A DNA stretch of 57,791 nt, taken from the IMG/VR virus record IMGVR_UViG_3300012676_000003, positions 1-57,791 of that record, one strand, 5' to 3'. The notes under the pieces are model-generated. The model did no database searches. It had not been told where the DNA came from and was given only the letters and a program-made list of their open reading frames with translations. The position numbers were made by a program, and so were the translations under genes. Shown in pieces: positions 1 to 57,791 of this stretch (the first letter of the stretch is position 1; each line of letters begins with the position of its first letter). The DNA is from a virus (taxonomy: Duplodnaviria; Caudoviricetes).

Positions 1-123
1 AGTTCGGGTATTGTACGCGGCTTAGCGCTAACCTTGCTTGGCATGTTGTTCCTTTCTACCGAACCAATCTCCAGGGTTGACTACTTCGCCTTCGATTCCA
101 TCAAGTTTGAATTTGATTTGTGA
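1..123. repeat. Terminal direct repeat, left copy (probable circular-assembly overlap)
   Basis: Identical to 57669-57791; minus-strand ORFs read through the junction. Confidence 0.95.
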
Positions 124-129
124 TTTCAT
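28..129 (-). CDS. Small 33-aa protein MKSQIKFKLDGIEGEVVNPGDWFGRKEQHAKQG, first gene of the leftward operon
   Basis: Translated by hand; ATG lies a few nt after the predicted start of the leftward sigma54 promoter. Confidence 0.5.
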   Translation of the reverse strand: MKSQIKFKLDGIEGEVVNPGDWFGRKEQHAKQG

Positions 130-145
130 CTCGCCTTCGAAAGTA

Positions 146-161
146 TGCTTAACTCATGCCA
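146..161 (-). promoter_or_regulatory. Leftward sigma54 (-24/-12) promoter
   Basis: Minus strand TGGCATGAGTTAAGCA has GG and GC at the canonical spacing of TGGCACG-N4-TTGCW. Confidence 0.7.
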
Positions 162-178
162 ATCGCGTTTAATTGGGC

Positions 179-514
179 TTTCCGCTTTTGAGACACACGG
201 AATTAGCTAATTAACTGTAAGCCTTTCCGACACCCACCTTGACCTTGCACTGTCTCAAGACACCAGATTTCCGAAGAGATTAGCCATTCCACTGTCTCTC
301 CCTTTAGACATTCACCCAAGTGTAAGCCTAGCCGACACACCTTTTACTCTACACTTGTCTAGGGCACACGGTTTCCGAAGGTTTCCCACATCCCGTTGTC
401 CCGTCTCAAGACACTTGAGCTACTGTAAGCAATTCCGACAACACACCCCAGCAACACCGCCTCATCCCTAGCGCTCTGTCCTATTACAGTACGATTCTGT
501 CTCACCTTTGGACA
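179..514. repeat. ~104-bp-periodic degenerate array with TGT-N11-ACA sites (candidate enhancer array or iterons)
   Basis: TGTAAG-N5-CCGACA at 216, 321, 424; TGTCYC..GACA at 293-310, 397-413, 498-514 (partial at 179-195); TTTCCGAAG at 268 and 372. Confidence 0.8.
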
Positions 515-523
515 ATGTTGGGA

Positions 524-539
524 TGGCACGGGAATTGCA
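524..539 (+). promoter_or_regulatory. Rightward sigma54 (-24/-12) promoter
   Basis: TGGCACGGGAATTGCA is an exact match to TGGCACG-N4-TTGCW in non-coding DNA. Confidence 0.85.
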
Positions 540-551
540 GTTAGTGCGTCA

Positions 552-593
552 ATGAAATCACGAGATCAACTCACACTGCAAGCAGCAGCCTAA
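552..593 (+). CDS. Putative leaderless 13-aa peptide MKSRDQLTLQAAA (or sRNA)
   Basis: ATG ~2 nt after the predicted sigma54 start; terminator follows at 609-637. Confidence 0.4.
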   Translation: MKSRDQLTLQAAA

Positions 594-608
594 AACCACC
601 CCCAATCT

Positions 609-637
609 AAGCCCCTGCGAGCAATCCAGGGGCTTTT
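609..637 (+). terminator. Intrinsic terminator
   Basis: AAGCCCCTG/CAGGGGCTT stem ending in a T run. Confidence 0.7.
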
Positions 638-671
638 CCCTGCCGGTCCATCACTTATGCGTTAATAACGC

Positions 672-700
672 TTGCAACCTACCCCACAGTGCGTTAAAAT
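672..700 (+). promoter_or_regulatory. sigma70-type promoter of the recombination operon
   Basis: TTGCAA-N17-TAAAAT, ATG at 711. Confidence 0.6.
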
Positions 701-710
701 GCATTCTAGC

Positions 711-869
711 ATGAATGATGATCTGAAGTACACGCGAATTTGTGAGCAGTGCGGCACGAGGTTCAAAGTTAAACGGGATTGGCAGAGATTCTGCAAGCCG
801 CAATGTCGGGTAAAATACTTCTGGAAACACCACAAAGTAGTCAAAACAAGCGAGACCAAAACCACATGA
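711..869 (+). CDS. Small zinc-finger protein
   Basis: CEQC..FCKPQCR motif; ATG at 711 preferred; ATGA overlap with next gene. Confidence 0.7.
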   Translation: MNDDLKYTRICEQCGTRFKVKRDWQRFCKPQCRVKYFWKHHKVVKTSETKTT

Positions 870-2191
870 CAACCAAAACCATAGACGCAGAAATCGTTCA
901 ACCGCAGGCTTTAGCCGTGCGGGAAACTGGAGGCGCGCTTTCCTATGCCCTAGGCATCGATGAACTGCACCAAAACCTAGAGTTTGTGCGGCAGGTTATG
1001 TCCAGAGAGATGCGGGAGGGCCAAGACTACGGCAAGATTCCAGGCACTGGGGACAAGCCGACGTTGCTCCAACCCGGAGCACAAAAGCTATTGCTCACCT
1101 TCAATCTTACCGAGCAGGTCAAAAAGGAAGCTCTCCGCGAATACCCTAACCTGCACCGTGAGTACGAGTTCATAGTATGTGTCAAAGCCCAGAACGGCAA
1201 GGAATGGGACGGCGTAGGCACCTGCTCCACGCTAGAAGCCAAGTATCGGTACAGAAAAGGAGAAAGGCTCTGCCCGAAGTGCGGTAAACCTTCCATTATC
1301 CAAGGTAAAAAGGAGTTTGGCGGAGGCTGGATATGTTTCACCAAGAAAGGCGGTTGCGGCGAGAAGTTCGCCTTTGATGATACGTCAATCACTGGCCAGC
1401 ATGTCGGCAGGACTGAGCACGATAACCCGCCCGACTATTGGAATACGGTGCGCAAGATGGCGTTTAAGCGTGCCTTGGTCTCCGCTGCCATCAACGCGAC
1501 CAACACTTCGGAGCTGTGGACGCAAGACCTGGACGATACGGCACCCGCCGAAGCTCCAGAACCGAGCGTAGACGCGCCACCACCGCCACCAAAGCAAGCC
1601 ACGCCGAAGCCTAAGGCCGCGACAGACAAACCACCCGTGGCTACCGCTCAGACCCGCGCATGGATGATCTCCAAGCTGAACGCCGGGCCAGGATCACCGG
1701 ATAGGCAGGTCATCACCGAGTTTTTCGAGAAAGCTGCTGCAATCCTTCCGGGTAGCGAAATGCTGGAAGATATACCACTTGAATTCGTGCCCGTGAGTAA
1801 GGAGGAGATAGCCGCGCTACAGGAAGCAATCGCGCGGTTTGATCGGGGTGACTATGCCGAAATCCCCTACAAGCACAAAGTTGTCAATGAGACCCTGAAG
1901 GAACCAGAACAAGGCGAGCTACCCACTAAGCCTATCGAAGTACCGCGCGATGATGAACCACCAGCAGATGACGAACCATGGCGTTCGTTCCCGATGCCTT
2001 TTGGCAAGCAGGCGGGCACCGCGTTGGAGGATTTAGACCGCAAGTATCTGTTCGGGCTGTGGGCCAACTACGCCGTTGAGACTGAATACAACGGGAAGCC
2101 CAAGAAGCCCGAAACCATCGCCAAGGATCAGCTATTTCGCGAGATGCTGGATGCGGCGGGAGAACACTACAACTTCGAGAAAAAGGATTGA
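866..2191 (+). CDS. Putative single-strand annealing/recombination protein with inserted Zn ribbon and C-terminal MPFGK domain
   Basis: DYGKIPG..KPTLLQPGAQKL and NTVRKMAFKRALV motifs; CPKC..C..C insert; near an exonuclease gene. Confidence 0.6.
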   Translation: MTTKTIDAEIVQPQALAVRETGGALSYALGIDELHQNLEFVRQVMSREMREGQDYGKIPGTGDKPTLLQPGAQKLLLTFNLTEQVKKEALREYPNLHREYEFIVCVKAQNGKEWDGVGTCSTLEAKYRYRKGERLCPKCGKPSIIQGKKEFGGGWICFTKKGGCGEKFAFDDTSITGQHVGRTEHDNPPDYWNTVRKMAFKRALVSAAINATNTSELWTQDLDDTAPAEAPEPSVDAPPPPPKQATPKPKAATDKPPVATAQTRAWMISKLNAGPGSPDRQVITEFFEKAAAILPGSEMLEDIPLEFVPVSKEEIAALQEAIARFDRGDYAEIPYKHKVVNETLKEPEQGELPTKPIEVPRDDEPPADDEPWRSFPMPFGKQAGTALEDLDRKYLFGLWANYAVETEYNGKPKKPETIAKDQLFREMLDAAGEHYNFEKKD

Positions 2192-2192
2192 A

Positions 2193-2408
2193 ATGAGATT
2201 AGCTAAAGCTGTGTATTGTCCGGGTGTTGACACTTGGTATGTAAGGATAGGTCCGAGGCAAGGGGTTGATCCGATGTTCAAGCAACATAATGAAGCACAA
2301 GCCAAAATCGTAGCTAAGACAATCAACGCCACCGTCAACCGAGAACTAAAAATAAGGGGCTATGGGATCAAGCTAGCGAACACTATGGGCTTCGAGAAGA
2401 AAGATTAA
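2193..2408 (+). CDS. Hypothetical protein
   Basis: ATG directly after upstream stop; fills operon gap. Confidence 0.65.
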   Translation: MRLAKAVYCPGVDTWYVRIGPRQGVDPMFKQHNEAQAKIVAKTINATVNRELKIRGYGIKLANTMGFEKKD

Positions 2409-2413
2409 ACTGC

Positions 2414-2686
2414 ATGTATAACTATTCTGAACTCAGGCCACGAATCTTTACGGAGGAAGGTCAAAGAATGTTCCTAGCAATCCGCGACAAAACCCACCGA
2501 CTGCTAAAACTCGCTGGAGCGGTGCGCATGGAGGAAGCAATAAGCGGTTGCGGCCAGTCGGGTAGTTGTTCGTGGGATATGCTCGCTTGCGTGGACCGGC
2601 TTGTTGAATTAGGTGAAATCTGGGAAATCACCAACGGCGATGTGGCAGGTCAAGATCGTGTGTTCGTAAGTACTAAGGGGGATTGA
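2414..2686 (+). CDS. Hypothetical phage protein
   Basis: Tightly packed ORF in operon. Confidence 0.75.
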   Translation: MYNYSELRPRIFTEEGQRMFLAIRDKTHRLLKLAGAVRMEEAISGCGQSGSCSWDMLACVDRLVELGEIWEITNGDVAGQDRVFVSTKGD

Positions 2687-2919
2687 GCATGAAACTGAAA
2701 TACCGCGTTATTAAAAGGGAGGATCGGTTTATCGCACAGTGTCGTTATTGGTTCACTTGGTGGGTGTATTTAGAGCGTCCGTATTTTCCAGAAGTGAACA
2801 CGGAACCATATTTTTCTCATGCCACCATGGAGGGGGCCGTTAAGGCTATAGATAGCTACAAAAATCGAGCCGCAGTACGAACCACAAGAAAAGCATTCTA
2901 CTACACCGAAGATTATTAA
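2683..2919 (+). CDS. Hypothetical protein
   Basis: Coupled to upstream stop; start may be ATG 2689. Confidence 0.65.
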   Translation: MSMKLKYRVIKREDRFIAQCRYWFTWWVYLERPYFPEVNTEPYFSHATMEGAVKAIDSYKNRAAVRTTRKAFYYTEDY

Positions 2920-2921
2920 AC

Positions 2922-3611
2922 ATGACTACCACAATTACCAAAGGCACAGGCAGACCCAAGAAAGGGTATTTCAACTCCGTTGGAAAGCGCATTCCCGGGG
3001 TAACGACGATTTTGTCCCGCTTCAAGGAGTCGGGCGGACTCATCCAGTGGGCGTACAATTGCGGCAAGGAAGGCATCGACATCAACGAAGCTCGCGACAG
3101 TGCGGCAGACGCTGGCACATGCTGCCATGAGATGATCGATTGTGACCTGCACCGCAAAGAGTTTCCACGCTCAGACTGGAATAAGGACATCCTAGCCAAG
3201 GCTGATCACGCTTTCCTGGCGTTCTTGGAATGGAAGGAGCAAACCAAACTGGCGCTCGCAGCTTCAGAAGAGCCTATGGTATCTGAAAGGTATCAATTCG
3301 GTGGAACGTGCGACGCGGCTTTTATGTCAGGCACGTTACGACTTCTGGATTACAAAACTTCGAGCGGGATCTACACGGACCAGCTCATTCAGGTCGCCGG
3401 GGGATACTCGTTGCTATGGGACGAATATTATCCAGACAGACTGTTACACGGCATCGATATTCTCCGGATCAGCAAGCCAAACGCGCCTGATGACCCTGTA
3501 TCATTTGAGCATCGGCATTTCAGCGCTGAGATAATCCCGCTGTGCCAGCGTCAATTTCTACTGTTCAGGGAGGCATACGACATCGATAAACGATTGAAAG
3601 GATTGTTATGA
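2922..3611 (+). CDS. PD-(D/E)XK-family exonuclease
   Basis: PGVTTIL, GTxxH, E..GGTCD..LLDYKTS..Q..Y motifs. Confidence 0.85.
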   Translation: MTTTITKGTGRPKKGYFNSVGKRIPGVTTILSRFKESGGLIQWAYNCGKEGIDINEARDSAADAGTCCHEMIDCDLHRKEFPRSDWNKDILAKADHAFLAFLEWKEQTKLALAASEEPMVSERYQFGGTCDAAFMSGTLRLLDYKTSSGIYTDQLIQVAGGYSLLWDEYYPDRLLHGIDILRISKPNAPDDPVSFEHRHFSAEIIPLCQRQFLLFREAYDIDKRLKGLL

Positions 3612-4024
3612 CCTACACACCACGCTTCCACCTGAATCAAAAAGTATTCGCAGTGAGTTATGACCATGGACTTATCAAGGCATCGCCGTGTCGCGCGTGC
3701 GAAGGGGCCGGAACTGTCACGATAAATGGAGAACAATTTCACTGTCCTAAGTGCCGAGGAGGACAACGCCAAAGCTATCATACGCGCTGGTTTATCGTTG
3801 AGAAAAGCGAAATTGGTCAAGTCCGTATCGAGGCTACAGCGGAACAATATACGGATGGCTACGACAAAAAGCTGTTGGTGATTCAATACATGCTTCGCGC
3901 AACCGGGGTGGGTAGTGGAACAATCTGGGATGAGGAAGGACTATTCGCCACCGAAGAGGAAGCCAAAGCCTTTTGTAATGAACAGAATGCCGAAGTAGAA
4001 AAGCGTGAACTAATAGAAAAATGA
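3608..4024 (+). CDS. Hypothetical protein with CxxCxGxG zinc finger
   Basis: CRACEGAG and CPKCRGG. Confidence 0.75.
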   Translation: MTYTPRFHLNQKVFAVSYDHGLIKASPCRACEGAGTVTINGEQFHCPKCRGGQRQSYHTRWFIVEKSEIGQVRIEATAEQYTDGYDKKLLVIQYMLRATGVGSGTIWDEEGLFATEEEAKAFCNEQNAEVEKRELIEK

Positions 4025-4215
4025 ACCTAATCGACACCGCAACAAAGGAACGGCAGGAGCTGATCCGCCGTACGCAAGACTGGAAATCAACCGCCGAGAG
4101 CCTGGCCGCTCGGGTCATGCGGCTCCAGGAAGCCAATGAACGGGCCGTGGCGCTTCTGGAAAAGGGATCTACGTGGCGAGCTCGGCTGGAACTACTGGAA
4201 GCAACTAACGAATAA
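4021..4215 (+). CDS. Hypothetical coiled-coil protein
   Basis: Coupled ORF. Confidence 0.65.
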   Translation: MNLIDTATKERQELIRRTQDWKSTAESLAARVMRLQEANERAVALLEKGSTWRARLELLEATNE

Positions 4216-4216
4216 T

Positions 4217-4693
4217 ATGGACGAACCCGAAATCTATTTAGGCGATGGCGCTTATGCCAAATTCAACGGCTGGGCCATAGAACTCACCACTGAAAACGGA
4301 TACGAGACCACTAACACGATCTTTTTGGAACCAGAACTCCTCAAGAACTTGTTCGACTTTACTAGAGAGCACATTCCAGAAGCCACAACCACCGATGCAT
4401 TTATGAATCTAGGAGACCACATCATACTTGCAGCAGCAGACCGCTTGCACCGACAATACCCACAACAACGAACCGATCTCTGGATCAGCACCGAAGCTGA
4501 CGGCATCCGCACCTACACGGCATACCTTCCGGGGAATACTGTGAGGGAATCCGCCTTTGGAAATGCTGACGATCCCAACATCGCCGTGGACAGGCTTATT
4601 TCAGACGTTGGACCGCTGGATGACGAAACTCTGCGCCAGAAGCGTATCGCACAGCTTCAGCTAGAGCTTCAGAGCTTGACGAATGGGCAGTAA
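4217..4693 (+). CDS. Hypothetical protein (possibly two small genes fused)
   Basis: ATG 4217 follows upstream stop; internal Met (MNLGDH) after a TTT linker. Confidence 0.7.
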   Translation: MDEPEIYLGDGAYAKFNGWAIELTTENGYETTNTIFLEPELLKNLFDFTREHIPEATTTDAFMNLGDHIILAAADRLHRQYPQQRTDLWISTEADGIRTYTAYLPGNTVRESAFGNADDPNIAVDRLISDVGPLDDETLRQKRIAQLQLELQSLTNGQ

Positions 4694-4707
4694 CCCGCAT
4701 CGGGCAT

Positions 4708-4838
4708 GCTTTACGAGAGCGTGGACCAGGATGCGATCCCGAAACAATTTCGGCCCATCCTGGTCGAAAACACCCGTAGGTCGAGTCGCACTCCGCCTAC
4801 ACCGCCCCTGTTGCTCGTAACAATAGGGGCTTTTCTTT
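4708..4838 (+). ncRNA. Structured RNA motif, copy 1 (unknown family), ending in a terminator
   Basis: Four stems shared with 55257-55383 with compensatory changes; G-U pairs favour + strand. Confidence 0.7.
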
Positions 4839-5015
4839 GTACTGATTTCTCTCAAAACCACCCCGGATGTATGCCCTTTGTCCGGGTCAACAAAACTAAG
4901 GCTGTCCCATGTCGCCCGCGAGTTCACGCGAGGTTAATGCCAGAGGCAGACAGGTTGGCGGCGACTAACAAATAGCTCACCGGGGTTGCTCCCTTATTCA
5001 ACTGACGGAAGTTGA

Positions 5016-5046
5016 TCCCCCGTAACCCGATTCCGGTTACGGGGGA
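5016..5046. other. Perfect 12-bp hairpin at the end of the late operon
   Basis: TCCCCCGTAACC/GGTTACGGGGGA; no clear downstream U tract. Confidence 0.6.
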
Positions 5047-5066
5047 AAGAGGGGGTTCTGAGGTAG

Positions 5067-5261
5067 TTAGGGCTTCTCTACATGTATGCTTTTGATGGCG
5101 GGCAGGAGTCCGAACACGTTCAGAAGCCATAAAACCACCACCACCAGGACCACGATGTTGATGATCTTCTTTATCTTCGGGTCCATCGGGATGTACGTGT
5201 TCACCAGCCAGAGGAGCACTCCGACTACGATCAGGGCGATTACGATAGTGACTAAGCTCAT
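5067..5261 (-). CDS. Small two-TM membrane protein (Thivi_2564-like)
   Basis: LIVVGVLLWLVNTYIPMDPKIKKIINIVV..LWLL pattern. Confidence 0.8.
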   Translation of the reverse strand: MSLVTIVIALIVVGVLLWLVNTYIPMDPKIKKIINIVVLVVVVLWLLNVFGLLPAIKSIHVEKP

Positions 5262-5461
5262 GGTACAGGGGGAAGGTTAGGGGAGTTTGGTGCTTCAGCC
5301 TTGTATTGCGCTAGGCTCTTAGATTCTGCTCTTTCGAGTGCGGCAATGGCGTCATCAATGGTGGGCGCCGGACCTTTTATGCCCTTGGCAATCTCAATGG
5401 CTGCGGCAATGCCGAACTTGGTGCCGAAGTTGATCAATGCGATCAGCAGTTGTTCACTCAT
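5258..5461 (-). CDS. Hypothetical protein
   Basis: ATGA-coupled on both sides. Confidence 0.75.
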   Translation of the reverse strand: MSEQLLIALINFGTKFGIAAAIEIAKGIKGPAPTIDDAIAALERAESKSLAQYKAEAPNSPNLPPVP

Positions 5462-5838
5462 AATTCTGTAGCTTTAGACAAGTCATTGCGCAGTTTGGTG
5501 CCCTTGGACTCGATGAGCAGGGGCACAATACGATCAACGAATATGGTAGCCGCAAGGCGCACGGCTTCAAGTGCTCGGGTGTAAGCACCTTGATCACCCG
5601 TCTCTTTGTAGACACGCAGCGCATCGCTTGCGACCTTCGCGGCTTCACGATATTTCAGGTGCGCAGCTTCGACCTTGAGGTCAACTTCGGGCGAGACTAC
5701 ACCTTGATTGTAAAGGATGGCGTACTCCTTGGCAGCAGCATCCACGACATTGGTAAGCGTGATTGTGCCACGATAGAGCGATGTGCAGGCGGTGAGTGCG
5801 AGTAGGAATAGAAGTGATAGAGAAAGTTTATGGTTCAT
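5458..5838 (-). CDS. Lipoprotein
   Basis: MNHKLSLSLLFLLALTA-C lipobox; start at ATG 5838. Confidence 0.75.
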   Translation of the reverse strand: MNHKLSLSLLFLLALTACTSLYRGTITLTNVVDAAAKEYAILYNQGVVSPEVDLKVEAAHLKYREAAKVASDALRVYKETGDQGAYTRALEAVRLAATIFVDRIVPLLIESKGTKLRNDLSKATEL

Positions 5839-5839
5839 T

Positions 5840-6622
5840 TCAAAATGTAGATGGGTTGTAAGTGTTGGTGACGTATTGATGGATGGCATCTATTTGTGGA
5901 GTAGTGAAGAATGGCTGAGATCCGCTATTTGTAAAGATAACGATCTCTTTAACAGTTCCATGCCACGGAAAAGTAGCATTACTTCGCCTCCCAAGGAATT
6001 GGAATATAGCTGAGTTCTGTTGGTCAGTTTGAAGCGCTGCAATTCCATTAGTAAAATGCAACATTAATGCGCCATTTGTACCAGCCCACAAATACTCATA
6101 GTTTTTACCTATTGCGGTTTCCACTCCAATTATCGAAGGTGCCCTCCAGACACTACTGAATCCATGCCAAAGGAAAGCGTCTCCGCTGGTATCATTTTTG
6201 TCAATTAGTGATCTTGAGGGTGCGCCTATGGCATCGCTGGAGCATACCACCAGCATAGCGTTTGTGGGTGCTCCAAGTGCAGTTCCCATTCTTAGAAATA
6301 CAGTGTTGGTCAGTGTCATGAAGTCGGCACTCGCAGAATCAAATATTACAGCATTGGTAGCCCAAGCTGGCTGATCCGCAACGGTGGCTTGCACTAAGTA
6401 TCTGCTCTCAATTCTATCGGGCCATGCTGTCACGGGACTGTTGGAAAGGTCACTAGCCACCCAACGTAAATAGACTCCAGGCACACCATTAAGCTCCGTA
6501 TTTGGGCCGGTTGTGGTGTTTGAAAATATAGGCTGCTCCGCTCCACCTCCCACAAACTGAGCGCGGACAAGCAATGCTAGCAACGGCACCGCGAAGATGA
6601 TTAGCAAAACAATGCGCTTCAA
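5840..6622 (-). CDS. Signal-peptide protein, LamG/ConA-like beta domain
   Basis: TTG start overlaps upstream TGA; hydrophobic N-terminus ending VRA-Q; W.D..Q..DQP and G.VKEIVIF pattern. Confidence 0.65.
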   Translation of the reverse strand: MKRIVLLIIFAVPLLALLVRAQFVGGGAEQPIFSNTTTGPNTELNGVPGVYLRWVASDLSNSPVTAWPDRIESRYLVQATVADQPAWATNAVIFDSASADFMTLTNTVFLRMGTALGAPTNAMLVVCSSDAIGAPSRSLIDKNDTSGDAFLWHGFSSVWRAPSIIGVETAIGKNYEYLWAGTNGALMLHFTNGIAALQTDQQNSAIFQFLGRRSNATFPWHGTVKEIVIFTNSGSQPFFTTPQIDAIHQYVTNTYNPSTF

Positions 6623-7344
6623 TGGAATGCCTTGGTTGCGATGGTTTTGCGGCTCGTAGCCGACAGAAACCATACTTCCATAATGTCGGTATTGGTAAGT
6701 GTGACGGAATCACCAACTCCGATCTTCCAGCCTGTAGGCGGGGTAAAGGTCACGTTCGTAGTCGCTGCATTCGACACGCAAAGCAGCACGGAGTTGCCGT
6801 ACCCGTTCGTTTCCCCGATGACGTTGGTTACGGAGAATGGCGTAAATGTAGTGTAATTCTGCAAGCTTCCTAGCGAAAAGTCTACGGTGTTTGTGGGGCC
6901 GTCCCATGCGATATCCTCTGCTCTGGCAGTGAGCAGGAACAAGTTCGTCGTGAAATTGATGTTACCCTTATAGGTATTCACCACGGTTAGGTTCGTCACA
7001 ATCTCGTAATTAACGAAATTCGTTTCATTGAAATAGGCATTCGATACAACTGTCAGCGTCGTGATAAAAGCATTTGTCGTGTAGTTCGTGGTGACGTTAA
7101 TCGTGGTGGCATAGATGATTGTGATTGGCCCGCCCGCCTCGCCCGCCATGTATTCACGCACATCGGATAGCAGCGCCCATCGATACGCATTCGGCCCCGT
7201 CTGTTGAATCGACATGACTTCGGCACCATCCATCACCGTCTTTTGAGGGATAGCAGCGTCGTTATACCATTTGATTGCTTGGCCTAGCGCAGCCAGTGCG
7301 ACTAAGCAAACGCCTAGTCCAACCCAAAACTTTGTTTTCGTCAT
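6619..7344 (-). CDS. Signal-peptide Thr/Asn-rich beta protein
   Basis: Sec-type N-terminus; many TN dipeptides. Confidence 0.75.
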   Translation of the reverse strand: MTKTKFWVGLGVCLVALAALGQAIKWYNDAAIPQKTVMDGAEVMSIQQTGPNAYRWALLSDVREYMAGEAGGPITIIYATTINVTTNYTTNAFITTLTVVSNAYFNETNFVNYEIVTNLTVVNTYKGNINFTTNLFLLTARAEDIAWDGPTNTVDFSLGSLQNYTTFTPFSVTNVIGETNGYGNSVLLCVSNAATTNVTFTPPTGWKIGVGDSVTLTNTDIMEVWFLSATSRKTIATKAFH

Positions 7345-7347
7345 GTG

Positions 7348-7548
7348 TTATCCTCCGAAACCGAATCCAGCATCTGGATCACCGAAAATAAAGGGAGCAT
7401 CCGGATCACCAAAAAAGAAGTCTCCAACAATCGGTGGCGTTCCACCGTTAGCATACGCGACGGCAGTGTAGGTCTCTACAGCCCCAGCCTGCGTAGCATC
7501 CAGGCACTGGTAACAGCGGGCCGCAGCCATGAGTTCAGTGGGTGTCAT
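7348..7548 (-). CDS. Small CxxC-family protein (paralog 4)
   Basis: MTPTELMAAARCYQC resembles TPSQLMALGKCYC in 8947-9228. Confidence 0.75.
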   Translation of the reverse strand: MTPTELMAAARCYQCLDATQAGAVETYTAVAYANGGTPPIVGDFFFGDPDAPFIFGDPDAGFGFGG

Positions 7549-16658: not shown

Positions 16659-16817
16659 TTACTTTCGCTTGTAGCTGGTCGCACCCTTGTAGCCACCACC
16701 AGGCTTATGCGAGAACTCTTGCGCGACGACTTTAGGCGGGCATTTGCCACGCGCCTTTGATGGATTGTGACTACAGATGGCCATGAACTGTTGCTGCTTC
16801 TTCGACGTGGCTGGCAT
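16659..16817 (-). CDS. Small basic 52-aa phage protein MPATSKKQQQFMAICSHN... (absent from ORF track)
   Basis: Hand translation; MPxxSKKQxxFMA start is common in phage late regions; fills the gap. Confidence 0.75.
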   Translation of the reverse strand: MPATSKKQQQFMAICSHNPSKARGKCPPKVVAQEFSHKPGGGYKGATSYKRK

Positions 16818-16819
16818 GG

Positions 16820-19800
16820 TTATTGGGCTGTTGGTGTTCTTTGCGCTGCCAAATATTGTCTTACTGATTTGGTATACAGATCACGAATGTTCTGCTTGTG
16901 TTGCCGTGCGCCTTCCACAGTTTTCTTTTCATCTTCGGATAGCGTCTGCTGCCATTCCTTGTCATTCTTAAAGCTTCCAGTGAACGGCATCCCGGCATAT
17001 CTTTTGAAGTAATCGTTTAGCTTCGAAAGCTGGTATCCCGAATCAACCAGCTTCCTGATCTCTTTTACAGCTCCAGCGTCATCACCGTAACTCAGAGCGA
17101 CCTTCAGCCCGCGCAGTTGATCTTTGTCCGGGTCATAAATGAATTCGCCTTTCTCGCCAATGCCGTGCTCATCTTTCCATTTCTTAGCCAGCGTGAAGGC
17201 ATCATCCACATCGTTCCACCGCTTGACTGTAATGCCCATGGAATTTGCAATCGATTCCCAAAGCTTCCGTTCGCGACCGCTCCTTAGCGCAATAGGTGTT
17301 ATGTTAGAGGCCGAATCCCATAGAGTTTCAGGAACCGTTCGCTTGCGCCCGAAGTAATCGCGGCCAGTCACCAGTTGCAGGAGCGTTCTACCGTAAACGG
17401 GGTTGAGACGATTCAGCCAGAATTGCAGCGGTTTTTCCAGCAGGTGCAAAATGTCACCTTGCACTGTGCGCAGACCGTAAGCATGGCCGTTGTAAACAAT
17501 ACTGAACGCATTCTCTGGTTCGAAATGATACTGATCGTTAATAACCTTGTTCGCGATTCTTGCAGTCACGTACATGGTTAATGCGCCCAAGAGTAATGCT
17601 GCTCGTTGCTCGTTACCAAATCCCGGCACGGCACTCTTTCCGCCTTTGGCGAGAGCTTCTGCGGCAAAACGACCACGGGCCTCCAAGAAATCGGGTGCCA
17701 ACATGATTAGGCGGGAAATGTCCTGAGCCGTCTTGCTGCGCTCTAGCATGGTATAGTTCAATTCACCAAAGGCCGCATTCGCCTGACCTGCGGTTTTATT
17801 CATGATTGCCTCATCGCTCATCTTATCACCATAGCGAGCGCGATTCCGTTCCAGCGCCTTCAGCGCCATGGTCATCTTTATGCGCGGGATATAATCTTGA
17901 AAGAGCCATGAATGGTAGCTCTGCATCAATGGCCCAAGGAATGGAATCTGCCGACTGAGCGATGAACCGATCAAGCCTTCAGCGGCGTGGGTTGGGTAAT
18001 ACTCACCGCCAAGAGTTATGCCACCGCGCAGCAATCCGTCTACGTTGGGGTTCTCGAAATCAATGTCCTTGATGATTTTCCATGGGGCAACCTTGTGCTC
18101 CATGCCGTGGACTGCGATTTGCACCTGATGGAACATCGAAAGATCCAGCATGGTTTGCTTGAACGTCGCCCCGACATTTAGTGCTGGTCGAAGAATGCGG
18201 CCGTACTTGCCGTATCGAATCCGAGAAGGTTCCAAAAGGCTACTAATGCGATGAACGTAATCGGGATGAATTGCCACGTCGCCCTGAACAAATATGGGTT
18301 TGCCCTCGGAATCCGCACTTACCCACTTCCAACGGGACAATGCTGGAAACTCCTTGTTCACATAATCCCCCCGGTAATTTTCTGTTCCGGGTTCATTGGC
18401 TTTCTGTGGGTTGAAGGTCGGTTTGATTAGTGTGGCCTGCCGTTCGCCCGTTACTACATCTGTGATAGGTGTGCCGACACCCTTTATGTCAATCACGGGT
18501 CGCCCGTCAGCCGCCTTCATCTCCGAGGCTTTGCGAATGAACTCGCGGGCTGCGATTGCCTTGGACAAGCTCGATTCGTATTGCGCAATACGCTGGACGA
18601 AGGATTGAACTGGTCGGTAACCAAGTTTCTCCGCTTCCCAATCAAATTGAAACACGCGCTTTCGGGCAAGCGCAGGGTTGGCTTTTAGCAAGCTGCTTTG
18701 AACATAGGCATACGCCTTCTGTTGCAAGTCAGGTCGGCTTTCATAAATACGGTGGATGTAATCTTCAACACCAGCTTTGACAACACCCGCATCGATGGCC
18801 TCCTGCAAGCGGGAATCGAAGTAATTTCGGGCGTTCTCAGCGGCAACAAGAAGGTCTCCCTTCAGGTTCAGTGCATCTTCATACGCCTGCCGATACTGGG
18901 GCTTGGTTTCTGCTGCTCCTCGGCGAAGCTCAGCGGCATCACCGCCAGCATCAATCCATTTGGCAATAGCAGCTTGGTCACGTGCTCTCGGAATGGACTT
19001 GTTGGCCTGTTTAACCCATGCGCGAGTACGCCAGCCGCGCTTCTCAAGTTCAGCTGACAGTTCGCCTTTGGACCGCAACAGATCGTCAATGTTCTCGATT
19101 CCCTTCCAGCGTTGAGTGAGATAATCCCCAGCGCGATTCAAACCTGACAAGGCTTTAGAGAATGAATCTTTAACGAGTGCGGATCTTTCACCCAACCGAA
19201 ATGCTTCCTGAACGCGCTCGCGAAGAGTTGGCTTGGATGCCTCAATTCCTTTAAACGCCGTAGTGAGCTGCTCAATTTGCGCCCGTGGCGGTTCACCCGG
19301 AGTCATGGCACCAGGACCGGGCGTAGCTGTGGCAGGCGCAGCCTTCGCTTCGGTTGCAGTAGGCTTCGCTTCGACCTGGCTGGTCGGCACCGTGAGCGGA
19401 ATCATTCCCGGCCCGAGCTTCGCTTCCACCTGCGCCGGCGGCACCGTGGCGGCCGTAACCACTGGAGCAGTCGCGGGAGCCTTGCCAGCAACTGGAGCCC
19501 CAGGTTCCGCCGCCGCAGGCACCAACTGCTTTCGCGTAGCTTCCAAGCGGCCAATCAGTTCGCTGCCTGGCATCGCGCGCGCGATGCTTTGTTCCATTGC
19601 TCGCAGGGAATCAGCTTCCCAACCACCGGCCGTCTTGGCGTGATATTGCAGAGCCTCAGCTACCCGCTGCGTCTGATCTCCACTCGGCAACGCTTTCGCG
19701 GTTCGGATTACGTTCGGTTGCGCTTCCACAGGCAACCCCGCAGCACGCGCCTGCTTCAACAACTCCTTGGTCGGCTCAAGCAAACCGGCAGCCTTCGGCG

Positions 19801-20695
19801 CTTCAGACGCGGCTTCCACCTTCGGCGGCTCAACCACAGGCGCGGGCTTGTTCGCCACCGCATCCATGCCCGTGTCAGCGACGCGGGTCATCGCCTCGGC
19901 TTGCGCGGCGGCTTGCTCAGGCGTCACGCGCTCGATTGGCGCAGGCTCCGTGCGTGGCGCTCGTGCGCCTTGGGGCGGCGTAATCTCCGCACCCGTCCTT
20001 GGTATAACGGGTGGCGATTCTTGCGGGTTAACCGTGTCGGCTATTGACCTTACCCGATTCTTCAAGTGCGCTCCCGCGCCTAGCATCATTGCCCCCGTTG
20101 CGCCCATGTCAGTCAACGATGCTGCGCGTTGTTCAGGCGTCATTTCATCCCACTTGTTCCACAATTCCAATCCCTGATTGCCAAGGGCCTTCGCCATGTC
20201 CAAGGTGAAAAATGCAGCAACAGCAGTTGGAGCTACGGCAACGGCAGGTATAGTGGCTAGACCTGCTGGACTGGTGAAAAACTCAGGCACAGCCGCCACT
20301 GCATTAATGCCTTGGCGCATTACTGTCGCAGGAATGTTCGGGCCAAACAGTTCTCCAAGGTTTCTGGCAATAGGAGATGTTGCTAGAAACGCCTTTTCTA
20401 GTCCGCCAACAGGCACTTCACTGACAGGCGGAAGTTTGGGGAGTTCAATCCTTGGCCTAAGCGGTTCTTCAATATGCTCACGGGCGACAGATAACGGCTC
20501 CTGCATTGTCTCACGCAAAGAAGCCAATTGTCGTGACGGTCCACCGTACGTTGCCAGCATCTCTGGTGGCGTAGGTTGTCTCGGCGTGCCTATGCTGAAC
20601 GGTCCAGAAGGCGTCAGATCAATTACCGGATCACGCTTCGGTTCATCAGGGATGAAGTCAATTCCAGCCTCTTCCTCTATGAAATCGATTGGCAT
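16820..20695 (-). CDS. Large internal virion/DNA-ejection-like protein
   Basis: 1291 aa, Ala-rich, last of three genes after tail genes as in podoviruses. Confidence 0.6.
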   Translation of the reverse strand: MPIDFIEEEAGIDFIPDEPKRDPVIDLTPSGPFSIGTPRQPTPPEMLATYGGPSRQLASLRETMQEPLSVAREHIEEPLRPRIELPKLPPVSEVPVGGLEKAFLATSPIARNLGELFGPNIPATVMRQGINAVAAVPEFFTSPAGLATIPAVAVAPTAVAAFFTLDMAKALGNQGLELWNKWDEMTPEQRAASLTDMGATGAMMLGAGAHLKNRVRSIADTVNPQESPPVIPRTGAEITPPQGARAPRTEPAPIERVTPEQAAAQAEAMTRVADTGMDAVANKPAPVVEPPKVEAASEAPKAAGLLEPTKELLKQARAAGLPVEAQPNVIRTAKALPSGDQTQRVAEALQYHAKTAGGWEADSLRAMEQSIARAMPGSELIGRLEATRKQLVPAAAEPGAPVAGKAPATAPVVTAATVPPAQVEAKLGPGMIPLTVPTSQVEAKPTATEAKAAPATATPGPGAMTPGEPPRAQIEQLTTAFKGIEASKPTLRERVQEAFRLGERSALVKDSFSKALSGLNRAGDYLTQRWKGIENIDDLLRSKGELSAELEKRGWRTRAWVKQANKSIPRARDQAAIAKWIDAGGDAAELRRGAAETKPQYRQAYEDALNLKGDLLVAAENARNYFDSRLQEAIDAGVVKAGVEDYIHRIYESRPDLQQKAYAYVQSSLLKANPALARKRVFQFDWEAEKLGYRPVQSFVQRIAQYESSLSKAIAAREFIRKASEMKAADGRPVIDIKGVGTPITDVVTGERQATLIKPTFNPQKANEPGTENYRGDYVNKEFPALSRWKWVSADSEGKPIFVQGDVAIHPDYVHRISSLLEPSRIRYGKYGRILRPALNVGATFKQTMLDLSMFHQVQIAVHGMEHKVAPWKIIKDIDFENPNVDGLLRGGITLGGEYYPTHAAEGLIGSSLSRQIPFLGPLMQSYHSWLFQDYIPRIKMTMALKALERNRARYGDKMSDEAIMNKTAGQANAAFGELNYTMLERSKTAQDISRLIMLAPDFLEARGRFAAEALAKGGKSAVPGFGNEQRAALLLGALTMYVTARIANKVINDQYHFEPENAFSIVYNGHAYGLRTVQGDILHLLEKPLQFWLNRLNPVYGRTLLQLVTGRDYFGRKRTVPETLWDSASNITPIALRSGRERKLWESIANSMGITVKRWNDVDDAFTLAKKWKDEHGIGEKGEFIYDPDKDQLRGLKVALSYGDDAGAVKEIRKLVDSGYQLSKLNDYFKRYAGMPFTGSFKNDKEWQQTLSEDEKKTVEGARQHKQNIRDLYTKSVRQYLAAQRTPTAQ

Positions 20696-20696
20696 T

Positions 20697-21581
20697 TCAC
20701 AATCTCGTATAGCCTGCCGCTAAAGCTTCTTCCAGATTTTCCGCTGCAACCGTACCAGTTTTACCTTTCGGATCTCGCACCCGAACCCGAGTACCTTCCG
20801 ATGGAGCTGCTGGGGCCGATGGTCCAAGCGGTGCAAGGTTTGGTATTCCAGGTATCCCCATTCCAGAGGGCACCTTTCGAGTGATAGTGTAGTCCCCATG
20901 TGCAGGCACTTCAGGCATAGCTGGCTGGTGAGGAATGTCTTTTCTCAACCAATCAATACCGCCCAATTTTCTCTTTTGAGCTGGCACTTCAGGAGTACCG
21001 GGAATACCGGGGCTTTCTTCGATCCTTTCCGTAACAGTGTAGAAGTCATCAGGGTCCGTTTTCTTCGTCGGAGAAATCAGCGTCTCATGACCTGTATTTG
21101 GCTGGCGCAAGAACAGCATTCCCGGCGCTTCAGGATGTGAAACAATCTCAGCCTTCCCGGTTTTAACAGCCTCTTCCGCCCTTTGCATGGATATGCCCTC
21201 AGTTGCGATATTGTGTCGACGCTCCTCCTGAAACCGTTCCTTTGCCAAAGCGTCATCTATTCCTGCGCGTTCTGCCGTAGATGAGAGCGCACGATTTCTG
21301 TAATCCATCATGGCCAATCGATCAGCTTCGTTCCCTGACAATTGCCCTTGGCGATACTCGCGCAATGCCGCAGCTTCCACTGCCGCCTGTCTCATGCGCT
21401 CGCCAAATTCCCATGCTTCCTGTTGTCTCCGTACTCGAGCTTCGGCAATGGCTTGAGCCCTTTCTACCGAACGTTGACGCATCTCGGCTATCGCAAGACC
21501 AGCCTGCGCCCCGGACTGCGTTGCTTGCAGGAAATCATTCGGCTGAATGTTCAGCCAAGGCGGTATCGAGCCAAGTGCCAT
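20697..21581 (-). CDS. Putative ejection/internal virion protein
   Basis: EERRHNIATE coiled coil; position. Confidence 0.5.
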   Translation of the reverse strand: MALGSIPPWLNIQPNDFLQATQSGAQAGLAIAEMRQRSVERAQAIAEARVRRQQEAWEFGERMRQAAVEAAALREYRQGQLSGNEADRLAMMDYRNRALSSTAERAGIDDALAKERFQEERRHNIATEGISMQRAEEAVKTGKAEIVSHPEAPGMLFLRQPNTGHETLISPTKKTDPDDFYTVTERIEESPGIPGTPEVPAQKRKLGGIDWLRKDIPHQPAMPEVPAHGDYTITRKVPSGMGIPGIPNLAPLGPSAPAAPSEGTRVRVRDPKGKTGTVAAENLEEALAAGYTRL

Positions 21582-21590
21582 AAGACCTTT

Positions 21591-22751
21591 CTAATATCCG
21601 TATTCTTCAAAGTACGTCTCCCATGGATCGGTTTCGGTCCCAAGTCCATCATCAAACCAACTGGACCCTGAACCTGCGAATGGATCGTAGGTCGATTGAT
21701 CCGTATAAGGATTGTTTACCGTTCCAAATGGCGTGTTCCCTAGCCCATACAGGTCGCCGCCCGTAGCTTGGTCGCCCATAGGCGGAATGTAGCCCCCGCC
21801 TCCTGCACTCGGTTGGACGAACATATTGGCCCAGTCAGAGAGCCACGGCGCATTGATGGAACTATCCGTGTAAGGGTCGTAAGCTGTGCCTTGGGGAACC
21901 GCCCCAAGCCCATACAAGTCCGTAGTAGTTGTGGCCGAAGGCATCGTGCCGCTCCCTGGCCCTGGCGGAATGTTATTCGCCGTGTTGAATGGGAATCCTG
22001 CACCAGTCGAAGCCGTAGGTGCTGTGCCACCTGCGGGATTAGGGTAGCCGTAGCCGCCGCTACCGCCTTGCGGCATACCGTATCCGCCACCGTTTCGGCC
22101 TAGCTGATTCAGCGCCTCGGAGTAACGTCGCAGCATCTCTTCAGCAGCCGCTTTGGGGTCTGGGGCAGCGGCAAGTTGCGCGTTGTGCGCGGCAATCTGC
22201 GCGGCCAACTCAGGATCAACACCCATCTTCGAAAGCTCGGACAATACACTTTGATAGTTCTGAATGCCCTGTTGAATCCGCTCCTGCCGTGCGCCAACGA
22301 CGTTGCCCATGAATTTGTTACTCCAAAGCCCTGCCCCGGGCATACCGCTCGCCACACCAAAGCGGTTAGCCACATCCCATAGCGCATTCTCCTCCTGCGG
22401 CGTGAACTCGCCCGCAATCTGACTTTTCAATTGGTCGCCCACAGAAGCAGTCAGCGCATCGAAACCGGGATAGATACGGCTGGCTTCAGCGTAGGGCGTC
22501 GTCGGGTATTCAACCGGACCGGGCACCAGTCCGTACGGCCCCTGACCAGTGCGTGGCTCAGGCGTGATGTCGAAGCCAGTTCCACCACCTGCGGCATTTG
22601 GCTGTCCGAATAGCGAGTTATTGGGTCTGCCGTACGTTGTTGGAGTCGGCATGGAAGCTGGCGCTGTGGGAGGATTTATGGGGTTGCCGTTTATATCCAG
22701 CCCTCTTGCCTCTTGAGCTTTTCGGAAATTATAAAGAAGATTATATGGCAT
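21591..22751 (-). CDS. Gly/Pro-rich putative internal virion protein
   Basis: Composition and position. Confidence 0.5.
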   Translation of the reverse strand: MPYNLLYNFRKAQEARGLDINGNPINPPTAPASMPTPTTYGRPNNSLFGQPNAAGGGTGFDITPEPRTGQGPYGLVPGPVEYPTTPYAEASRIYPGFDALTASVGDQLKSQIAGEFTPQEENALWDVANRFGVASGMPGAGLWSNKFMGNVVGARQERIQQGIQNYQSVLSELSKMGVDPELAAQIAAHNAQLAAAPDPKAAAEEMLRRYSEALNQLGRNGGGYGMPQGGSGGYGYPNPAGGTAPTASTGAGFPFNTANNIPPGPGSGTMPSATTTTDLYGLGAVPQGTAYDPYTDSSINAPWLSDWANMFVQPSAGGGGYIPPMGDQATGGDLYGLGNTPFGTVNNPYTDQSTYDPFAGSGSSWFDDGLGTETDPWETYFEEYGY

Positions 22752-22752
22752 A

Positions 22753-23778
22753 TCACATCATTTGACCTATGCCCGCAAATCGGGGTTCTGCGGTGCCTTC
22801 AGGTCGTATAAGGATCGGGATTTGATTGATCGGAAATTTGTCGGCCAACTGCCGGTTAAGCTCTTTGATGGCGAGCGCTTGTTTCCGAGCTGCCGATTCG
22901 TCATCTCCAGCTTCTTCCAAGCGCCCCGCCTGAATCATGAGCTTAAGGGCTTCGATATTGTCTATCTGAACAATATCGGTATCGGTCGTTACGGGAATAA
23001 ACTGGAGCTTAGCCAGAAATTCTATCTGCGGTTGCGTGGTTCCATCAGTGCTGCAACAGTTCGTCCCCATGCGCCCCTTGACCGTAGTGTGTCTATAACG
23101 CGGTTCGGTCTCGGTTGGCTCATAATGCCCCATCTCGCGCAGGATGTTCAGGTCGATGTCAAAGCCATACAGGTCCACTGGACCAATCGTGACTTCTTTC
23201 GAGACGCGAGTTAGTTCACGCAATCGTTTGCCGCTTTGTATAAACGGCGCTTGCAGAGTCAGAACTTCGCCGATGGACCATTCCCCGGATTGAGCATCTC
23301 GTGTCATCAATTCCTGACCATATTCGTCAATGCCGTAGATGGTGACGGTCTTGCCAAGGTCCGCACGCACGCGGGCATACGCTTGGATATAGCTCGGCAC
23401 TCCGCAGGGTATGTTCTGGAATACAGGCGTTATCCCGTCATCAACGACTGTGACGTTACTGTTCCAACAACGGTTCTGAACACAATCCGAAGCCGACAAG
23501 GGCATGAAATCGTACCACTTGTTATGTATCTGCCGGTTATTGCCACGGATATTCGTCGCCAGAATCGTGCCTACCCAGCGCGGCCATGCGATACACCCAA
23601 GGTACACGCAGACGCGCCCCTTGATCACTGTGGCGTAGAAGTTTCCATAGCTCATGAGCCGCGAGACACATTCATTTAGTTGGGTCAAGAACTCAGGCTT
23701 GCTCACGCACACGCCGGAGATGTTCTTGATCGAGCTAGCTTTGACTGCCGCAACAGTGAGTGACGATGGATAGATCAT
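22753..23778 (-). CDS. Putative head-tail adaptor (tail tubular A-like)
   Basis: Helical termini (LNECVSRL; ALKLMI..AIKELNRQL) around a beta core; position. Confidence 0.5.
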   Translation of the reverse strand: MIYPSSLTVAAVKASSIKNISGVCVSKPEFLTQLNECVSRLMSYGNFYATVIKGRVCVYLGCIAWPRWVGTILATNIRGNNRQIHNKWYDFMPLSASDCVQNRCWNSNVTVVDDGITPVFQNIPCGVPSYIQAYARVRADLGKTVTIYGIDEYGQELMTRDAQSGEWSIGEVLTLQAPFIQSGKRLRELTRVSKEVTIGPVDLYGFDIDLNILREMGHYEPTETEPRYRHTTVKGRMGTNCCSTDGTTQPQIEFLAKLQFIPVTTDTDIVQIDNIEALKLMIQAGRLEEAGDDESAARKQALAIKELNRQLADKFPINQIPILIRPEGTAEPRFAGIGQMM

Positions 23779-24212
23779 GGTCTTTGTGGCCCGATAAGTC
23801 CGCCTAGACTATCCTGGCCAAGTAAGGGGTTTGACGTGTAACGGTTTCTTTTCGGTTGATATGATCTTGGCCCCATTCCAACCACTGGATTGGCGTTGCC
23901 CATAGGCATCGTCGGGGGAGCTGGCAAGCCACCGTTTGGACCCACATTCGGGAATATGTTGGGCGTCATGGGTGTGCTCGATCCTGCAACCACGTTTGGC
24001 TCCATGGGTGCTATCGGTGTAGACTGGATTGGAGTGCCAAGCCTTGGCCCGTATCGCCCACCCCACGGCTGGAAACCCTTGGCATCCATCCCTTCCTGCC
24101 AACGCTTCTGAGCCGCTTCGGTGCTTTGCGGGATACCCCTGCCATCGTCGGCTTCAGTTACAGGCGTGCCGGTTGACATACCACGCGGGAAAATCGGTTT
24201 ATACGTAGCCAT
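23775..24212 (-). CDS. Pro/Gly-rich hypothetical protein
   Basis: Coupled ORF. Confidence 0.7.
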   Translation of the reverse strand: MATYKPIFPRGMSTGTPVTEADDGRGIPQSTEAAQKRWQEGMDAKGFQPWGGRYGPRLGTPIQSTPIAPMEPNVVAGSSTPMTPNIFPNVGPNGGLPAPPTMPMGNANPVVGMGPRSYQPKRNRYTSNPLLGQDSLGGLIGPQRP

Positions 24213-24422
24213 TTATTCATCCTCCTTCGCGCTCAGATGTTTGGCGTACAGAGCATCGACCTTTCTGGTGGTGTCCTTGGATAGCACAACGTCTTTCCGC
24301 ATTTGCGTGCGTCCGGCAAGAAACTCCAGATATTCGTATTGCTGGCGAAAGTCGTTATCCAAATCCTTCATGGCTCGCATGAACGCTTTTCGACGGTGAA
24401 GTTCTAGCTCATCTTCTGTCAT
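24213..24422 (-). CDS. Hypothetical protein
   Basis: Coupled ORF. Confidence 0.7.
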   Translation of the reverse strand: MTEDELELHRRKAFMRAMKDLDNDFRQQYEYLEFLAGRTQMRKDVVLSKDTTRKVDALYAKHLSAKEDE

Positions 24423-25387
24423 ACAATGATTTCCTTAAGTGACACCGGACCATTTTGCACAGCAAACGCCTTGCTACCCGTGAATACAACATCTATCGGT
24501 GACGTGAACCCGCCGCGCCACCACGTTCCTGAAGGCGCACCATCATTGGTAGGCTCCCACAAAATGATCCCATCAGTGGTCTGGCAAGGGATGTAAAGAC
24601 GCCCGTCAGAAGCGCGATAACGCAGGCGCATCGGTTCCGAGCCAGCGTTCACCAGATCTAGATTCAAGATCACGTAGGAATCAGGACTCCAGTTGTCTAC
24701 TCGAACCATCCATTGGTTGCCACCGACTACATACTGCTTACCGTTGACGGAAGCGTGTTCAATGGCAATTGGAGTAACTATGCTAAGATCAGGTACAAGC
24801 GATAGCGTGTTATTCTGCGCAAGGTTCATATCCGCCTGCCTAAGCTCGGGAAAAAATGACCTGCAAAAATAACAGAACCCGCCACCGGCTGAAGCTTGCT
24901 CGCTCCAAAGGTTGGTATTCGAAATAGTTTCACCCTCAACAACGGGGATGGTTGGGTGAATTTTACCCAGCCATGTACTGTTGTTGCTATTGCCTACTAC
25001 GCCAATGAAGAATATCTCTGGCTCACCGAAATCGAATAGCATCCTTGGACCAGAGGGCCATCTCTGATTATTCACTCCGCCATCATTGTAAAGTGTTGTC
25101 CACCCCAAACCGGCTCCAATAGCCAACGTATTTTGATCAATGGGAAATATGTCTGTTTGCGGGTGAGCTGCGGCTTCATCCTGGTTGGCCATAGAATTCC
25201 ACACCGAAGCGTAAAGCGAGTTGCTGGCTGAATGCCACACGATGCCGCAGGTTGTCTCGGCAGGTCCAGTGATTATGGCGGAATTCTCCAGCGCACCTGA
25301 GTCGGCGTTGAACTGTAAAACCTTCGGGCCGTATACGCCGAAAATCTTGTTTACTGTCGGGCAAAAAGTGGCGGCTGAGAGTGGCAT
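24419..25387 (-). CDS. Beta-propeller-like protein (paralog B)
   Basis: Aligns with 25387-26415 (KIFG..GP..FNA; RYRxSD..LYIPC; GF..PIDVV..KAFAVQ.G...LKEI). Confidence 0.7.
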   Translation of the reverse strand: MPLSAATFCPTVNKIFGVYGPKVLQFNADSGALENSAIITGPAETTCGIVWHSASNSLYASVWNSMANQDEAAAHPQTDIFPIDQNTLAIGAGLGWTTLYNDGGVNNQRWPSGPRMLFDFGEPEIFFIGVVGNSNNSTWLGKIHPTIPVVEGETISNTNLWSEQASAGGGFCYFCRSFFPELRQADMNLAQNNTLSLVPDLSIVTPIAIEHASVNGKQYVVGGNQWMVRVDNWSPDSYVILNLDLVNAGSEPMRLRYRASDGRLYIPCQTTDGIILWEPTNDGAPSGTWWRGGFTSPIDVVFTGSKAFAVQNGPVSLKEIIV

Positions 25388-26415
25388 TAGACAATCTCCT
25401 TTAGCCCATTGTTGCCAAGTTGCACAGCAAAGGCTTTGGTCGGTGTAATAACCACGTCAATGGGGTAGTCGAATCCTGATTTCCATTCCCCGTCATTTGA
25501 TCCGGTATCCCAGATGATCACCCCGTTGTTTTGTGGGCACGGTATGTAAAGGCTGGCATCGGAGGATCGGTAGCGCATTCGTGTAGGCTTAACTACTGTT
25601 CCGGGTGGCATTCCGGTTACTGTGCCTGAGTTCATCGCATGCGCTGCGTAAGCCCCCGGTGAAACAAAGCTGGTGCATCGAATAAGAACCGCCGTTCCAC
25701 ACACCGCATAGCATTCGCCGCTACCCGTGCTAAAGGCGCAAGAGACTGGATTATCAACGAATCTCTGAGGAGCATTGATTCGGCAGCGACCGAACGATCC
25801 GTTAGTCAACGCCATGTCATATCTCTGCACTTCGAAGTTGTACGTATTAGCACCGTACATGTTCAGGCCGTCTGTGGCGTACTGGTGATAACAGTTGTCG
25901 CCATCGAACGTGACTCCCTGTGACGGATTGGCGCGATCTGCGATGTTGGTTGGGTTGACTCTCCACCAGTAGACACCAACCGAATTGTATTGCGTGAAGT
26001 AAAGGTTGGTACCAAAGCCCGGACTGAACACATGTTGCGGACCTGACGTCCATCGCTTGCTCAAGGCTGCAAATGAATCCGTATCGACAACTCCCCCAAT
26101 AGCCATGGTAGCCGGATTAATCGGGTAAAGCCCACGGATAGACCAGTCCAAGCTAGACCATTGCCTACTCAACACATTCCACACGCTTATGAAGATGGTG
26201 TCAAGCGGCGCATGATAACAGATCCGGCAATTGCCCATGGCTGGACCAAATACACGCACGGCAGATTCAAAAGCTCCAGTTGTGGCATTGAACTTGGCTA
26301 TGTGCGGCCCAATGGTGCCGAAGATTTTATCCACCGACGCGACATACACGGCATCATCTATGGGAGTTTCGCCCAAGATGGCTTCGGTCATCGCTAATGA
26401 AACTTGGCAACCCAT
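25387..26415 (-). CDS. Beta-propeller-like protein (paralog A)
   Basis: Paralog of 24419-25387. Confidence 0.7.
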   Translation of the reverse strand: MGCQVSLAMTEAILGETPIDDAVYVASVDKIFGTIGPHIAKFNATTGAFESAVRVFGPAMGNCRICYHAPLDTIFISVWNVLSRQWSSLDWSIRGLYPINPATMAIGGVVDTDSFAALSKRWTSGPQHVFSPGFGTNLYFTQYNSVGVYWWRVNPTNIADRANPSQGVTFDGDNCYHQYATDGLNMYGANTYNFEVQRYDMALTNGSFGRCRINAPQRFVDNPVSCAFSTGSGECYAVCGTAVLIRCTSFVSPGAYAAHAMNSGTVTGMPPGTVVKPTRMRYRSSDASLYIPCPQNNGVIIWDTGSNDGEWKSGFDYPIDVVITPTKAFAVQLGNNGLKEIV

Positions 26416-26417
26416 AA

Positions 26418-28391
26418 TCAGGTAACTGGCGCGAACCGTATTCTCGGGTTCAGCACCCGGATGTTGTGACCTGCCGCAGGAGTCGGTATCACCTGCACGA
26501 TAGATTGAGTCCGGTCATTTGCCGTGAACGTGGTTGACACCGAGGCAATCGCTCCAGAAGAATCTCGGTACTGCACGGACACTATGTAGTCACGCCCCAC
26601 GATCAGGTTAATGCAGTTCAGTGCGTAAGTGACTTCCGTGGTTCGGCTACTGACATTCAGGAACGTATCGCGAGTAAACGTGTTGTAATTGGGGTAGTTC
26701 TCGGCCACTGGACCATTACTCGTATATCGAATGGCGCTATTGTTGGCATCGGCAGCGGTGTACTCGTTGCTAAGGGTTACGCTCCAAGCTCCATCAGCGA
26801 GCAGCACCACAAACGGGAAAGCGCTGACGTAAAATCCGTTTTGCGTGTTGGTGGGAAAGGTCTCTCGCGGTGGAGTCGGGTCTATGGTTAGCCCGAACTC
26901 CTGACCAAATTCGTTGTGCCCACTAATGGACTTCACGAAGTCGGTAATGACAGACGTATTGAGATTAATAATGCCACGCGGGAAATCAGGTGCTCCAAAA
27001 ATGGAACGGTTACCAGCATCTAGCCAAGTGTTATCATCATGATTGCAACTTGGGCAACTTAATGGGTCAGTGGCCCAGCAATAACCGAGCAGAGTTGGAA
27101 CGCTCGGTGTGAGTTCCAAAAAGGCATCTCCAGTAGGGAGAAGTTCGGTGGTGAACAATTGCGGTGGATCGTTGTTGCACTCAACGAACAGTTCCATGAC
27201 ATGTTGGCTCAAGTGCCTGCCATACTCATCAATCTCATCCCAGCCGCTCATCTCATACTTCGCACCGCCACATTGCGGGCCGTCGATAGTGCCAGCCAAA
27301 GCCGGGAACGCCGTCTGCGTGCTTTCGCCAGTAAACGTAGCCGTTTTCCATAGCGTGCCGTCATACCCAGTCCACTTGGGCCAGCCGCGTTTGGTCTTGA
27401 TGGCCGTGCGGCTCACCGTAGTCATGAAGATGCGCGGAGGTAGCACCGATTCAGCTTGAGCCTGACAATTGGTGTCAACCACATCGAACACCACTGCCCC
27501 GCCACCGCCTAGACCCGTTGGCGTGCCGCTAATCAAACCGGAATCGGATAGCGTTAATCCATCTGGCATAGTGCCACTAATAATGCGCCATCCGTAATTT
27601 CCGCTTCCGCCCGTAGCCACGAGTTGAGCAGAGTACGCCACGCCCGTGCTCCAGTTCGGCAATGAAGCATTTGTGATACTCAGAATCACCATCCTGTATT
27701 GCCTCGTCTGAGAGTTACCGAAGGTATCAGTTACGCGCAAAGTGAACACGTACGTCCCGGAGATAGCCGGATTGCCAGTGATGATGATGGCGTTGCCTTG
27801 GGTTGTGGCCCTTACGCCAACCGGGATCGTGCCGCTCTCCAGCGCCACGTTGAACGGTGGATGATTGCTTACGATAGGGATCTGCGCCGTGAACTGCGTA
27901 CCAACGCAACCGCACATAAACCAGTCAGCCAAGCAAATGATGAAATCCGCCGCTCTTTCACATGCCAACCGTCGCGCAAGTTCGTCTAGGAGAGCTTGAT
28001 CATACCCCATGAACGTTCCACCAGGAACCGTGTAGGTGAACGGAGTTCCGTCTGGACAATACACAGTGCAGCTCTGTGGCCGATTGAATACGGGCGTCGG
28101 CAGGCAATCTGGACCAACGCAATTAGGTGGCGGAGGCGGGTTAGTGCAGAACGGCAAACGCCGTTGACAATCGCCAACCAAGTCTTGAATGATTTGCGCT
28201 CTAGTCTCTGGAGATGCGCCAAGTGGGAAGGTGCGCAACATTTGCACGCCATCGCAACAGAACAGGTAAAGGCGATCTGCTCCACCTCCGTATGGATTCC
28301 CTACAAATCGGTACAGGTCATCTTGCAGACTGTACTTCTGTAAGTCTGGGATACAGACTGGCGCTTCATCGCATGGTCGGCAATTACTCAT
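26418..28391 (-). CDS. Cys-rich virion protein with two putative Ig (He_PIG-like) domains
   Basis: ITNASLP..GVAYSAQL.ATGG..Y.W..SG.MPDGLTLSDSGLISGTPT; GTYVFTLRVTD. Confidence 0.75.
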   Translation of the reverse strand: MSNCRPCDEAPVCIPDLQKYSLQDDLYRFVGNPYGGGADRLYLFCCDGVQMLRTFPLGASPETRAQIIQDLVGDCQRRLPFCTNPPPPPNCVGPDCLPTPVFNRPQSCTVYCPDGTPFTYTVPGGTFMGYDQALLDELARRLACERAADFIICLADWFMCGCVGTQFTAQIPIVSNHPPFNVALESGTIPVGVRATTQGNAIIITGNPAISGTYVFTLRVTDTFGNSQTRQYRMVILSITNASLPNWSTGVAYSAQLVATGGSGNYGWRIISGTMPDGLTLSDSGLISGTPTGLGGGGAVVFDVVDTNCQAQAESVLPPRIFMTTVSRTAIKTKRGWPKWTGYDGTLWKTATFTGESTQTAFPALAGTIDGPQCGGAKYEMSGWDEIDEYGRHLSQHVMELFVECNNDPPQLFTTELLPTGDAFLELTPSVPTLLGYCWATDPLSCPSCNHDDNTWLDAGNRSIFGAPDFPRGIINLNTSVITDFVKSISGHNEFGQEFGLTIDPTPPRETFPTNTQNGFYVSAFPFVVLLADGAWSVTLSNEYTAADANNSAIRYTSNGPVAENYPNYNTFTRDTFLNVSSRTTEVTYALNCINLIVGRDYIVSVQYRDSSGAIASVSTTFTANDRTQSIVQVIPTPAAGHNIRVLNPRIRFAPVT

Positions 28392-30439
28392 GATTGCAAG
28401 TTTTCGATGAGTTCATCCGGGCAAATCGGAGTGCATATCGGTGGCGAGAAGTTTGGTTGAGGCACTGTATATGCCCCGAACCTTGCGCCTTTAAACCGAC
28501 AATGCCCCGTAATAACAAGCTTGAAGTGAAACGTGTATCCTTCGCGAAGCGGACGGTTATTACTTTCATCGCAAAACTCTGCCGGCGCTTCACCAAGGCC
28601 CATGTTCGGCTTAAACATAGGCTCTTTAGCTGGATCAACGTTGTTATAGCACTCCTGCCAGGAATGCCACGGCACCCAGCATGGCCAATCATCCGGCCTA
28701 AAGTAGGCTTGGAAATCTACTGTGCCACGCAGGTCATCTACATAAATCTCCCCTTCATCCAGCCTTAGCCGTTCTCGCAATCGTGGATCACGCTGCCCGA
28801 AATCAAGGAAGGCTTCGAAGCTCCAGACTATGCGATGCTCTCCATCGTCATAAATCTCAGTCGTGGATGATGGTAGAAGCTCCCATAGTTCAATCTTGGC
28901 CGTGCGATTGTTTAACGTGAACATGAAGCAACGTTTGGTATTGGCAAACGTGCCTTCCAGAATTCGTAAGATGTTCAATCCCTGCCAGTAGAGCGCATCG
29001 TAAACCGCCGCTTCCTTGCCGCGTAACGTGGATTCTGGGTCGTAGTTGATCGGGATAAGGCGCGTGAAATAAACGCCACGTGTGTCGTTGAGCACGCCTT
29101 CGGTGGTCATCAATCCTCGATTGTCGAACACGACGGCGGAAGAAAACCGCAACAGATCGTCCGAATCACGGTTAATTTGCGGTTCAACTTCCCGGCTAAT
29201 TGGCACATTCCCCCAAGTATTAAACTCGCGACGGCTCAAGATTAGCGTGCGAATGCCATCCCGCGCACGGCTCATTATGTCGCTATTAACGTTAATAGTG
29301 GACCATTGTGACAATCCGCCGCCGCCTTTGGCTGATTCAGTCAGGATAGGATTTACGAGCGATTGCCATGTCAGACGGTCCACGGGTGCGTTGCAGGAGA
29401 ACACGCTGCGATCAGTGAATATCTGAAGCGCACCCTGCCCTAGGGAAGCATCCAAGGTTTCGGAAAACAGCATTGCCCTGATTTCTCCGTAAGCGCCGGG
29501 AATGGTGAACAGTCCGCCACCAAGCAGGAAATCATTCTCCGTCACCTTGAGCACAGCATCTCGAAAGTTTAATGCGAGCGTGCCGGATGAACCGCCAACC
29601 AGATCCGAAGCTATGAACTGCTTTCCGTCCAACAAACACAACCAATTGCGCCCTAGGCCGTAAACGCCCATGCGACCAGCCGGTAGCTCAGTGCCAATTG
29701 TAGTAATCCATGTAACACTGTTGCCAGCCACAGCCGTTGAGCCAATGGGTGTTGCGCTGTAGTTCGTAAGGTTCAGCGTTTGCGGACCCACAATCTGAGC
29801 CACCGTGAAGCCGCCCACCGGGTCAATCGTGATAATGTCCCCAACCTTACCAGTGAATACTGACGTGAGAAAAACGTTGGTAAGCGTAGCGCCGGTGTTC
29901 GGCACAACAACATCGACCAAGAGGGTGCTTTGGCCCGTAGCCTTTTGGCCAGCATTGGACCTTCGCGAAGTTACACCGTCATGGAAGATGGGCACCTTAG
30001 ATGTTCCATCTGTCACAATGATCCACTTCTCCGCCTGCCAGCACCATGCTCGAAGCTCGTTAGGATCATTCGGATCATTTGGCACAGTTATATCCAGCAC
30101 TTGTGCCGTGTCCCCAACAATAGGCAGCTTGTACAATCGACCGCTTATCTGAGCTATCAAGGCGTCCGTGTCATTGTCTGGATTGAACACGCACGCGCCT
30201 TGAAACCTTCCATTCTCGAATGCCAACTGAAGTTCTTCGCCAGTATAGCCGGGGAACTCCAATGCAATCTTCCGAACAGGTGGCCGATGCGTGACAAAGC
30301 TGCGCCGCACAGTGGTATTGGCCCCGAACGACATCTGATTCTTCGGAATGATAATAGGGGCGCGTCCTGCATCGACCCCGGCACTGAAGTCGAACAGGAA
30401 ATCAATCAATTCTCTGGATTGAAATGGGCGTCGTTCCAT
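28388..30439 (-). CDS. Putative tail nozzle/stabilisation protein (P22 gp10 or T7 gp12-like)
   Basis: 683 aa, beta-rich, N-terminal DFSAGVD, PISREV motif; position. Confidence 0.6.
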   Translation of the reverse strand: MERRPFQSRELIDFLFDFSAGVDAGRAPIIIPKNQMSFGANTTVRRSFVTHRPPVRKIALEFPGYTGEELQLAFENGRFQGACVFNPDNDTDALIAQISGRLYKLPIVGDTAQVLDITVPNDPNDPNELRAWCWQAEKWIIVTDGTSKVPIFHDGVTSRRSNAGQKATGQSTLLVDVVVPNTGATLTNVFLTSVFTGKVGDIITIDPVGGFTVAQIVGPQTLNLTNYSATPIGSTAVAGNSVTWITTIGTELPAGRMGVYGLGRNWLCLLDGKQFIASDLVGGSSGTLALNFRDAVLKVTENDFLLGGGLFTIPGAYGEIRAMLFSETLDASLGQGALQIFTDRSVFSCNAPVDRLTWQSLVNPILTESAKGGGGLSQWSTINVNSDIMSRARDGIRTLILSRREFNTWGNVPISREVEPQINRDSDDLLRFSSAVVFDNRGLMTTEGVLNDTRGVYFTRLIPINYDPESTLRGKEAAVYDALYWQGLNILRILEGTFANTKRCFMFTLNNRTAKIELWELLPSSTTEIYDDGEHRIVWSFEAFLDFGQRDPRLRERLRLDEGEIYVDDLRGTVDFQAYFRPDDWPCWVPWHSWQECYNNVDPAKEPMFKPNMGLGEAPAEFCDESNNRPLREGYTFHFKLVITGHCRFKGARFGAYTVPQPNFSPPICTPICPDELIENLQS

Positions 30440-31666
30440 TTAGATTAAGAGTTCACCGTAAAAACGTGGTTTATCTGCTTTGATAGCCACCAAATGCGCC
30501 ACCACACACACCACGCCATCATAAAGAGTCTGGTTCTCGACTTTGATCTTCTGAAACCGGCAGTTAGCACCCGCCTGCTGGATGTAGCGTTGCATGGTGG
30601 CTTCGGTGTAATAACGGAATGAACGCCAGTTCCATCGTGATACATGAGTTGGATCGCAATCCGCACCTACACCCTCAGTGGACGGCACTTGGATAAGGAA
30701 GAATCCTCCGTGCGCCAACACGCGGTACGCTTCGTTCATCGTGTGAATGGGGTCACGTAGATGCTCAATGGCGTCATGCGCTCGGATTAGTCCTACGCTG
30801 TTATCTTCAAATGGCCAACGCTCATTCAGGTCAGCGATTACGTCACCGTTATGCAAGTCCACCGATTCATAGCCATCGGGCTTGTCTATGCCACCGCACA
30901 AGTCCACGCATCTCAGGCCACGTTGATTAGCCCACTTCATCGCCATCGGGTAGATGTAGCGGTCGTGCTGGCCCCACATCGTATTTTGAATCTCAGGCGC
31001 ATTCTTAAGCCAAGTGTTCTCTCCGTGAATACGATAGAAGTACAAGGGCTTGTCGATATGCACCATGTTCCCATGAACGTAGGTTCGGCAAATCAGGTCA
31101 TGATCGTCGCAAATCTTCAGTTCCGGGTTGTGCCCACCGATACGCCAGTAGAAGGATGATCGCCATGCCCTGAAGTGGTTTGGAGCGAACCAAATCCGGC
31201 TGATGCTTTGAGGGTCAGGAGGTGGGCTTACCGATTCCTTGCACTTGCGGTTGCGATAATCAATCTCACGTGAAGTCCATCCGTAACGTTCAGGCCAAGT
31301 TACAGGTAAACCTTCACCGCGAACATCGTGATTAACGGTGTTGGAGTAAGCAAAGTCTACGGAATCATCACTGAACGCCTTAGCTGCTTCTTCCAGTGCT
31401 CCGGGCATCAACTCATCGTCATGATCCAATTCCATGAGCACGTCACCCGAACACAGCTTGCACGCCGCAAACTTCAGGTGACCTACACGGGTTATGCCAC
31501 TCAAATCCTTGTGGCATTTCACTCTTGGATCATCGCATTCAAACTCTGCACCGTTATTGCAAAGCACTGTCCATTCCCAGTCTGTGTGGGATTGTTCCAG
31601 TAGGCTCCCGTAAGCCTGAAGCAGGTATCTGGCATCGTGCGTTGGTGTGAATAGGCTAATCTTCAT
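30440..31666 (-). CDS. GT2 glycosyltransferase fused to class I SAM methyltransferase
   Basis: ISLFTPT..ELDHDD..DDHDL; DLCGG..WPFEDNSV..EH..E.YRVLAHGG. Confidence 0.88.
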   Translation of the reverse strand: MKISLFTPTHDARYLLQAYGSLLEQSHTDWEWTVLCNNGAEFECDDPRVKCHKDLSGITRVGHLKFAACKLCSGDVLMELDHDDELMPGALEEAAKAFSDDSVDFAYSNTVNHDVRGEGLPVTWPERYGWTSREIDYRNRKCKESVSPPPDPQSISRIWFAPNHFRAWRSSFYWRIGGHNPELKICDDHDLICRTYVHGNMVHIDKPLYFYRIHGENTWLKNAPEIQNTMWGQHDRYIYPMAMKWANQRGLRCVDLCGGIDKPDGYESVDLHNGDVIADLNERWPFEDNSVGLIRAHDAIEHLRDPIHTMNEAYRVLAHGGFFLIQVPSTEGVGADCDPTHVSRWNWRSFRYYTEATMQRYIQQAGANCRFQKIKVENQTLYDGVVCVVAHLVAIKADKPRFYGELLI

Positions 31667-32619
31667 GCCACCTTCCTGATGCGCACATGCGAGCCTGCAC
31701 GGATGTAGAGGTTCTGGCTCGTAACCTTAAGCCCTTTCACAGAGAAATTGCCGCTATCTGAAACCACGATGATTCCAGACATCAATATGATGCCTTCAGC
31801 GGTCGAAGTAGTGAGCACCACGCCCCCCGGCGTGTTCTTGGCGGTCACTCTTGATGTAGAGATTGTTGTTGCCGATAAGTTCCCGTGCATATTGAACTCC
31901 GTGGAAGTCGTAGTCCCGGAGTATTGCACCCCGAATTGAGCACCTGCCGTACCCGTGCTGCACATGGCTTGGACGAACGCTTCGAATACCCATGTGCCAG
32001 CGGTAAGAGCCACGATCAGACCTCCAATATCCACCAAGGACGTGCTGGTAATCTGCTGCTGTGATCCTTGGTAGCCGACGAAATCCTGTGCGCCTTGTGC
32101 ACCTTGCGCTCCCTGAAATCCTTGCGTGCCCTGAAACCCCTGATTGCCCTGCGTACCCTGGAACCCTTGATCACCCTGATCACCTTGCGGTCCAGCATCC
32201 CCCTGAAAGCCTTGGAAACCTTGATTGCCCTGAGTTCCTTGAAAACCCTGAGGCCCTTGTGCACCGGCATCACCTTGCGGCCCTTGGGCGCCTGATGCGC
32301 CCTGGAAACCTTGGAAGCCCTGATCCCCCTGAGCACCTTGAGCACCTGTAGTTCCTTGGAAACCTTGTGGACCCTGCACGCCAGCGGTGCCTTGATCACC
32401 CTGCGGTCCTTGTGCCCCTGAGACCCCTTGGTCTCCTTGCGGACCTTGGGCACCGGAGGTGCCTTGAGTTCCTTGATTCCCCTGCACACCCGGAACACCT
32501 GGAGCACCCGGACTGCCTTGGAAGCCCTGAGACCCACTAATCAACCCAGGAAGTTCACATCCTGAGTTGCGACCTAAGGCAATCTTCAATCTCCCAATTT
32601 GTCCAGAATCAAGGAACAT
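31663..32619 (-). CDS. Collagen-like (Gly-X-Gln) fibre with C-terminal beta domain
   Basis: Long GxQ triplet run. Confidence 0.85.
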   Translation of the reverse strand: MFLDSGQIGRLKIALGRNSGCELPGLISGSQGFQGSPGAPGVPGVQGNQGTQGTSGAQGPQGDQGVSGAQGPQGDQGTAGVQGPQGFQGTTGAQGAQGDQGFQGFQGASGAQGPQGDAGAQGPQGFQGTQGNQGFQGFQGDAGPQGDQGDQGFQGTQGNQGFQGTQGFQGAQGAQGAQDFVGYQGSQQQITSTSLVDIGGLIVALTAGTWVFEAFVQAMCSTGTAGAQFGVQYSGTTTSTEFNMHGNLSATTISTSRVTAKNTPGGVVLTTSTAEGIILMSGIIVVSDSGNFSVKGLKVTSQNLYIRAGSHVRIRKVA

Positions 32620-32625
32620 TAAGTA

Positions 32626-33024
32626 TCACGGGTCTTTTTTATTTCCTGAGTTCGGTGTGTCAGCACAAGGATCAGGTTTAATCAGTAGCTTTCCAAGGAA
32701 CGGAAACCACTGGATCAAGAGATCCTCAAGGCGCGAAATGATTAACTTGTGCGCTCCCCACGCCAAGACTCCAAGCAAGAACCCTACGCATGAATTCCTG
32801 GTAGACCACTGGCGCAATGTCATCTCATTGGGATGTGGGTCTACGAGCATCATATAGACGAGCACGCCGAACAGTACTACGGCCAACGGAATCCCATCAT
32901 TTGGGAATTTGGGGATGAGCTTCAGGACGTATCCTACTGCTATACAAACCGAGAACGTTAGGGCCGCGATTGGCCAGCCTTGGATCTTGTCCAAGAGATT
33001 GAACAACTGATTTAGTGTATCCAT
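32626..33024 (-). CDS. Holin-like membrane protein
   Basis: Three hydrophobic segments; GYVLK.IP.FPN..IP. Confidence 0.6.
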   Translation of the reverse strand: MDTLNQLFNLLDKIQGWPIAALTFSVCIAVGYVLKLIPKFPNDGIPLAVVLFGVLVYMMLVDPHPNEMTLRQWSTRNSCVGFLLGVLAWGAHKLIISRLEDLLIQWFPFLGKLLIKPDPCADTPNSGNKKDP

Positions 33025-33027
33025 GTG

Positions 33028-33273
33028 TTACTTGCGAATGCTGCAACTCTTTTCCCTTACGCATTGGAGATTGTTCATCTGGTGTAGGATGTGCTCTTGC
33101 TGATCTTCGATGCGCTGGAGCTTGCGCCCAAGCCACCAAACCATGCCGCAAACGGCGATTAGCGTTCCAACGGGCATGAGAGCTTTTTCGTCGATGACAA
33201 CTCCTGCTCCAAACATGGCACCCAGTACAGCGGTGTCTTTTATAAGGGACAACATAGAGTATTTATAAAACAT
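33028..33273 (-). CDS. Small membrane protein with coiled-coil tail
   Basis: TM segment followed by KLQRIEDQQ. Confidence 0.6.
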   Translation of the reverse strand: MFYKYSMLSLIKDTAVLGAMFGAGVVIDEKALMPVGTLIAVCGMVWWLGRKLQRIEDQQEHILHQMNNLQCVREKSCSIRK

Positions 33274-33282
33274 TCATGTGGG

Positions 33283-33735
33283 TTACCTTGTTGGGTTCGC
33301 AGTTAAATGAAATTGATGCCAGTAGGAGATAATTAGCTCTGAGTCAGAGAATACGCCCAACTTTGGACGAATCCCAAGAATGATGTGGTATTCAATTGTT
33401 TTTGGGCTGCGGTCAAGCCGTTGCGAGATCATCTTTCGGCTATACCCACAAGCCAACAAAACCCAGATGTGCCGTTGCAGTATCGTCAGCTTGGGATTCT
33501 GGTTGTATGTGAAACACGGCTGAAGCAATGGTGTGTCGATTACCGATGGACCGTTAGAGCAATTTCGACAACGCTTGCTAACAACTTGCTTGCGTTCACC
33601 ACAAGCGCATAGGTTATATCTATAATTGCGCTTCCTGGTTTTCTTGGGTGTGGCAAAAATCTCCCCCCATGACACCGTACTCGCTCCAAAACGTGGGCCT
33701 TTATGTTGGATGCTACTCACGGGACTGGAGTCCAC
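33283..33735 (-). CDS. LuxR/GerE-type HTH protein with Cys motif (start may be GTG 33675)
   Basis: LT..Q..I..LLA.GYS.K.I...L..SPKTIEYH. Confidence 0.75.
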   Translation of the reverse strand: MDSSPVSSIQHKGPRFGASTVSWGEIFATPKKTRKRNYRYNLCACGERKQVVSKRCRNCSNGPSVIDTPLLQPCFTYNQNPKLTILQRHIWVLLACGYSRKMISQRLDRSPKTIEYHIILGIRPKLGVFSDSELIISYWHQFHLTANPTR

Positions 33736-34592
33736 TTGAATGCATCCGCTGCGACGAATCCAATCGTATCATTCCTGATTCTTACAAAACCGTTCGTCCC
33801 CTCAGCAAAAGTATACGTGCCGAGCAGATTCCATTGACCTCCATTGGTTCGAAGGTTCAGGTAGACCGTCTCCGTGCCAGCCGCATGGCTAATTTCTACG
33901 GGCACATTCGTTGCTAGATTACTGCGTGATGGATGCCACGCGCTGACGGTATAGCTCCCGCCAATTAAATAGGGATGGTAGGCTACAGTCTTGGGAACTG
34001 CTCCCTTGGTGTTGTTATCGTGCCGATAGTTCAATCCGTAATAACCTTGCCAATTCGTTGATGAATACCACGAACCGCTAAAGGTCACGTTCGTTCCGAT
34101 GTTGTTGTCTACAATAACTTCGACGGCAGCCGGTGGGGGATTGGTAGGCTCAGGAGGAACAGGCGAAGGATAATGAATCAAGAAACCAGCAAGTCGTAGG
34201 AATGGTGCACCTGATGCGGCATTCGTTGGTTGCACTGAAACGAACACGCGGATCTGAAAGCCTGAGTTAGTCTCGGTTTCGATTGTTTGAAACACCTCAT
34301 TTGAGAACTCGCTTTCGACAATATTAGTGTCGTCTAGCCCTAATGATGTAACCGCGAAATAATACGTCGCACCGGCCAACAGATCATCCACAATTCCAGT
34401 AGTGTTTGTACCTGCAAAGGCAGCATTGGTATAATTACCCGACGTTGGACCCCAATGAATCTTGTAGCCAGTAACATCGACAGGTGAGTCTGTGGGCGGA
34501 TCCCACTCAAGGGTGACTGAGGAGTAGTCGCGCACAGCTCCGCAAAGAGACTGGGCGAGTAATAAAGCGATTAACAGTATTGAATTTTTCAT
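33717..34592 (-). CDS. Secreted FN3 plus golvesin/xanthan-lyase-CBM-like protein
   Basis: Signal peptide; VTLEWD..GYKIHWG..YYFAVT; ATNVPVEI.HA.G..NGGQWNLLGTY.F..V.ADA. Confidence 0.8.
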   Translation of the reverse strand: MKNSILLIALLLAQSLCGAVRDYSSVTLEWDPPTDSPVDVTGYKIHWGPTSGNYTNAAFAGTNTTGIVDDLLAGATYYFAVTSLGLDDTNIVESEFSNEVFQTIETETNSGFQIRVFVSVQPTNAASGAPFLRLAGFLIHYPSPVPPEPTNPPPAAVEVIVDNNIGTNVTFSGSWYSSTNWQGYYGLNYRHDNNTKGAVPKTVAYHPYLIGGSYTVSAWHPSRSNLATNVPVEISHAAGTETVYLNLRTNGGQWNLLGTYTFAEGTNGFVRIRNDTIGFVAADAFKWTPVP

Positions 34593-34960
34593 ACAGCACT
34601 TGGGCTAACGGTTGAACCAGATGTAACTGTGTCGGCGGGCAGCAGGTCTCCGGCGATGTTCAGAAACTCTAGGCTCGCGCTCGTGGAGCTTGGAAGGGAT
34701 GAGACTCTGAAGTGCGCCGGGCCGTTCCCGTTTCCATCGGCTCCGACACCCACAATCAACACCTGCCCAATGACCATCCATGCCGAGGAATCGACAGTTA
34801 CCAGAACGGTATCTCCGCCATTGGGGAGAACGAAATCTGCTGTGGTATGGGTGAAGGCGTTAATACCGTCAGTGCCGTCCAATCCGGGTGCGCCTTCCAA
34901 TCCCGGCACTTGCGTAGGTTGTGCGGTCGAGCATGGTGAGCAACAATCAAGCGTAGACAT
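34589..34960 (-). CDS. Hypothetical virion protein with short collagen-like stretch
   Basis: GLEGAPGLDGTDGINAFT; first gene of late operon. Confidence 0.7.
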   Translation of the reverse strand: MSTLDCCSPCSTAQPTQVPGLEGAPGLDGTDGINAFTHTTADFVLPNGGDTVLVTVDSSAWMVIGQVLIVGVGADGNGNGPAHFRVSSLPSSTSASLEFLNIAGDLLPADTVTSGSTVSPSAV

Positions 34961-35024
34961 TGTGTGTCAAAAGGGGAAAATGGTTAATTTGGGGGCCTTT
35001 GCGGGGTTGCCCTTAGTTCTGAAC

Positions 35025-35051
35025 TTGACAACAACGATCCTTGATTGTCAA
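35025..35051. promoter_or_regulatory. Inverted TTGACAA-N13-TTGTCAA between divergent late operons
   Basis: Two opposed -35 hexamers; -10 matches are weak. Confidence 0.45.
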
Positions 35052-35066
35052 TACTTTGCTTTAGGC

Positions 35067-36866
35067 ATGGGTGAGATTTATAAGTACAATGCGCGTTGGA
35101 ACTCCGAGGCCCATCCCCTTCAGATCGAGCTGGAGTGCATAAAGTGGGGTGGTCAGTGGCAATCAGGGAACACCATCTGCGGCAAAGGGATGTTCTATCA
35201 CCTGATGGAAGCCAGGAAATGGATTTGGCCAGATCGCTATCGCCATGATTGGACGGACCTGATGTATCAGGAGTTCGTTCAGAACGACATAACCATGCTC
35301 ATGGGCGCGGCAAGCACGCAAAAAACGAGCCATGCCAGCGAATACGTTCTTCTTAAATATTGGGCTTCTCCCAATGACACTTTGGTGATCGTTTCCACGA
35401 TTGATGTCGATAAATTAGATACAGGAGTATTCGGTGAAATTAAAATGCTTTGGAGCGCAGGTCGGGAAAGGTTTGATTGGCTTCCTGGCAATCTCATTGA
35501 CCATCGCCATTGCATTGCTACTCATTGCCTTGCTGACGGTGAAGTGCGCGATTTGCGCTGCGGCATTCTTGGTCGCCCTTGTTACCAAGGATCGCAGTGG
35601 ATTGGGCTAGGCAAACTGCTCGGAACGAAACAACGCAATATCATCTTCTTAGCCGATGAAGTTCCGTGGATGGCACCCACCTTTATCGAGTCTTGGGCCA
35701 ACCTCTTCTCAAACGGCAAGGTGCAGATTATTGGGAGCGGGAACCCGAAAGGAGATCCAGATGATCAGCTAGGGATTGCGGCTGAACCGGAAGATGGATG
35801 GGCGAGCATTGGCGAACCCAAGGTTACGACTACTTGGAACACCAAGTTTCTCAATGGCCGGTGTGTGAACCTTGTCGGCATTGACAGCCCAAACTTCCGC
35901 GCTGCGGCCAAAGGATTGCCTGAGACATACCCAGGCTTGATTGGTCCACGGTTTGCTAGGCGTATTGCTCACGATTGGGGCCTAGACTCGCCCAAGTATT
36001 ACGAGCAGGTCTACGGGATCATGAAGATAGGCATGGCAACTGACAGGGTATTGACCCGCCAGATATGCCGAGACCACCATGCTTACGACTTGGCGGTATG
36101 GCTTGATGATAAGCATACCAAGATCCATGGACTGGACCCGTCTTATGGCGGTGAAGATGCCTGTATAAGCACTATACTAGAGTGGGGAAAGGATACGAAT
36201 GGGGAAGATATTCTGAGTCTGGTGCTTCAAAAAGAGCATAGGTTCAACATTCGTGAGAGTGAGTCGGTAGAGGATCAGATAGCTAATCAAGTTTGGGACA
36301 TGCTGAATGAGCAGGGCATCCCGCCTACCAATTCATTCTATGACCCGTATGGTAAAGGCACCCTTGGGTTCGCCTTCGCTCGTAAGTTCGGAGCCAACTC
36401 CCCTATCCCGATTGATTCAGGTGGAAAGCCCACCGACAGGCCGGTGAGACAAGATTTGTTCGTAGTAGACAAGGATGGAGCGAGACGACAGAAACGGTGC
36501 TCTGAGCACTACGTCAAGTTCGTCACCGAAGCATGGTTCTCCGTGGCTTATGTCGTGCAGGCTGGACAGATGCGGCAATTGACGGAAGAGATTGTGCGAG
36601 AAATGTCGGCCCGCAAGTATTCCCCGGCGTTCGGTGATAGAATAGAGATTGAATCAAAAGATGACCTTAAAGAACGCACGGGCAAAAGTCCTAATCGCGG
36701 CGATTCCATTGCCATCGCAGTTGAAGGCGCACGCCAAAGGGGATTCAAAATTGGGAAGCTTGGAAACCATGCAGTCGAAGATCCGCAAGCAACCTTCGCG
36801 TGGCTCAAAGAGAAGGTCAAAAACCACAACACACTCATCCAATCCAAACAACTCACCCATGCGTAA
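35067..36866 (+). CDS. terL: Terminase large subunit
   Basis: Walker A-like GAASTQKT, Walker B FLADE, coupling GNP, nuclease GLDPSYGGED and KSPNRGDS; start MGEIYKY at 35067. Confidence 0.88.
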   Translation: MGEIYKYNARWNSEAHPLQIELECIKWGGQWQSGNTICGKGMFYHLMEARKWIWPDRYRHDWTDLMYQEFVQNDITMLMGAASTQKTSHASEYVLLKYWASPNDTLVIVSTIDVDKLDTGVFGEIKMLWSAGRERFDWLPGNLIDHRHCIATHCLADGEVRDLRCGILGRPCYQGSQWIGLGKLLGTKQRNIIFLADEVPWMAPTFIESWANLFSNGKVQIIGSGNPKGDPDDQLGIAAEPEDGWASIGEPKVTTTWNTKFLNGRCVNLVGIDSPNFRAAAKGLPETYPGLIGPRFARRIAHDWGLDSPKYYEQVYGIMKIGMATDRVLTRQICRDHHAYDLAVWLDDKHTKIHGLDPSYGGEDACISTILEWGKDTNGEDILSLVLQKEHRFNIRESESVEDQIANQVWDMLNEQGIPPTNSFYDPYGKGTLGFAFARKFGANSPIPIDSGGKPTDRPVRQDLFVVDKDGARRQKRCSEHYVKFVTEAWFSVAYVVQAGQMRQLTEEIVREMSARKYSPAFGDRIEIESKDDLKERTGKSPNRGDSIAIAVEGARQRGFKIGKLGNHAVEDPQATFAWLKEKVKNHNTLIQSKQLTHA

Positions 36867-36898
36867 AGACATCTCATGGCCGGAACAATGGGGGCCGT

Positions 36899-37210
36899 AT
36901 GCTTAGGCTCAAACGCTATGACGTGGCGGTCCTGGGCGGGTTCACGTATCGCCAAGCAGAGACAGGGTTTGTTTTCAATGGCAATTCGACGTGGAAAGCG
37001 CAGATTCGCCAGATTCGGGCACATCGCGTCGGGAACAACTTGCCGCGCCAAACCTTGGAAGAGATTGCCGATGACCTTGAAGCGTATACGTGTGCGAGAT
37101 TACCGGCTATGTGCAGTTCACGCGACAAGGCTTTGACAGTCAATGGTACGCAACGCCTATCGCAACAGCGCGTCGGTGGATGTTCAGCGTGTGGTGGAAG
37201 AAAGAGATGA
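36899..37210 (+). CDS. Cys-containing hypothetical protein
   Basis: ATG 36899; ends GGCSACGGRKR. Confidence 0.7.
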   Translation: MLRLKRYDVAVLGGFTYRQAETGFVFNGNSTWKAQIRQIRAHRVGNNLPRQTLEEIADDLEAYTCARLPAMCSSRDKALTVNGTQRLSQQRVGGCSACGGRKR

Positions 37211-37581
37211 TTCGAACTCTCCAGCGTGCCGATCAGTTCAATCGCATCCGCCGTGCGTGGCTAGGCGAAGGTGGTGATCCAGTGTCACCCGATCTTGCTA
37301 ATCAACGCGCCAATATCTGCTTGCAATGCCCTAAGAATTACAAAGGCTCATGGCTATGGAATCAAGCTACGGAATGGACTATCGCCGCATGGTCCCGACT
37401 GCGCGACGTTATGAAGCTACACGTCCAAGGCGAGGAAGGGCTAGGCGTATGCGAAGTCTGCGGCTGCAAAACCAAGCTCAAGATTCACGTACCATACCGT
37501 CACATTTACCGCCAAACCACACCTGAAATGATGGAGAAATATCCATCCCACTGCTGGATACAGAAAGAAAAACCACAATGA
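37207..37581 (+). CDS. Cys-rich hypothetical protein
   Basis: R..IC..CP; C..CGC..K.K; HCW. Confidence 0.75.
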   Translation: MIRTLQRADQFNRIRRAWLGEGGDPVSPDLANQRANICLQCPKNYKGSWLWNQATEWTIAAWSRLRDVMKLHVQGEEGLGVCEVCGCKTKLKIHVPYRHIYRQTTPEMMEKYPSHCWIQKEKPQ

Positions 37582-37805
37582 AACGTCGCGGCTTTTTAGC
37601 AAGTATCGGAATGGCTCTTGCTTTCCCTAAAAGCATCACGCTTCCATCCGATATTCCACAGCCAACATTGGACGGACCCTTCATTCCACTTGGATGGGAT
37701 ATTTCCACAGAGTCAATGAATGACATTCTGTACGTTATCTACAAAGACAAGACCTACTATCCAGACAGTGATGGAACGATTCACATACCTGAATTAACCA
37801 CATAA
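37578..37805 (+). CDS. Small protein with twin-arginine-like N-terminus
   Basis: MKRRGFLAS. Confidence 0.65.
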   Translation: MKRRGFLASIGMALAFPKSITLPSDIPQPTLDGPFIPLGWDISTESMNDILYVIYKDKTYYPDSDGTIHIPELTT

Positions 37806-37811
37806 ACCACA

Positions 37812-38045
37812 ATGATCACTGACACAAACGAGTTAAAAGAAGGCTACCGATTCAAACTGCAATGTGAGCTGATTCGAAGAATTGGGTACGGGGAGGCAAT
37901 TCACGGCAGACCAAACCGATCCAGATCGGGTAATCTCTGGTGGGCTAATCCTATTGGATCACCCGAGATTAAAATTTGCGTCTGCACTGATTCGATAGAC
38001 ACGGACCCAGTAATCACCAGTAATGACATAAACCACAATGAATAG
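37812..38045 (+). CDS. Hypothetical protein
   Basis: AAACCACA-ATG start context. Confidence 0.6.
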   Translation: MITDTNELKEGYRFKLQCELIRRIGYGEAIHGRPNRSRSGNLWWANPIGSPEIKICVCTDSIDTDPVITSNDINHNE

Positions 38046-38862
38046 ACTCCTACTAACCATACCGTATTGCACCAAAGACAGCACCTTGGCCCTTCATCTA
38101 CTCAGGTGGATGCAAGAGCTTCAACCGACTGGCTACAAGCCGCACTCCGTTCTCATCGCTGCTGATGCTGAAGTGCCCAAAGCCACGCGCCAAGAGATTT
38201 TTGCTCTAGCCAAGCCCATGTTCTCCCATGCGATGGCTGTTGGCGTTCCCGTGCCACCAGATCAACAGGGCTGGATACCGGGGAGCAACTACATGTTTCT
38301 CAAAGTGAGCGAGACCATTCAGCAAAACACCAAGCTACCGTGGCTATGGTGCGAGCCTGATTGCGTGCCGATTCGAGCTGGCTGGCTGGATGCGCTGGCT
38401 TCAGCCTATGACGATTGTCCCACGCGATTCCTAGGCGCTCATGTGCTCCAAAGTAATCAACCCGGGATGCCCCCCATACACCTGTCCGGGTGCGCCATCT
38501 ACGACGCGCAAGCGCACGAAGGCATGAAAGCGTTCTGCCAAGGCAACGGCGCTTTCGACATTGCTTCGGCTAACTTTACCGTGCCGCGCTCCATCAACTC
38601 GACACTCTTCCAATACTTCTGGGGTAAGCCTGATCTCGCACCCACATTCAAGGAAATAAAATCTGATGGCGACCCAGAGAACACCATTCCCATGGGCTAC
38701 CTGACTTCGAAAGCTGTCTTGTGGCACCGAAACAAGGATGGAACTCTGATTGATTGTTTACGCAAAAGAATGTCAGCGAAGGTAGCGCCACAAAAGCCTA
38801 TCACGCTCGCCCCCAAGAAGCAGTCTGCTCCCGCACAGCAACTAGCTTCTGTGCCTGCATAA
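38038..38862 (+). CDS. Putative GT-A-fold glycosyltransferase-like protein
   Basis: N-terminal LLLTIPY strand; WLWCEPDCVP (ExD); WLD.L; C-terminal H. Confidence 0.5.
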   Translation: MNRLLLTIPYCTKDSTLALHLLRWMQELQPTGYKPHSVLIAADAEVPKATRQEIFALAKPMFSHAMAVGVPVPPDQQGWIPGSNYMFLKVSETIQQNTKLPWLWCEPDCVPIRAGWLDALASAYDDCPTRFLGAHVLQSNQPGMPPIHLSGCAIYDAQAHEGMKAFCQGNGAFDIASANFTVPRSINSTLFQYFWGKPDLAPTFKEIKSDGDPENTIPMGYLTSKAVLWHRNKDGTLIDCLRKRMSAKVAPQKPITLAPKKQSAPAQQLASVPA

Positions 38863-38865
38863 TCC

Positions 38866-41136
38866 ATGAATTTTCAAAGTCCTGAGAAAATAGCGTCTGT
38901 CATCGAAAACCTTAAAACGGCGGATTTGCCACGGTCGCCCAACCGTGCGCTCATCAACAACCTGTTCAACGGTGCGCCACCCTACACAAAGAGCGAAGTT
39001 CAACAGAACAATATCCAATGGAATGTGAATTGGGGTGAAGGCTCAGACCTTTTGCTCCAAGGGCGTGAGCAGTTAGAGAATGCCCATCTGAGCACAGATT
39101 TCGCGTTCACCGTAAACCTGCCTGATGCACCGCCATCCAAGAAAACTCAGTACGGCCAGACCATTACCTCCAAGATTAACCGGCTCTTGAAGAAAAGCCT
39201 GCCGCATCTCCATACACAGCGTGAGAAGTGGGGTAGCGTCATTCTGCACGGGGTAGGTTCTCAGATGTGGGAAGATGACGAGAAATGGAAACCGTATTTT
39301 GTCGCGATTGACGATCTCCTAATCCCAACAGATACCACGCTGCCTTACGATACCCTGAACCATTTCTGCGCTAATCGGCGTATGACAGCAGGTCAGCTAT
39401 TCCGAAAGACATTCGGGTTGCCTGAAGATAAGCGTGATCCGGGTTGGAATATCCCTGCCGTTAAGAAGGTGTTCGAACAATACAAAGACATCAACCAGAA
39501 CCCGTCTACATGGAATTGGGCAGAGCACGCGGAGAAAGCGGCTGAGATTTGGAAACAGAACGTCATCTACTTCGATTCCGATGCCGTGCCGGTCATTTGG
39601 CTGTGCGACTTCTATTATCAATCGGATGAAGATGAGCAAGGGCGCTGGTATCGCAAGATTCTGCTGGACCAGGATACCACTACGCCGCGCTCCGATGCAT
39701 CTGAGCCTGTCCAGTGTATCTACGACTCGAAGAAGCCCTACGCCGAAACCCTTGGGCAAATATTGCACACGCAGTTCATTGACGGCAATAACGTGCCCCC
39801 GTTCATGTATCATTCCGTGCGCGGTCTCGGGATGCGGCTCTTTGATTCCGTGCAGGCGTTGAACCGTCTGCGCAATCAGGCCATGCAAAAGACGATGGAA
39901 GATTTGATGATACTCTTCCGCGCTCAAGATCCGGTTGATCGCGCTCGACTGGACCAGATTTATCTTGGGATCAACTACGGTATCATCCCTGAAGGTCTTT
40001 CGTTCGTGACGAAAGATCAGCGTTACTCAATTGATTACAACCTGCTTCAGCTTCAGCTTTCGACACTCAAACAGCTTATCGGGGAAGGCTCGCAGCAATA
40101 CACGCAGGACATTGATACCGGGACAAACAAGGAACGCACGGCTTTTGAAGTATCCACGCTCCTGCAACAGACTACGCGATTGACCGGCTCAATGCTGAAC
40201 CTGTCTTACCTGCAAGAGACGTTCGCTTACGAAGAGATTTGCCGTCGCCTTACCAAGAAACCTACACAGGATTTCGATGCCAAACGATTCCAGAACGAAC
40301 TCAAAGAAGCTGGCATACCAGAGAAGTGGATCAACTCGTCACGCTGGGATATTCAGCCCGTTCGCGTGCTCGGGAATGGCAATAGCCAACTGGAGCAGGC
40401 TCAGGCGCAGGCACTCATGAGCATTCGTCCTATGCTGAACCCCGAAGCGCAACAAGTGGTTCTTCACGATTATGTCTTTTCCTTCACGCATGACCCGAAG
40501 CGGGCCAACCAATTGGCACCGCTCGATGCTACGCCTCCAATCACCGACACGATGCATGACACGGAAATCGTGTTTGGCGCTCTCATGTCGGGTTCGATGG
40601 TGACACCTAAGCCGGGATTAATCGCCGCAGAAGTCGTAACAACCATGCTTCGATTGATGGATCAAACTGTGCAACAGATTATGACACTGATGGGTGGGGT
40701 TGGAACCCCGGAGAAAGTCATGGGTCTACAAAGTTGCGTCGATTACACGTCCGCGTTCATTCAGCAGCTCGCTCAGGATGAAGAAAATGCGGAGATGGTG
40801 AAGCAAATGAACGATGCGCTAGGGCGAATCACCAACGAGATCAAGGCCATGGGTCAACGGTTGCAGGAGATGGCGCAGAAACGGCAGCAGCAGAACGGTA
40901 TGGACCCAGCCGTAATGCAGAAGATGCAGGCTGACATGGTTCTTAATCAGCAAAAGCTTACTCAGAACCAGCAGAAGTTTGAGCAGAAGATGACTCAGAC
41001 CCAACAGAAGTTTATGGCGGATCAACAGCGTAAGAATGTGCAGACACTAACTGACGTAAGGAACAAGACGATGCAATCTGCGGCTACGGCAGCAGAATCC
41101 AGTATGGAATCGGAAGAACCAACTGAAAAGACCTAG
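38866..41136 (+). CDS. Probable portal protein (podovirus type, long Gln-rich barrel)
   Basis: 756 aa, RTAFEV motif, C-terminal Q-rich coiled coil, same operon as terL. Confidence 0.75.
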   Translation: MNFQSPEKIASVIENLKTADLPRSPNRALINNLFNGAPPYTKSEVQQNNIQWNVNWGEGSDLLLQGREQLENAHLSTDFAFTVNLPDAPPSKKTQYGQTITSKINRLLKKSLPHLHTQREKWGSVILHGVGSQMWEDDEKWKPYFVAIDDLLIPTDTTLPYDTLNHFCANRRMTAGQLFRKTFGLPEDKRDPGWNIPAVKKVFEQYKDINQNPSTWNWAEHAEKAAEIWKQNVIYFDSDAVPVIWLCDFYYQSDEDEQGRWYRKILLDQDTTTPRSDASEPVQCIYDSKKPYAETLGQILHTQFIDGNNVPPFMYHSVRGLGMRLFDSVQALNRLRNQAMQKTMEDLMILFRAQDPVDRARLDQIYLGINYGIIPEGLSFVTKDQRYSIDYNLLQLQLSTLKQLIGEGSQQYTQDIDTGTNKERTAFEVSTLLQQTTRLTGSMLNLSYLQETFAYEEICRRLTKKPTQDFDAKRFQNELKEAGIPEKWINSSRWDIQPVRVLGNGNSQLEQAQAQALMSIRPMLNPEAQQVVLHDYVFSFTHDPKRANQLAPLDATPPITDTMHDTEIVFGALMSGSMVTPKPGLIAAEVVTTMLRLMDQTVQQIMTLMGGVGTPEKVMGLQSCVDYTSAFIQQLAQDEENAEMVKQMNDALGRITNEIKAMGQRLQEMAQKRQQQNGMDPAVMQKMQADMVLNQQKLTQNQQKFEQKMTQTQQKFMADQQRKNVQTLTDVRNKTMQSAATAAESSMESEEPTEKT

Positions 41137-41390
41137 GAAGTAACTGCATCGACTTGATCATAGATTTCTTTCCAAATCAATACCGCGAATGGACCAAACC
41201 AGATGGAAATACTTCTATGATGCAAGCCCAATACCGCGGCATTGTTAAATGCCACACCAAAAACAAGTCTCCATGATATACTGCCATTGATATGCCATGT
41301 CCCAACGTTACAGGAGCATGCATTGTATTTCATATATTCCTTTAGCTGCGCTGGTGTAAGGGTGAACGAACACATTGCGGGGCGTTTCAT
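41133..41390 (-). CDS. Hypothetical protein
   Basis: Coupled ORF. Confidence 0.5.
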   Translation of the reverse strand: MKRPAMCSFTLTPAQLKEYMKYNACSCNVGTWHINGSISWRLVFGVAFNNAAVLGLHHRSISIWFGPFAVLIWKEIYDQVDAVTS

Positions 41391-41632
41391 CTTTGTGCTG
41401 GCGCGGCATTCTTCTTTCCCCTGTTGGCGATAATCTCATCCAATTTCGATTGATATTCTTCTGGGGTAAGTGCCGGATGCTTCGTGAACTTGTCTATGAG
41501 ATGCGGAGGAGTTGGCATACTCAAGCCATCAAAGAGATTACGGACCATGCAGATGTTGCAACAGGGTGACTCTGGAATGGTAACTAAGGGAGTGAACATG
41601 CCACCGCAACGCTTGCATTTACGAGGATTCAC
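41387..41632 (-). CDS. Zinc-finger hypothetical protein
   Basis: CKRC..CNIC; GTG start inferred. Confidence 0.6.
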   Translation of the reverse strand: MNPRKCKRCGGMFTPLVTIPESPCCNICMVRNLFDGLSMPTPPHLIDKFTKHPALTPEEYQSKLDEIIANRGKKNAAPAQR

Positions 41633-41861
41633 AAGGGCCTTCCTTTTCCTGCTCAATAGGCGTGCCACAGAAGGGACAATAGGACGCGAGCATGGCGGGA
41701 CATCTCCGCTTCTTTCCTTTCGGCGCTTTGTCGGAATCAACCCATTCAGTCGCAATCGTTATGATTGGATCTAGACGTGGAAAAGTGAAAGCGTACCCGC
41801 ACAGTCTAAAGTTTTTCTCCCGAAGCTTGGCGTTTATTTTGGTGATGCAATCGCAGTTCAC
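41619..41861 (-). CDS. Small Cys protein
   Basis: MNCDC..YCPFCG. Confidence 0.75.
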   Translation of the reverse strand: MNCDCITKINAKLREKNFRLCGYAFTFPRLDPIITIATEWVDSDKAPKGKKRRCPAMLASYCPFCGTPIEQEKEGPCESS

Positions 41862-41877
41862 GGATTCACCTCCATGT

Positions 41878-42192
41878 TCAATTCCCGTTATTCGGAAGTT
41901 CGTACGGATTCCAGCTTGAACCAGCGTCGATACGTTGCTTAATCTTGGTAACGGTGCTGGCTAGAGCGACCTGTTTAGGCTTCGGGAACGCTTCAAACTC
42001 TTCCTTGGTTAACGGGTGCAGGTCCACATCGCCTAGAACTGACACGTTGGCGCAGTTTGCACAGACCCAAATCTGACCCTTTTGAAGGTCGTTGCTCCCC
42101 ACGATCCCGAACCGCTTTTCAAAGTCGAATTTACAATGCGGGCAGGCAAACCCTTTTGGGTTCTTTCGAATCTGTTCTTTGATCTCGTTCAT
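41878..42192 (-). CDS. Zinc-ribbon hypothetical protein
   Basis: CPHC..CANC. Confidence 0.7.
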   Translation of the reverse strand: MNEIKEQIRKNPKGFACPHCKFDFEKRFGIVGSNDLQKGQIWVCANCANVSVLGDVDLHPLTKEEFEAFPKPKQVALASTVTKIKQRIDAGSSWNPYELPNNGN

Positions 42193-42730
42193 AGTACTTT
42201 CGGTTTCCGTCAATAAACCCAGTTGGGCCTTTCACGCGCAAGCTTAGTCCAGCCAACTTAAAGAGATTGTTGACGTAAAGATTGTGCCCCAACATCTCGT
42301 ATGTAACTGGAATCACTGGCAACGCAATCCGCTCAAGGGCCAATTGGACGCTTTCCAATGCGGCATCCATGGTGCGCTCATGCTTGGAATCAACCATGCT
42401 CTTGCACGTAGCAAACACGTCGCGCTGCATCCAGAACACGCATTTAGTTTCAACGCCAAGATCCATAAAACCCAATTGCTCTGGTTCAATATTGGGGTAA
42501 CCGCTTCCGTGCGGTATGGACCTTCTTAGCACGGCGTATCCACCCCCATCCAGCAACTCAAATGCCTCATTGAATGAACACCTCGGAATATATCCAGACC
42601 AATAATTAGACATAGCATCAAGTCGCTGTTCGTGTCCGTCATCCCCAACTGCACCGCACCGAATCAGCAGGCCAGTAAAGAAGCGCGTGCCGCTGCTTCG
42701 AGGACCAAACACGAGAATGAGTTGTTTCAT
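42131..42730 (-). CDS. Sulfotransferase-like protein
   Basis: LILVFGPRSSGT (5'-PSB loop), RD.......S (3'-PB), VTYE. Confidence 0.7.
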   Translation of the reverse strand: MKQLILVFGPRSSGTRFFTGLLIRCGAVGDDGHEQRLDAMSNYWSGYIPRCSFNEAFELLDGGGYAVLRRSIPHGSGYPNIEPEQLGFMDLGVETKCVFWMQRDVFATCKSMVDSKHERTMDAALESVQLALERIALPVIPVTYEMLGHNLYVNNLFKLAGLSLRVKGPTGFIDGNRKYYERDQRTDSKEPKRVCLPAL

Positions 42731-43275
42731 ACCAATGGCTTCCTGAACACTCCTAAAATGGTATAGTCGCCTTCGAAGCAATTTGTAAGCCTGTCCTCAA
42801 TAATTTCCATCTGAGATAAGGCTGCGTACCGCGACATTAACCCTGGCTCGCCTTCCCTTCGATGAGCACAATTCGGTGGCTGGCCTTTGTCTAGGGCGGC
42901 TTTCCAAAGGTCTTTGTCAGGGATGAGGATTACCAAATGGCCACCCGGCTTAATTACGCGACTCCATTCCATGAATAACGCAGGCCATTCTTCTTCTGGA
43001 AAATCTTCCAGTAGATGGCTGGAAACAACCACATCCAGAGATTCCGTGTCGATGGGAAGTTTGCGTGCTGTGCCACGAAGCTGTATCGGACCTCGCGGTG
43101 GATTGTTAGAGTTATAATACGCGAATTCATCGGGCGGAAGATCCAGCGACCAGAGCCACGGAAACGCTGGTTCACCTTGCGATCCAAGGTCTATTCCAAT
43201 GCCTTGACAGTACTGTCGGAACAAGTGTCGGCACTTGCTTGATTCAGTGGTGTATTGAGTGTAGTCGAGTTGCAT
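42727..43275 (-). CDS. Class I SAM methyltransferase
   Basis: GIDLGS; VVSSHLLED; EWSRVIKPGG. Confidence 0.85.
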   Translation of the reverse strand: MQLDYTQYTTESSKCRHLFRQYCQGIGIDLGSQGEPAFPWLWSLDLPPDEFAYYNSNNPPRGPIQLRGTARKLPIDTESLDVVVSSHLLEDFPEEEWPALFMEWSRVIKPGGHLVILIPDKDLWKAALDKGQPPNCAHRREGEPGLMSRYAALSQMEIIEDRLTNCFEGDYTILGVFRKPLV

Positions 43276-44039
43276 AGTGGTTCGTAGCCTCTGTCTCTAA
43301 GCCATTGATGGATCACCTTCGGATGTTCTCCGTCATACGGCTCCAAATACTTTATCCAATCAACACCCTTTATTTCTTCCATCCATTTATCCCTGGATTC
43401 AGCGTCCTTGAGCCGAGGATCGTAGTAATCGAAGAAGTAGGTTTGTAACAGTTGCTCTTTCTTGAAGAACTTGTCGCGCTTTCGTAGGAACCCGTAGTGA
43501 AATATTTGGATGTGCGTGTCAATTTTGAGGCTGACTGCCTCATTTCCGTTTTCGTGACAACCATCGCTCGGTAGCCACATATCGGCAGGTGCAAGACGTA
43601 TCACCTGCTTACCAAGACAGTGCCCTTCTGGGATAAGATGTCGATGATCCTTCCAGAAATTCCAACGGGTGCAATTCGCCGTGCGTCTCTCCCAACGGTT
43701 AATGAACATGCGAATTTCATCGTACGATTTCTCGCTTAAAATCTCATCGGCATCCAACTGGAAGTGCCATTGGGTGGTCAGGTGTTCGCGTGCGTAGTTC
43801 AGCCAATTAACCCAAAAATCAATGTCGCCCTTTGGATCGGGCCACGGATAAACACAGAGTTTTAATTTCGGTTCTCGCTTAACCCAGTCGCGGATCTGCT
43901 CCTGAGTGCCGTCCGTGGACTCTCCGTCGCAGACAACAACTTCGTCACACACTGGCAATAAGCTTTCGATGGCCTCTCGCCAGCAAAAATCAAGCTCGTT
44001 GCCGTTGCGAATACAGACTACTCCTCCGAGGGTGCTCAT
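43191..44039 (-). CDS. GT2-family glycosyltransferase
   Basis: DEVVVCDGESTDGT; LDADE; IFHYG. Confidence 0.88.
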   Translation of the reverse strand: MSTLGGVVCIRNGNELDFCWREAIESLLPVCDEVVVCDGESTDGTQEQIRDWVKREPKLKLCVYPWPDPKGDIDFWVNWLNYAREHLTTQWHFQLDADEILSEKSYDEIRMFINRWERRTANCTRWNFWKDHRHLIPEGHCLGKQVIRLAPADMWLPSDGCHENGNEAVSLKIDTHIQIFHYGFLRKRDKFFKKEQLLQTYFFDYYDPRLKDAESRDKWMEEIKGVDWIKYLEPYDGEHPKVIHQWLRDRGYEPLCNSTTLNTPLNQASADTCSDSTVKALE

Positions 44040-45289
44040 GGAACAATTTCAACCTCTGGTATCGGAATGATGAAGCGTCCGCCCTTGTTCGTGTAGGATT
44101 TGCACTTCTCCAAGATTTCTTTGCGATAATTCCAAGCTGTCATAACGGCGAAATCTGGTAGTTCCCGCAACAGCGCACCGTCATCCACAACCGGAATGTC
44201 CGTGCCTGGGACGAACTTGTACCACTTCAATTTTGTGGTATCGGCCACAAACGCTATGTCCTTGCGGGTAAACCCGCACGCATTCATCAGCACCGTGCAT
44301 TTGGCTGAAGCTCCGTACGCGCACCCTACCTTTTCATTGGCCTTGGCTCTGGCGATGGTGATCTTCAGTTCGCAAATCAGCTTTGTGACACGCTCACGGA
44401 AATGCTGCCAATCGCCCTCCGTGATGTTCTCGTTGGCAACTCGATCCAATGTCTTTTCGTTTATCGGTACACCAGAATCCTTGCGCCGGATGATCAACCC
44501 CATGGCCCCTCCGTGAATGTCGAAGTCCATGATCTCGTGAAGCGCAAATTGTGTTCTAGCCAGCAATGCAGCCATGGCCTTTAGCGACAAATATGATGTG
44601 TGCTCAAAGTAGATGGTGTCAAATTGCGTCTTTTCGAGGAGGTCACCGAGGTACGGAACTTCAATGAATATGACGCTCTCTTTGTGCGTGACCGTCTCCA
44701 AGGATTTCATGAACCCTAACCAGTCGTTTACGTGACAGAATACGTGACGCGCAATCACCACGTCCGCCAGTCCATCCAAGTGGAATTTAGCCAAGTCTGC
44801 GCTCCCGTCGCAGAACACATCGCAGATAGATACGACTGTATCGGGATGAAGGTTCTCGGCAGGGTCGATGCCGCATACCTTATGCCCATGGACCGCAATC
44901 ATGTTCAGGTATGCGCCATCGTTAGAGCCGATTTCCAACACATTCCGCATATTGTTTGGGGCGCGTTGCTTTAGTTCTCCGTAAAGCCGCTCCAAATGCA
45001 GGTGCATCATGTCGCTCGGAGATGTGACGTACTTGTAATTCGAATAGAGAATGTCAGGTCGAACCGTGACGGAGAGCTGGGCAAGGCTGCATTTCGGACA
45101 GAACAAAACTTCCAAAGGTGCGTACCCGTTATGCTCATCGGTCTCGTTACAAAAATCGTTGGATAACGGTTGTATGCCAAGATTGAAAACAGGGATCAGC
45201 TTTTCGGCGCTGCTGCCTTTTTTGAAGCCACCAAAATTATTCAGGGCACCGTAATTACAGGCGCGGCAGGCGGTTCGTTTCCAATACAT
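44036..45289 (-). CDS. NDP-sugar C-methyltransferase-like protein
   Basis: CRAC..CPKC.LAQL; LEIGSNDG; HVF.H; FDTIY.EH; YGASAK; AWNY..EI; GGRFIIPIP. Confidence 0.9.
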   Translation of the reverse strand: MYWKRTACRACNYGALNNFGGFKKGSSAEKLIPVFNLGIQPLSNDFCNETDEHNGYAPLEVLFCPKCSLAQLSVTVRPDILYSNYKYVTSPSDMMHLHLERLYGELKQRAPNNMRNVLEIGSNDGAYLNMIAVHGHKVCGIDPAENLHPDTVVSICDVFCDGSADLAKFHLDGLADVVIARHVFCHVNDWLGFMKSLETVTHKESVIFIEVPYLGDLLEKTQFDTIYFEHTSYLSLKAMAALLARTQFALHEIMDFDIHGGAMGLIIRRKDSGVPINEKTLDRVANENITEGDWQHFRERVTKLICELKITIARAKANEKVGCAYGASAKCTVLMNACGFTRKDIAFVADTTKLKWYKFVPGTDIPVVDDGALLRELPDFAVMTAWNYRKEILEKCKSYTNKGGRFIIPIPEVEIVP

Positions 45290-45310
45290 GGGTTCCTTTG
45301 ATGAATAAGG

Positions 45311-47710
45311 TCACTGTTTCAGGTAGTCGAAATTTCCGGGAACTCGGTTGATGTTGTGGGTGAAGTATCGCCCGAACTTGCGTTCGAACACGCGGTTGGC
45401 GTCCTGAACATAGGCGCCGATGTTCCCGAGCTTACTGACGCTCGCATGTTCCTGATGCGTCCCGGTTGAAAACGGGGTGAACAAAATCCGATACCCAAGC
45501 TTTCGAACGCTCAAGGCGTAGGCATCGTCCTGCGCGAAAATCTTCATCTCTTCATCGTAACAGCCAGCATCATAAAACACCTTGCGCGGAGTGAGCACCA
45601 CGCACCCGCAACAATTCTCCAGTTCCGTTACATCGCGAAAGGTATGATCGCGGTGTTTATGGTCAATATGACCCCATCCACGCATACCGGGGCTTCGGAC
45701 TTTTCCAGCATGATAAATCGTTCCATCTGGATACCTGAGTAAATTGGACACAATGCCAGTATCAGGCTTGGTTACATCACGCATTTTCTGCACTGCGCCG
45801 TCATCAAGGAAAGCATCGTCATTGCAGAACAGAAGCCACTTCCCAACACTGCTGCGAGCGCCAAGGTTGGCATTGCCGGAGAACCCGATACCGCTTCGCT
45901 TGGTCTTTGCGACTCGGATTTTCGGGTTCTGCATGATGCCTAGTGGTATCACTGACTTAGCCTCAGCCGCAACGATGATTTCATTGACTTGCGGAAGCAG
46001 GCAAGCCAAACAGCGATTGAGCACTTGCACGTTCGGCTGATAAATCGGAACGATGGCCGAAATCCAATCGTTAGACTGTGCGGCAATACGGTAGTTTACA
46101 GCTTGAGCGATTATGTCCGGACTGATGTTCCAGCAGGGTGGCACATTTCGATTCTTGGGGCAGATGTGTTCCATACACCCGAGGCAATCCAGCTTCGGCT
46201 CAATCGTCTGGAAATCGTTTTGGTCATTGAGATGGAGTTCTGGACGGGATGACTGGGTAAGCGCAATCACAGGCACGCCCAAGGCGGCAGCAACGTGCAT
46301 CGGACCTGTATCAACGGTTACAACGAGGTCGGCCTTTGCTATCCAAACAATGAGATTATCTAGGTGCCGACATTGCAGATCCACGAACGGACCCGGAGGG
46401 GCATTGTGACGCCCCAACCAGAACTTGGTGCCCACCATTTTTTCAGCGGCTTGCGTCCATGCGTAGTCTGGGTACGTTCGGACGTTGAAAGAATCGCTGC
46501 GCGGCACAATGAAGATCCATGGTCTTGAATGCTTCTCGAACTGTGCCCGATCTTGCGTTACTTCGTCGGGATGAAGGATGAGCTTGGGGCGACAATTATA
46601 GGGTTGCCCGAGGTCAATGCGCTGGCGCTGTAACTGCATGGTCGCTGAGCGATAGAACATATCGTGAAAATGAAGCTGCTTACGACCACCATGCTTTTCG
46701 TAAGCCCCATCCAGATTGACCATTGTCGGTGTGTTGCATGGTCGCACTTCCGCCACATCCGGGCACCGGCGCAACACGCAATGAATATCGTTGTGACACT
46801 GAAAGATTGGCCGATAGCCGAGTTCTTTTAAACGAGCGGCTACAACGGTTGAGCAAAGCACATCCCCAATGGCCGCTGTGCGCCGGACAACAATGTCCCT
46901 TGGCGGTTTGACCTTGGTCAGGAGATTGGGCGGCATTTTGTTCTCTCGCGGTAAACTGTTAACGAAATCGCGCACTGCATTCAATTGCCGAATCGCGTGG
47001 GAATACGGAATCTTCATCCGGCAATTGTCGCCTTGCGGCACGGCGCTATTCCAGCCGTCAACCGTGTATGCCAGCATAGGAACCTTCGACGCAGCGGCAA
47101 GGTGAAGCGTGGCCGTGTCAATCGTGATCAGTCCGGCAGCAGCGTCATAGAGTGCCAGCAAATCGAAGATGCGTTCAGCGTGAACCTTCCCAATATCGAT
47201 CAAGGAGAAGTCGCGGGAACATCGGGTGAGTAGGCCATAAATAGTGCGCGTATGTGGGAAGGGCGATGATATGCCGGTAAAGTTGTAAAGAAGCAAAGGC
47301 TTTGATTGCTGAAAACGACTCATCAACCGCTCTTCACGCGCATTGTTTCGCCGGTCGAACACAGTGGGGAATTTGCCGTAAGAATCCGGGAACCCAGCGT
47401 CAACCCATATAGCCTGGCCGAAGGTGGCACAGAGCCTACCGTTGGTCATGTTAGGCGCATGACATTGAGTGACGCACACCTCCCCATATTTGGATTGGGC
47501 ATAAGCGTGCGCCTGCTGGAAACCATCATACCAATCCACGTCAAGTATGTCGGCATCAACGTAGCTCACGCCTTCAAGGACGGGAGCGTATTGGCGAGAC
47601 ACAACGACCACCGGCTTTTCTTCCGTAGAATCACGAAGATGCTTCAGGAACGGAAGCTGGAGAATCAAGTCCCCTGTGCGACCTAGGGTCAGGAACACTT
47701 TTGGCATCAC
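45311..47710 (-). CDS. Triple glycosyltransferase fusion GT9-GT9-GT2
   Basis: GRTGDLI/TIDTATLHLAAA; AAIGDV/TVDTGPMHVAAALG; SAIVP..N.G..LFCNDD..QDD. Confidence 0.85.
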   Translation of the reverse strand: MMPKVFLTLGRTGDLILQLPFLKHLRDSTEEKPVVVVSRQYAPVLEGVSYVDADILDVDWYDGFQQAHAYAQSKYGEVCVTQCHAPNMTNGRLCATFGQAIWVDAGFPDSYGKFPTVFDRRNNAREERLMSRFQQSKPLLLYNFTGISSPFPHTRTIYGLLTRCSRDFSLIDIGKVHAERIFDLLALYDAAAGLITIDTATLHLAAASKVPMLAYTVDGWNSAVPQGDNCRMKIPYSHAIRQLNAVRDFVNSLPRENKMPPNLLTKVKPPRDIVVRRTAAIGDVLCSTVVAARLKELGYRPIFQCHNDIHCVLRRCPDVAEVRPCNTPTMVNLDGAYEKHGGRKQLHFHDMFYRSATMQLQRQRIDLGQPYNCRPKLILHPDEVTQDRAQFEKHSRPWIFIVPRSDSFNVRTYPDYAWTQAAEKMVGTKFWLGRHNAPPGPFVDLQCRHLDNLIVWIAKADLVVTVDTGPMHVAAALGVPVIALTQSSRPELHLNDQNDFQTIEPKLDCLGCMEHICPKNRNVPPCWNISPDIIAQAVNYRIAAQSNDWISAIVPIYQPNVQVLNRCLACLLPQVNEIIVAAEAKSVIPLGIMQNPKIRVAKTKRSGIGFSGNANLGARSSVGKWLLFCNDDAFLDDGAVQKMRDVTKPDTGIVSNLLRYPDGTIYHAGKVRSPGMRGWGHIDHKHRDHTFRDVTELENCCGCVVLTPRKVFYDAGCYDEEMKIFAQDDAYALSVRKLGYRILFTPFSTGTHQEHASVSKLGNIGAYVQDANRVFERKFGRYFTHNINRVPGNFDYLKQ

Positions 47711-47711
47711 T

Positions 47712-48350
47712 TTAATCCAATGGACACTTTCCTAGGTCGCGAAGAATTATTCTTTTTGCTGAAGCTAATTTGTTAGCGTCAACAGCAACCGGCTGATATA
47801 GCCCAACAATCCACCACCTTTCACCCTTCCAAGCCTTGGGATTATGGGTTCCGTGCAACGCGGTCTTAGTGCAGGGCTGAAACACGCCGGATATTTCTTC
47901 AACCATCCCCACCTTGCGTTGATGTCCAGTACCTCCATTTGCCGGAAAACCGTGCATATTGGAGCGCCAAAACGCAGGCACAACTCCAGTTTCAACCGGA
48001 ACGGAATTCAACAACGCGGTAAGATAGTGATCATCCAAATTACCGGAACCGAAACCGTCACCGTAACCGTAACCGTCACCGTAACCGTCACCGTAACCGT
48101 AACCGTCACCGTCACCGTAACCGTCACCGGAATCGGAACCGTCGGAACCGGAACCGGAACCGAAACCGTCACCGTCACCGTAACCGTCACCGGAACCGTC
48201 ACCGTCACCGTAACCGTCACCGGAACCGTCACCGTAACCGTAACCGTCACCGTCACCGTAACCGTAACCGGAACCGTCACCGTCACCGTAACCGTCACCG
48301 GAATCGGAACCGTCGGAACCGGAACCGGACTTATAGATGGTCAGCTCCAT
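47712..48350 (-). CDS. Gly-Asp-Tyr-Ser repeat protein
   Basis: (GD/GY/GS)n tract; follows the DUF6948-like gene. Confidence 0.8.
   Translation of the reverse strand: MELTIYKSGSGSDGSDSGDGYGDGDGSGYGYGDGDGYGYGDGSGDGYGDGDGSGDGYGDGDGFGSGSGSDGSDSGDGYGDGDGYGYGDGYGDGYGYGDGFGSGNLDDHYLTALLNSVPVETGVVPAFWRSNMHGFPANGGTGHQRKVGMVEEISGVFQPCTKTALHGTHNPKAWKGERWWIVGLYQPVAVDANKLASAKRIILRDLGKCPLD
48043..48328. repeat. Hexamer tandem repeat (ACCGTC/ACCGTA/ACCGGA), coding
   Basis: Directly visible; GSGSDGSDSGDGYGDGDG block occurs twice. Confidence 0.95.
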
Positions 48351-48625
48351 ATTTCTTTCTCCCAATTTGCGGCAGCTTCTTCAGTTGTTTCCATTACCGC
48401 AGTTACATCGCGCACGATCATTTTCTGCACGCTCGGCCCGATGCGACATCCAGGTCCTGGACCACGAGTCGCCAGACCGCAAACACCCTTCATGTCAGAG
48501 GTCCAATACACAGCCATTTTTGCTTTAGACAACTCAATGGTTGGCCCGTCCGACGGCACACCGTAACCGAAAAATACTCCCTGGTGAGCCGTTGTTACAA
48601 TCAGTGGTTTTACGTTGTTTTCCAT
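48341..48625 (-). CDS. DUF6948-like protein
   Basis: IV.T...GVFFG..L..A....YW......LA..GP. Confidence 0.75.
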   Translation of the reverse strand: MENNVKPLIVTTAHQGVFFGYGVPSDGPTIELSKAKMAVYWTSDMKGVCGLATRGPGPGCRIGPSVQKMIVRDVTAVMETTEEAAANWEKEIWS

Positions 48626-48718
48626 AATGTTGGTTTTGATTTTGTGTTTTAAGATATCAATTTCCGTGGCCATTATCCACGTCGCTTCAGATTATGCAAG
48701 AATAAAGTTATTTGAGAG

Positions 48719-48747
48719 TTGACAAATGTATCCAAGCCTGAAAGAAT
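48719..48747 (+). promoter_or_regulatory. sigma70-type promoter, leaderless transcript
   Basis: TTGACA-N17-AAGAAT, ATG at 48754. Confidence 0.6.
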
Positions 48748-48753
48748 ACTGGC

Positions 48754-48825
48754 ATGGCTCATGGCTGTCCTGAGTGCGGATTGCTCTGTCATTGTGGTGG
48801 CGATATTGACGATTGCCAATTATGA
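48754..48825 (+). CDS. 23-aa Cys peptide MAHGCPECGLLCHCGGDIDDCQL (absent from ORF track)
   Basis: At predicted start site; ATGA overlap with next gene. Confidence 0.55.
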   Translation: MAHGCPECGLLCHCGGDIDDCQL

Positions 48826-49157
48826 CCATGATTGAGAAAACCACAGGCTACAGAGTAGGCGAGACCTTTCACAAAGAATTAGCCGATGCGCAGGTTGCGG
48901 CCATTGCTGAGCTTTTAAAGTCATCGCTTCATTCATCCACCTTTACTGACATCAATGCCGATTCCGAAACGCCACATATTCTCGCGGAAGCACTTTATGA
49001 AAAGCGTGGCGAAATCATCGCCATTTTCGCCATGTCGGATGACGAAACACTCACGCGAGCCGCAGCTAAGAAACCCCGCAAACGACGCAGTGACGCTGGC
49101 AAGGCACGCCCGGCCAAAAATTTCGACGCAGACGTGTACCCACAGGCAGCTAAATGA
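48822..49157 (+). CDS. Hypothetical protein with basic KPRKRRSDAG tail
   Basis: Coupled ORF. Confidence 0.7.
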   Translation: MTMIEKTTGYRVGETFHKELADAQVAAIAELLKSSLHSSTFTDINADSETPHILAEALYEKRGEIIAIFAMSDDETLTRAAAKKPRKRRSDAGKARPAKNFDADVYPQAAK

Positions 49158-49456
49158 CGCGCTCGCAGTGGCAATCCAAGTTGCGCTCGTTGCCGAAGGG
49201 TTTGACCTTGAAGCAGGTCGCGCGTCGTCTGCGCAAGCCTTATCAGCTAGCGGCTCGCTGGTGCAAGGTGTTCGGATATCGGAACCGGATTGACCGCGCG
49301 TGGACGGCCCAGAGACTCCGAGAATTCCGACGAGCGCCTTGGAGTCGCGTGCCGTGGAACATGGCTAATGTGGAAATCGCTAGGAGCTATGGGGTTTCAC
49401 GCGAGATTGTGCGGCGCAGGCGCAAGGAATTTACAAAGGCAGGCAATGGATCTTAA
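49154..49456 (+). CDS. Basic double-HTH-like DNA-binding protein
   Basis: TLKQVARRL; NVEIARSYGVSREIV. Confidence 0.7.
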   Translation: MTRSQWQSKLRSLPKGLTLKQVARRLRKPYQLAARWCKVFGYRNRIDRAWTAQRLREFRRAPWSRVPWNMANVEIARSYGVSREIVRRRRKEFTKAGNGS

Positions 49457-49919
49457 TGACATCTACAAAAAGGGCTACGAACTCTGTCCAGACGGAGTGC
49501 TCAGGAAACCTTCGAAAGCGCAGTGCCTGCTCTCCAACCATCCAAAAGCTGTCGTGCAACCTAAGCCTGCTAGAAAACGTATCCGTCAGGATTCCAAACC
49601 TCTTATGAACAAGCTAGAGACAGAGTTCTTCCACTGGATCAAGGATCAATATCCGAACTACCCACCCGTACGCCCACAAGCAAAGACCTTCCGGCTAGCT
49701 AACGGTCTCCGCTATACACCAGATTTCACCTGCTCCATCTGGCCGGATGAAAGTGAGGAAGGTCCAACGCGAGAGACGGCATGGGAAATCAAGGGTAAAC
49801 ACATTTGGGATGATGCCATTTGCAAACTGAAGGTGGCCGCGACCGCATTCCCTGAAGTGCGCTGGCTCTTTTGTTGGAAGATCGATGGCAAATGGGTCAT
49901 GCAGGAAATCAAACCGTGA
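49446..49919 (+). CDS. PD-(D/E)XK endonuclease (DUF1064-like)
   Basis: MNKLE..F; YTPDF; EIKG; KLK. Confidence 0.75.
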   Translation: MDLNDIYKKGYELCPDGVLRKPSKAQCLLSNHPKAVVQPKPARKRIRQDSKPLMNKLETEFFHWIKDQYPNYPPVRPQAKTFRLANGLRYTPDFTCSIWPDESEEGPTRETAWEIKGKHIWDDAICKLKVAATAFPEVRWLFCWKIDGKWVMQEIKP

Positions 49920-49925
49920 GACTTT

Positions 49926-50888
49926 ATGGAAGAAACAACCAACATTTCATGGTGTGATAGCACGTGGAACCCGTGGCGCGGGTGCGACAAGGTGAACTCC
50001 GATGCGATTTGGAATGAACCGTTTAAGTGGAACCGAAAGCCGTGGGTGTGTGATGTGTGTGATAAGCCATCAGCACCGTTCTTGGTTGAACCAGCGCAGT
50101 GTGAGTGTGGGGTTGTGGCCATGTTCCACCGTCGCCGCGTGTTCTCGCTTTCGTTGGGTGATTGGCTTGACTCGAAGGTGCCGATTGAATGGCTGGCGAG
50201 AATGCTCGACACCATTCGCCAATGTCAGGACATCGACTTCCTGCTCGTGTCGAAGCGGACGGAGTTGTGGCGAGCAAGGATGAAAGCCGTCTTGGATAGC
50301 AGCCAACTGGATGCGCAGCCGCAGGATTGGCAATTCATTGGCTGGCTCAAAGATTGGTTGAACAATAAGCCGCCATCTAACGTTTGGATCATCGCCAGCG
50401 CCGAAAACCAGGAGATGTTGGATAAGCGCATCCCTGAGTTGTTAAGGATTCCGGCAGTGGTGCGCGGCCTGAGCTGTGAGCCGTTGTTGGGGCCGCTGGT
50501 ATTTGATTACGCACTGGGAGGCAATTCGACTAGCGACTTCTCTTCAAAGTTCAGCACGGCTGGAATTCACTGGATCATCGCAGGCGGTGAGAGCGGGAAA
50601 GGTGCTCGCCCATGCAACGTGGAATGGATACGCTCCATCGTGAACCAGTGCAAAGCGGCTGGCGTTCCGTGCTTTGTGAAGCAGTTGGGGACGAATAGTT
50701 GTCAGGACTTGAGTGCGGTTATCCCCGAAGCCAGCGATGAAGATGCACAGAACGATCCTTGTGCCGCCGCCCAATGGGACATTCACAGGCACCAAGTACC
50801 ACTTCATCTCAAACACTCCAAAGGCGGAGACCCTGCCGAATGGCCTAAGGATTTGAGTGTGCAGCAGTTCCCTAAGGTGGCGCGATGA
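49926..50888 (+). CDS. DUF5131 (Gp37/Gp68)-family protein with truncated Cys motif
   Basis: T.ISWCD.TWNPW.GC.KV; LS.EPLLG; WII.GGESG..ARP; FVKQLG. Confidence 0.85.
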   Translation: MEETTNISWCDSTWNPWRGCDKVNSDAIWNEPFKWNRKPWVCDVCDKPSAPFLVEPAQCECGVVAMFHRRRVFSLSLGDWLDSKVPIEWLARMLDTIRQCQDIDFLLVSKRTELWRARMKAVLDSSQLDAQPQDWQFIGWLKDWLNNKPPSNVWIIASAENQEMLDKRIPELLRIPAVVRGLSCEPLLGPLVFDYALGGNSTSDFSSKFSTAGIHWIIAGGESGKGARPCNVEWIRSIVNQCKAAGVPCFVKQLGTNSCQDLSAVIPEASDEDAQNDPCAAAQWDIHRHQVPLHLKHSKGGDPAEWPKDLSVQQFPKVAR

Positions 50889-51085
50889 CACCAGAAGCTA
50901 AACCACACATCATAGAAACGAAATTCACGATCAGGGATAAGGTCATGGTCACGGAGATCCAACGCCCAGCCGTGATTGACCTAATCCAGATTGATGCCAG
51001 TGGCGTCTCGTATTGCATCGTGCTTTGGGATAACGGCGAGCGCAAAGAGGTATGGGTCTACGAAGATGAAATCCAAAAGCGATGA
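50885..51085 (+). CDS. Hypothetical protein
   Basis: Coupled ORF. Confidence 0.7.
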   Translation: MTPEAKPHIIETKFTIRDKVMVTEIQRPAVIDLIQIDASGVSYCIVLWDNGERKEVWVYEDEIQKR

Positions 51086-51240
51086 GTAAATCCACGCCAA
51101 AGCTTTGCCTTCGATGCAATAAAAACCCGCTACAGAAATCACGGCACTACTGCGACAAGTGCGTGCGTGAGACTGCCGAACTTTACTGGACAAAATATGG
51201 GTTCTCCCATGAACACCTTCGAGATTCGCATCATCATTAG
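51082..51240 (+). CDS. 52-aa zinc-finger protein (absent from ORF track)
   Basis: MSKSTPKLCLRC..YCDKC; ATGA coupling. Confidence 0.65.
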   Translation: MSKSTPKLCLRCNKNPLQKSRHYCDKCVRETAELYWTKYGFSHEHLRDSHHH

Positions 51241-51535
51241 GAGAGCCGAAGCTATCGGGCTAATTCGGTTCCCAGATCCAAATCACCGAAAGGCTAGGCT
51301 CCGTAAAGGAGCAGGGCTATGCGATTGCGGCAGGGAAGCAACCGTTAGGATGCACAATGGGCATTGGCAATGCGACCGCTGCGAAGAACTGAACGCGCTC
51401 GTGGTCCACCAGGAAACGTTGTCGCACCCGGAATATGACCCGGACTACGAAGTCGAACGATACGAACGCCGTCAATGGATGCAGATGCTAAACGGAAAAA
51501 AGAATCGTAGGAAACGGAAAGTACTTAGAACATGA
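51209..51535 (+). CDS. Zinc-finger hypothetical protein
   Basis: CDCG..CDRC. Confidence 0.65.
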   Translation: MNTFEIRIIIRRAEAIGLIRFPDPNHRKARLRKGAGLCDCGREATVRMHNGHWQCDRCEELNALVVHQETLSHPEYDPDYEVERYERRQWMQMLNGKKNRRKRKVLRT

Positions 51536-51768
51536 CCACTATAAAAACCACAGACACAGACACTATCGACAGATTATTCTTGGAGTTATCACAATTCACA
51601 AAGGCGACAACCTACAAGGAGATATGCCTGGAAGCCGAGGTTAAGCGGTTGCGGGAGTTACTTCGATATGTCGCATATCTCCGAATGCCGCTAGGGGACA
51701 AGGTTATCGAAATGTTAGACCCTGACCGCGCAAAAGAGATTCGCGAAGCCTTGAGGGTAACGCCGTGA
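51532..51768 (+). CDS. Hypothetical protein
   Basis: Coupled ORF; EAEVKRLR. Confidence 0.7.
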   Translation: MTTIKTTDTDTIDRLFLELSQFTKATTYKEICLEAEVKRLRELLRYVAYLRMPLGDKVIEMLDPDRAKEIREALRVTP

Positions 51769-51992
51769 AACTCACTGCAACATGGATCCTCGCCATTGCT
51801 CTGATTTCAGGTTGTGAGCAAAGTCAGGAACAGGGTATTCCGAAGCCATAAACCAGCGTCGAGGAGGTTCAATACGACGGCTGTATCTACCTGGAATTCT
51901 ACACCTACCAAAGGTACTCGGTGATTACCCATAAAGGTAACTGCCCAAACCCAATCCACCCAAAATCTGATGTACTGGAGGTGAAACCGTGA
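51765..51992 (+). pseudogene. Phage lipoprotein interrupted by in-frame TAA (51849-51851)
   Basis: MKLTATWILAIALISG-C lipobox; same frame resumes with YDGCIY..THKGNCPNPIH and couples to next gene. Confidence 0.75.
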
Positions 51993-52210
51993 GTGATTCA
52001 TTCGAGGCTAAAAATTTGCAAGAACTCGACAAGCTGCGACGCGAAAACGCTGAGTTGAGACGGGCGCTTCTTAAATGGAGGGCTTATTTTCAGGCCGACA
52101 CTCCACGAGAAGCCATCGAACATGAAGAAGCAGCAGAACAATTCACTGAGGCATGGTACGCAATGGAGGAAGCCTTAGGGAATCTCAAACAAAAGAAACT
52201 TAACCGTTGA
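51989..52210 (+). CDS. Hypothetical protein
   Basis: GGAGGTG RBS and GTGA coupling. Confidence 0.7.
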   Translation: MSDSFEAKNLQELDKLRRENAELRRALLKWRAYFQADTPREAIEHEEAAEQFTEAWYAMEEALGNLKQKKLNR

Positions 52211-52235
52211 CACGGGGACCGTATTTTGGTAGTTT
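52207..52235 (+). promoter_or_regulatory. sigma70-type promoter of the replication gene
   Basis: TTGACA-N17-TAGTTT. Confidence 0.65.
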
Positions 52236-52242
52236 CCAATCA

Positions 52243-52356
52243 CCATGTTCGTATCGCGTTCACAGAGTTTTTTACGCTGCTGCTTGTCGGCGTCTCCAAT
52301 TCCTCAATTGGTGATTACGAGCATGGCAAGCGGACAGGCGGCAGCGTTAAGAACTC
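52243..52356 (+). promoter_or_regulatory. Structured 5' leader of the replication gene
   Basis: 24-bp stem 52265-52288/52333-52356; 52243-52253 complementary to loop 52316-52326. Confidence 0.7.
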
Positions 52357-52383
52357 CAGAACCTTTGTTGTTACTCACCAATT

Positions 52384-53220
52384 ATGCCTCTGAGGTTTTT
52401 GAGGCCCGGAATTCGTACCAGCGAACGATGGAACTCCGTTAGCCGTCCCTGCCATCAGCTTTACATCGGCCTATTGACGCTGGTTGATGACTTCGGAAGA
52501 TACGAGGCTAGAGCTAGCGTTTTATGGGGGGAATGCTTCGCTGTTTGGAACTCACTCCATCCAGACGATCCCGTAACCATGGAAAATGTTCACGCGTATC
52601 TTTCAGAACTTAAGTCGGCAGACCTTCTAAGTGTTTACTCCGTAAATGGTAAACAATACTTACAATTGCAAACGTGGGCCGAGAAGCCTAGGTCTGTAAG
52701 CAAATACCCAAATCCAATTGATGCGGCTTGTGAACAGGTGAAAACAAGCGTTAACAGATGTACGCCTCCTTCGCCTTCGCCTTCGCCTTCGCCTTCGCCT
52801 TCGGAGGAGGGAACGCCTTCGCCAGCACCGCCGCAAGTTGCGTACAAACCGCCAGTAGCCAAACCTGAACCGTTAATGACCAATCGACCTACCGTCCAGT
52901 TCCAACCTGTTAAGCGCGGTCTGTATCCCCGAGAATACAAGGACATGCTCCAAGTAGCTGACCGTGAGATTGAGCGGATTAAGCATCATCCTGATTCCTA
53001 CGAGAAGGAGTTAACCAAGGAAGCCTCCGATTTAATCAAGCTCCTGGAGCAGGAGAACAAGCCTAAGCGAGCTGTGGAAGTGAAGGCTAGGTCAGACGCT
53101 TGGGCACCAACCGTCATAAAGCCACAAGCGGCTACGAACCTGCGGGCGTGGAAAGACCGGAAGGCGGAGATACGAGCTGCCATGAACGGGGTTGTTGAGG
53201 CTGAAAGTGTCGGGAAATGA
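52384..53220 (+). CDS. Putative replication initiator/replisome organiser
   Basis: MP.R.LR.GI..S..LL..VDDFGR N-terminus and (PS)n linker. Confidence 0.7.
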   Translation: MPLRFLRPGIRTSERWNSVSRPCHQLYIGLLTLVDDFGRYEARASVLWGECFAVWNSLHPDDPVTMENVHAYLSELKSADLLSVYSVNGKQYLQLQTWAEKPRSVSKYPNPIDAACEQVKTSVNRCTPPSPSPSPSPSPSEEGTPSPAPPQVAYKPPVAKPEPLMTNRPTVQFQPVKRGLYPREYKDMLQVADREIERIKHHPDSYEKELTKEASDLIKLLEQENKPKRAVEVKARSDAWAPTVIKPQAATNLRAWKDRKAEIRAAMNGVVEAESVGK

Positions 53221-53232
53221 AAGGATCGATTC

Positions 53233-53523
53233 ATGGAGCTACAAAATATGGATTCAGAACCAACCACCACAACGACATTTCGAACATTCCACATGTGCCA
53301 GTCTGTTGAAGGTCCATTGCTTAATTGGACAACTAGGGACTGGAAACAGGCCACCAAATGGATGACGCGAGACGATGGTTCCAAGATGACCGCAATGGAG
53401 CTTAAGGCTGCATTCGTGGAGTTATTAGGCGAGGGGAAGAAGGTTATTCCGCTCGGCAAACCATGCGAAGGATTCAGCTACGAAACGGGATGTCCGGGTC
53501 ATCCGGCAGAAGATGAGGGATGA
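53233..53523 (+). CDS. Hypothetical protein
   Basis: C-terminal C..F.Y.TGCPGH. Confidence 0.75.
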   Translation: MELQNMDSEPTTTTTFRTFHMCQSVEGPLLNWTTRDWKQATKWMTRDDGSKMTAMELKAAFVELLGEGKKVIPLGKPCEGFSYETGCPGHPAEDEG

Positions 53524-53614
53524 TTTTATGCCACGCCAACCAGAACAAACTACGAGCGGGCCTTTGGTTCGTCCCGGCCCCAGTTGGCGCGGCGTTTAAG
53601 AGAAAGAAAACCAA

Positions 53615-53947
53615 ATGACACCAGAACGACAACGAATAGCCATTGCCACGGCGATAAAGAATTGGGAGATTCACCACGGAGGAAAGTATTGCGCAATTAA
53701 AAACTGCAAAAATCCAACCTTAAACGAAAGGCTCTTTGATCCACTTGAAGACTTGAACGCCTGTCACGAGATGGAGAAGGCGCTAACTGAGTCGCAACAG
53801 ATACGATATCGTCAGCTACTTGCTTGCAATTCGGACGGCAGGAGAGCGGTGTTTGCGACAGCCGAAGCCGCCATGTGCCACGCCACTGCTGCGCAGCGTA
53901 AAGATGCGTTCTTGCGCACCCTCAACCTTTGGGAGGAAACGAAATGA
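53615..53947 (+). CDS. Hypothetical phage protein
   Basis: DLNA.HE.EK.L..ATA.QR..AFLR. Confidence 0.75.
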   Translation: MTPERQRIAIATAIKNWEIHHGGKYCAIKNCKNPTLNERLFDPLEDLNACHEMEKALTESQQIRYRQLLACNSDGRRAVFATAEAAMCHATAAQRKDAFLRTLNLWEETK

Positions 53948-54357
53948 AAACAGCCGAAGAGTGGATGAATGAAATGAAGGTATGGAGTGTCGCAGCCGTC
54001 ATGTGTGTGCAACTTGACGCCCAGGACCAGCTACATGAGCGGGCCGAGAATGCCGAGGCGGCTCTAAACGAGCAGCGGAGTCGCGCCGAAAAAGCCGAAG
54101 CCGAGGTTAAGCGGTTGCGGAAGATACTTGGAGACATGGAAAGCGAGTATGCCAGTGCACTTGCTCAGTGTTCCGACCGCGAGACTGAGGTGAGGCGGTT
54201 GCGGGAGGCGGTTTCCAAGGCACGCGACTTCATTGCTAAAGTAAACGACGACTATCCCCGCGTGAGGCGCGACGATTACGGGCTTTACACCGGATCGGAC
54301 CCTGAGCGCGACGAACTCTTGGACGTTTTGGAAGAAGCCTTGGAGGTGAAACCGTGA
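53944..54357 (+). CDS. Coiled-coil hypothetical protein
   Basis: RAEKAEAEVKRLR; ATGA coupling. Confidence 0.7.
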   Translation: MKTAEEWMNEMKVWSVAAVMCVQLDAQDQLHERAENAEAALNEQRSRAEKAEAEVKRLRKILGDMESEYASALAQCSDRETEVRRLREAVSKARDFIAKVNDDYPRVRRDDYGLYTGSDPERDELLDVLEEALEVKP

Positions 54358-54611
54358 CTATCAACGCACTCTATAAGCAGTTGTCGGAACTGGTGAAACA
54401 AGGTCACGGACGGAAAACGGTGTGTGTCGACAAAGGCACGTTCACGCACCCACTGGAGGACGATGGGGAGCTCATTTTGGAAGTGATGGCCGCGCAGATT
54501 GCGCGGGTTGATATGCTTGACGAGGATGGGAATTATAAGGAGTTGGCGGACGGGACAATATCAAAGCGGACATTCTTGGTGCTTAGAGGAGAATCGGAGG
54601 TGAAGCCGTGA
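54354..54611 (+). CDS. Hypothetical protein
   Basis: RBS and GTGA coupling. Confidence 0.7.
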   Translation: MTINALYKQLSELVKQGHGRKTVCVDKGTFTHPLEDDGELILEVMAAQIARVDMLDEDGNYKELADGTISKRTFLVLRGESEVKP

Positions 54612-54841
54612 TCGACCCCAGCCTATCCTTTGAGTCTCTTCCTCCCCGACTAAAGGATTTAACACTGAAGGAATTGCATGGACTCAAATTGGTGGACTTG
54701 GACAAAGCCTACGCCCATCTGCGCGAGGCCGCATCTGACATCAGGTGGGTGAATCACGAAAACACCGATTTCAAGATTAGGGTGGCCATGCTCATGGATT
54801 CGCTCAACGACATCCAAAAACTCAAAGAGATGATGATGTGA
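54608..54841 (+). CDS. Hypothetical protein
   Basis: RBS and GTGA coupling. Confidence 0.7.
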   Translation: MIDPSLSFESLPPRLKDLTLKELHGLKLVDLDKAYAHLREAASDIRWVNHENTDFKIRVAMLMDSLNDIQKLKEMMM

Positions 54842-55134
54842 GCACGAACGGCACCATCCACAAAACCATGGTGAAGATTCATGAATGTTACGATGAATCA
54901 AGGCCCATGCCCGAAGTGCTTCGAGACATAGCGTCCGAATCAATATTGTTGGACGATGACCCAAGACTTCCAGAACTAATCGCTATCCGTGAAACCCTAT
55001 TGGAGAACGACGAATGCCTTGATCGCTTGTGCGAGCTTAATCCCAATCACAGTGAAGCTTACCATAGACAGTGGGAATACGCTGAATCCGAACTCGACCA
55101 GCGCGTCGCCAAACTTAACATCAAATCCCTGTGA
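54838..55134 (+). CDS. Hypothetical protein
   Basis: GTGA coupling. Confidence 0.7.
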   Translation: MSTNGTIHKTMVKIHECYDESRPMPEVLRDIASESILLDDDPRLPELIAIRETLLENDECLDRLCELNPNHSEAYHRQWEYAESELDQRVAKLNIKSL

Positions 55135-55199
55135 CCATCCTCTTCATCATCTTCCTGGCCATGGTCGCTATGCTCGCCTTCTGGTCGTGGGACGGATGA
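55131..55199 (+). CDS. 22-aa hydrophobic peptide MTILFIIFLAMVAMLAFWSWDG
   Basis: GTGA-coupled; single TM; absent from ORF track. Confidence 0.5.
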   Translation: MTILFIIFLAMVAMLAFWSWDG

Positions 55200-55216
55200 T
55201 TAAAAACATACTCACC

Positions 55217-55246
55217 TTGACAACCCGCCAGCGCCTGTGCTAAACA
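55217..55246 (+). promoter_or_regulatory. sigma70-type promoter upstream of RNA motif copy 2
   Basis: TTGACA-N18-TAAACA with extended -10 TG. Confidence 0.6.
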
Positions 55247-55256
55247 TTGCCCATGC

Positions 55257-55383
55257 GCTTTAGTAGAGCTGACAGGGATAGTCTGAAAAAGATTTCGACA
55301 TCCCTGTCGAAAACACCCGAAGGTCGAGGTAGCTCCTCCGCCTTCACCTCCCACGTTGCTACTAACAGCGTGGGCCATTTTCT
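55257..55383 (+). ncRNA. Structured RNA motif, copy 2
   Basis: Homologous to 4708-4838 with covarying stems. Confidence 0.7.
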
Positions 55384-56089
55384 ACTGCGGTCGGCAGGTC
55401 GTATCTGGGAAAGCACCTTCACGAGCTTCCAAAACTTGGTTAGACTCCAAGGATCCGCAACCACTTACCCGATTTATGATTGAACCCTCATGTCATGGGT
55501 TCCGCGCTTGGGTCGTACAGCCTTCCCCTGAAGGGTCTGCGATGGCGCGTTATAAATTAGACCGCGCAAACAAGTTGGAGGCTCTGACTTACGTCGCCTC
55601 CTTTATCTGCTGCCTGTCGTGGGGACTATCCCTTGCCGGACGCCTCCTCAACTACGCGCTTAGGGAAACGCACTTGCCCCAGGTTATCGCTGGCCGTGGA
55701 ACACCCGTAGCTGATCCTCACGGATCGTCCTGAAGCCTAACTAGCAACTGGTTACAGAGCAACTGCACCAGAGAGACTGACAACTCTTACAGCTTCAGTG
55801 CCCTAACCGAGGGTGTACCCTGCCCATATTGAACCATGCCCACGTAATCTACTCCCCAGGCGAATATCACATCACGCGACTTCCTCAAAAATTCATAACT
55901 TATTTTTTTCACGACACACTCTCCTTTCACAATCCGGAAACCTTACACAGAACTTCCGGAAGTAGCCTTCACGAAGTTCCGAAATATGCTCTGTCGTGCT
56001 ACAGGGAGGTATAGACGCGCATGGCACAGCGCAAGGGGGGGTGCCGGCGCGACACCGTGGGGACGGTCCAGCCCAAGGAATAAGCATGC

Positions 56090-56551
56090 TTACCCTGGTG
56101 ACTGTGCGCCAGGGTCTGAAGGTGAGGGCGTAGGCGTGACCGGTGGATCGGGTGCAGGTTCAGGAGCCGCCGACGGTGGCGCGTTCTGTCCTCCTGGCAC
56201 TACCATCGTGCTCTTCACCGGCCCGCGTGTGGTAGGGCGTAGGTTGCCGGGTTTGCTCCTGCCACTGTGCGCGAACTCTTGATCACTGAGCCTTTGTGAT
56301 GCTGTCGCGAGCCAGCTAACCCTTTGACCATCAGCCTTGCGCGGGTCTTTGAGTTCGAGTTCTATTGCATCGTCAAGGAGATTGAGTTGTTTGCGCACAC
56401 GCAATAAACGTCTGACTTGAAAGTCGTCCGCCTGTTCTGAGGTGTTGGCGGTTTTGAGTTTCCGCTTAAGTTCAGCCTTCAGCTTAGTGGTTTGACCGCC
56501 GATAGCACCGAAGGCTTTCGCCTGTTCAGTGGTCCAAAGGGCTTTTGGCAT
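56090..56551 (-). CDS. Hypothetical protein, possible terminase small subunit
   Basis: Basic GxxGG N-terminus, helical core, Pro-rich tail; function is a guess. Confidence 0.4.
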   Translation of the reverse strand: MPKALWTTEQAKAFGAIGGQTTKLKAELKRKLKTANTSEQADDFQVRRLLRVRKQLNLLDDAIELELKDPRKADGQRVSWLATASQRLSDQEFAHSGRSKPGNLRPTTRGPVKSTMVVPGGQNAPPSAAPEPAPDPPVTPTPSPSDPGAQSPG

Positions 56552-56590
56552 GCTGAGGGCAATAAACTCCTATGGGAGCATGTAGGCAAG

Positions 56591-56618
56591 AAAAAACCCC
56601 GTAGGGTTGACTACGGGG
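56591..56618 (-). terminator. Intrinsic terminator of the leftward early operon
   Basis: CCCCGTAG/CTACGGGG stem followed by T6 on minus strand. Confidence 0.8.
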
Positions 56619-56649
56619 CTTGATGCCGGGAGGCGTTTGTGGGGGTCTG

Positions 56650-56868
56650 CTATGGTTCGTAAAGGTACGTGTCTCCGTAGGACACCCAGCCATTTTTGTG
56701 GCACCAGTGGATTAGGTCTAACGAAGTATCGAACCTCGGAGAGAGGGCGGCTGTTGGGTCTTTGTGCGTGGAGCCGGAGTAAAGCCAGCAGCCTATGAGT
56801 TTATCCCTTGGGTCAATGCATTGGATTGTGGGGCGAGCGACTAAAAACCGATTGATTGTTATTTTCAT
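56650..56868 (-). CDS. Hypothetical protein
   Basis: Coupled ORF. Confidence 0.6.
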   Translation of the reverse strand: MKITINRFLVARPTIQCIDPRDKLIGCWLYSGSTHKDPTAALSPRFDTSLDLIHWCHKNGWVSYGDTYLYEP

Positions 56869-57182
56869 ATCTCAGTAGCCTTTGAGATTGCAGCCTTGAT
56901 CACGTATAGCGTGCCGTCTAGCAGTGTGCGGTTAGCGCTTCCGGGCGCGTGTTGCAGGCGTTCGATTGTGGCTTGAGCCGTTTCTAGGGCATGCAGAAGT
57001 TCAGGGGCAGCAGCGATTAATCGCGCGTTGGCTTCGCTTTCAATCAGTAGCTCATCATTGCGTTTACCATCTGCCAATGTGTGGACAACGGCCAAGCGCA
57101 TATCTCGTTTAACCGAGTAGATTCCTGATTCTGCTAGCATCCACGATCCTGGCGTATGCTGTTTGTCTGTTGGTGTAGTCAT
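56865..57182 (-). CDS. Conserved phage protein (HTPGxW..ANARLIAAAPELL family)
   Basis: Both motifs present. Confidence 0.8.
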   Translation of the reverse strand: MTTPTDKQHTPGSWMLAESGIYSVKRDMRLAVVHTLADGKRNDELLIESEANARLIAAAPELLHALETAQATIERLQHAPGSANRTLLDGTLYVIKAAISKATEI

Positions 57183-57184
57183 AA

Positions 57185-57406
57185 TTAATCTTCGTTGTAG
57201 GTTGCGTATGCGGGAATTTCAAAGCGCTTGCAAACAGCTTCGTAGGCTGATTTGGCAGCGTTGAAATTTTCGTCTATGCGGGCCAAGTCATGGGGGAAAC
57301 TTTCGCCCTTTGATATTGCCGACCGCGCATAGAAACCGACTGCCGCTCTAGCTGACACAAGCTGATCGGCCATCGATACTAGCTCCCGTTGTTCTGGTGT
57401 TTCCAA
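57185..57406 (-). CDS. Hypothetical protein
   Basis: Packed ORF, TTG start. Confidence 0.6.
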   Translation of the reverse strand: METPEQRELVSMADQLVSARAAVGFYARSAISKGESFPHDLARIDENFNAAKSAYEAVCKRFEIPAYATYNED

Positions 57407-57636
57407 GGTTTCATCCCGCCGGCAACGGCGTTCAGCTTGTCAACAAAGTCCATCGCCTGCAAATCCTCGTACGCATCGCGCAGAAAAGTCGCGGCTCCCA
57501 AGTGACCCATGCTTACGAGCATCCAGATCAATTCTTGGACGCTGCGGGTGTCCAGCAGATAGCCTGTGAGCTTGTCGGCCTGCTCTACGGCGATGTTGAA
57601 TTGACGTATGGTCATAGTGGTAGTGTTATTTTTCAT
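57379..57636 (-). CDS. Hypothetical protein
   Basis: Packed ORF. Confidence 0.65.
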   Translation of the reverse strand: MKNNTTTMTIRQFNIAVEQADKLTGYLLDTRSVQELIWMLVSMGHLGAATFLRDAYEDLQAMDFVDKLNAVAGGMKPWKHQNNGS

Positions 57637-57712
57637 ATGTGAAACGCACGGCCTCTAATGCCGCGAAAAGTTCGGGTATTGTACGCGGCTTAGCGCTAAC
57701 CTTGCTTGGCAT
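57626..57712 (-). CDS. 28-aa peptide MPSKVSAKPRTIPELFAALEAVRFTYEK
   Basis: AAAGGA RBS; bridges neighbouring ORFs across the circular junction. Confidence 0.45.
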   Translation of the reverse strand: MPSKVSAKPRTIPELFAALEAVRFTYEK

Positions 57713-57791
57713 GTTGTTCCTTTCTACCGAACCAATCTCCAGGGTTGACTACTTCGCCTTCGATTCCATCAAGTTTGAATTTGATTTGTGA
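57669..57791. repeat. Terminal direct repeat, right copy
   Basis: Identical to 1-123. Confidence 0.95.

What the first reader, a model, noticed from the sequence alone, without database searches (positions are those of the whole stretch)
4708..4838. Unrecognised ~125-nt structured RNA present twice, with covariation (copy 1)
Seen: 4708-4838 and 55257-55383 share, in order: P1 GCTTT-N3-AGAGC; P2 GACCAGGAT/ATCCTGGTC vs GACAGGGAT/ATCCCTGTC (compensatory) capped by GAAA..TTTC; an invariant linker GAAAACACCC; P3 GTAGGTCGAG/CTCCGCCTAC vs GAAGGTCGAG/CTCCGCCTTC (T-A to A-T swap, conserved U-G pair and C-C mismatch); ACC; P4 CCCTGTTG/CAATAGGG vs CCACGTTG/CAGCGTGG (compensatory) followed by a T-rich tail. 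G-U pairs point to the + strand. Overlapping ORFs use different frames in the two copies, so conservation is not at protein level. Both copies sit at the end of a + operon facing a convergent operon. I cannot match it to a known family. Inference: phage sRNA, protein sponge, or (anti)termination element.
Basis: seen in the sequence. Interest (0 to 1): 0.85.

Follow-up and report, generated by a model that had tools for sequence, protein, structure and literature searches.

The report
Twin structured RNAs ending phage operons
An uncultured freshwater-sediment phage carries two diverged copies of a roughly 130-base, four-hairpin RNA that ends two of its operons and matches no catalogued RNA family; its shape has clearly been preserved by selection, but its job is still unknown.

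Summary
The window is a complete circular phage genome of 57,668 bp plus a 123-bp end repeat. It holds exactly two copies of the element, both on the + strand: 4705-4840 and 55254-55385. They are 71% identical, and similarity stops at the element's edges.

- **Structure is conserved.** 38 of 41 comparable base pairs are kept, against 25.3 +/- 2.6 expected from neutral change. Six pairs changed on both sides and still pair.
- **P4 is a terminator.** In both copies P4 is one of only three strong intrinsic-terminator-like sites in the genome.
- **New contact.** The 7-nt terminator loop is perfectly complementary to the P1 loop plus its two closing pairs in both copies. The only differences in those loops are two compensatory swaps. 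This indicates a kissing contact or a switching helix.
- **No known family.** Rfam 15 gave no match.
- **No relatives found.** Nothing turned up in IMG/VR, JGI metagenome or GTDB pattern scans, in about 135 related loci, or in 60 whole viral records. The scan's earlier findings list no look-alike on other DNA.

Best reading (0.4): sibling stable small RNAs made by termination, folded into a closed shape, acting through the invariant linker and P3 junction. Rivals are a conditional terminator gating antisense read-through, and a passive 3'-end protector. Function is untested, and the family so far has two members in one phage.

The parts
4705..4840 (+). Copy 1, whole element (P1-P2-linker-P3-ACC-P4-tail)
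   Evidence: fold; covariance models (151.9 bits with R2)
4705..4723 (+). Copy 1 P1 hairpin (8 bp, 3-nt loop; holds U-G pairs)
4711..4717 (+). Copy 1: 7 nt (P1 loop plus two closing pairs) perfectly complementary to the P4 loop
   Evidence: -6.8 kcal/mol
4724..4765 (+). Copy 1 P2 long hairpin with internal loop
   Evidence: 2 compensatory pairs
4766..4775 (+). Copy 1 invariant 10-nt single-stranded linker
   Evidence: mean unpaired probability 0.71
4776..4800 (+). Copy 1 P3 hairpin with conserved U-G pair and C-C mismatch
   Evidence: 2 compensatory pairs
4804..4830 (+). Copy 1 P4: intrinsic terminator hairpin (10 bp, 6 G-C, 7-nt loop 4814-4820), T-rich tail 4831-4840
55254..55385 (+). Copy 2, whole element
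   Evidence: (70.5 bits from the copy-1-only model)
55257..55269 (+). Copy 2 P1 hairpin (5 bp); 55260-55266 is complementary to the P4 loop
55271..55308 (+). Copy 2 P2 hairpin
55309..55318 (+). Copy 2 invariant linker
   Evidence: mean unpaired probability 0.93
55319..55345 (+). Copy 2 P3 hairpin
55350..55374 (+). Copy 2 P4 terminator hairpin (9 bp, 6 G-C, loop 55359-55365), tail 55375-55385
55217..55246 (+). Possible own promoter of copy 2: a perfect -35 hexamer, an 18-nt spacer ending in TG-N, and a weak -10. Inference only.

Best explanation
The two copies are sibling genes for a stable, compactly folded small RNA of about 130 nt. The motif is new and unnamed.

Proposed mechanism:
1. Each RNA is made on the + strand as the last thing transcribed in one of two rightward operons. 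Copy 1 follows the exonuclease-containing operon 779-4693. Copy 2 follows the operon 49290-55199 that holds the replication initiator.
2. P4 plus its U-rich tail stops RNA polymerase and sets the 3' end.
3. P1-P3 remain attached. The terminator loop then pairs with the P1 loop, tying the first and last hairpins together and closing the molecule.
4. The invariant parts are presented as the working surface for a partner. These parts are the 10-nt linker between P2 and P3, the P3 internal loop with its U-G pair and C-C mismatch, and ACC. The partner could be a protein or a complementary RNA of the host or phage.

Shown: existence, strand, conserved helices, the terminator, the position, and the loop-loop complementarity.
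Inferred: that the RNA accumulates, that the loops pair within one molecule, and that the junction is the business end.
For: - Exactly two copies, with flanks unrelated.
- 38 of 41 pairs kept against 25.3 expected. 6 compensatory pairs spread over P2, P3 and P4.
- The + strand folds better than the - strand. Conserved U-G pairs are present.
- The two P4 hairpins are two of only three of the 49 terminator-like sites in the genome that have 6 G-C pairs.
- Loop-loop helix: 7 of 7 Watson-Crick pairs in both copies, 2 of them compensatory. Cognate energies are -6.8 and -5.4 kcal/mol; cross-copy pairings score +0.9. The chance of such a 7-mer complement anywhere upstream is about 0.004 per copy.
- The linker is identical in both copies and predicted unpaired, 0.71 and 0.93.
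- No protein-level conservation.
- Copy 2 sits 54 nt after the previous stop codon and has a perfect -35 hexamer upstream. Copy 1 starts 11 nt after a stop, so it would be a 3'-end product.
Against: - No expression data.
- Only two sequences, both from one genome.
- 10 of 10 identity in the linker is weak on its own at about 71-77% overall identity.
- No complementary target stands out in the phage. One-mismatch sites number 8 against 4.2 expected, with 11 of 100 shuffles as high. The best duplexes are at background level.
- No RNA chaperone or RNA-binding protein was recognised among 56 different phage proteins scanned against PHROGs and/or Pfam.
- The promoter scan lists no + promoter for either copy.
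- The closest available relatives lack the element.
Confidence: 0.4

Rival explanations
1. Conditional terminator (riboswitch-like or protein-responsive attenuator). The helix between the P1 region and the P4 loop, plus 3-4 nt of the P4 5' arm, closes a junction of P2, linker and P3. When a ligand or protein stabilises that junction, terminator formation is hindered. Polymerase then reads on as antisense into the converging operon: the late/structural genes after copy 1, and the 55893-57636 genes after copy 2.
For: - The conservation pattern is aptamer-like: joining strands are invariant and stems covary.
- The long-range helix has 2 compensatory pairs.
- It is in the minimum-energy fold of nascent transcripts ending at the P4 loop in both copies.
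- Both copies face convergent operons across ORF-poor gaps.
- There is precedent for a riboswitch gating an antisense RNA from a convergent promoter: PMC2566862 (abstract start seen in the listing).
Against: - The core of the helix uses only loop bases, so it need not exclude P4.
- The G-C-rich lower 6 bp of P4, next to the U tract, stay free.
- The P1 plus P4 state is favoured by 16.7 and 13.4 kcal/mol.
- The window of transcript lengths in which the alternative helix wins is 3 nt in copy 1 and 11 nt in copy 2.
- There is no convincing + strand gene downstream.
- No Rfam riboswitch matches.
Confidence: 0.2
2. Passive cis-acting 3'-end module. It would be a strong terminator preceded by stable hairpins that protect the two operon transcripts from 3' exonucleases and insulate converging transcription. 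This resembles terminal hairpins left by RNase III processing or retroregulatory 3' structures. It would have no trans function.
For: - Position at the 3' end of two operons at convergent junctions.
- Very stable folds of -63.5 and -58.7 kcal/mol.
- Strong terminators.
- Copy 1 has no promoter of its own.
Against: - Simple protection does not need an invariant single-stranded linker, a conserved mismatch in P3, or a covarying loop-loop contact.
- Other + strand gene blocks in this genome, such as those ending near 41136 and 48566, lack the element.
Confidence: 0.22
3. Self-assembling RNA. The complementary P1 and P4 loops pair between molecules rather than within one, building dimers, rings or chains of one RNA species. 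This would resemble the kissing contacts of phage packaging RNAs.
For: - Loops are fully complementary within each copy but not across copies.
- Covariation cannot distinguish pairing within a molecule from pairing between molecules.
- Phage pRNAs multimerise by kissing loops: PMC4201828 (abstract start seen in the listing).
Against: - No match to the Rfam pRNA model or any other.
- Intramolecular pairing is entropically favoured.
- No packaging-motor link is known here.
Confidence: 0.05
4. DNA-level element. The repeats would act as module-boundary recombination sequences or as single-stranded DNA hairpins (replication or priming signals) flanking the 7.1-kb segment between them.
For: - Direct repeats lie 7,125 bp apart on the circle, bracketing one block of genes.
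- Copy 2 lies about 2 kb downstream of a replication-initiator gene and next to an ORF-poor 500-700 nt stretch.
Against: - The longest exact shared run is 14 nt.
- U-G (G-T) pairs are conserved only on the + strand, and the - strand folds worse.
- The 3' hairpin plus T tract is a transcription signal.
Confidence: 0.04
5. New self-cleaving ribozyme, or a decaying neutral duplicate with no function.
For: A multi-helix junction with invariant joining strands and a tertiary loop contact is also how small ribozymes look.
Against: - No known ribozyme model matches, even at E up to 10.
- Neutral decay is contradicted by the retained pairing.
Confidence: 0.04

Closest known systems
Sibling (paralogous) bacterial small RNAs such as GlmY/GlmZ (PMC4737144; abstract start seen in the listing)
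   Same: Two homologous structured RNAs of roughly similar size in one genome, ending in terminators. Some segments are conserved and the stems have diverged.
   Different: No sequence or model match. This one is phage-encoded, sits at operon 3' ends, and has a covarying contact between the terminator loop and the first hairpin. Its partner is unknown.
Prophage small RNAs made at gene or operon 3' ends or at phage terminators (IpeX, StxS, AgvB/AsxR anti-sRNAs; recalled, not checked in a call)
   Same: Phage-borne, terminator-ended RNAs that can arise from the tail of a longer transcript. Some occur in several copies.
   Different: Those belong to enterobacterial prophages and have known targets. 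No Rfam model of any phage sRNA matches here. This RNA is more elaborately folded.
Lambda sib/tI retroregulation and T7 RNase III processing hairpins (recalled)
   Same: Structured RNA at the 3' end of phage early transcripts that decides the fate of the upstream message. In T7 it is repeated several times in one genome.
   Different: Those are single long hairpins recognised by RNase III. Here there are four helices, an invariant single strand and a loop-loop contact.
Riboswitch-gated antisense transcription (S-box downstream of the ubiG operon in Clostridium acetobutylicum, PMC2566862; abstract start seen in the listing)
   Same: A structured RNA plus terminator placed convergent to an operon, so that read-through would make antisense RNA.
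   Different: No known aptamer matches here. The antiterminator logic is weak, because loop bases rather than the terminator stem are involved. No ligand is known.
phi29-type packaging RNA (PMC4201828; abstract start seen in the listing)
   Same: A phage RNA of similar size with two mutually complementary loops that covary.
   Different: The Rfam pRNA model does not match. Here the complement is 7 nt and one partner is a terminator loop. There are two non-cross-pairing species per genome, and no link to packaging is shown.
HK022 put RNAs (recalled)
   Same: Two paralogous structured RNA copies in one phage genome that act on transcription termination.
   Different: put sites lie just downstream of the early promoters and act on downstream terminators. 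These copies lie at operon ends and contain the terminator themselves.

Membership tests
Any Rfam 15 family (4227 models) | Score at or above the family's gathering threshold | tested here: not met
   0 matches over the whole window. Permissive scans gave only PreQ1 at 12.1 bits (threshold 39, outside the element) and Corio-PBP at 15.3 bits (threshold 63.5, - strand). There were 0 matches in 55380-56150.
Intrinsic (Rho-independent) terminator | G-C-rich hairpin directly followed by a U-rich tract on the transcribed strand | tested here: met
   P4 is 4804-4830 (10 bp, 6 G-C) and 55350-55374 (9 bp, 6 G-C). Only three of the 49 listed sites in the genome have 6 G-C pairs. In copy 2 the tail starts 3 nt after the stem.
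tRNA / tmRNA | Cloverleaf or tmRNA architecture recognised by ARAGORN | tested here: not met
   0 genes in the window
Trans-acting base-pairing sRNA | Discrete transcript with its own 5' end (promoter or processing site) | tested here: inconclusive
   The promoter scan lists none on the + strand. A perfect -35 hexamer with a weak -10 is visible upstream of copy 2 only. No RNA data are available.
Trans-acting base-pairing sRNA | Accessible conserved seed with a complementary target | tested here: inconclusive
   The linker is unpaired at 0.71 and 0.93. No phage target rises above background. The host genome is unknown.
Transcription-terminating riboswitch / attenuator | Mutually exclusive antiterminator and terminator pairings | tested here: inconclusive
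   An alternative helix exists with 2 compensatory pairs, but it uses the P4 loop plus only 3-4 stem bases.
Transcription-terminating riboswitch / attenuator | Regulated gene downstream on the same strand | tested here: not met
   Only junk-like + ORFs lie downstream. The next convincing genes are on the - strand. The 125-aa + ORF had 0 PHROG hits.
phi29-type pRNA | Match to the family model; complementary loops acting between molecules | tested here: not met
   No Rfam hit. Loop complementarity is present, but whether it acts between molecules cannot be told here.
Candidate structured RNAs of viruses (DNAVirus_X set, PMC10690425) | Match to one of the 8495 published IMG/VR models | not testable with these tools
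   The models are in supplements, which are closed. Passages read say a motif needed matches in at least 3 unique IMG/VR regions.

The most novel reading that the evidence does not exclude
The element is a new kind of 3'-end switch. A ligand- or protein-sensing four-helix RNA would have a closing helix borrowed from the loop of its own terminator. Placed at both convergent junctions of the phage genome, it would decide whether early transcription stops or runs on as antisense into the converging late and regulatory operons. That would amount to an RNA-level early/late timer.
Probability: 0.12. Interest if true: 0.75.

Novelty: new member of a known kind. Interest (0 to 1): 0.5.

Why it matters
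Phage non-coding RNAs are badly under-described, and almost all known ones come from a few cultured model phages. Here an uncultured sediment phage, with almost no recognisable proteins, keeps two copies of an RNA under clear structural selection. The features include a covarying long-range contact between a terminator loop and the first hairpin.

- If it is a stable regulator, it is a handle on how this unknown phage manipulates gene expression.
- If the loop contact tunes termination, it would be an unusual way to couple RNA folding to transcription at convergent operon junctions.

It also provides a ready covariance model (R2) for mining further metagenomes.

Tried and rejected
**Pattern scans for the conserved core**
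- Three IMG/VR patterns gave 0, 14 and 8 stretches.
- The JGI metagenome scan gave 11 stretches and the GTDB genome scan gave 9.
- All were judged chance. The 14 stretches were inspected by eye only. The others were checked with the covariance models, best 9 to 12 bits.

**Synteny-based search**
- IMG/VR loci were fetched around relatives of three neighbouring proteins. The replication initiator gave 8 loci, the DUF5131 protein 15 loci, and the exonuclease 77 loci at up to 72% identity.
- The 185-aa and 470-aa neighbours gave no relatives.
- No model match was better than 14.5 bits, nor with filters off on 7 loci.
- 60 whole viral records were searched. None had a match apart from one noise hit at 6.7 bits. 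The positive control on the phage's own genome worked.
- L061 12673-12803 shares a short linker-like string. I rejected it: 11.3 bits, fold z-score -1.0, and it lies inside a - strand gene.
- L060 and L061 share only the exonuclease with this phage.

**Other collections**
- blastn and tblastn against cultured phages and plasmids: no match.
- 401 Pseudomonadota genomes sampled for the exonuclease as a route to a host or prophage: none found in those searched.
- Earlier findings of this scan: no look-alike.

**Sequencing runs**
- No RNA holder is listed.
- Four freshwater-sediment DNA runs hold the locus. Their contigs show no differing letter within copy 1, so they offer no natural variation to test covariation.

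**Targets and weak matches**
- Target search for the linker in the phage: background only. The one-mismatch site at 56590-56599 is just the tail of another terminator.
- Protein-coding explanation rejected.
- The weak PreQ1 and Corio-PBP matches were rejected as chance.

**Limits**
The DNA around 631 exonuclease homologues could therefore not be fetched, including one at 97% identity on a 19-kb contig. That is the most promising untried route.
- Supplements of PMC10690425 could not be seen and may list this motif.

Full report
**What the window is**

The window is one complete IMG/VR virus record. Bases 1-123 repeat exactly at 57669-57791, so the genome is a circle, or a permuted linear molecule, of 57,668 bp. 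An independent Logan contig of 53,007 nt carries both copies 7,125 nt apart. That is the distance expected across the window ends, although this run may be the record's own source. The locus is held by four freshwater-sediment DNA runs.

The phage is very poorly characterised. 56 different proteins were scanned against PHROGs and/or Pfam. The only named functions were an exonuclease (2922-3611), a replication initiator (52384-53220), a protease and a LuxR-type HTH protein. A further few matched only domains or families without a function. No RNA chaperone, reverse transcriptase or RNA-guided nuclease was recognised. Cultured-phage and plasmid collections gave no match.

**The observation**

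My bounds are 4705-4840 and 55254-55385.

- A covariance model built from copy 1 alone finds copy 2 at 70.5 bits (E 5.8e-15) and nothing else.
- With all filters off, the two-copy model still finds only these two full-length matches. The rest are reverse-strand echoes of the same hairpins or noise of 12 bits or less.
- Similarity starts at the first base of P1 and ends in the T-rich tail. The flanks are unrelated, and translated similarity is scattered over several frame combinations in short pieces, so it is not protein conservation.

**Is the structure under selection?**

On the structure-guided alignment, 129 columns hold letters in both copies and 37 differ (71% identity). 38 of 41 comparable pairs are still standard pairs in copy 2. 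Placing 37 random substitutions on copy 1 leaves 25.3 +/- 2.6 pairs, with a maximum of 37 in 100,000 trials.

Six pairs changed on both sides and stayed paired, two each in P2, P3 and P4. Three more changed on one side through G-U. The three broken pairs sit at helix ends. Sliding the 3' partners by 1-3 columns drops pairing from 96.5% to 40-47%.

There are three caveats. Only two sequences exist. The alignment is fitted to the model. The tool's shuffle control bottoms out near 1 in 64 with two rows.

The + strand folds to -63.5 and -58.7 kcal/mol (z -5.2 and -6.9). The - strand reaches z -3.2 and -3.7 and loses P1 in copy 1. Conserved U-G pairs in P1 and P3 also point to the + strand.

**Anatomy**

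P1 and P2 abut without a spacer. An identical 10-nt strand follows, predicted unpaired at 0.71 and 0.93. Next come P3, with an invariant inner part including a U-G pair and a C-C mismatch, then ACC, then P4.

P4 plus its T-rich tail is a textbook intrinsic terminator. Of the 49 terminator-like sites listed over the genome, only three have 6 G-C pairs: the two P4 hairpins and one - strand site at 56594-56621. The total number of terminator-like sites does not exceed shuffles.

**A new feature**

When the 3' arm of P4 is withheld, both copies fold so that the P1 region pairs with the P4 loop. The 7-nt P4 loop (4814-4820; 55359-55365) is the perfect Watson-Crick complement of the P1 triloop plus its two weak closing pairs (4711-4717; 55260-55266).

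- All 7 pairs hold in both copies.
- The only two differences in the P1 loop and the only two in the P4 loop are exactly compensatory: C-G to G-C, and G-C to U-A.
- A shuffled upstream region contains such a complement with probability of about 0.004 per copy.
- Cognate loop pairs score -6.8 and -5.4 kcal/mol, while cross-copy pairs score +0.9.

This is either a kissing contact that ties the first and last hairpins together, or a competing helix.

In pseudoknot-free folding, the helix wins only while the transcript ends between 4820 and 4822 (copy 1) or between 55363 and 55373 (copy 2). The full-length P1 plus P4 state is favoured by 16.7 and 13.4 kcal/mol. The core of the helix uses loop bases only. 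The G-C-rich lower stem of P4, next to the U tract, stays free. I therefore regard a kissing contact as more likely than a true antiterminator. That is an inference.

**Context**

My ORF map comes from a simple longest-ORF caller, not a trained gene finder.

- Copy 1 starts 11 nt after the stop of the last + gene of the block 779-4693. About 225 nt of ORF-poor, structured DNA follow, and then the - strand block begins with a small membrane protein gene (5067-5261).
- Copy 2 lies 54 nt after a 22-codon hydrophobic ORF that ends the block 49290-55199. A 500-700 nt stretch without a convincing gene follows, before the - strand genes 55893-57636.
- Other + strand gene blocks, such as those ending near 41136 and 48566, have no copy.
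- The promoter scan lists no + promoter before either copy. I count it as possible, not shown.

**Relatives**

None was found.

- Rfam: 0 matches at gathering thresholds, and only chance-level hits at E up to 10.
- Core-motif pattern scans of IMG/VR, JGI metagenome contigs and GTDB genomes returned only chance stretches.
- 100 IMG/VR loci around relatives of three neighbouring proteins, and 60 whole viral records, contain no match. The control on the phage's own genome worked.
- The best exonuclease relatives in IMG/VR (72% and 66%) share only that one gene with this phage, so they are not true kin in this region.
- Much closer exonuclease homologues exist in the large protein collection: 631 hits, the best at 97% on a 19-kb contig.
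- The four runs holding the phage show no variant inside copy 1.
- A published catalogue of about 8,500 IMG/VR structured-RNA candidates required at least 3 distinct regions per motif (passages of PMC10690425 read). Its models are in supplements I could not open, so I cannot say whether this motif is listed.

**What it most likely is**

The firm part is this: a genuine, selected, + strand structured RNA of a family not in Rfam, present as two diverged paralogues. Each ends in a strong terminator, and each has a covarying contact between the terminator loop and the 5' hairpin.

The function is inferred. I favour sibling stable small RNAs that act through the invariant linker and P3 junction on an unknown partner (0.4). 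The reasons are that terminator-ended, multi-hairpin RNAs of this size are usually that, that the two copies keep their own matched loops, and that one copy may have its own promoter.

The main rivals are:
- a conditional terminator gating antisense read-through into the converging operons (0.2; precedent PMC2566862, listing only);
- a passive 3'-end protector or insulator (0.22).

Minor rivals are intermolecular self-assembly as in pRNA (PMC4201828, listing only), a DNA-level role, and a ribozyme or neutral relic.

No complementary target for the linker stands out in the phage. The host is unknown: the exonuclease was not found in 401 sampled Pseudomonadota genomes.

**Verdict**

- The element is a new family within a known kind of element.
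- Interest is moderate. The structural evidence is unusually clean for two sequences, and the terminator-loop contact is unusual. Against that, the family is so far confined to one uncultured phage and has no functional data.

Noticed in passing
window 4849-4905: About 10 nt after copy 1's tail, the + strand holds a string resembling the invariant linker, followed by a hairpin. On the - strand the same hairpin, with a following U-rich run, looks like the terminator of the converging late operon. Its complement is among the better, but still background-level, duplex partners of the linker at -14.7 kcal/mol.
   Followed up: partly
window 55386-56090: A 500-700 nt stretch next to copy 2 has no convincing gene. 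Its ORFs look like junk. It has no Rfam hit and only short repeats plus one 13-nt inverted repeat at 55950-55979. It lies about 2 kb downstream of the replication-initiator gene, so it could hold an origin or another non-coding RNA.
   Followed up: partly
window 5016-5046: A near-perfect 15-nt inverted repeat lies 20 nt beyond the stop of the - strand membrane-protein gene 5067-5261. It is a strong hairpin without a U tract. The whole 4841-5066 spacer folds better than shuffles on both strands (z -3.2 and -3.7).
   Followed up: partly
window 4706 and 55253: Both copies begin with the same five bases, whose ATG opens ORFs of 89 and 76 codons running through the element. The ORFs share a frame only up to P2 and then diverge, and several other frames are open too. 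If copy 2 is transcribed from the proposed promoter, the ATG would sit at the very 5' end, making it leaderless. I regard coding as unlikely.
   Followed up: partly
window 55131-55199: A 22-codon, strongly hydrophobic ORF lies directly upstream of copy 2.
   Followed up: no
window 2922-3611 and loci L060, L061: The exonuclease gene is widespread: 631 homologues, many at 60-78% identity. The two closest IMG/VR phages share no other gene of this neighbourhood. This is a clear case of single-gene mosaicism.
   Followed up: partly
window 48012-48341: A tandem array with a 12-nt (and 18-nt) period, in 14 overlapping register copies, lies inside the + gene 47844-48566. That gene had no Pfam hit.
   Followed up: no
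window 56594-56621 (- strand): This is the third strong terminator-like hairpin of the genome (11 bp, 6 G-C, T tract). It lies inside the small - strand gene block between 56551 and 56650.
   Followed up: no
window 55293-55312 and 4751-4770: The first bases of the linker, together with the last bases of P2, repeat the 5' strand of the P2 apical stem. The apical 3' strand could therefore pair with either one: 7 bp in copy 2 and 5 bp in copy 1 (and sequence). This is a possible second alternative pairing, with no covariation to support it.
   Followed up: no
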